A stretch of DNA of 48,830 bases, counting the filler, from Jimgerdemannia flammicorona (taxonomy: Eukaryota): NCBI GenBank assembly GCA_003990765.1. It is 2 parts of 2 records of this genome, joined end to end, with 100 filler letters (N's around TTAATTAATTAA, not from the genome) between each part and the next. Parts side by side here need not be neighbours in the genome. Positions count along the whole stretch, not along the records: positions 1 to 24,368 come from RBNJ01000984.1; 1 more part is not named here. The stretch is one strand, 5' to 3'. Both the position numbers and the translations under genes were made by a program. The notes beneath the pieces are model-generated. The model was not told where the DNA came from, ran no database searches, and saw nothing but the letters and a program-made list of their open reading frames with translations. Within the stretch, counting starts at the first letter, position 1. Each line of letters begins with the position of its first letter. This document shows positions 1-48,830 of the stretch, in pieces.

Positions 1-4
1 AAAA

Positions 5-1652
5 ATGCAGCCCATGAAGTGGATCCTCCAGTACCTTTGCGAGCACCCCGACGAGTTCGTAGAATCTCGCAACGAAATCATTTACAGTTCGTACCTTGAC
101 ACTTACACTCACTTACACTTTGCGAATAGTCACGCGTGTATTTTTCATCGCACTGACGCGAAACCCCCCCCCCCCCCCCCCCCCCCACCCCAGCCCTCAT
201 CAACTACCTCACAGACCTCGACCCAGACCTGCCCGCCACTTTCTACCTTCTCATGCACACTTTGCGCGAAGCCCTGCTTGTCGATAAGGATCAGTGCCAC
301 TTCGAGGCCCTGCCCAGCCTTATCGACAACCTGTATGAGGTGGAGGAGAAACGAATGAACTACGTTTGCATGGTGCGCAAGAAGAAGCTGCGGTGCGAGT
401 GCTTGAAGGAAGATTCCAACGCGTTGGAGAAACGCGTAGAACACATCATTGTCGCGTTAAAGAGAGAGGTAGGAAGGGAGCCTTCTAAACCTCTGAGACG
501 AAAGACCCGCAGGATATATAGTATGTTTAAATTTCCTTGTCCTGTCTTTCTTCGACTCAGATCATGCTCCAAGAAATTCAAAAGACGCCCTTCAACGCCA
601 CTAAGTAAGTACCACCCTTTTCGATTTCCATATTAAAACACGTCCCTTGTTCGGTCCTTGAGCTCATCCTTCCCACTCCCATCTTCCGATTCAGGTGTAT
701 TGCGGCCCTTCAATTCCTCTTCCCGCTCTCTCCCAACGACGGCATCGGCGGGCCCCTCCACCCAAGACCAAACTACCTCAAACCGCTAAAGTACACGGAC
801 TCTCCGCGAACTGTGCTGCATGAGCTCATCATCGAAGCGGAGGAAGCCACGAAGGATGAAGCGGACAAGCGGCGGAAGCGAAGAAGGTGAGTTCCCTCAT
901 CTAACATCTACCTAACGGATTTGATCCGTGTGTTCCATCCCCACTTCTATCTGACCTTCCTCTTCATGGTTTCCAACCCAGTTCCACCCGTACTCGCTCG
1001 CCGTCGCCGTCGCCCGCGCGGGCCGACTGTCTCGATCCTCTCGCCAAGTGCGAGGCGCTTCAGCGGCAGAAGGAGCAGATCGGGTGGCAGTCGATCCGCA
1101 AGTCGCTGGCGTCGTACCTGGACACCGTTGACAGGCACGTCAAGGAGATGGAGGCCGCGCTGTTCCCGCTCAAGCAGGAGTACAAGAACATGGGCATCAG
1201 TGAGGGGGAATGTGTACTGGATAGGGTGGGCCTTGTGGTTTTCTTTCGTGTTGCGTTGCTTCGATGTGTCATATGGACCTGTCCTATTCAACTCACCTCA
1301 CACCCCCCACTAGATCCTCAAATACGACCTACACACCTCTGCCCCCCCTTCTCCGATCTCCCCTATCTCTCCCCCCTCCCCTGTGGACACCCACGATCCC
1401 GACTACCATTCGATGGCCCCACTGACGACGTGGCCCATCCCGCTGTTCCCGAACGACACGATGCGCAAGAGGCGTGGCGCGCCCGACTCCGAGGTCGGCG
1501 ACGGCTGCGACTCCATCTCGTCGTTCGTCAGCCCGCGCACCAAACGCTCCAAGCCCGAGAGCGTCGAGGACGCAGAGGAACTCACTCAGCTCACTCAGCT
1601 CACTCACGTCAGTGCCACACCGCCGCCGGCTATTAAGAAGGTTAGGGCGTGA
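5..1652 (+). CDS. Multi-exon hypothetical protein (may be 5'-partial); helical/coiled-coil segments and a disordered basic C-terminus
   Basis: Coding-like frames joined by GT..AG introns (~91-193, ~469-694, ~887-981, ~1200-1313). Exons include LINYLTDLDPDLPATFYLLMHTLREALL, LQFLFPLSPNDGIGGPLHPRPNYLKPLKY, CEALQRQKEQIGWQSIRKSLASYLD and RKRRGAPDSEV..SPRTKRSK. The last-exon frame is ambiguous (stop at 1636 or 1652). No family recognised. Confidence 0.6.
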
Positions 1653-3447
1653 ACCGTGGAAAATATACTACGACAAAATATTTGAAAAAAAAAAAAACTA
1701 AAACCAAAAAAAAAAAAAACAAAAACAAAAAAAAAAAAAAAAAAAAATCCTTGTTTCGGGGCGAAACGGTGCCGGCGTGCGGGGGTTCTATTGCCGACGC
1801 TCAACTTACAAATGCCCGTAGGTTGACCTCTCTTTGTATTTGAGTTCTGCGTTCTGTACGCCCGACTTTCATACGATGAGGTCATGCGTGCTTGATTATG
1901 CACATTATGCGGAAATGAAATGAAATAAGTTAATAAACGTGACATTGTTCCCCATTAACTGGTGGTTGTGATCGACTGAGGAATAATAATCGGTAATGAG
2001 GGGATCTAGATAAAACACTAAAGATGGGCGATAAGAACACAATCCAAATTACCTTCACCTCCATCTCCTCGGCGGCGACCCTTTCCATCTCCTTGGCCCA
2101 CTCGTCCTCACGATGCTGTCAAACCACGTGTTGCGGACGGCCTCCAGCGTAAATGCGCCTCCTAATCGACGCAGGCGGCATGCACAACGGGTCGTATTAG
2201 GTGTGGCGGGACGCAACAGCAACATGGACATGCTCAACCAGGGTAATTAGGGCGAGTGCAGACGAGGTGAGAGAGGAACACGGAACGAGACGATTAGGAA
2301 CGGGATGGCATAAAATGGGGTATCGGTGAATTATCTCAATCTTAAAAAAAAACCTTAAATAAAAAATAAAATAAACTCCGCAACCCTCGATCAATCTGTC
2401 CCCCTGGCTTGCCGATGTGCTGCAGGAGCTGCTGCTGGCGGCCTCGGAGTGTTACTGCAGGGGCACCCGAGCTCGCGTGGGCCGATCGTCACGCGGTGGT
2501 AGAGCGGTGCAACCGTGCTACAGGTGAAGGGCAATCAAACAACAATAAACATAGAAGCATCTTATGATCACAAAAACGCACCAGGAAAAGCAAACAAAGG
2601 ACTGGGATACAAAGAAAGAAGCAGCAGAAGAATGACAAACAAAACAAATGAAAAGAGATACGACATAACCATGATTCAGGTCGTGCCAAATGCACATCGG
2701 CGAGTGGCATTCTTGTTTGAATTATTCTAGTTGCCCCACCCCCTTTGTGGCATGGCAGTTGTGCCATGTATGGACTCTGTCGCAAACCAACTACGGTTTC
2801 TGAAGAGGTTACGGTAATGTCTGGTGATGACCATTGTGACCTCTGTGGATAATCAGTGTTCTGCAGCTAATTATCAGTCTACATTCTGCTGTTAATTGTC
2901 TCCATTAGGCGGTCTGCACAGGGCCTTCTAAATGGTAGGAATCATGAATATCGAACGACAGAATGACATTCAATTGCAGAAGGGAAAACGATGACGTCCA
3001 ACCACTATTAGACCACAGGGCACCTAATCATTAGATAGCAATTCCTTTCATCCCTTGTAATCATAATTAGGTGCGAATATGACAATTTGCAAAAATTATA
3101 GAACGACGACAAAGAGAATGGTATTAAAAAATCAAAAGCCCTATCCACAAATGTATCAAAGTCTTTCGATGATGGAATCTATTTGCACACAAATGCATTT
3201 TTCTATGTAACCGGTTTCGTCCTTAAGGGATTCATCAATTGGTTTACAGCAACCGAGACCGGTATAAGATACCAGTTAAAAGAAATTCGGTAGACGCTCA
3301 TTATACAAGATTCACCACGTTAATACGAAATACTTACTGTGCATGGAAAGGAGGGGGCAGTATTTAATACGTGTAGAGTGCGCATGATGGAATCCCTTAC
3401 AACGTTTGCTGCACAATTGGCCAAACGGGTGGGAAATCATCGCAAAG

Positions 3448-3660
3448 GTGACGTCACGCGAATGTCGTGTCGTCACGAATGGATTTGCAAAGAAGATACG
3501 TGAGAAAGGTCTTTACAGTAGTGTACTGGTCGCTTTAAAGGTGGAAGCCACAGTATATTAGTGAGACTACTTGCCAAGTACAATTCCTGGTCAAGAAGAA
3601 AAAAAAAAAAAAAACTTCTCTTTTCCACCTTATCTTCAGCCAAAAGGATTGTGACGTCAC
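3448..3660. promoter_or_regulatory. Two perfect GTGACGTCAC (CRE/ATF-type bZIP) palindromes upstream of the UGT start
   Basis: GTGACGTCAC at 3448-3457 and 3651-3660; the ATG is at 3687. Confidence 0.45.
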
Positions 3661-3686
3661 CAGCCGACCGTCCTTTCGTTAAAACC

Positions 3687-5753
3687 ATGCCTACACTCCT
3701 GAACTTGCTCGTGTGTCTGTTCGCGTACTTTACCGTAACATGCGCTTTGACCGTAACAGAAATACCGAGGGAGCGGATGATTGTGCTCGTCCACTCAACA
3801 ATCGCGTCCAGCTCACACGTCCGCCCTCTGGCCGACCTTGCCATCCTTCTACACCAACGTAACCATTCCGTCATCGTCGCTTCCTTCGACAACGTCCTAG
3901 ACAAGTTCGATACTGAGGAGCACGGTTTCGAAAAGATCTCGTACGTACATTTTACAGTCTCGTTACTTCTAACTCCTCACGCTCACCCCCATCCATCATC
4001 TCACTAGCTTCGGCCCCTTCCAGCCGCCCTTCACCGATCCCACCGACGCCACCATGCACCCAAGTAACCTAGCAGGCGACGCGGCAGACCTGAGCGCCAT
4101 AGTGAAGGCGCGCAGTGAGCTCATGGCTTATGAGTACAGCGCCATTTTCGAGGGGCTCAAGACCGTCATGCAAGATCGCCACCCAGACATCGTCTTGACA
4201 GACTGGGGATCCGAGTCGTGTATGGACGCCACCGCCGTCATGAAGGTGCCCATCGCCCTTGTTGCTTCGAATTTCCTGTACGGTATGTGGAAGAGATGAA
4301 GGGGGACCCCTTTTTTTTTTTTTTTTTTGGCCAACTCACCAATCGACTTACCAATCCTCGGAACTCAGAAATGACCCCCTACCAAACAACATTTACTGCT
4401 GCCATCTTTGACCCTGACCTACCGCCCACGACGGAAACTCTCTCGTTGTGGAGGCGTCTCGAGCTGTCGATCCTATCGCCTCTTCTGGGCATCGTTGACA
4501 TGCACCTACTCATGGGCGAGCTAGAGACCTTGCGCCGAAAGCACGGCGTCCCACCAGATCTGCCATCCTTCGACGAGTCGCAAGACGTGCTGCAACTCAT
4601 CAACACGTTTTTCGGGTTCGAGGCAGGTATTCGCGTTTTTGTTTTGATGGGCAAAGTATTAAAACAGACACAATCTAAGCCATCCTTTCACCCGCCCCCA
4701 CCGATGTTAAACACACTACAGCCCGCTGTTCCTCTCCCCCCCAACGTCCACGTTGTAGGCCCGATCCTCTCGGATACCTACCCCGACCTCCCGCTCGACC
4801 TCTCAACCTTCCTATCAACCAAACGGTTCGTAGTTTACGTGGCTTTCGGCGGCGGTGCGGCACTGAGTGGGCCCATTGTGCAGTTGATTTTGGACGGGTT
4901 GCTTGGGCTGCTGGACGACGGGATTATTGACGGGGTCGTGTGGGGGTATGGCATGACGGATCCGCAGAATTTTCCGATGGAAGTGGTCATAAGGGGACGA
5001 AGAGTGACGAGGGAAGAGATGATGGAGAAAGAGAAAGGGGAAGGGCGGCAGGATTATGTGAGGCTGATGAAGTGGGTACCGCAGTTTGCAGTGCTGGCAA
5101 CCGAGTGTGTAAAGGTGTTTGTGAGCCATGGGGGAGCGCAGTCGTCACATGAAGGTAGGCCCCCTTTGCTTCCTCAAAATTGACGAGGTGAACTCAATCC
5201 AATTGACCAACCAATTCTTCCTCTGCTCTTCTCTATTCCATCTCCGAACCCAGCTCTCTTCAATGGCAAACGCCTTCTTGTGATGCCCGTGACGGCGGAC
5301 CAGCCGCGCAATGCGCACAAGCTCGTCCGCGCCGGCGTGGCCCTGCGCCTAAGCCATCACAACCTGACTTCGAGCGAGGTGCGTGAGAAAGTGACAGCAC
5401 TGGTGCAGGACCCGACGGGAGGGTTCGCAGAGGGGGCGCGGCGGTTGCGCGAGCTGGCACAAGTCGGGAGTAGGCGAAAGAGGTACGCGGCCGATCTGAT
5501 CGAGGAGGTCGTGTATGCATCTAGGGTCGGCGAGGAAAAGAAGCTCGAGTGGCTGGAGACGGCGGATAGAAGAATGCCGTGGTGGAAGGCGAATAATGTC
5601 GATTTGTGGAGTTTGGTGGTGGTAGTGGTGGTGATAGTGGTTGGGGGGATGGGGTGGTTTGTAGTCTGGATAGGTAGGTGGGCGCGGAAGCTGGTCGGGT
5701 TAGGGAAGGAGGATGCAAGGGTGAAAGAGGGTACAAGGGTTAAGGAGGAATGA
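3687..5753 (+). CDS. Membrane-anchored UDP-glycosyltransferase (GT1 / UDPGT family), about 5 exons
   Basis: Signal peptide MPTLLNLLVCLFAYFTVTCA; catalytic-His motif SSSHVRPL; PDIVLTD; VVYVAFG; UDPGT signature WVPQFAVLATECVKVFVSHGGAQSSHE..MPVTADQPRNA; C-terminal TM LWSLVVVVVVIVVGGMGWFVVW followed by a basic tail. Introns ~3942-4007, 4283-4368, 4627-4720, 5155-5252. Confidence 0.93.
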
Positions 5754-5973
5754 TTTCTGGGTGTATATATTTTATTTATTTTGAGAGAGAGGAAAGGTTA
5801 TAGATTGTTGTCCTAAACTCGACTATATTTTTATTCTTGACATCGATGGACGGGGTCTGAAATGTATATACATATTTGTCGACATGCCAAAAACCCAGTC
5901 ATATCACGTTCCCCACGTGACACCCATACCTATAGCGAATCGAGGGATCTTGAAAGTTGGAAAACTCTCACCC

Positions 5974-6886
5974 ATGCGAGTTATACTATCACTTCCCCTG
6001 GGTATCCTCGCGCTAGCCTTCGGATCAGCATCCTGTGCTGACGAGGCAGCATCGATTAATAACGGTAGGATTTCAATACCCATTTTATATTTTATGATCA
6101 CTGTGCCGTTCACATTTCTCACTTACCCAGCAGCACCAACCCCGAAGCTCCAGCGGTGGCAGGGTCCCGTCGTCCTCCCCGGCGATCTGCGGCCACCCAA
6201 CGCCCTAACGATCAGGTACGCCTGCAAACGGATCCGCTTTCACGCAATCCACCCAACCTTCTTAACGTTCACCCCCCCACTTTCCAGCCACTATTGCCGC
6301 ACACGCTTCGGCAGCGCCACGGCGTTTCCGGCCGAAACCGTCCCACTCCGCCTCTCCGCCGCGTGCGGGACGTGTGTCGATCCTGCAGTGTGCGAGGACG
6401 AGGAGGCGACGGCGTCATTGGTACCGCCGGCGGCGGCGGCGGCGGCGGAGGCGAAGGAGGAAGAGACAAAGCGGCATGAGTGTGCCAACAAGTATATGGT
6501 CAAGATTGGGGATGTGGCATGGCGGATCGCGCGGAAGTATGAGGTTACGCTAAAGGAGTTGGAAGGTGCGTTTTATGAGAGGGTCAGTGGGAGAGGTTTC
6601 GTTGCAAGAAGGGTTGCTTGTTCTATTTGTCACGCGGCGCCCTCCTACATGTCGCATCACGTTTCTCACACTCACCAACCCTCTCTCTGCTCATTCTCCT
6701 CTACCTTCCCGAAAACCAGCCGCGAATCCTGGCGTCAATCCGTATAGCCTCCCGATCGGGGTTGTGTTGTGCGTGCCATTCAAACAGAAGACAGCCCCTG
6801 GCAAATGGGGTGTCAAGGCCGCGCGGGACGCATACAAGGAGAAGGAGGCGAGGGCGAAAGAGAAGGGTACTAGTGGGAAGGCGTAG
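5974..6886 (+). CDS. Secreted LysM-domain protein (one clear C-terminal LysM)
   Basis: Signal peptide MRVILSLPLGILALAFGSASCA. LysM CANKYMVKIGDVAWRIARKYEVTLKELE|AANPGVNPYSLPIGVVLCVP is restored by splicing intron 6566-6719. Further introns at ~6065-6130 and probably 6216-6287. Confidence 0.88.
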
Positions 6887-8134
6887 TGGAGAGTCGGGGG
6901 GCCCTCATTCGCACATGCCGGCCTCTACATATACTGAAACGGTCAGGGTTGCATTCGCTCGCGGCACACATAATAAGAGTGACGAGTGTGTTTTATAATA
7001 AAATAAAATAAATAAAAAAAGAAAAAAAACGTCCATGGCCCGCTGATTATTTAGAGCGCCCAGTCCCTTCGCCATGCCACTATCCAAGCTCAGCCTTTCG
7101 ACCTTGCCCAGCCCTAAGCGCTATGGTGTTAAGGGGAAGACGCCAGCTTATCTCTACTAGTTTTGACCCCTCTGCCAGGGTTATTTCATTGGCCAATAGC
7201 GATGACGTCAGGAAATCTGGCGGACCCGAAATACCGTGGAGAAATCCTCCATACAAAAGGTTACCGACCTCCCCAACACAGCAATCGAGAACCTCGAGGA
7301 GATACACCCGAGCCATAATGCCATCGAACGGTTATTCATTTATAGCTGAGTGAAGCACTTGAGGAATTTTTATTATTCTCTTTTATCGTAAAAATTTGAA
7401 TGATCGGATCGATGCAACGTAGGTATATTTTTCCTGCGTAGGAAGTAGGGTGGTGGGGGCTTTGGATGGACATTGGCTCTGTAGGGGGTTGCTGTGTAGT
7501 GTCTAGGTATGTGCGATCGAGGTGCGCACCATGGCAAGACGGCCGCGGAGAAGGTGGAAATGGGGTTGTGTCGAGGATGTAATCTCGTAGACGGCTTGGC
7601 ATGGTAACATTAAATGTGACATTTTCAACAGCCGTCAACGGACATACGCTCGTAACTATTTCCAATCATTGCACGCGCGCAGCTGTCGTCTCTTTATGTT
7701 AGCGGAGCGGCTATTACACGTACGTTAGTTAGTTAAGCGCTCAAAACTAGTCGCCAACCAATAATAGTTGATCGCAGCGGTCGTTCAAGATAAGTTTAGC
7801 TCATTACTTCGGTTATTAAGTAGTCTCTGATTCTGAATTATTGCGCGTAAACTCAAGCCATATGTGCGTTCTCGAATGAATTGTTGCTGTGAATGGTGTT
7901 GATGGCCCTTCCTGCTACCAGGGGAAGTGTAAAGACATGAGTATATATTCCGTGTCCCCGGGGCGACACAGGAGTGGGGAAATGGCCTAAAAGTTACTAA
8001 TTTTATTGATTTCTCCGATTTCAAACTTCCGGCATACTTGTCAGTATATTTTATCACCGGCACTTCATAGTTTTCATATATATGCACCCGCCTTGCCTTA
8101 TGCGGGGTTTTGATCAAAATATAGCCACTTTAAC

Positions 8135-10630
8135 CTAATGCTTGGCTGCGCTACGAGAAACCCCATAGTGATCGCCTGCTTCATCCAACAATCCCTCGAC
8201 AACCGTCAACCTCTTCACCAGACTCGCCGCGTTATACGGAAATCCCCTAGCGCCCACCGCGGACCTTAGCCTAGCTAATACCCGAACCACTCTTCCCACC
8301 ACCGCCCGTTCCGCACCCTCCTCTTCGTCCATATCCACATCCTCGTCCTTGTCCTCATCCTCGCTTTCGTCCTCGTCTTCCTCCCTTTCCTTCTCCTCCT
8401 CAGACTCGCTCTCCTTGCTCGCAAGCTTCGCACAGCAAGTCCTGAACGCCGGAAGGTCGTGTTCGAGGTACCGGAGGTAGAGCAGCAGAAACTCGAGGAA
8501 GGAGGGCGTCTCGGCCGAGATTAGGAAATCCAAGAGGATGGTGTGGTCGAAGCCCGTCTTGTGGAGGAGGTGGAGGAGAAGGTCGTGCGGGCCGCAGCTG
8601 AGTGGGGGACGGAGGGGCGAGGAGAGGCGAAAAGCGAGGAGAGTGCTGAATGGAGTAAGAGAGGATTAGAACAAGAAGGGGAGTCGAAGTTTCTGCGGAA
8701 ATATTTTCGGGGAAGACCTGTATCTCTACTATGTGCTTTTGTGAAGAAAGAAATATGAATAGATTGTATCAAACCCAAAGCTTACCTCACATAACCATCC
8801 TCATCACGACCGTCTACATTGTAACATAATTCTTCCATGCACACCAGCCTTTGCGCCGAATACCCTTCTCGTGCCAACAATTTCTTCGACAGAGTAGCGA
8901 TCCGGACCACCTGAAGTTGTAAGTCGACGAGATCGCCATCATTGTTGCCATAAAGGTCAAAGAGAAGATCGTGCAGGTGGGATTGCGGAATTTGCGAAAT
9001 GTCTGTTCAAAAGAGCGATGGTATTGGGATGATATAGACAACGATGAGTCGGCATAATCAATGCATTCAGCCCAAGCAACGTAGCCCAAACCCACTCACC
9101 CGCCCACAATTCCGCCACTCTCGCCCATCCGGCATACAGCTCCCTCAACCGCTCGCGCCTTTCATTTGCTTCCTTCGCGCTCCATACACCATGCCCCTCC
9201 ATACCCTGCAGAACAGATAGCGCGCACGCGACGTACACGTGCACCACGCGCCTCACGCATTCCCGGTCGAATCCGGCATTGGCTTTGTCGTTCGCAGTGG
9301 TTGGTGGGGGGGCGTGACAAAACTCGCATCGGTCTGGCGCGCATATCATGGCGAGAGTAGCGGGGGTGAGGTGGTGGTGCAGCCTGACGGTGTAAGGGTG
9401 AAGGTTGATTTGGATGGATAGGAGCTTTTTCACGGAGAGGGATCACGTTGAGTTGATGAACGTACGAGGACATATGCAATTGAACATGCGCCACTATAGG
9501 AATGATGGTTCTTACCGTGGATAGATTAGGCTGATTCTTTGCGAGGAGGTGCATTAGTTCTAGCACTTTCCTCGTGATGACGATGTGCTTGCTGCCCATC
9601 ATGCTCGATATCTTGAGAGATGGCATTCCCCAATCAGTGGTCAGTCGAAACGGCAATCAGACATGGTCCGAGATTTGACAAACGAAAATGACGACCACCT
9701 GTTCCAGGTTCTGCACCACAACTTGGACGATGCCCTCGATGCTTTCACGGAAAAAAATATAGTCGTCTCGCTCCTCTTCCCGGCTTGTTTTATCTGACGG
9801 CAACAGCGTGTGGATTTTCACAATATCTACGAGAAAAACGATAAGCGGGATCAATATCATCTACAAAAGGTTCAAGACGCACTCAAATGTGAGTTTCAAT
9901 TTCTAGACACGAAAACTAACAATGCACGAGCAAGGTCAAGTAAACTCCGCGCAGACCATACCACATCCTGCAACCCTAGAAGCAGTCGAATCCACGCCGT
10001 CGGATCCCTGCCGAGAATACGAACGACAAGCGAGTACGCCGCAGAACGTTGCGACAGATCGCATGGGACATCTTGCGATTCTGACGTTGCCCGAAACGTC
10101 TTGCGAAATGACTTGAGCACCGCGTGGAATAGCTCCAACGCGGCTGCGCGCGTGGTCGAAAGTGGAGTTGATAATGGGTGGAGGAGATTGTGGAATTGAT
10201 CTGCCAGAAGAGGCGCGATCGGTTGTAGTGTATTGGTGAACTCCTAGGGGAAAAGGTGACGAAAGGTTACACGGGTAGGTAGATAAATGTTTGATGATCA
10301 GTGTGTCGGGCATATACCTCAATGTGGTCGTCGTGATATGCGATCAGGTGCTTCAATAGGATGCCGACTCTGTACACAACGAATTTGTCTCGCGCGCAAG
10401 AGAGGTCGGACTATTGAGGAGCGTGAGCTTGGGGTGAACCTTTGGTAGGGCAAATGTTGGGCATGATTGATACTGGACCAGTGAAGGAGACTCACGAGCT
10501 CTTGGTGACGCTGTAGCAATTGTTGGTAAGTCTGGTAGGTAGTTTCATTGTTGGGGTTCTCAAAAATGGTTGCGATACGGGTGAGGGCAATGGATAGTTG
10601 GAGGGGATTGTTTGTCGCGAGAGTATCCAT
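8135..10630 (-). CDS. LINS1: Protein Lines homolog (Lines_N and Lines_C domains), multi-exon
   Basis: Last exon PHDLLLHLLHKTGFDHTILLDFLISAETPSFLEFLLLYLRYL ... acidic insert ... GFPYNAASLVKRL matches the Lines C-terminal motif. An upstream exon TILFDLYGNNDGDLVDLQLQ resembles Lines_N. ATG at 10630 (MDTLATNNPLQ). Confidence 0.8.
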
Positions 10631-10779
10631 CAATTTTGTGTGGCGAAGTTTATTAAAAAGTTACCTTAAGACCATTGGTACCATTTTGATCATTGTCCGT
10701 GATACCGTGATGTGATATCGCTACTCCGAGACATCCGAGACAGTGGATTGTATATAACCATTTGGGAGCATATTATTCC

Positions 10780-11120
10780 AATATTTGAATAATAGATCTT
10801 TGAATATTATTTATTTTAAAATAATGAGATTTTAAATATTTATATAATCTATTTATATAATTTATATTTGCATCTTCTATGTATATGTAACTATAAAACA
10901 AAGTATTACCTAATATTAAAAATAAAGTAATTTATTATTTTAATATATATAAAGTTTTATAATAATATATTAAATGATAAAAAATATAATATTAGTTTAT
11001 CATAAACTATTATAACTCGTATTTTATAATAATAATAAAGATAAACCAGTAAAGATATAACATTATTCTATATAATTATTATAAATAAAATTCCAAAAAA
11101 TAATAATTTAAGACTTAAAG
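10780..11120. other. Very AT-rich island in the divergent intergenic region; probable decayed TE relic
   Basis: Abrupt shift to near-pure A/T with almost no CpG, resembling the decayed blocks at 34230-35400. Confidence 0.4.
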
Positions 11121-11936
11121 AAGGACAGGGGCAAGAAAAGAAGCTACAGCTAATAGTCAAGCAAAACTTCTCACCAACAATTCGTTTTATCATTAAAATC
11201 ATTTTTATTTTGGTAGTTTTTAGACAACTTATTATATCAAAACGATTACAACACTCGTCAGTTATGGAGAGAATAAGCGAGTGGACGAAATCTTAGAGAA
11301 AGGGGGGGGTTTTTTTTCTCACCCCTTGAACCAATCAACCACTGCAGCGGTAGTTTGATTGGTAAAAGCCGCAGAGAGTCGCTTGGCATCATCCTGTCGA
11401 GTTGGCTCATGATATGTAGCTACAATAATGGCAATCGCTCAATGTCACCAGAATAATCAGTACCGTTCGGACCGGGCCCGAAAAGTATGTCCCAAAAATG
11501 GGTTTCTCCTCCTGCTTTATCCAATATTTAAAGGGTCGAGACCATATTTAACAGAGGGCTTACGCAAGGCTGGAGTTTGTAGCTTGATCAGCAATTGGCA
11601 TTCAGGCTGTGGTAGCGGATCGATGGTTCCGCGATGTCCTCCGAGCCCCGTGCGTGAGGGACTACAACATTATTGCGGATTGGCAGCATGGGTAACACGA
11701 CAATTTCCATTTCTTGAGATTTCCACGGAGGGGCGGCTCAATCGGGGGGGCACGGGTCAATCGATGGGGAATGCACCAACAGCCATCACCGAGCAACGAT
11801 GATCTGTACCACCAGTTGTTATAGACACTGCTGATCTGTATTACTCTCTCCGCTCTAAAACATCAACATAACCACGCTATCCGTAAATCCTCTAGCGGTC
11901 AATGGTGCCGCCGTCCGTCCGCCCTAGCTTAGAACA

Positions 11937-13510
11937 ATGCGAAGCCTCACCGAACTCCCCCCCATCCTCCTCTTCCAGTTCCTACTTTACCTCACCCTTA
12001 TCATCTCCCCGGTAACATCACAGTACGACGGCAACCAACCGCAGCGTTGGGATCTCGTTTCCGACCGCCACCATGGACAGACCTACCGTCCCTACACGCC
12101 GGAATCCACTACCAACACTAAGCGCTCCCAAGCTTTCACCCCTAACTACGAGATCCAGTTGCACGACACACGCTACACCATTTCTCGTATAGGCGAGGGA
12201 GGCACTAGGGGCAAACCTCACAACGGCAATGACTATGACTACGACCACCATGGTTTGGGATCGTACAACCTGGTGGCAGATCAAACATCGTCGACAAGAG
12301 GCAGGCCCACGGCTACAGCGGGGAGCTCGTTCTATCAGCCCCGCGCCCGCCAAAATACTACGGACTCCAAGGTGTACATCAACATCACAATATCGCTAAT
12401 GTGTGATTATGGAATCGAAAATACAGATTTTTGCATTCAGAAGGTGGCAAATGCCATTGCGAGTGCGGCCATGTACTTAAACTCAGTGGTGAATCTGATG
12501 ACCCCAATAAAGTGAGTGTATGCGTGTAGGTTGGGAAGTTTTGGTGGATGCATATGTATTGAGGACACGTATGGAGAATTGGAGTCGGTGAACTTGACAT
12601 TTTCTAAACGCATTCAAAAATAACTTTGGAAAGCAAAATAATAATAATAATGTACTGACTCTTCTTTATCTATGTAACATCTCTTTCCCTCACAAAAAAA
12701 AAAAAAAAAAAAAAAAATCATCTGCAGAGTTTGCGCAACATATTGTAGCTTCTGCACCAACGGCTGTTCAAACAACACTCTCGGATGGGCCGCTCCGGGC
12801 TCGCAAGTACGTTCCCCTACATTCATTACCTCCCTAACCTTTGTTATCTCCACGTTTAACCGTCATATTTCGCCCCCTCCTCTCGCAGTGGACCCTCCCG
12901 AATCTTGCCAACGTCGACCCCAACTACCTTTACCCGCAGTCGCTTGCCAAGCAGTTGGTACCGTTTAACATATCGATGAACTGGAACGAATGCGACATTA
13001 TCGCCGAGTTCAACCATGACGCGTACATGGCCGGTATCAAGAACGCGCCGATCGTAACGAGCGACGTCACGAACACGACGAACACCACGAGCGTGAACCT
13101 TATCCCATCGGGCGGGCTATTCTGGTTTTCGGTATTTGTTTATTTATTTATTTGTCACTATTATTATTTCAAGGGAGAGGTGGTGGGACGGGAATGTGGG
13201 AAAATCAGGAAAAGGAACGTCATTTTGTTGTATTGGAGAATATATTGTATGTGAATGTTCTGTGAATGCTGGGAGCGGGAAGCGTTGTCGGTACAGCGGT
13301 AAAAATGGGCATTTGCCAACGTCTCGGTTGCTCAATTTGATGCTGCAACTTTTCTTTAGAGCGACCCACAAATTCGGTCGGATCAGGTCGACATGAAGTA
13401 TCTAATTCTGCACGAACTCATTCATGGCTTTGGTTTCATCAGGTATTATGAGATCAAATGAGACAAAATGGCGTGCCTTGAATTATTATTATTAAAATAC
13501 TGTAATTAAC

Positions 13511-13555
<45 letters not shown>

Positions 13556-14454
13556 GCTCTTGGGGTGCCTATTTCCTCTCCTCCGGGTCCCCTTACAACG
13601 ACTTTCTCGGTTCCGTTCTCTCGACACAACAACTCCAGCTGCTCACGCCCTCCCCAATGGTCACCACCGACCTCAACGGCATTACTTACATGTCCGGCTT
13701 CCTCCCATCCATGATTTTTGACAAATTCCTTATTGGCATTGACCCTTCCAACCCCAGTTCCCCGCCACAATCCCTGGGGACACTCGGCGAACAGATCCAG
13801 TCGCTCTGTTCTCCCAATCAAGGATCCTTCGTCCTCGACTTTGTCAAAAAGCTCCTAAACACCCCCTCCGCCGCCGACGCCGCGCGCCAACTCTGGCGCA
13901 TCGTCAACGCCAACCAAACCCTGTTCTTCCAGTTCCCGACCGACCAGCCGTCCCCGTATGTGAGCTACTCGAACCTCACTATGTACACCACGAGCAACAC
14001 CACTCTCTCCACCTCCGAACAGAGCGTGACCAACTTCCGCCCTGGTGTCTCCATCTCCCACGTTGACAGCCAGTATGTCACCACCACCGAGTTCCTCCTG
14101 CGGTACACGCCGCCCCTCGGCTTGACCCTGGACGACATCTCCCGGCAGACCCAGCAGAACAGCCAGACGATCTCCTACACGGTCATGGTCAACGGCACCC
14201 TCGAGACGAAGCAGTACGATTCGCCCATCGGGCCGGGGATTCTGCACGTCCTCGAGAGCATGGGGTACTCGACGGTACTAATGCCGAGGCAATACCCCGC
14301 GCAACCGAGTTCGGATAAGATGTGGGAGCCAAAGAGAAGCTCGGTGTGCTTGCCGCAGACAAAGTCCGAGGCGACGAGGGGAAGTTGGACCAGAGGGTGG
14401 GCGTTAGCTTATTGGATGACGTTGGTAGGCGGCTGGACTTTGCAGTTGGCGTGA
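11937..14454 (+). CDS. Secreted, possibly GPI-anchored zincin-like (HEXXH) metalloprotease, multi-exon
   Basis: Signal peptide MRSLTELPPILLFQFLLYLTLIISPVTS; motifs NPNYLYPQSLAKQL-like (DPNYLYPQSLAKQL), CDIIAEFNHD, DMKYLILHELIHGFGFIS (HELIH at 13411), FRPGVSISHVD and PIGPGILHVLESMGY; hydrophobic C-terminus WALAYWMTLVGGWTLQLA. Confidence 0.8.
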
Positions 14455-15957
14455 AGGCGGATCGACGGGTTCATTTGGAGGGATATTGGTTTTCATAAAA
14501 ATAGACAGGATTGAACAACCCTGGTGGTATAGCGTTGAACGTATTACACTTCTCTTATGTCTCTGGACAGGGTTTCGTTTATGCATCATGTTCATTATAT
14601 TTTTATTTTATTTTTTCTTTGCCACCATTAACTGGTTTTCGCCCAAAGGTTTGCGCTATTCATCATTTTGCAATCCCGCATTTTTGTACACTTTTCCGAG
14701 CTCTGCATAGTTTTACACATGTAATTCAGATATTTAATATTCAGATATTTAATCCGTCTCCTGTACATTAGTTGATGTTATTTTTGGTAACCCCGCTTCG
14801 TCCCACATATTTCCATATCATTAGATCAAGTCCATTTTGTTGAAATTTTATAACAGGGTTTGCATTAAAACAAGACAACCAACACACGAGAATGCCAGCC
14901 TCCGTGACACACCGAAAGGTAGATCCTTTGTCCCAAAAATCCCATTTCGCACAAACGGATGGCTTGAATCGGACCCAGACACGATTGCCTGAAATCATAT
15001 AACCAACAGGTGCCTAGGGACAGGTCCATGCTACAAAGCCCGGAAGCTATTCATATCTCCATCTTGACTCGTTAAATCTCCGTCTTACTCCTTCGATAGC
15101 CCGTGCCCTCTATTAACTGCCACCCGTATATGCCAAACCGCACGTGATAATAAATTGGACGAGTATATATGTGTTTGGGCGAATGGGCGCATGGGGAATG
15201 TTTCTGTCTCGAATGCGTTGCATCGAAGAACCCGACATACAAGAGGTGTACAGAATAGGGAGGTGAAAACCGTGTGATGACGATGACGATTGAGCGTAAG
15301 GGGAAGGGGACAAGATGGGCGGTCAGTGAATTCTGTGATTGAATGATATGGACATGTGGATTGCCTAATCGAGTAGTACGCGTCTTTTAACGCGCTTCAA
15401 CAATGGACGACACGATTTAGAGAGCAGAGATGGGCCGTCCTGTTTGGTTATCGGACGTCCTTGCCGTAGACGCAGATGAATGTGTGTTCAGATTGTTGTG
15501 GCACCGGTCGCTCTATTGGAGGCGAGGGGGTTGACAAGCTTGACATAGGAGGCATGCTCGATGGGGAGGATTTTTGCAGATCTTGGGACGGAAGGAGACG
15601 AGGCAAGAAACGGAACAATGGTCGGCAAGACAAAGACGAGCAGCCTTACAAAATGGTGGGGAGGAACCGCAAGACAAGAAAAAGAGCAATGCTCGGCGGG
15701 ACGTGCACATTGGCCATCAATAGCCAAGAGGGACCCACAAATCATTGTACGGTATCGGCGCACCAACGTTGTGGTGCGGTTCTATAGCCGTGGGCAATCT
15801 TTTCGCTCCTTTGGTTTGTTTGGCATTGCGCCATCTCTCATGTCCCATAATAATAGGATTTCACAGCCGATGATGACACGGCATATTACTAATCAACAGG
15901 GTAATTAGAGAGTGACCGGGATGAGGTGTGCAAGGTGTATAGGGGAGGAGGGTACCT

Positions 15958-16003
15958 GAATCTCAACACTTCAAAAAGCAGAATCTCAACACATCAAAAA
16001 GCA
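15958..16003 (+). repeat. 23-bp tandem duplication GAATCTCAACAC(T/A)TCAAAAAGCA x2
   Basis: Read directly at 15958-15980 and 15981-16003. Confidence 0.85.
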
Positions 16004-16073
16004 ATGGGTATATACATATAACCGCCTTTCGGATAGTGAGCCCGACACGTGCCGATTAGAATGAAGAACCTAA

Positions 16074-17500
16074 GAGCATCTCCACCGGGAGGGTTAAATT
16101 TAGGGGTAAATTACACCCAAAGATAAGGCTTATCCTGACACCTTTATTTTATTTAGTCCTAGCGAGACTGGCATGCGCACCGCGGTCAGGGCTAAATAGA
16201 GGGTCAAACTGAACACACCACCCCACCAACTTCCACATAGGTCTACCTATGCATTTGCCACAAGCAAGCTATTGTTCTTCTTGCAGCTTGAAGAATGGCT
16301 GAACCATGGTGGCTCACACTTCCGGGCAGAGCTCCAAACATGGATTGAGGTATCCAGCAAGGTCACGAGCATATCCTCAAGGACTACTTTGCTCCAGAGC
16401 TGGTCTATGGTGAAAAGGTCTTCCACTGATACTTCAAAATGCACTATTTACTCTTCCTCCACATTGTGGAAGCTGTAGAGGCTTATGATGCCTACTTTCA
16501 GCAGAAACCTGACACTCTAGAAAACCTTGGGCTTTTATTCATCCAGAAATATATCACAGCTATCTGCCAGCTGATATATGGAATGCCAGCTAATGCTGTT
16601 GATAAATATGTACAGATTGCTGAGACTATAGCCATCAGAGTCTGAAATGCTTCTGCCAAGCTATTATCTATATAATTGGTGATGAGTACCTATGCAGCTC
16701 CAATCAGGATGATGTGGAATAACTTCTGGTAGTCAGTGAACAGTGAGGCTTTCTTGGCATATTGGGCAGTCTTAATTATATATACTGGAATTGGAAAAAT
16801 GGTCCAATGGTCTGACAGGATCAGTATACTGATAAAGAAATAGGCCCAACCATTATTCTCAAGGCTATTGTCTCATATGATCTATAGATATAATATACTT
16901 TTTTTGGAATATCAGGATTCTACAATGATATTAATATTCTGGACAGATCTCTGCTTTTTATAGAGCTGCAGAATAGTTAGACATTTGCTACAATATTCAG
17001 AGTCAATAGCCATAAGTATCAAATGAGATATTTCCTCATAAATAGTATTTATCTCTCTTAGACAATACTGATTTACACTATTTTGCAGTTTTAAAGAGTG
17101 AAGAAGAAATACTTTACTATAATGTAAGAAGCAGTCAGAAAGAATATAGAAAGAGTATTTAGTATTCTATAAGTCAAGTTCACCATAATCTCTGGTCCTG
17201 CTTATTTCTAGTGAAAGGAGGATCTAAGTGATATTATGACTGCATACATTATCTTGTATAATATAATTATTAAAGACAAATGTAAAATTTATAAACTAGA
17301 TTTCAATTATGACCTACTCTTATCTTTTTTGGTTTCTCCTTCTTTCTATGAAGTAAACTATACATTTGATGAGTTTGTCTATTAATATCAGAGTATTTAA
17401 ACCTCTATAATATATTACTAGCTTCAAAATGATCTTATTAAACACTTTTAGCAATAGAAGAGAAAAGAGGAGTAAAATAGTAAAAATAAGTACTTTTATC
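16074..17500 (+). mobile_element. PIF/Harbinger DNA transposon remnant with pseudogenised DDE transposase (~16250-17476)
   Basis: TAA (16071-16073) followed by the Tourist/PIF-type TIR GAGCATCTCCA. Decayed transposase motifs: YDAYFQQKPDTLENLGL..QKY..AICQLIYGMPANAVDKY, GFLGILGSLNYIYWNWKNGP (consensus GFPGMLGSLDCMHWxWKNCP), DL*I*YTFFG (DLWIWHAFFG), YNDINILDRS. No right TIR found. Confidence 0.88.
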
Positions 17501-20500
17501 AGGTTCTTTCTTTACTATAATTTGCATTATACAAACTTTAGACAATACTTTCAATATAGTTTTTGAGAAAAAGATAATAATAATATAATAACTAGTATGA
17601 GTTCTAATAGGAGTACTGGGTCAGACAGACCTGGAGCTTTCAGATAGCAGTATATCAGAAGGAGATATAGTCTAGAAATGAGCTCTTTTAATAAAGTGAA
17701 GAGTTAGAGAGAGTCTGAAGAATAGTTGGTGTTTGGTAGAGGAGGGGACAAGCAGAAGCTTATAAGCTTTACTAATAAGATGAAGGAGAGAGGCTGGTTA
17801 GTAAGCACTAGGGCTAGTGGGGCTAGTGGTAAGGATAAGCCGAGTCAGAGAAGAGTAAGAGGTCTTCTGTCTGAAGAAGTAAGTATAGAAGCTAGAAGAG
17901 CTATAGCTGGGAGAGAGAGAGTAACTATTGATAGTAGTATAACTGAGAATCTAGAAAAAATCCAAATATAATAGCTAATAATAGGGCTAGGCAGATAGGC
18001 TAAGAAAAGAGAGAGAACTTGATAGATAGTATAATAGATCTAGTAGTAGTATTATTACTCAAGAAGTCAATTTCAGAATTTACTATCATATTATACTTCA
18101 GGAGACTAGTAGTGATAGTAAAGATAGTTCTAGGACTAATATTAAAGTAGTTATCTGAGACTACTTTAGTAAAGTTCTTATATAGGCTAGAGAGAGTTGA
18201 GATGGGCTTTGAGAAGACAGAGCCATTGGAGGAGACTTTGAAGACTGAGTTAGTATTTAGTAAGTTAGTAGTATTAATGATAAGATACTTACAGTAAGAC
18301 CCCAAAGTGATATAGCTCTTAGTAAAGAGGGTATCTATAGTAATAACTGCTGAGATAAGATAGAGGTAATAGTAGAGTATAGTGATATAGCAGATGTTGT
18401 ATTCCAAGTCTAAAAGAGAACAACTTTCAGAACTAAAGATGTAGATATCTGGCTTTGACTTATAGAGAAAGAGACTATAGGAAAGGCCCAGAACTGGTCA
18501 TTAATAATAATGTGGAAAGTTTTCATCTATAAGATAATAAGGGTAAAAAGGAGTGAGATAGAGGAGAAGAATCTACTAGAAGCACTAAAAGACTTAAGTG
18601 AGATAATAAAATATTAAGCTATATATAGTATAGAGAGAGTATATTACATCCATCCACTTAGAGATAGTGGATGGAAAGTATATTCAGATAGATAAGGTAC
18701 TGTGAGAAAAAGCTTAAGAGAGAAAAAGGCAGAGAGACCTGTTGATAGAATTGAAAGCAGTATTAGTAGTTAGATTAGAGAAGAGTTCAGAGAGTATACT
18801 AGAGAGTATCTGGGCTACTGGCAGTATAGAGAGACAGATGGTAAGTATAGAAGTAAGTAGAGAAATGAAGGATTGGCAGCTCTATGATAATGGTATACTG
18901 GAAATATAGAAGAAGGAGATAGTGGATAAAGGGAGAGCTATAGCCCTAGAGCAGAAGGCTGGTGAGGATGTCAAGATAAGAGATACTTGCAAAGTTTGGT
19001 TTGGAGTATTAAATATTACAAAAGAGAGATAGATAGTTGACATTAAGGTAGAGAAGTTAGTGGATATCTCAGAGAAAGAGTGAGATGAGTTTATGAGTAC
19101 TGAACTAATACTATAAAATAGAGTAGAGAGTGATCAGATACTTCTAAGGAAAAAAATATTAGTGACTTATGATAGATATATATAATAATATATAATCTGG
19201 TAATATAGGAGTTGGGTGAGATAGACTTGAGGGTAATTGATAAAGACTACTATAAGAGGATCCTATAAGAGGATAGTATAGTAAAAGCTCTGAAGTCTGA
19301 GATATTGGTAATTTATCTAGATGAGAAGAGTTATGAGATAGATGTAGTAAAGGAGACAAAGTTGACTATGACTGCTAGAGATCAGACTGCCTTTTAGTAG
19401 AAGAAGTAAGATAGTAGTATACTCTGACAGAAAATATATCTAATATATAAGAAGAAGATAGAGGAGAAGAATGATGAGAAAATTACTAAGATTCTGGCTG
19501 AGTTGAAGATAAGGAAGGCTGAGGGGGCTGAGGTAGAGACAGAGTGTAGTCTATACTTAAATCATGAGATAATGAGTGTGAAGCTATAAAGAGTTGAGTT
19601 TACTCTATAACATTATTCTCTTATGAACAATATAACTAATATTTTCTCACTGAATGTGAATAGTTTAAGGAGTTCTGTGATATATCAAAACATTTTCTCT
19701 TAGCTAAAGAAATTGAAGGCTGATCTCTTTCTTTTGTAGAATATATACTGAGAGAAGAACTTAGATAAGCAGGATTGGACTAGGAAATGGAGTAGTATTG
19801 TAGTTTGAAGAAATAAGATTGGGATTCTAGTATGGAGTAGAAGAGGTGAACTTTGTAAAGTTAGCAACTAGAGTAGCTATTTGGTATAGGGGGAGTAATA
19901 TAGGCCAGAGTGAGAGTCTGTTGTTATTGACTTCTATTATTACTCAGTAGTGTGAAATAAGTAGATTGTATAGTTAGAGAGACTTTTAGATTATAGAGTA
20001 TTAGTAGAAATAGGAGTGAATGTTCTTGGGAGAGACTTCAATATAGTCAGAGATATGATGTTGAATAGAACTAATTAAGAGAGAAGTACTAGAGACCATA
20101 GTAGTAATTTGGAGATATGGAAGAAGATAGTGAGACTGTACTCTTTAGTAAATATAGATAGGGTATCATGAGGCAATCAGAGAATACATATATATCTATT
20201 GAGTAAATGGACTTAGAACAAAGATTAATTAGATATTAATAGCTGATTACTAGAGGATAGATATTTGGAAGAGATTAGAGATTAAGTAGTATCTATAATC
20301 TGATCATTAGAGATTGATAGAGTATGATCAGTTTGGAGAGAGTGGAAATAAACCTGGATATTAATATCTCAATTCTCTCTTACTGACTGAGAAAGTGCTA
20401 TAGGATATATGAGTGGAGAATATTGACCAGAAGATTATTTATTAAATTGGAAAAGAGTGCTCAATTGGAGTCTATTGAGTAAGACTAAAGGAGGCTGCTA

Positions 20501-21205
20501 GGATCTACTGGGGGAAGACTAGCAGGCTGACTAGAGAGCAGTAATATAAGAGAGTGAGGTGGGCTTTAATTAGATTGGTCTAGTTATAGATGGATTAGAC
20601 AGATCTGCTAGGGCTAGAGACAGGGGAAGATTGGAGACTAAATTGAGCTAAGTTAGAGATAGAGAGTATTGAGGAAGAAAGAAGAGACTTATGTAAAGGA
20701 GATATCAGTAAGATTGTAATAGTAGGGGCTTAAGGAGAGTGAGAGGCCCTCTAAATATCTATTATAACTTCTTCAGATATAGAGGGTGAGGTAAAGGTGG
20801 GATGATATACTCAATGAGGGCTCACTAGTATATAGAATCTAGCAGATCTTAGGCTCTCTAAAGGGGTAGTGGGGGGGATTTGTAGAGTGAGAAGAAAGAG
20901 AGTGCTGATGTAGTGGCTATTGAGTATATACTAGAAGATTGGCAACCTTCATAAGTAGAAGGTTTAGTTAATTTAATTCTGCTAGTCTAGATAGAGAAAA
21001 TCTAGTAGGTTTTTGCAGCTACAATATTGAGCACTATACTAGATGAGAATGATCTGCTTTAGAATTTTTGAAAAAAAATAGTGAGGATCTCAGAGGTATT
21101 AGAGAAGATGGCAATACTGTGTGACTTTATACTCTTATCTAGAAAGTAGGTTGGGAAGCAGGATCTTGGTCTGATAGTACTACTGTTTAAGAATAAGAGT
21201 AGATA

Positions 21206-22939
21206 TGTAAGCATACAACCTCTAAGCCACTGGAACCACATGTCACCCTCTGAACAAATCTGGAAATCACCTGTATGATCACAAAGCTGAGTCAAATCGA
21301 AGTCACCATGCATAAAGCTGAGTCAATATGAAGTCATGGAACATAAGATTTATACAAACAGAATCTTACCAATTAGGACCAAATGTATATATACCAAGCA
21401 CTGATATGTATTGAAATAGAGAACTAAAAACAAACAATAACCATAACTTCTGAATATACACAAATATGACCACCGAGATCTACAACTGTATCTGTGCTGA
21501 CATTTGAAATACTATTGTCAACCAAGCCACACTCTCTCTGCCTCTCATGAATATCCATAGCTTAGCACTTCTTTACTTTATGGAAGCCCAATGGAATGCC
21601 CTGAATATACTTAGTGAGACCTACTGAATTGGACAAATCTCAAGCTACTATCAGATTGGCTGCCTCCTAGAAGACATGATTGAACACCACCATAATATAG
21701 ACATTATCCAGATGTCTCAACACCAGAAACTCATTGCCTGCAAATACTGAGAACTCTTTTATGAGTATAGTACTGTTATTCCCTATCTCAAAGTTACTAC
21801 TAGTGAAATGATTGCTACTCTATTCTATAGCCAAATCGACGATATGATATAAGAACTCAATCACAAGTACCTTGAATATATTCAGACCACAGACAGAACC
21901 TTCCCACACCCCAATAACTATATTCTGCAAATGCCTCAAGTCAGATACATAATGAAGAATATCTATAATATAATTCGATTTGACAAAGATGAAGTAGAAG
22001 ACAATGATCCCTCTGATGCTGACATAACCTCAAGCTAAGGATCTCTGCCAACCCTGATCATACTACCAACCTTGTCAATGAACTTACAACAGTTCATAAC
22101 CACATATAAGACTTATTGGGATAATGATTACTGGTATGAATACCAACTCACATTCACTTCTGATCACTTTAACTATAATGAAGAGACTGGAAAACACAAC
22201 CTGTATCTTCAGACAACCTTCAAGATCGAACCAACCACTCTACCACCTGAGTACAAGTGACATGAACCATAGCTGCCAGCTTACTATAATCCTGCAACTC
22301 ATAGTACTATAACCTATAGAAGGTATATAGACAGCAAATCCAATAAAAGCGAAGATGATATACCACTCCTTCACCCACCAACTCCATACCCAGTATATGA
22401 GACAGATGATACTATCCTATGGGACAGTAATGAAGTCCTAATATATTACTATCTCAGCAAACAAGAAGAATTAATTCATGAACAACTCTTCCTAGATAAC
22501 TACTTTATCAGAGATGATACCATTGATAGTAATATCATTGAAGACTACCCAGATAGCATTGAAATCTATAAATAGTTTAGTAGTCATAGTATAGTTAGAT
22601 TAGCCTTGTATGATATGACTGCAAACTAACTCAGCAATCAGACAATCTCTTGATATGTCAGATTATACTTATAACTGCATTCTGACTCAGCAAGATACTA
22701 AAGTGCTACACCCATATCTAGTATAGCTTAGATAGCTCCTCACTAGTATAAATACCCCCTCTCCCAGACTTCAGAATCTCAGACTTAAATAGACTTAAAT
22801 ACTTGAACAATCTGAACACAACTCTTGAGCACTTCTCTATAATATCCATTTATACAATTACTCCTAGTATAGCAATATCATAAATAGTGAATAAATCTAT
22901 TTAATAACCCACAAATCACTCTTAAGTAAATCTGCTCTC
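21206..22939 (+). mobile_element. Long LTR-like unit (3'-truncated) containing an internal ORF
   Basis: Starts TGTAAG exactly where LINE homology stops. TGAGTCA x2 (21288, 21319), TGACTCA (22683), TATAAATACCCC (22747), AATAAA (22890). No CA end seen because a second LTR interrupts it. Confidence 0.55.
21466..22575 (+). pseudogene. About 370-codon orphan ORF, a single frame broken only by point-mutation stops
   Basis: MTTEIYNCICADI*NTIVNQATLSLPL...YWDNDYWYEYQLTFTSDHF...EDYPDSIEIYK*. The same frame runs from 21466 through ORF 22072-22260 to TAG 22575. Internal stops are TGA/TAA/TAG, derivable from CGA/CAA/CAG. Confidence 0.7.
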
Positions 22940-23360
22940 TGTTAGGTCCCACTCCTAACTCTGTCATGAAATTTCCTAATTGGGTATTGTCTGCAGTAAT
23001 ATGCCAATTCAACTAAGCTGGCCTTAGTTTCTTGAACTCCTGAAATATGAAAAATTCTAAATATCCAGAACTAGTCTGAAAAAGAACTTTGGTTGAGACA
23101 TCAACCTGAACTTAAAATCAATAAGTATAGAGAATGTACTCTATATAAAATTGATCTTGACCATAAGAAAACAGTCTTTCAGAATATCCAGAACTTCCAG
23201 AAAATCCTTCCAGAACTATGTAATGATTACTCTAAAAAGCAACCCTTTTATAAGATAGAAGAATTGAAAGAACTGATAGTCAATCATACTTCTGGATATA
23301 GACAGGAAGTTGGTCATGAAAGTGATTATTATATATATGATTGTAAAAGGTGACCCAACA
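22940..23360 (-). mobile_element. Solo LTR, 421 bp, reverse orientation
   Basis: Terminal inverted repeats TGTTAGGTC...GACCCAACA. TATAAAAGGG on the minus strand (23243-23252). Flanks do not form a matching TSD. Confidence 0.65.
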
Positions 23361-23647
23361 GATATTGGATGAGAAGTAAAGAAACTTTGTTAAAGACTAT
23401 TTTATAAGAGATAAAATGTCATAGATACATATACATATAGTATCAGTGAAGAGATGAGAACTAGTGAGTTGAATGGGAGATTGGTCTTTCTAGACTAGAA
23501 GAAGGTCTATAATTATGTAAGATAAGTATGGCTAAAAAAGGTATTAGACAGAATTAGTATCTCTTAGTAATTTTGAGTTTCAATAATTAGTTTATTGGAG
23601 AATAGCAGAGCAGTACTTATATACAATAATTATCATAGTATAATATT

Positions 23648-24241
23648 CTCTTTTTGTTTTACGGACTCATGTCCCGCGGATTTTTATTGGAAGGGAACCT
23701 AGACTATATAGGCCAAAACCCTCCCCCACCACCCACCAAGCACTGCCCCCCCATTAACCTAGGCTAGCTATTGTCCAGCAGCTCGACCATACCAGACGCA
23801 GCAGGGCTAATAAGCCCGCACCTCATTCTGCACACCATGCTCTCCCTACCACCAGGGGAAACCCAACCATACACCAATGACCGAAAGCGCATACCTGAGA
23901 ACCCAACGTATGTACAAGGCCACGCCCGAGCCGAATAGAATAGCCCCTGCCATCCCAAAGAGAATGACAGGCAAAGAAAAAACACTCATCAAAGCACAAC
24001 ACGGTGGGTAGGGCCTGGTTCTCCCAGTCGAGGTGAGTAAAGGACTTACACGTGAGGCGGGAGGAAACCCCCAATACCCCACTACTCAAGCCTGCGGGCC
24101 TCGATCACGTTGCCGTGTCAGCTCCCGGTTCCAGTTGAGTGCAGCCAAGACGCCTGAAATGGGTAGCCTTGGGCTCCCCGACCCCCCCTGACAACTGGGG
24201 CCTCACCCCGCTACCCGCCAAAAGAAGCCGAGAGTGACACC
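23648..24241 (-). mobile_element. CpG-retaining 3' end/3' UTR of a non-LTR retroelement (or SINE-like element)
   Basis: Minus strand ends with AATAAA (23683-23688), a short hairpin GGAC-ATGA-GTCC and an A-rich tail AAAACAAAAA. G-rich minus strand like the neighbouring LINE. Confidence 0.5.
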
Positions 24242-24368
24242 TAGTGCTCCTAACGAGTCAATTTAATCCGGATTGGATTCGGATTGATTCGGATTGAATC
24301 CCATCCAGATCAACTCGGATGGGATTCGAATCCCATCCGGATGGATTCGAATCAGATTCGAATCGGAT
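24242..24368 (+). mobile_element. Left end of a young hAT-type MITE (TAGTGCTCCTAAC plus GGATT/GAATC subterminal repeats), cut by the gap
   Basis: Terminus resembles the TAGT(A/G)CTTCCAA TIRs at 30879 and 34738; dense CGGAT/TTCGAA motifs with CpG intact. Confidence 0.6.
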
Positions 24369-24468
24369 NNNNNNNNNNNNNNNNNNNNNNNNNNNNNNNN
24401 NNNNNNNNNNNNTTAATTAATTAANNNNNNNNNNNNNNNNNNNNNNNNNNNNNNNNNNNNNNNNNNNN
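24369..24468. other. Assembly gap: 100 nt of N with an artificial TTAATTAATTAA linker (24413-24424)
   Basis: N runs flank a 12-mer that encodes stops in all six frames. Confidence 0.97.
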
Positions 24469-27400
24469 CCCCCTATCCAATCCCCCTAGGGGGGCCCCCC
24501 CCTCCTACCTCTTCCCTGTGAAAGACCACTTTGTCGAACACTATCCCCACCCTCCCACTACTCTGCTCACAGATCTTCATCACCAAACCATGATGTCATC
24601 CTCCCGGAGGACCCCAACCCACCCACCATCTGGTCAGCAGATCCCCCACCAGCTCCTCCCACCTTGACACCTTCTCATGCAGCCCCAACTACTGCCCCTC
24701 CTCAAATACAAAAAGCCAATGGCCTGCCAGTCCCACCCATACTACTAACACCCATCCTACAGTGAGCCAACTATCCTCCACCCCACCTACAAGCTGAGAT
24801 CTTAAGTCCTCCCAGCGACCCCCCTCCCTCACCTGCTGATGCCCCACACCCAGTCTATCCCCTATCTCAAGGGGGGGGACAATGTCTCCCAACCAATCTG
24901 ACTCTGTCTGCCAGCCCAGATCCACCCCTTAGCCACCTTCATTAATCTCTTCACTGCCCAGGCCAGGAAGTCCAGGTGATAAGCTAAATACCATAGCTTC
25001 GGCAGCCAATATACATTCAAAATTGAGACCTGCCCTGTCAGAGAAAATTATCTTCCCCCCAACCCTGCAAGTCCTCCTCCCAGATTCCAATCCTCTGCTC
25101 CCACCAAAGCCTCAGCAAAACTGACCTATAGACTGACAGATAAATGCCCAAGTACTGCACTGCCTTACCGGTGGGGACAATTGCTCCTATAACTTCTCCT
25201 CCCACCAGTCCATTGCCTAGCACCATAGTCTCACACTTGTGCCAATTCAGCTTAGCCCCAGAGTTCTCCTCATACCACTCCACTGTCTTCTTGAGCTCCT
25301 CAACATCATCAATTGATCCCAGCACAAACACCATGTCATCCACAAAGGCCCCAACTTTCCACCCAATTCCATAGATAGAGAGCCCTGCTATCCTCTACCT
25401 AATTCTGTCCATTAGGGGTTCTAGGGAAAGAGCATACAAAATGGAGAACAGTGGGTCCCCCTGGGGCACCCCCCTACTCAGGGGAAAAGCTACCCCTCTA
25501 TGTCCATTACACATGAGTGCAGCCCTGCTCCCTTCCAGTAGGCTGACCATTGCTGACCAAAATCGTCATGGAACTCCCATTCTATCCAATACTTTCTCTA
25601 GCCAGACTTATCACACCCTGTCATAAGCCTTCTCCTGATCCAAGAAGACTAGATGCCCATCCAGTCCACAGGCTCTTGCCCCTTCAATGACTCCATGTAC
25701 CCAGGCTGTACTATTCCTAATAAGCTGACCACTCACAAATCCCCTCTGCTCAACACCCATGACTTGCTGGGCCACCTTTTGTAGCCTTGCAACCACCACT
25801 TTAGTCACCATCTTTCTGTCCATATCTAGCAACATTATCGGCCACCAATTCTTCCAATTCTCTCACCTTCCTTTATTCTTATAAAGCAGCATCACCAGCC
25901 CAAGATCCTGCTCTCCCACCCATCTCTCTATCTGTAATATAAAGTCACACAGTGCCATCATCTCTTCCATCACACCTGGGACCCTAACCATTTGCTTCCA
26001 GAAGTCCCAGGGCAGACCATTCTCTCCAGGTGCCATACCAGAGGTTGTCACAGCAAGAACCTGGTGGATCTCATCCTCTGTTATGGGTATCACCAGGTCA
26101 CCAAGCCCTTCTACTTGTGGTGGGTGCCAATCTTCCAATGTTCAGTCAATAGCAGCAGCATCTGCCCCACCTTCCTCCTTACTCCACAATCCACTCCATT
26201 GCTCCTTCAACAATCCAAGAATATCCTACACACCATGCACTAGTACACCCTCCAAGTCTAGTAATCCATTCCACCATTGCTGTACTCTTCTTACTCTAAG
26301 GGCCTTTATGAGGAACTTAGAAGGCCTCTCTCCTTCCTCCAGCACCTGCCAATGAAGCTATGCTGCCAGGCTTTGCACCCTTGCCTCTTCCTCTTCCTGC
26401 AGCACCTGCTGTAGTTCCCCAACCTCCATCTTTGTCCTCAGGAATCACCAATCTTCTTCTCTCTCCAACATTGCTATTCTTGCCCACTCCTCCAGAAGCC
26501 TAGCCAATCTAGTAGAAGCCCAATGCACTCTATACTTTCTCTGCTTCCTTGCCTCCTTGCCCACCTCACTCTAGTAAATCCTGGCCATCTCTTTCATCCT
26601 CATCCACCAAACCCCAATTGAGGCACCTTCCTGTCACCAGTTCTCCACCCTTAGCTGAATGTCTTTAGCCCACTCATCTCACTGGGACTTGTCATCTAAC
26701 AAAGAGGAATTTAGGCACCAATGTCCAGGCCCATTCCCACTACCCCCAAAGCACCCCTGTCCCAAGAGGCCCCAGTGATCTGACCATGGGCACCATTCCA
26801 CCTCCAGTGACTTCCAAACATCTCAGCCCCAGCAGCTGGCTGTCAGAATCCAGTTGATCCTTGTCCCCAGGCCCCCAGCCCAATGTGTATACACTCTCCT
26901 ATCCCCCCAGTACTCCCAGCTAGCATCCATCAGCACACTAAGCCTCTCTACTTCCTCCCACACTGCCAGTCCCCTACTCCTGCCCTCAGTGCCCCGTCTG
27001 CCATCTGTTCTATCCATCAGCATATCCCAAACCATATTGAAATCTCCCCCAAGCATATCCACCCCAGCCTCTGCAAGGATCCCACTCTCCTGAAGACCTT
27101 TTACCCATTCTATACACTCACTCCATATGGCTGGGCAGTAGCAGGAACCAACCGTAACTGGCTCCCAGCCTGCCCGAATCCACTCACCCCAAACCAGTCT
27201 CTCTCTCTAGCTCCTCACATCTCTTATCTCCCCTCTGCCCTTCTGAACCAGAATCCTGACCTCGCCTTTCCAAATCACCATGTCTCCCCATTCCTTTGTC
27301 CATTCCATCCTATCAGAATCATCCTCACACCTTATATCCTGTAAGAGGAAGAGATCAGCTTCCAATCCCTTCAGCTAAGTAAAAATATTCCTATGCCTAA

Positions 27401-29580
27401 CAGTGCCCTGTAGCCTATTCACATTCAAAGAAAAAATGTTGGTTGTACTGTTCATAATGAAATATGTTTTGTTATCAGTCGATCTCTACTGCTCTATGTT
27501 CATCTCCTCCTGTGCTATGTCCAGATTATGTTCTGCCATCACCTCCTCCTCTTCAGCCCTCTGAGCCTCCAATCCAGCCAACATCTCATTCATCTCCTCA
27601 TCTGCCTTCTCCTCAAACTTCTCCCAGTACTCAATACAAGCCTCCTGCCAAAGCTATAATCCATGATGCTTATTCCAGCAGTATTCAGCTCTCTCCCCAG
27701 CAACAACTGCCATCTCTGCCTCCTGATCCTTGTCCACCTCATACCCTTCCTCCTCCAGATACACCGCAAGAATTTCTGCCTTCAGTGCCATCATCACTCC
27801 ATCTCCCTGCAGTATCCTTGCCCAGTGCTCATCACCCATCCCTCACAAGTCCACCTCCCCCAACTCTTCTGCTGCCAGGTTATTCATCATCCTGCACATC
27901 CAAAGTAGGTTCCCCACCTCCTTCCCTCCAGGGGTCACTGGCCTCCCTCCATCCAGCATTGTGGTGTCAGCTCCAGTACTTGCAGCTTCATCCCACACCT
28001 CTGGGACATCCACCAGTTCCTCCTCTCTAGCTGCCACTACATGTCCCCCATTTGTTATCTCTGGAACACCAAATTTCACCCATTGGGTCCCCAGTATTGT
28101 CACATCCTCCACTATCTTGTTTCGAGAAGCTGGGTCTTGCCTGATAAGAGGAGAAGGGGTAGGGGAGTCCTCCTCCCAAACCTCAAAGGTACCATCTGCA
28201 TATGGGTCATTAACCTTCGCCTCCTTCTCCTTCCCTGTTTCCTTCCCAGCATTCCCACCCCTCTCACCAGCCCAGGCACTCACTTTTGCCCCCTCTATGC
28301 CCATCACCCTGCTCACATCCTCCAGTGGTCCATCTCCCAGTTTAGCCAGCAGATCCTTCTGTCTCTTACACCCCTGTGCCCTTTTCTACTGTGCCTTATC
28401 TACTCGAATCCACTTTCCATTCACCATCTCCAAGTATGTTGACTCCACAAAAGCCTTCCAAGTCTTTGCTCACCACTCTACAGCACCACTCAATTCATCG
28501 AGTGCCTCCAATAAATCCTCTTCCTCCTCCTCACTACCCTTCACCTTTATCACCTTGCATAAGATCGCTCCCCAGACCATTACCAAGGACCAGTCTCTTG
28601 CCTTCCCAGTAGCTTCTTTCCCAGCCAGCCGAATCCTCACATCCATGACACCAGTCCTGAGTGAGGTCCCTTCCCAGACCCTGAATCTGATATCCACCAC
28701 CTCTCTATATTTGGCCATGACCTCCTCAACCCTCTTTCTCATCTCCATCACCATCACTGTGGGCACTCCTTTCACCAGCAGTTGGACCACCCTTGGATCC
28801 CATTTCAGGCACCATACCATTGAGATGCACACCTCTCCAACTACCAACCCAATCTTCAGTGCCTCCTCCAGTGGCTCAGCCTCCTCAAAACCCACCTCCA
28901 CACCCTCTAGTCTCTTCAAAAACTTCACCGACATGGCTCCTGCCACCTACTTAGCAATAAGCCCCAGTATTATTTTTGCTGTCACAGCTAAGCCCCTGAA
29001 GCACAGTGTAACTGTGAATACCAAGATCAATTGTTTGAGTAATGGGGCCACTGCCAGGCCCATCACACTATCTGTCAAATCCCCTTATCTTCTAAGCCTC
29101 ATCCACTCAGCCTCGCCATCAGCCAACACATCTGGATTTTTTTCCAGATTGGCAGTCCTGTTGCTATCAGCTGTCACACTCCCCCCAGCCGCTACTCCCC
29201 CAGCTCCACTGCCCCCCCTTCCAAGGGCTACTCCCCCATATACCATCACCTTCTTGGTCTCCTTGCCCCTCCTCAGCCAGCCCTCCAGCCCTGATGCCTG
29301 CTGTCTCCCCTTCACTGTCTCAGTAAAGCTCACTCTCCCAGATCCCTGTCCTCCACTATTGCCTCCTCCCCTTTCACATCCACCTGCCAGCAGCCCCCTC
29401 ATATCTCCCCCCAGGCCAGGGCCTCTTCCCACCTGCTACCAGTTGAACGCACTTGGGCCACCCTGCCCAGTACACACCTCAGATTGCCTGTCAGTTGCCA
29501 TGTTGCTAGTCTCTTTTCTCCAAAAATGATATTGTAGTTGCTTTCTAAAGGTTGTGTAACTGAGTGGTACTGGAGAGAGA
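24469..29580 (-). mobile_element. L1/Tx1-like LINE: ORF1 (29501 to ~27480) and ORF2 APE endonuclease-RT (27455 to the gap), pseudogenised
   Basis: APE motifs MNSTTNIFSLNVNRL, DLFLLQD, GGDFNMVWD, YTHW..TRINWIL, WSDH. RT motifs APGENGLPWDFWK, LLYKNKG, PIMLLDMDRK, EQRGFV, LVFLDQEKAYDRV, GVPQGDPL, AFVDD, GAKLNWHKC, YLGIYL. Confidence 0.93.
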
Positions 29581-29589
29581 TACTCTTTC

Positions 29590-32000
29590 AAGTCTTTGTA
29601 CTTTGGATTCTCATTTTGTCTTCCTGATAACTTGTTTCTAATTTTTATTTATTGATCTGATTTGTCTTTAGTATTTTTATTATACTCTTGATCTTGCTAT
29701 CCTCTTTAAAGAGTGTACTAAGATACTCTCTTATTATTTTTTTCTAGTAATCAGGCCTCTCCTACTAATATCTCTCTCAAACTATCTTTTTCTTAATATG
29801 GCTTGCTTGTTGTCTATTTCTGGATATACTTACATTTGCTTGACTTCAGACTGTACTAGATATACTATACTTAAATTAGTCAAGCAATTATCCTTATATT
29901 TGCTCACAGTCACTAATAAAAATCAAGATTTTACTCTTATTTCTCAATTACTCTACCTTGATGGCCTTTTGGCCCTCCTCTATACCTTAGCTTATGAGTT
30001 ATATATCCTTAGATTGGATCAGGTTCTCTCTCTTCTTTAGGTTAGATAGACTCATACTATCTTTTTATAGTCTCTCGGATTTCTTTATTATCAAACACAT
30101 CTATCTCTAATATAATACAGTAAACCCACCTCTAACTAATCTCCCTCTAGGAACCACCCTCTATCTCTTTATAATTAAAAACTACCTGACTATTAACTAT
30201 CACAACCCTCTATCTACTTTACTCACAAATTTCTTCTACTAGTAGCAGTGATAATCTGTGGACCCTACTCTACTCTACTATCTCACTCTTAGATTATATA
30301 TTTGTACCTCTCATTTTTACTTTCTTCTCAGACTTCTTGTCTTTACCAGATATTTGTCTTCTAGTTTTTTATACTCTTTCTAAGATTTATAAGCCTATTT
30401 TAGCTTAATATTCTATTATAACTACTTTCTATTTATCAATTACTGATATTTTGAAATAGTTATCTCATTTCTTTCTCTCTTAGATATCACTTCTTCAGTA
30501 CTTTCTTGAGTCTGAGTATATTATTCCTTGTGATACTCAGGAGCTTATCCTCCTTTATTCTGCTATTATACCTATTACTCATTTTTTTTATTTGGCCTCT
30601 GATGAATTTTTTTTTCCCTTTTATACTACTATTTATTTTAATGAGATTAGTAATTACCTATACTCTCTCAGTTTCATTATTTACTCTTTGGGTTCTCTGA
30701 TTTTTTTGGCCTCAATTGTTGAGCTCATACTCCTCATTTACTACTTCAATTATTTCAAGTTGGTTTTTAGTTCTATCATTAGATTTCTGATATTGCTATA
30801 GGAATAAATTGTGCTCCACTCTTGCTAACCTTGTTGACTTAGCTCATGAGCTTTATATACTATATAATTCTTCTTTACTAGTACTTCCAATAAATTAAAT
30901 TAAATTGAATTTGACTCAAATTTGATATGATTCAATTTGATCAAATCAAAGATCTAATTCAATTCAAGATTCAATTTAAATTCTATTTTTTGAAATATAA
31001 TAACTTGACAAAAACACATCCAAATATAATGGTCCTTAGCTAGTTAGATTTCTCTATATAAGAGAAATCTAAAAAGCTAAAGATTATTAAATTTAGATAT
31101 ACTTTTGTTAAGTTATTATATTTCAAAAAATATAGTTCAAATCAGACCCTCAATTTGATTCAAATTTGACTTAATTCAAACTTTATTCAAATTGAAAAAT
31201 CTCTAATTTGATTCAATTTGAATAACTCTCAATTCAATTCAATGAATTCATTTGGAAGAACTATTCTTTATTACTCACCATTATCTTCTAGACTGGTGAT
31301 ATATATCTTCTTCTACTATTATATTAATAATTTCATTATCTTCACTGTTTCTGGCTTTAATATCTCTAATATGTTTCATGTTATCTACTCTCTCTATTAT
31401 TTAAATATCTGAATGATTGGGTCAATCAGTATTCTATTCTTGGATCTTTTTATTTTCATTTCACCTTTCTAAATAATTATTTATTCTTATTTTCTCTATT
31501 TCTAAAAATTCTCTAACTATTGTTTCAATTATCTCTATTTCACTCTTTATAAATATACTTGTAGTGAAGTTTGATATCTTGCTTTATACTACTTCTATCA
31601 TTCTGACTAGATGTTGGTTATTTGGGTTTTTAGCAATTTTTTGATCTATTACTATACTTACTCTATTTTTATTATTTGTAACCTACTTATCTCTGTTAAA
31701 TAGTCTGTTATATACTCTACTCTTCTCTCTCTCTTTATTCTCTCTTTCTTCTCTCTCTCTCTCCTTATCTACTTTATATCTCCTCTTCTCTCTCTCAATT
31801 CTTGTTATACTATTTGATCAAACTTATTAGGCTATACAATGTTCTGATACTGTTATATATACTTCTTTTTTATATTATAGCCTATTATCTCTTTTCTAAT
31901 AGCCTCTCATTACTTGATTACATCTTCTCTCTGTTTCTTCTCTAATCCATTATATTTTTATTATCTTTAGATATCTCCAGCTCTGCTGGAGAAGATTAAA
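29590..32000 (-). mobile_element. Unclassified, strongly decayed TE-derived sequence (host of the 30879 MITE)
   Basis: Purine-rich minus strand, no CpG, stop-riddled coding-like stretches; no diagnostic motif recognised. Confidence 0.35.
30879..31263. mobile_element. hAT-family foldback MITE, 385 bp
   Basis: TIR TAGTACTTCCAA...TTGGAAGAACTA; 8-bp TSD TTCTTTAC/TTCTTTAT; whole element is quasi-palindromic around TAGATTTCTCTATATAAGAGAAATCTA. Confidence 0.88.
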
Positions 32001-32049
32001 AAACATTCTGGCCCCCTCAGAGTCTCATATACACTCTAGGATATTTAGT

Positions 32050-33088
32050 CTTTACTTTACTTCTCTCTACTGTTTTCAGTCTCTTGACTTCATCTCAGAT
32101 TGATCCTACTAACTAGGACCTCTACTTACCTGAGATCCTATGGAAAATTTGGAATACCCCTACTATCTCTATTAAACAAAAGCTCTTTGAGATAATGTTT
32201 GCCAAGAAGACCAGAACTGCTGACTATGAGAACTTTGGAGACCTCTTCAAAAAGACAGAACAGTTATATAATCAAGCCTAAGTTCCAATTATCAAGACTT
32301 AAGAAAGACAAAAGAAGTACCATAACTAGAAGCAAAAGAATCAGAAGATCAAGATTGAAGATCAAGTACTAGCTTAGAGAAGCATAATTGAAATAAACTT
32401 TACTATCAAACTGGAACCCAAATGCAAAGGATCTTATCTTGTAAATAATATCAGAGGAATCAGCATCTATTTAAAAAGTATGGATGGATAAACCTTGAGA
32501 ATACTAGTATATATCAACTGCCTCAAGATATATCTCTTTCTATATTATAAATCAGAGGATTGACCAGTATCTTTAGACTCTTATTCTCAGTTTCTATAGT
32601 CTCTATCTGTTCCCATGCCTATATTCCACTAACTCCAAGGAATCCCAGGCAGATAAATTTAAGGACATCTCAAAAACCTAACTATAGCTAAGAGATTGCT
32701 ATAGATCCATCAGCTATAAGCTTACTTTTCTATTGGATAAGTCCTACAAGACCCCATATATATAAGAAGACCTATATATTTAAGCTATCAAAATGATATA
32801 GCTACCAGAAGGATCTATGTACTCTATAGATACAATGAGGATATACTAACCTAAGTACAGTGTTATCTCAATAATATCTAAAAGATAAATGAAGCTATCT
32901 TTTAAATTATACTATAATAAGTAGAATTCTTATTCTTTGAGTCAGAGTAATAAGACTCAGATCTTGAATAGAGTGACCCTGACTCCAATATAGAGACAGT
33001 ATAGATATTGATACAGAAGATACTTATACTTATTGGGATAACAACTAAAGAATAGTCTAGAGCTAGACCATCCTTTAGTGAGAGCTGA
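32050..33088 (+). mobile_element. Ty3/Gypsy 3' internal fragment: integrase C-terminus (GPY/F region) and PPT
   Basis: IKIEDQVLA...IKLEPKCKGSYLV...IYLKSMDG..LVYINCLKIY (~32350-32535) resembles the VGDxVL..KLxPKWxGPY..VHxNRLKxY motif. Purine tract just before the LTR at 33089. Confidence 0.7.
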
Positions 33089-34228
33089 TGTAATATATGA
33101 CATAAGTATCAGATATTCAGATGACATGATCCCTACATATCATAGTTATCTAGTTATTGTGAAAACTATATAAATAGTACCAGATATCTAGATTGAGATA
33201 ACTGAATCTTAAAGATACTATATCTTGAAAGTACTGTATCCTGAGAGTACAGTGGAAGTTATATACTATATTTAACTATACTGCATATTCTATAATTAAC
33301 CAGATAGCAATCAGATAGCAACTACAACTATATAAAATACCTCAGAGACAAGAGTGAACAAACCTCAGTCTGAAATTCAGAATATATTTCAACTGTAGTT
33401 CACTTTCCAATATAAAGAAAAGTTTAAAAATTAAAGTAAAAGATAAGTCTGCTCACTATACTTCAAGAGATATATCTGCCAAAAGTCAATTGATTCAGAA
33501 AGAATTATAATACTTAGAAAAAACATTTGCTCTAAAGCCACTACTAGGAGATTGTGAGCTTACTTTTTACTCTGGTCTACTTTTTGATATAAAGAAGAGT
33601 CTGTTACATTTTGGTTCACTTGCCAGATAAGTCTAAAGAAAATCCGAGTTATTTTTCAGAGAAGTCTGCTAATTCAGGAAGAATCTACTACTATTCTCAG
33701 AGAGCTTACTATAAGAAACCTTGCTATAAGCCAGTTTATCTAATATAACTTTGCAGTAGAGCCAGTCTATAATATAACTCTATATAAATGAAGCCAGTCT
33801 TAACATAACTTATTAAGAATCTATACTAAACTGAGTCATCTAAATTATTTATACTATCTGAGATATTTTCCAGAAACCTACCAATTTAGAAAAATCTGTA
33901 CCAAATCTGTTTATAAGATCATTATACTATACAGAGATCATTACACTATACAAGAGATCATCATATAGAAATTATATACTTTTAGAGAATATCATACTAT
34001 ATAAGGGTTGCTCACTGAAATTATCAGATTGCTACTACTCTCAGAGAATTATCTTAATAAGAAAATTACCAAAATTACTTACAGATATCTAGCTTTGACT
34101 ATTATACCACTAAACACTAATAAGGAATCTTAAAATATTTTGTTACTTTTGATAAAGTAACTAGGGGTTCAAGCTAAACTATACCAATTTACCTTATAAT
34201 TTGCCTCTATTGAACTGGGCATATTACA
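33089..34228 (+). repeat. 3' LTR (1140 bp), related to the LTR at 41884-43273
   Basis: Termini TGTAATAT...ATATTACA. Shared blocks TAGCAATCAGATAGCAA, AGAGACAAGAGTGAA.AAACCTCAGTCTGAA, ACAGATATC.AGCTTTGACTATTATA and CCTTATAATTTGCCTC.ATTGA. Confidence 0.88.
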
Positions 34229-34737
34229 ATATTTATATAGTATTTATATTTAAAATAATTAAAATGTAAAATTTAATAAAATATTAATTCAGTTTTAGAA
34301 TATACTATTAATTAATCTTATTGATATTTTTATCTTTAAAGTTTTTAATAATATTAAGTAAATATTTTTCAAAATTAAAAATAGCTCAAAATATATATAT
34401 AGTAAAATAGTAGTCTATCTTATATTAATATTAAATATTAGAATAATTGATTGCTTTTTTAAATTAATAAATTATCTATAGTAATAAAATATAAAGTGAT
34501 TGAAATTCTTAATATAAAGTTAAATATATATATTAAAATTATTAGAGTAATTAAAAAAAAATTCAATCCTATTATATATTTATAGTAAAAAATAAAAAAT
34601 AAACAAATATATTATATTTATATATCTTTTTTAAAAATATATATAATATTATATTTAAAGATAAAATATCTAGCTAAATAGAGAAAAAATTATAAATATA
34701 TAAAATTAGTAATAATAAATTAAAATATTATTATAAT

Positions 34738-35201
34738 TAGTACTCTCAAATAAATTGAATCAATTTAAATTGAATTGAATTGAGAGTTATTCAAATCGAA
34801 TTAAATTGGGGATTTTTCAATTCAAATTGAAATTGAATTGAATTAAATTTGAATCAAATTGAGGGTCTGATTCGAAACCTATTTTTAAAAATATAATAAC
34901 TCAACAAATGTACATCCAAATTCAATGATCTTTAGCTTATTAGATTCCTCTATATAATAGAAATCTAATAAGCTAAAGATTATTAAATTTGGATATATAT
35001 TCGTCAAGTTATTTAATTTCTAAAAATAAAATTTGAATCAGACCTTGAATTGAATTGGACCTCAATTTGAATTGATTCAAATTGAATTGGACCTCAATTT
35101 GAATTGATTCAAATTGAATTGGGCCTCAATTTGATTCAAAGTTTTCAAATCAAATCAAATTTGGGTCTAATTTGATTCAATTCAATTTGTTGGAAGCACT
35201 A
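34738..35201. mobile_element. hAT-family foldback MITE, 464 bp; inverted sister copy of 30879-31263
   Basis: TIR TAGTACTCTCAA...TTGGAAGCACTA; perfect 8-bp TSD ATTATAAT (34730-34737 and 35202-35209); internal tandem TTGAATTGGACCTCAATTTGAATTGATTCAAA repeats. Confidence 0.92.
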
Positions 35202-36290
35202 ATTATAATATATAATATTTAGTATTTTAAATATTTTTTATAAATATGAAGTAAACTAAAGAATATATAGTTTATAAAATATAAATTATTTAAATATATT
35301 AAATAAAATTATAAATAACAATTATTACATATTTTAATTTATTCTGTAATAACTAAATTAATAAAATAAAACAAAGATATTTTTCAGAGATCCAACATTT
35401 AAATCTTACCAATTTTCTCTCATTGCAAGCTTTATTTTGTATACTGTTGTCTTATGAATCTTTCGAATCCATAACCACTGCAATGTACTTCACCCAGCTA
35501 CCCACAACCATCCATCCAAGCAGAAATCACCGTCATCTTACCTGGAGCATGGTGCCTCATATCACGTTAATTGCCTTCACGGCTTGGGTCAAACCCGAAT
35601 GGCTGGCCCAACGACATCTGTAGCGGCGGCCAATACGTCAAATCAAAGGGTTGTTTCTATGTCCATTCCCCGCCCAGCGGACGGACGAATTCTCTTGGAC
35701 AAACGCATTTGGAAACCACCAGCGTTGTTAATTGGAGTCATCGTCCTGCGCGTACCTCAAGGTTCCTGCTCCACACAACCCAGCCTTTGTCCTGGACGTC
35801 CTCCGCAGAATGACTCGAACCCGGAGAACGACGACTGTGGATCTAACGCTCTCACGAAATTCTGTCACTGAGTTTGTCAGACAGTTGACAGTTGTGAAAG
35901 GTTGGAGAAGTGGCTGAGTGCCCTTGGTCGTGTTCGGGCGCGTGATTAGCTTCCTCGATGACATGTCGACGTCCATTGTCTCCGTGTCGACTTCCCAACA
36001 CGGTCAAGTGCAAATTCGGTTTCACGGAAGAACCATTCAAGGTAACTGAAGTCTTGGATTTACAATTCCTTATTTGCATCCGCGATCACGTGCAGCGTCG
36101 GCATTATGACGTTGAGTATGGCCAACTTTGCTGTTCTGATGTTTTCATGCCCTGAAACCGTGGGGTGTTGCCGAGCTGCGTTGTGTTCGTCAAATTTGGC
36201 GGCAATGTATACGACGAAGTATGGTTGAGAGCCGAGGTTTGTTTTTTTTTTATGTCGACACCAGAGGGGGTACGTCATCAGCGACGAATC

Positions 36291-36382
36291 ACACTGAAAC
36301 GCACGAATGGCGTACACTGAAACGCACGAATGGCGTACACTGAAACGCATGAATGGCGTACACTGAAACGCATGAATGGCGT
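36291..36382 (+). repeat. Minisatellite, 4 x 23 bp ACACTGAAACGCA(C/T)GAATGGCGT
   Basis: Four contiguous copies with no spacers; copies 1-2 carry C and copies 3-4 carry T. Confidence 0.95.
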
Positions 36383-36969
36383 CAGTCCCTTCAAAAAAAA
36401 AAATCTGTGCGCTGTGCCCCTTCAAGGAAGATTGTGAATGTGCCATTAATATTTGCTCTGCGCACATTGTCTTCCTATTTTGTGCTAGGTCATTGTAGAC
36501 GTATTTCGGCTCTGCGCTGTTAACGTTGCAGAAATAATAGTTCCCCTCTAATTCTCCTCCCCGAAAAGAGACAAGAGATGCATCCAAGTATTGTAGTTGT
36601 CCGATAGGTGTCTAAAACTATCACGGAGCTTAGAGCCAACGTTCACATTATGTGATGAATTGCTCTTTGGCTCTTGTCGAAAGGACGTACGGAATGTCTC
36701 GTTGGCCTCACACATTTTTGCAACCATTACGTCAAGGAGAAACTGTGAAGTCATCTCTTAAAACCCCTGACCGAGTGCGATCACCACTGTTGGGGACAAT
36801 TTTGTTGCGGGTTATATTTCCCCTGCCACCACCGTTTTTCAGAGCAACTTTGCAACACTACCTACATTACTTACAACCCAACCACTTTCCAACTTTTCCA
36901 ACTCACACTACCCAAAACCAAACCTACCATACTCAAATCTAACTTTCTTCACCTATAACAACAGCAAAG

Positions 36970-38235
36970 ATGGTTTATAAGAAGTATGTTTTGCTCTCTT
37001 CACTGCCCACTGTCCCTGCATTCTGAGCGACATAACTAACATGTTCTACATTTTTTATATGTTTATTACTTCACAGAACTATCCCTGCTCAGGCCTCAGG
37101 GTGTCCTGGCCGAGATACACTTTTGTCGATCTTCTAAACATGGCGGCGGTAAGTGCAGCTTATTTTGATTGGCAATACACAGGACCTCTACATATCGTGC
37201 TGGCCTTATAATAATTTCATTAATTGATATGTTTATAGATCAATATGCACCGCGTTCAACAAACAGAGCCGCCCCGCCTCCAGCCGATGTCTCCTGGCCG
37301 GCTGCCGTACGGCCTGACACCACTAGCCGACCGAGATGCCGGCCGATACGAGCATCCCTACCACCACTGGCCTGAGAAAGAGGGTTTATGCTGTCGGTCG
37401 AACCGCCGTGCGAAGCTAGCACCGCCGGCATTCCAAGAGAGAGCCCAACGCCAAAGGGCCAGCAGCGGCGCCCACTCCGGCCGCTACCAGGAGCCTTGGC
37501 GTGGGAGGTAGGAAACGCAAAACCGGCGAACGGGCCGCCGCGAAAGAGGCGACGAGGACGACGGTCACACATGAAGGGAATAAGAGGGTTACCGTCGAGC
37601 GCCGATGTGGGCAGCTGCTTGTCCACGTTTCCATTCTGCCGAGGAGGGAGGTCGCGCGGGAGAAGGGGAATGCGAAGAGGGCGCGCGAGGCCCGGGTGAT
37701 GAATGTGTGCGGAGGGGCCAGGGCCTCGTCCTCGTCAAGAAGAGGAAGGTCATTGGCAAGGAGAAAGAGCGCAATGAACGCGATAGAAGCAGGAGCGCGA
37801 TAAGGAAAGGCAGGAGCGCGAGAAGCGGGGACACGAGCAGCGATGGCATGCGACGATGGCGAGGCAGCGGGAGATCGAGGCAGGCGGGCCGAGGTACGAG
37901 CCGCACGAGAGCTGGATTATGTGAGTATCTTTTTGTTATGTGATATCATAATTCCGAAGCAACATTTATAATGCATATGTTGCCACTAATTAGTAGGCCC
38001 AGCCCGACCTCGATATGGGGGCATAGGCCCGTATCATGGCCGTATTGGAAAGAGAGATAGTGAAGGATGCCGCCTCCCGCCAGGAGGTATTGGCATACCC
38101 AAGTTATGCGAGAAGAAATATGTTCAAGGTATGGATCTCTTTCAAATAGGAAAATCTTACTAATGTATTCATCCGTTTGTCGTCATTAATTTTTAGGTCG
38201 ATTTGCAACTATGCGGCGGCAGGATTATTCGCTGA
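36970..38235 (+). pseudogene. Intron-containing, frameshifted gene relic encoding a charged low-complexity protein
   Basis: ATG at 36970. Canonical donors GTATGT (36984), GTAAGT (37149), GTGAGT (37921); acceptors at 37076 and 37238. The charged segments LVLVKKRKVIGKEKERNERD and ERDKERQEREKRGHEQRW fall in different frames. Confidence 0.45.
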
Positions 38236-41200
38236 CAATCGGATTGCACAATGTAGCGAGTTGGCCTTTTTTTATTTTATTATTATTATTATTATTATTA
38301 TTTATATGGTTATGTGCTTCTGCTTCTTCTGCTGCTTCTGCTATTTCGCCATTCGCATTACAAACATTGGTTGCAAAACACCTTTTGTTTTTTTGTTCAT
38401 TTCGTTTTTCTTTTTTGCCATCGGTATAATATGCTTGAACACTGTGTACAAGAATTTTTTTGTACGTTTTTTTGTTTGTTTCCCACCACGCAGGCCCTAC
38501 TGAACTCATGCGAAACTCCGTGTATTTCAACGCGGTGCAGAACCCTGGCGCAAGTCACTGACGGACACAAAAAGACCTCAAATGACCCCAAAGGTCTGCG
38601 ATGACCTAGCTACCGTGGTGCTCGAGCCAGCCATGTCGCTTAGGATTGACGTATGATAAAGGCTGCCTTTGAGAAGATAGCAGAACAGGAGGCTGATGGG
38701 TATGGATATTACGTCGGTCCGGTTAAATAGAGGGTTGTGCGTTGTACAATTGATGGGTCCGGTTTTGGGCTCGGACTGTTGTGTGCGGAGGAGGGCGCTA
38801 TTGAGCAGAGTCGCTGAGCTGCCGGGATTCAACATATTTGAGTGCGTCGGAAAGGGAAGCTATGCACTTTTGACGTAACAGCAACTCAATCGGAAATATC
38901 CATAATGAGGCGAAAAATTATGTGCTCTTCCCTTCCATGTGCGCGTGAGGTGACAGTAGTGAAAATAATGGACATTGTACGGCGATGATATTTTGTATAT
39001 AATTTCTGCCGTTTTGGCAGCGGTGGGACAGGGAGATATAGAGCAAGAATGCATTGAGCCAAAGTGATACGAGCAGGAAGGGTGCTCAAATCACTATCAA
39101 TGCCATGAACTTAAGTATATATGTCAAGAGCAGTCACGTTCAACTATTGCTCGCCGCCATTACCTGAAAAATCATAATGAGTCTAACAACCATTGGTTTG
39201 CGATATATTCAAGACATGCCATTTTCTATGCGGCCGAGATAAAGACTTCGGGTCTGCCAAAATAAATGGCAAGGTCAGAAAAAGGTGCCACAATTTGGCT
39301 TCTTTGCTGGCTCTTGGCGGAAACGGTGAGGCCCACTTTGAAACACAACACTGTATCCCGTGACTGAAAGCAAACGTTCGATGTGGTTTGGTCAGTGTCG
39401 GTGATACGGTAATAAACCATATTAAAAAGATGATCTGAGGGCTGTAATCGCGTTTTGTAGAGAAACAAGAAATTATTCCTCCTCATTAGCCAAAATCGAG
39501 GAAATTTTGTGCACTGTAACCGAAAATGATATACTAAATGTTGCTGCTGGCGAGGTATGGTCGTTGTTTGTTTGGGTGCAATTGATTATGGAATAGTGAT
39601 CCGCCAAGATTTATACGCAACAGCGGACTATTATATTTGAAGTGGTGAGGTTGTGACCATACGTCATCAATAATAGTAGTGAAACATGTAAAACTATGCG
39701 AGTTATTACGCCACCATTGTTCTCAATGAAGGCGAGTCGGTCGTTGCTACCCGGTTGGAGCGTTTGTCCGCGTCGCGAGTAAGCGAGAACAGTGAGTGAC
39801 AATATGGTACAGAAAGGAAGGTAACCATTGTTTCACCGGTCACCTATTTTGCTTTCTTATGCTCCAATTTGGGGGATTGTGAGGTAGGAACAATCATTTT
39901 ATTTTAGACTTTTAGGAAATGAGTGTGCCAAGAGCCAAAGGCTTGGCGGTGTTTTCGCTTCCTTCCGTTTTCACGAGAGCTCCGCACAATATCCAAACGC
40001 TCGACCACCGCTGACGCTACTCTGTTTCCACAATTTTCACAACCAATGAGCCAAGGCCCTCACCATAGCACCAACCACCGATGACTGACAGCAGAGAATA
40101 TTTCTTGATGAGGTCCTTACCACCCGTGCACTCATTCTAATGACTGCCCACCCACCATTCCCAGACCTCTGCAACCGCGTCCTCTCCGGTCACCTCTGTC
40201 CTTACTCTACTGTCCCATCGCAGAACGAGACCCACATGTACTCCATGATGCCATCATCCCAAGTCCTAGCATGACCATCGTTCCGCAGACTCCATTAACG
40301 TAATGCAGTCAGCGCACACACTCAGGATGCCCTTGCCGCTGCAACTTTCCACGCCATCACTACATCTCTCTTCTTCCACTGTCGCCACTCAAACTAAATA
40401 TCGACGGCATGAGAATTTCGCTCAGGTTCGCTGGCTTTCTACTCGCATTGCGGTGGAGCGTCTGTCAGTGAAAGCTGTCAAGGGTTGAAAAATAATGTTA
40501 CATAACGGTAGGAATCTTGGGGTTATATTTTTTATATGATAAAAAATGAAGGTCGTGGTATTTCGGAGTCGATCCTACTATGTCAATATGTTCTTACCAA
40601 TGCATCAATACTCTCCATTTCACCCCTTTCCCAGACAACGTAGTCCCCGTTTATACTCTCAAAACGAGCGCTGTCACCTCATGATTACTTTCGAGGTGCC
40701 GGCTGCACTTCGTAACTGCGAGATCAATGAAGCAAAGATGGAGGGGACGTAAGTTGATAAGGATATTGGGATGGATTCTGGATAGAAAGGTGATATGGGC
40801 GAGTTATATATATCACCCGATGGAAGAACAATGGCACCATCCACTATTTCTAGTTATCGGACCATTGCGAGGTCCCACTTCACACGGGGAAGTAATATTG
40901 ATGTCATGGCCATCACAGGTGGAGAATAGGTTCAAGATGTCATTAGGTGATGATCGGGTTCCAGGTTAATAATGTTGTGCACATGTAGCAATAGAAGGAT
41001 TGTGTATTTGATGATTTATATTGCTTCGAAATTTTCTTTTTCAAAACAATAGTGATGAGAAACAATATATTAAATGTGAATATTGCTAAACCATTAATGG
41101 TGATGAAAAATATCGAACCTTTAGTAATGCTACTAAATTGCAAACAGATTTTGTTATGTCTGGGTGGTTGGGTGTTCAGGATCAATCAGTAGCTACTCAC

Positions 41201-41883
41201 TACTTTTACAAAGGCCTCAGCTACTGTTCCAATGAATGTTTAAAGTAGATTCAGTTCAATTGTGCAATATTCTTATATCCTTCTAGGATAAGCCAAATCT
41301 CCAATAACCATTCATAATACCAGTTAAATTCAGAGCAAATATTGTACAAAGGATTTTTGGCTTTATCCAAGTCAAATTTGACCAGAACTGATACATTTGG
41401 AGCAAGTATCAGTGATGTATTCTGACCAATATAATGAATGTTGTTATTAAAAATAGAATTGATAACATTTTATTATATATATTATGAGTAGCACCTTCTA
41501 GTAGCTGATGGAAAGATTGCTACTATATGGCCAGAGTTCTATAAAGCAACTTTATAGAATTCAAGATATATATATTATAAAATTATCATTATACATAACT
41601 AGTTATTTCAAATTAACTAATTGTAAGTCAGAAGGAAAAATAAGTATTGATTGTCTGTATTAATTTTTGTTACAAATATTTTTTAAGTATATATATTAAA
41701 ATAAAGCTCTTTTTTTATTATTATTATATATATATTAACTTTTAGTTGATTGTTATATAATTAATTTAGCATATAGTTATAGTCTTCACTTTTTTTTTTT
41801 TTTTTTTTTTATACAGGATCAGGATGATTGGCCCATTAGATAAGTTTAGTCCAGTTTCATAATAGGACTGAACCAAACCATAG

Positions 41884-43273
41884 TGTGACAAACTAAGATA
41901 TACTGTCTGAATTTTACCTTAAATTAGATAATGCAAATAATTAGCCAAGATGATATGAACACATAGCATAGTAACTAGCAACCATTACTGCAGAACCCAT
42001 ATAATTAGCCAGACATACCATAAAGGGTCTATTTATCTGTACAGACTCTGTATACCATATAGACTCTGTATACTGTATAGGCCCTATATACTATACAGAC
42101 TCTGTACATCCACCATAAGTAGCAGATCTATAGTTAGCCACATAGCAATCAGATAGCAACCAACTTGTATAAATTACCCTAGAGACAAGAGTGAATAAAC
42201 CTCAGTCTGAATTGAAGTACAAACCAAAAAAGCCTCTAAAGATTGAGCATTGGTCCCCTTATTCTCACTCTGGTCTACTTTCTGATATAAAGCTTGAAGA
42301 TTTTGCCACCAAGTTCAAGTGAAGAACTTCACTGCCTTTGGAACTATTGGTTTGTTTGTCAGATAAGCCTAAAGATTTCTGCCACCTAAGAGAAAGCCAT
42401 CTTGCACAAGCTAGTTTCTGATGTGACTTTGCAGTGATCTGTTTGCACAAATAAAGCCAGTCTTTGACACAACTTTGCCAAGAGACCCTTTCTAAGCCAC
42501 CATCTCATTTTCCAGTTGAAGTCACTCTTTTTCAAGAAGTCTGCTAATTCAAAAGAATCCATGCCATCTAAGTAGTATTCCTAGTTGATGCCAAATCTGC
42601 ATCATCCACCATTTCTAAGTTATCTACTACATTCTCAGTTGAAGCTGCCGATTCAGAAGAATCCACACCATTGTATTCCTAGAAGAGCCTGCTGATTCAG
42701 GAAGAATCTGCACTACCTGAGTTATTTCCCAGAGAGCTGTCGATTTAAGGAGAATCTACAATATCTGAGTTATTCATTGTTCTCAGTAAGCCTGAGAAGA
42801 ACCTGCCACCAGTATAATTCTCAGTAAGAAGAACCCATGCTATCCTCCATTTCCAGTGAGCCAAATTGAGTCATCCATCAGAAATTGTATACTTTTAGAG
42901 ATCATTGTGCTACACAGAGATCATCGCACTATACAAGAGATCACTATACAGAAATCACATACTTTTGGAGACCATCATCACCCAGGAAGGAAATTGTCCA
43001 TACTATATACGAAATTCTACCAATTCCCAGTTGATCCAAGAAGGAAACCCATTCACACAAATTGCTACTACACCCAGAGAACCATTCCAATAAGGAAATT
43101 ACCAGAATTGCTTACAGATATCCAGCTTTGACTATTATATCACTAAACACCAACAAGGACCTCAGGAATCTTAGAACATTTTGTTGCTTTTTGACAAAGT
43201 AACTGGGGGCTCAAGCCAAACTACATCAACCCCCAACCTTATAATTTGCCTCCATTGAGCCAGGCATGTTATA
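41884..43273 (+). repeat. 5' LTR (~1390 bp) of the Ty3/Gypsy element
   Basis: Starts TGTGACA and ends TGTTATA (mutated ..ACA; the sister LTR ends TTACA). TATAAA at ~42168, AATAAA at ~42194; PBS follows 2 nt after the end. Confidence 0.8.
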
Positions 43274-43275
43274 TT

Positions 43276-43293
43276 TGGGGGCTCAACTGGGAA
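43276..43293 (+). promoter_or_regulatory. Primer binding site, tRNA-Pro type
   Basis: TGGGGGCTCAACTGGGAA versus the retroviral Pro PBS TGGGGGCTCGTCCGGGAT; two of the differences are CpG-decay changes. Confidence 0.7.
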
Positions 43294-43304
43294 GATTTTA
43301 AAAT

Positions 43305-46300
43305 TGATATAGCTTTTTAGCTCACAAGAACCTATAGTCAAACTGGATACATTTGATGCAACACCAACTTCTGCCACTACAGGAGAACCAGTTATCACCA
43401 GTATCTGGACAGAAAGAGAAGTAATCTCATCAAGACTTACTAACTACCCAGTATCAGAAGGATCCCAACCAGAACCAGAAGGCAGTACAGCCCGAAATCC
43501 CCAACCAGATCAATCAGACAATACAGGCAGCCCTGCTAGAGATTTCAAAGAACTTGCATAAGAACTAGAAGATCTTATCACACAAATCCAAGACTTTACA
43601 GCCAGATGCCCCATACCAGTCCCACTAATCTCACTAATAGAACATTTACCACAACCCCTTACAGAGTTGGAAGTAGCTCCTATGAGAATACATAGGCTTA
43701 TTCCACTTCATCCAAGGTCTAGATGAAAGAAAAATCGCCATCTACAAGGCTCAGCTCAGAGAACCAGCCAGAGGAATTTTTCATTAAATAGCAAACAACC
43801 CAGATTCAGAATTAGTGAGACAGATATAAGCAGCAATGTCTTATGAGTTAGAATATGATACCATGGTCTACTGGCTCATTAAAAAGTATGTAGGAAATGA
43901 ACCCTACCTTAAGGCTCAGGAATCCATCATGGGGATGAAGATGAATCTTGGAGAATCACCCAGAGCCTTCTTCATAAGAATCTAGAAGAGAATGCATGCT
44001 GCCAGGTTCAATGCCATCAACCAGGACATTATTGGTCCAATGATCTTAATGAATGGAATTCCCCCAAACATTGCCCAGCATGTTCACACCCTAGGCATCA
44101 GAAGGTCTGAAGAGCAAGTAGATGCAGTCCAAGAATTCTTTGATGTCAGACAAGAAACTACCTGGAGTGATCATGGCAGAAAAGAAGAGAAAGAAGATAT
44201 CCTGATCAAAGCACTACAAGGACTCCTTCAAGGACAAGAAAAATCCAAAGAAAGAAGGCCAGCCAAGAAAGAAAGGAAGGACAGAAGTAAAATCTGAGAC
44301 CTTAGCTCTAAGTTGGACTGATTGGTTGGGCAGATTGAAAAACTCACTATACATGACAATCAGAGCTACCAAGATAACAAAGGATATCCACCACAGAGGA
44401 GCCAAGGTTATCCACTAAGAGATAACAGAAATTACAAATAAGAAGAAAGAAGATATCCTGTTCGAGACAGAGCCCAAGTACAATGCTTCTACTGTAGACA
44501 ATTTGGACACTATACTACTGAATGTGGTAACAAAAGAAGTAACCAAAGGGACTCAGAATCATCAAACTAAAGGAATGACATCCAGTATAAAAAGACTGAA
44601 GCTCATCCTATTGAAGATTTTGAGGAGGTAAGTAACAGTGAAGACTACAGTGACCTGGACTTGTACCCTACTAAGGTTACCACTCAGAAAACAGTCTACC
44701 CAGCAGAGAAGGGGAAGAGACCTGTAGGAAGACCATCCAGGAACATCAGCAGAAGAATTATTCAAGAGGAGGACAAAGAACATAAAGAGGAACAGGTAGA
44801 AATACCTCTCTGAACCCCCTCACCTTTCGTCCCTGAGACAAATGAGTTATCACCAGAAGATGAAGAAATGGAACAAGAAGAACAGGAACCTGCTGCTTCA
44901 AAGTCTAAGAAGAAGTACACCCTGAAGACCATGCCTAGAGACATTTACAATGAAGCCTGGCAGAAGATTTAAGAGGCCAAGATGGAAGTCCCTCTCCTGC
45001 AGTTCCTGCAACTGATACCAGCTGGAGTCCAAAACAAATTGCTGAGAACCACCAGATCTAGCACTGGCCAAGTTCCAATCCTACAGCAAGAACCAGCTCC
45101 CATCTCTGTCCAAGTAGCTGAAAGATATGTCAGCACCTACCTATATAGAGATATTGGAGGACAAAAGGCAAAGATCCTCATAGACACAGGAGCAGCTATC
45201 TGCGTCATTGCCAAACAGTTCCTGAATACCCTTCAATGGCCCATTGATGGACCATCCAATCTCAGTATCATAGTAGCAGATGGAGCCCAGACTCAACTCC
45301 TTGGAGAAGTATGAAATATTACTATTTCCCTTGGACACATTCAGTTCTCCATCCCCAAAGCTGTTGTCACAGAAGCTGTCACCTATGACATGATTCTTGG
45401 TACCAACTGGATGAAGGAAATGAATACAGTTGTAGATATCAGGCAACAATTACTCAAGTTTGACTACTGAGGCAAGAAGTACAGAGTTAAGATAACTAGT
45501 TATGAGCAATCAAAGAAGAAGAAGAAGGTCACTATCCAGGAGAAATATGCTAGCAGTGAAGAATCTACTATAGAAGAGGAAGAAGAATCTGAAGATGGAA
45601 ATGATCCCAGACTCAACCCCTGAATTAATCTGGTGGATGACAGACCAGAAGACAATGCATGGGCCAAGAACACCATCCCTATCACCATTGGAGCTATTGC
45701 AGGAGAAGCCAAAGGATGCCCTATCTGCCTCAAGAGACACAAGTGTCCTGAGCACTCCTCCAAGATCATGGGAATGAGGAAATCGCCTGGCACAGCCTGC
45801 CCAGAGTACAGAAAGAAAAAGAAGAAATGCAGACATATTCCAGAAACACCTGCAACCAAAGCTGCAGAAGTACAAGTAAGAATCATCTAAGGAAGAAGAA
45901 ACTTCTGACCAAGAAGTTTCTGAACAAGAAGCACTCAAGGAGAAAGAAGTCTCTGAACTCATTCCCTGGGATGACCCTCAATGGACACCACCCAAGGACA
46001 ATGACCCTTGGAATATGGAAGAAGGACCCAGTGCAATCACCATTATCCCCAAGAAAGAAACTCACCAAGAGAAGGCTTTTTGGCTTAGAAGATGTCCACA
46101 GTGAATGGTCTTCTACTCTCTCTGAGACTACTGCTATCAGTGTCATCTGTTGGACCAATAAGAAAGATAGAGACCCCAGAGACCAGAACCCCCAACTATA
46201 CTTGCACAGTCAACCATCTTTCAAGAAGTTACCACAAAGTTATAAAGTTGATTTAGAGGACAAGGCTTCTTCACCCAAACAGAAATATACCTCTTATCTA

Positions 46301-48806
46301 CCCTTCCCCCAACTTATGATCAAGATGAGAGCCAATTCCCAAGACAACAAGAGATCAATAATCAGGAACATCATTTCCAAGCAATGGGATATTGCAACCA
46401 TAGAAGACACCCAGATTGCTGAGATTGTAGGCATTAGAAGATCCATCTCAGTCATGATGTTGTAGTCCATGCCTTGAAGAGAGGAGATAACTGAAGCCAG
46501 ATCTGAAAAAGCCAGACCAAGAAGCCAGGAAGAAGAATCCTCAAGATCTACAATTTGGGAGAAGACATCCTAGCTCTTATCAGATATGCAACCTGCCAAG
46601 GATGGGCAGAAGATGCTGCCAACTTCATGGAAGCCCTAGACCCTACAGGAAGAAGGGGAATCAACTATCTTTGAGACCCCTCTACTGGAGCCAGATGGCC
46701 ACACCTCAACCTTAGAGCTTGGAGGCTCTCTGCTAGTGGAGCTTCAGCCTTAGGAAAGCCCAAACTCAGTAAGGATATTGCTCAGTATGTCCTGCTGCAC
46801 CCCAAGGCCAAACCCCTGACCAAAGCCCACCCAGAAGATATAGGGTATGATCTTCACAGTCTGGAGGATGAATCTATCAAACCTGGAAAAACCTTCATGA
46901 TCAGAACTGGATTAGCCATGCAGCTACCCCAAGGATCTTATATCCAACTGACCTCAAGGTCCAGACTTACCAGACAAGGAATAACTGTGAAAGGAGGAAC
47001 CATTGACACAGGATATATAGGCGAAATTAAGATTATTTTACACAATAGCAGTGCAGAATGGCACTGAATTATTAGAGGACAGAAGATTGCCTATGTAGTC
47101 TTCATGAAGGTCAGAACTCCACAGTTACAAGAAGTCTCTGAACTAATTGAAGGGACAAGACAAGCCAAGGGATTTGGAAGTTCAGACAGAAAGGAAGTAC
47201 ATCTCCTTCAAGTCAACCACCTCAAGAGGGATATTCCCCAGCAAGTATATCAGCAATCAGTCAGACTGCACAAGAATCTTATCCTGGAGCCTGGAGAACA
47301 AACTACCTTTGAAATCTTTGCACCACCCAACCCCAGGAACCTTTTCTTTGAATTCAAGAAAGATATCCCACACCTGGATATAGAGGGACACACATTCCCT
47401 GACAAGATAAATCCAGTACACTCCTGAGTGACCAACCAAAGTTGGGAGACCATCATCCTGCTGAAAGGAACCATCATAGGACATCTGGTACCTTTTCTCA
47501 ACCGAACTCATAGAGAAGTTTATGAACTAAACCTATTGGGAAATAGCAAAAGGTCTCAGAAGAAAGGAAAGGCCCCTCTGTGATCCAGGAGACAGTGAAG
47601 TCTTCCACTAACATTGGAGAAGAATTGACACCTCAACAACAGCAACAACTAGTAGAACTTCCCAACAAATATTAAGATATCTTCACTACCAATTATGGCA
47701 ACCTGCCATACAATCCATCATATCACTACAGCATAAATACAGGAAATGCAACACCCATCCAGCAGAAATCCTATAGAATACCCCATCACTTAAAAACATT
47801 CAAAAAGGAGCACATTCAAGAAATCTTAGACAATGGGGTCATCTGACCCTCTACCAGCCCCTGAGCCAGCCCTATACTTATTGTACCAAAGAAAGGAGGA
47901 TGAAGACTCTGCATGGATTACAGGAAACTCAATTCAGTTACTGAAAAGAATGCCTATCCTCTGCCCAAAATTGATGACCTCTTGGATCAGTTATAAGATA
48001 CCAGATACTTCAGCAGTATGGACCTCTTCACAGAATTCCATGGGATCTCCATGGACTCCAAGGACATTCAAAAGACAGCCTTCCTTGCTCTAGGAAAACT
48101 GTTTGAGTATCTCTGAATGCCCTTTAGACTTTGCAATATACCCCCCACCTTCCAGAGGATGATGAATTCAGTCTATGCCCCCTTGATCTACTACTGTCTG
48201 ATTGTATATATGGATGATTCCAACATCTATTCAGTAAATTTTAAAGAACACCTACACCACCTAGAGGAATTCTTCAAACTCACCTACAAGAACCACTTGA
48301 GACTGAATACAAAGAAATGCTACTTTGGGAAACAAAAACTTGAATTCTGTAGATTTAGTCTCGAAAGAAGGAACCCATGCAGACCCAAAGAAAACTGAGA
48401 AGATCAACAATTGGCCAGTATCCAAAACCCCAAAGGAAACACATTATTTCTGATGCTAGTATCCTACTACAGAAGGTTTATCAAAGACTTTGCCCAAATT
48501 GCTGCCCCAATCCGAATCCTTCTCAAGAAAGGAGTACCATTCAAATGGACAGAAACACAAGAAAAAGCCTTCAAAGAACTCAAGAACTGCATGACTACAG
48601 CACTGATCCTTGTGCACCCCAATCTACAGAAGCCATTCATCTTATATATAGATGCTTCTAAAGATGGCCTCGGGGCAGTTCTAGTCTAAGAAGGACCCAA
48701 TCAACAGCACCATGTGATAGCTTATACAAGCAGAGCTACCAATCAGCAGCAGATGAACTATAGTAGCACCAAACTAGAATGCCTTACAGTCATATGGGCA
48801 CTATGT
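43305..48806 (+). mobile_element. Ty3/Gypsy internal region (pseudogenised): Gag-CCHC, aspartic protease, Cys/His-rich insert, dUTPase, RT, RNase H; runs off the window
   Basis: CFYCRQFGHYTTEC (44484-44525); ILIDTGAAICVI (DTG at 45183) with DMILGTNW; RT motifs [42 protein letters not shown]; RNase H motifs FILYIDASKDGLGAVL and NYSSTKLECL. Confidence 0.95.
46780..47190 (+). pseudogene. dut: Retroelement-encoded trimeric dUTPase domain
   Basis: All five motifs are recognisable: IGYDL, TSRSRL, GGTIDTGYIGEIKI, GQKIAY (normally RIAQ) and TRQAKGFGSSD; one in-frame stop. Confidence 0.92.
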
Positions 48807-48830
48807 TTTTTTTTTTTTTTTTTTTTTTTT

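Follow-up and report, generated by a model that had tools for sequence, protein, structure and literature searches.

Transposon-confined cytosine decay with a graded CG and non-CG context order in a genomic window of Jimgerdemannia flammicorona

The transposons in a stretch of 48,830 nucleotides from the Jimgerdemannia flammicorona assembly GCA_003990765.1 (hereafter the window; two parts from two records, joined by 100 filler letters) carry a footprint of cytosine decay that spares the host genes. The dominant signature confined to the transposons is loss of CpG, not change of CpA. The changes are mostly GC-to-AT transitions and fall on both strands, and mutation rates follow the order CG > CA > CC > CT in a Harbinger element, a Gypsy pair and a LINE pair. 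A real preference for CpA/TpG among the non-CpG C-to-T changes is found in three of four data sets and is weak in one of these, the LINE pair. On balance, the footprint itself points to transposons that were probably methylated at CG as well as non-CG sites, followed by deamination.

The host is J. flammicorona (Endogonales, Mucoromycota), a mycorrhizal fungus with a 231-Mb genome consisting of about three-quarters repeats, and is not a member of the Pezizomycotina. An earlier note on this DNA had guessed at a Mucoromycota-like host and described the genes adjacent to the transposons as untouched, and both statements hold: the UDP-glycosyltransferase ORF (4134-5753) is 100% identical to an annotated protein, and the gene regions keep observed/expected (o/e) CpG ratios of 0.79-1.37 (0.89-1.37 by stretch over 1-16000, and 0.79-1.08 over 35001-41000). 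The corresponding values for the transposons are 0.00-0.47 over 16001-35000 and 0.00-0.11 over 41001-48000. Such compartment-bound CpG depletion, with sharp borders and an excess of TpG and CpA (o/e 1.2-1.5 in the young transposons), is the pattern by which decay through 5-methylcytosine deamination is recognized. Young elements have almost no CpG and little TpA but are rich in CpA/TpG, with a substrate index of 1.3-1.96, and old relics show the opposite. One repeat-like stretch, 23660-24368, retains its CpGs (o/e 0.54-1.49) despite a metagenome contig depth of 742-1819. No RNA family of Rfam was matched anywhere in the window. The features are collected in Table 1.

Table 1. Host gene regions and transposon-derived features of the window
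Feature	Position	Strand	Basis and remarks
Host gene region, control	1..16199		CpG o/e 0.89-1.37; includes UDP-glycosyltransferase gene 4134-5753
PIF/Harbinger transposase pseudogene	16200..17299	+	Homologue alignment; frames 16331-16657 and 16660-17292, one frameshift, 15 in-frame stops
Flagged interval with DCMHW and WIWHA motifs, inside the transposase	16741..16910	+	Sequence; 19 inferred GC-to-AT transitions
LINE A, first part; old AT-rich copy, 32-36% GC	17300..21203	+	LINE B residues 220-1311 at 17956-21203 (tblastn); DNA alignment from 17300
Nested element in LINE A; 36% GC, long nearly open frame	21204..23252	+	Gap between two LINE A matches
LINE A, second part; reverse-transcriptase piece	23253..23648	+	tblastn to LINE B residues 1311-1438
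LINE B, younger copy of the LINE A family; endonuclease and reverse transcriptase	24469..29798	-	50% GC, CpG o/e 0.02-0.14
AT-rich block of transposon relics, 17-44% GC	29800..35300		Composition, blastn, alignment
Second host gene region, control	35400..40999		CpG o/e 0.79-1.08
Younger Ty3/Gypsy element; gag zinc knuckle, protease, dUTPase, reverse transcriptase	42001..48830	+	CpG o/e 0.00-0.08

At the start of the Harbinger pseudogene, CpG o/e falls from 0.95 through 0.17 to 0.00 inside 400 bp; there are 10 CpGs at 16000-16199, 2 in the next 200 bp and 0 from 16400, with seven consecutive CpG-free 200-bp windows, and GC declines along the element from.49 to.22. The transposase, for which 3358 homologues were found at E<=0.001, contains the decayed codons exactly as the earlier note had given them, CTT AAT TAT ATA TAC at 16771-16785 and TAG ATA TAA TAT ACT at 16885-16899. 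The ancestral motifs it had proposed for these positions, LDCMH and WIWHA, proved right, because they are carried both by homologue P0015 (40% identity, E 1e-53) and by the consensus of 39 homologues, which agrees with P0015 at both motifs: GCIDCMHWEWKNCP of P0015 stands opposite GSLNYIYWNWKNGP of the window, and its LWIWHAFFG aligns to LXIXYTFFG of the window. The further statement that nearly all changes are CpA to TpA survives only as an excess. CpA/TpG accounts for 10 of the 19 GC-to-AT transitions in the flagged interval, next to 6 CpC/GpG, 2 CpG and 1 CpT, and for only 35 of 81 in the whole pseudogene.

Compared with the 39-homologue consensus, the pseudogene shows 81 inferred GC-to-AT transitions and 15 other changes. 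Mutated sites amount to 23/32 for CpG (.72), 35/66 for CpA/TpG (.53), 17/49 for CpC/GpG (.35) and 6/39 for CpT/ApG (.15), where the counts are small, the ancestral states come from ~40%-identical homologues and codon parsimony breaks ties toward GC-to-AT. Independent of this tie-break are tests on sites where the ancestral amino acid dictates the dinucleotide, giving fixed contexts of CpA/TpG for His, Gln, Cys, Trp position 2 and Met position 3, and CpC/GpG for Pro position 1, Gly position 2 and Trp position 3. At these sites 14/22 CpA/TpG were mutated versus 9/33 CpC/GpG (Fisher p=0.012), and in columns that are >=80% conserved the numbers were 9/12 versus 6/23 (p=0.011); the CpA excess is therefore real and not an effect of the genetic code alone. 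LINE A, set against distant homologues (27% identity), gave 9/14 CpA/TpG versus 12/30 CpC/GpG, which is not significant alone; the pooled fixed-context test gave 23/36 versus 21/63 (p=0.006). The conserved sites of LINE B were mutated at 2/22 CpA/TpG and 2/48 CpC/GpG. The notion that the CpA claim was mere ascertainment bias of the genetic code was dropped after the per-site rates and the fixed-context tests.

The remaining data sets come from pairs of related copies and from the nested element. A relic at 33219-34300 derives from the 5' part of an element of the Gypsy family present at 42-48.8 kb (blastn and alignment), whose dUTPase is recognized by Pfam at 46675-47067 (E 4e-16). Relic and young copy differ by 49 transitions and 6 transversions, and the per-site changes are 4/4 for CpG, 21/48 for CpA/TpG, 7/26 for CpC/GpG and 7/44 for CpT/ApG. 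LINE B, read with its stops as X, matches RVT_1 (E 1.3e-25) and Exo_endo_phos (E 0.002) in Pfam. The rates at CG, CA, CC and CT in the LINE pair are.59,.47,.42 and.37, with a weak CpA preference (odds ratio 1.37); with 58% identity and a transition/transversion ratio of 1.8, the two LINEs have diverged so far that LINE B can hardly represent the ancestor, and the pair is a weak data set. The 33 stops within LINE B frame residues 180-1720 (13 TAG, 3 TAA and 17 TGA) are weak proof by their number alone, because three of the five single-transition routes to a stop codon are CpA/TpG by the structure of the code. Across the data sets, CpA is favored over CpC by a factor of 1.1 to 3.

Polarization of changes in the nested element relied on a soil-metagenome run (5% of sampled words) that is deep over 21124-24368. 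Its depth of only 0-1 over Harbinger makes it uninformative on the flagged locus, and most of LINE A is covered at a depth of 0-24. Contigs of the nested-element family reach depths of hundreds to thousands, and differ from the window copy at 292 transition and 27 transversion places. Among the best 40 of the 319 variable places, 34 are GC-to-AT changes that only the window copy carries: 11 at CpA/TpG, 13 at CpC/GpG, 8 at CpT/ApG and 2 at CpG. The order of contexts seen elsewhere fails in these 34 changes, where CC/GG is highest, and the set has no CpA excess, with 11.35 CpA/TpG, 7.92 CpC/GpG, 12.41 CpT/ApG and 2.32 CpG expected (p=0.18).

Transitions of C to T and G to A in repeats, with CpA/TpG preferred, would also be produced by canonical RID-dependent premeiotic RIP as in the Pezizomycotina, which we regard as very improbable here. 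In the strict sense, the label 'RIP-like' used in the earlier note is not supported. CpA is by far the preferred target of canonical RIP, whereas the fastest class in the Harbinger pseudogene is CpG (23/32 versus 35/66 for CpA/TpG). By the RIPper cut-offs (TpA/ApT >=1.1, (CpA+TpG)/(ApC+GpT) <=0.75 and a positive composite index, each over runs of windows; PMC6714961), the flagged locus fails on both indices, with values of 0.84 and 0.95 for TpA/ApT and of 1.66 and 1.46 for (CpA+TpG)/(ApC+GpT) in its two 1-kb windows. One of 96 windows does pass (17501-18500, in LINE A; product 1.64, substrate 0.71), six of 96 pass at a lax substrate cut-off of 0.9, and no run of seven positive windows occurs among the 96. 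The host belongs to the Mucoromycota, RID-1 is described as exclusive to the Pezizomycotina, and the RID1 rows of the published Dataset S1 contain no entry from the Endogonales (PMC9963178). A 2025 kingdom-wide screen reports RIP-like signatures as unique to ascomycetes, and its supplement lists the J. flammicorona genome as 'no_rip', with 23 k-mers enriched in non-coding DNA and TATA enriched 4.0-fold (PMC12543289). Relative to the gene regions, the old relics of the window are enriched in TATA 5.8-fold and its young elements 1.1-fold; an excess that resides in old relics and not in young copies would explain why a comparison of repeats with non-coding DNA scored zero.

The absence of a CpA excess from the best 40 of 319 places also fits another scenario, in which transposon-directed methylation occurs at CpG only. 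The rest would be neutral, AT-biased decay such as befalls old DNA that neither recombines nor is under constraint, together with the mild neighbour effects common to all genomes. AT-richness indeed follows apparent age: LINE B and the young Gypsy element, both nearly open, have 40-50% GC, and the relics 17-36%. The LINE pair has 15% transversions, and its GC-to-AT rate exceeds the AT-to-GC rate by a ratio near 3, which predicts an equilibrium GC near 25%. Nevertheless, we consider this scenario quite unlikely. Typical neutral spectra are far less skewed to GC-to-AT than the 81 of 96 Harbinger changes and the 34 of the best 40 nested-element places (of 319). Moreover, CpT/ApG decays 3- to 3.5-fold more slowly than CpA/TpG in two data sets (Harbinger and the Gypsy pair), and the possibly constrained non-coding DNA that separates the host genes has kept a GC content of 40-55% and a TpA o/e of 0.62-1.00.

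An APOBEC-like deaminase acting on retroelement cDNA is hardly credible as the source of the changes. On the sense strand of LINE A, raw counts do show 588 G-to-A versus 239 C-to-T changes, a surplus attributable to base composition. The sense strand is G-rich in both LINE copies, and the per-site rates are equal on the two strands (.40-.42 for G>A and.43-.46 for C>T;.41 and.46 in the LINE pair). Harbinger decays alike although, as a DNA transposon, it never passes through cDNA.

A CpA-specific component could nonetheless be superimposed on ordinary CpG decay. From the 5' to the 3' half of Harbinger, toward the repeat block, mutated CpA/TpG sites rise from 5/17 to 30/49 (p=0.028, a single uncorrected test on small counts); it is the only class to do so, with CpC/GpG flat at 4/11 and 13/38. 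This rise hints at a separate process, and the sole RIPper-positive window lies just beyond the element. Under such an interpretation, DIM-2-class enzymes of the Endogonales would drive an active, heterochromatin-linked and RID-independent mutator converting CpA to TpA in and beside repeats, much as Neurospora can carry out RIP without RID, or as Dim2 of Zymoseptoria drives CA-to-TA mutation in mitosis. The Neurospora pathway is very strongly CpA-preferring and hits adjacent single-copy DNA (bioRxiv 10.1101/115501), mitotic Dim2-dependent C-to-T mutation at CA is known (PMC8016269), and DIM-2-class genes are catalogued for J. flammicorona (PMC9963178). A context-free model derived from LINE B reproduces the GC content of LINE A but not its excess of TpA (TpA/ApT 1.27 versus 1.01 +/- 0.04), and CpA/TpG lies below the model (substrate index 0.93 versus 1.04 +/- 0.05); we give this little weight because alignment noise blurs the model.

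We nevertheless regard such a mutator as unlikely. The CpA preference is modest, in contrast to the near-exclusive preference of the known systems; CpC/GpG and CpT/ApG are also heavily mutated in Harbinger, and CpG is the top class here, whereas the Zymoseptoria mutator spared CG (PMC8016269). The polarized set, drawn from the best 40 of 319 places, is without CpA excess. No strand-coordinated runs of changes were detected in Harbinger, where C>T and G>A alternate in random order (43 runs versus 40.5 expected, z=0.58). 

Our favored reading remains that the transposons were methylated at both CG and non-CG sites and then deaminated. Several points speak against it: the polarized set (the best 40 of 319 places) has no CpA excess and the LINE pair only a weak preference, the stretch 23660-24368 retains its CpGs, the CpA/TpG class rises alone along Harbinger, the Dim2-linked mutations of Zymoseptoria spared CG (PMC8016269), and a review table assigns DIM-2 a 'CpT preference' (PMC13297926) where CpT is the slowest class here. 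The proposed order of events is as follows. The transposon blocks, and not the neighbouring genes, would be cytosine-methylated now or have been so for long in the past, with CpG as the main target and a sparser methylation of the other cytosines, ranked CA > CC > CT. Methylation would be carried out by DNMT1-family enzymes, including the DIM-2-class paralogues of the species. 5-Methylcytosine would then deaminate, perhaps spontaneously, turning C into T on both strands. CpG would go first, its loss inflating CpA and TpG, and this early disappearance would account for young, nearly intact elements that lack CpG. CpA/TpG would next decay to TpA, with CpC and CpT following more slowly, until the old relics are left with 17-35% GC and riddled with stops.

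The candidate enzymes are on record. DIM-2-like homologues occur in the Endogonales, as well as in the Glomeromycotina, and Dataset S1 of the same publication lists at least three DIM2-class proteins, with a BAH domain and a C5-methyltransferase domain, for J. flammicorona AD002 (PMC9963178). DIM-2-like genes are also known from Endogone sp., and Mucor and Rhizopus lack any 5mC methyltransferase according to that source. The suggestion in the earlier note of an uncharacterised non-CG methylation system fits best of what it proposed, with the reservation that a system whose DIM-2-class proteins are already catalogued for the species is only partly uncharacterised. A search of the full-text literature returned no methylome or mutation study of the Endogonales lineage, and early-diverging fungi are said to have largely replaced 5-methylcytosine by 6mA (PMC13297926).

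The window presents a strong, transposon-confined footprint of cytosine decay whose contexts are graded in the way that fits an enzyme of DIM-2 type. If this is true genome-wide, the Endogonales, and perhaps the Glomeromycotina, would be a group in which to ask whether non-CG methylation and its mutagenic side predate the Dikarya, and how a genome so large and so rich in repeats keeps its transposons dead. Should the less likely mutator exist, the DIM-2 branch of RIP would predate the Dikarya, and the kingdom-wide k-mer screen would have missed its signal because this lies in relics too decayed for repeat annotation.

Several known systems resemble the one described here in part. Canonical RIP likewise inactivates repeats by C-to-T and G-to-A transitions and raises their AT content, but it belongs to another phylum and strikes CpA first, whereas here CpG goes first, the indices are unmet at the locus and no RID is listed for the species. 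The CpG/TpCpG hypermutation of transposons in the Basidiomycota is closer in being a CpG-centred C-to-T decay outside the Pezizomycotina, and shares the uncertainty between methylation-deamination and a RIP-like process; only CpG (or TpCpG) is elevated there, whereas here CpA/TpG exceeds CpC and CpT, with a clear difference in two data sets and a weak one in another (PMC3318451). The heterochromatin-related DIM-5/HP1/DIM-2 pathway of Neurospora crassa is RID-independent and CpA-preferring and reaches repeat-adjacent DNA, a trait that recalls how CpA/TpG changes increase along Harbinger toward the repeat block; it is premeiotic and homology-triggered, and its CpA preference is very strong, in contrast to the 1.1- to 3-fold preference in the window (bioRxiv 10.1101/115501). 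The near-exclusive mutation of CA with CG spared, as in this pathway and in Zymoseptoria, is not what the Harbinger pseudogene shows, with 35/81 changes at CpA/TpG. In Zymoseptoria tritici, mutations are >98% at CA, whereas here CpG is fastest and CC and CT mutate too, and the evidence from that ascomycete is experimental, whereas ours is derived from the sequence of a member of the Mucoromycota (PMC8016269). The likeness is nonetheless considerable: a DIM-2-class enzyme is on record for both, the effect is confined to transposons in which CA is depleted and TA enriched, and the mutation rates observed here rank as do the methylation preferences of Z. tritici Dim2, CG > CA > CC and next to nothing at CT (PMC8016269).

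The window belongs to a mucoromycote, as the earlier note had guessed: an ORF at 4356-5168 lies in a UDP-glycosyltransferase gene (Pfam UDPGT) and matches an NCBI protein from Jimgerdemannia flammicorona (Endogonales, Mucoromycotina, Mucoromycota) at 100% identity across 97% of the ORF. The host is thus not a member of the Pezizomycotina, and the objection that such a host would raise does not apply. All measurements cover this one window of 48.8 kb, where nested transposons fill the DNA between and after two host gene regions. Among the host ORFs, one carries a LINES_N domain, unexpected in a fungus, the family being named for an animal developmental protein. The younger Gypsy element encodes a dUTPase, a uracil-avoiding enzyme that is possibly of interest in a genome whose repeats decay through cytosine deamination. 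The inverted pair flanks the region in which the window reaches its highest AT content (17% GC at 34001-35000) and may represent the decayed terminal repeats of a single old element. The two LINE copies share the position of one stop in the endonuclease domain (27377 in LINE B; NIFT*LKGL, NIFS*LKKL): either the defect predates their split, or a single Trp codon was struck in parallel in both.

Features of the window, in positions along the whole stretch
Feature	Position	Strand	Remarks
Host genes	1-16.2 kb		
LINES_N-domain host ORF	8135-8665	minus	Pfam E 1.8e-14
PIF/Harbinger transposase pseudogene	16.2-17.3 kb		
LINE A, old copy	17.3-21.2 kb and 23.25-23.65 kb		interrupted by nested 2-kb element
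Nested element in LINE A	21204-23252	plus	frame of ~480 codons, only ~9 stops; 36% GC
GC-rich stretch between two transposon relics	23660-24368		45-62% GC; CpG o/e 0.54-1.49
LINE B, younger copy of LINE A family	24.47-29.8 kb	minus	Pfam RVT_1, E 1.3e-25
AT-rich relic block	29.8-35.3 kb		
Inverted pair	30903-31243 and 34769-35120		80% identical
Host genes	35.4-41 kb		
Younger Ty3/Gypsy element	42 kb to window end		dUTPase, E 4e-16
dUTPase domain of Ty3/Gypsy element	46675-47067		Pfam E 4e-16

The earlier note described RIP-like hypermutation at 16741-16910 in the Harbinger pseudogene, with nearly all changes being CpA to TpA. The codon letters it gave at 16771-16785 and 16885-16899 match the sequence, and the earlier residues DCMHW and WIWHA are supported by one homologue and by a consensus of 39. 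Codons for Cys, Met, His and Trp can show TpG or CpA changes only, and of the five ways in which one transition can create a stop, three are of this type; an ascertainment bias of the genetic code was the first suspicion. At codon level, 183 consensus positions were compared, of which 84 had changed, and the inferred changes comprised 81 GC-to-AT transitions and 15 others; at sites where a transition would show, the rates were 23/32 at CpG, 35/66 at CpA/TpG, 17/49 at CpC/GpG and 6/39 at CpT/ApG (odds ratio 3.2 and p=0.0008 for CpA/TpG versus the remaining non-CpG classes). When restricted to sites whose neighbour base is dictated by the amino acid (fixed context), the test still separated CpA/TpG (14/22) from CpC/GpG (9/33, p=0.012), as it did in columns at least 80% conserved (9/12 versus 6/23, p=0.011). 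By these two tests, the CpA/TpG excess in Harbinger is more than an effect of the genetic code and is therefore real. It does not amount to nearly all changes, however, accounting for 10 of the 19 found at 16741-16910 and for 35 of 81 across the pseudogene.

The preference recurs in the Gypsy relic and, weakly, in the LINE pair. Over 318 well-aligned columns, a Gypsy relic (33.2-34.3 kb) differs from the young copy (42.05-43.3 kb) by 49 transitions and 6 transversions, with rates of 4/4 at CpG, 21/48 at CpA/TpG, 7/26 at CpC/GpG and 7/44 at CpT/ApG (CpA/TpG preference, odds ratio 3.1, p=0.008). Codon alignment of LINE A with LINE B (1176 codons) gave.59/.47/.42/.37 for CpG/CpA/CpC/CpT (odds ratio 1.37, p=0.003); with only 58% identity and 15% transversions between the two copies, LINE B stands in poorly for the ancestor. 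Polarised by distant homologues in fixed context, LINE A shows 9/14 at CpA/TpG versus 12/30 at CpC/GpG, and the young LINE B 2/22 versus 2/48; Harbinger and LINE A pooled give 23/36 versus 21/63 (p=0.006). Soil-metagenome contigs lie hundreds to thousands deep over 21.1-24.4 kb, which takes in the nested element plus flank, and the 319 variable places (292 transitions, 27 transversions) show a deamination-type spectrum. Among the 40 best-supported of these, 34 have T or A in the window alone and C or G in the family; these 34 (11 CpA/TpG, 13 CpC/GpG, 8 CpT/ApG, 2 CpG) show no CpA excess over the expected 11.35, 7.92, 12.41 and 2.32, respectively (p=0.18).

The contigs over the nested element itself are 80-99% alike, and their depth indicates that the soil in question is rich in this family or a near relative of it. 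The GC-rich stretch at 23660-24368, also deeply covered, terminates in short inverted GGATTCGAATCCCATCC-like repeats, like a DNA transposon end; a repeat that keeps its CpGs in this way has either arrived very recently or is spared by the process.

The transposons are marked above all by loss of CpG rather than of CpA. Per 1-kb window, CpG o/e ranges over 0.89-1.37 (1-16000) and 0.79-1.08 (35001-41000) in gene regions, and 0.00-0.47 (16001-35000) and 0.00-0.11 (41001-48000) in transposon regions, with a sharp edge: 10 CpGs at 16000-16199, 2 at 16200-16399 and none in the following seven 200-bp windows. Nearly open LINE B and the young Gypsy already lack CpG, with CpA and TpG o/e of 1.2-1.5 and low TpA. 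The RIPper cut-offs (PMC6714961) are TpA/ApT ≥1.1, (CpA+TpG)/(ApC+GpT) ≤0.75 and a composite >0; the two 1-kb windows over the flagged locus have 0.84 and 0.95 for the first index and 1.66 and 1.46 for the second, the RIP substrate index, which is high because young elements are CpG-poor, CpA/TpG-rich and TpA-low. One of 96 windows is positive (17501-18500, directly after Harbinger), and there are no runs of positive windows among the 96. RIP in the strict sense is thus not what the locus displays.

Editing of cDNA was ruled out by four observations: per-site rates on the LINE sense strand are equal (G>A.41, C>T.46), the strong GC skew is common to both LINE copies and so belongs to the element itself, C>T and G>A changes alternate randomly along Harbinger, and this DNA transposon is affected like the retroelements. 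Nor do these observations, taken together, give any sign of single-strand bursts. Along Harbinger, GC drops from.49 to.22, and CpA/TpG is the only class to rise, from 5/17 in the 5' half to 30/49 in the 3' half (p=0.028, uncorrected); CpC/GpG is flat (4/11 and 13/38). Two processes would each fit this gradient: non-CG methylation fading at a heterochromatin border, or a spreading CpA-specific mutator. An active DIM-2-linked mutator is the main rival to methylation.

DIM-2-class enzymes are reported for this lineage. The text of PMC9963178 describes RID-1 as exclusive to Pezizomycotina and DIM-2-like homologues in Endogonales and Glomeromycota; its Dataset S1 lists at least three DIM2-class proteins with BAH and C5-methyltransferase domains for J. 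flammicorona AD002 (part 234), and Endogonales are absent from its RID1 rows (parts 235-236). Despite the Pezizomycotina-only claim, those rows (part 236) also contain C5-methyltransferases from Gigaspora margarita and G. rosea that are short (293-327 aa) and share 24-28% identity with Neurospora RID. A kingdom-wide screen, PMC12543289, reports RIP-like enrichment as confined to ascomycetes; its supplement labels the J. flammicorona genome (231 Mb, 42.8% GC) 'no_rip', with 23 k-mers non-coding-enriched, none of them also repeat-enriched, and TATA 4.0-fold enriched in non-coding DNA. Within the window, TATA enrichment over gene regions is 5.8-fold for old relics, against 1.1-fold for young elements; other AT tetramers reach 2.5- to 3.1-fold in the relics. 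If decayed relics lack repeat annotation, a relic-borne TATA excess would score zero in a repeat versus non-coding contrast. Full-text search, with the genome paper outside its reach, turned up no publication on RIP-like mutation or methylation of cytosine in Endogonales, Jimgerdemannia included.

The original observation is real and significant, and its description is incomplete. Its interpretation was half right: strict RIP falls away, but the transposons show a deamination-type decay that is confined to them, and its non-CG component points to probable DIM-2-class methylation. Small counts, ancestors that had to be inferred, a single window and methylation read from sequence footprint alone limit the confidence. 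In Zymoseptoria tritici with functional Dim2, transposon 5mC prefers CG, then CA, then CC, with almost none at CT (PMC8016269), and the mutation order in the window is alike (CG > CA > CC > CT). Dim2 also promotes C-to-T at CA there, sparing CG in its mutational output (PMC8016269), whereas CG is the top-rate class here. Neurospora DIM-2 acts in a RID-independent RIP with a very strong CpA preference that extends into adjacent single-copy DNA (bioRxiv 10.1101/115501). Basidiomycetes are reported with elevation at CpG or TpCpG only (PMC3318451), unlike the window, which also has a CpA/TpG excess. On this comparison we would file the case as methylation-type cytosine decay of repeats, a mechanism of known kind in a lineage new for it.
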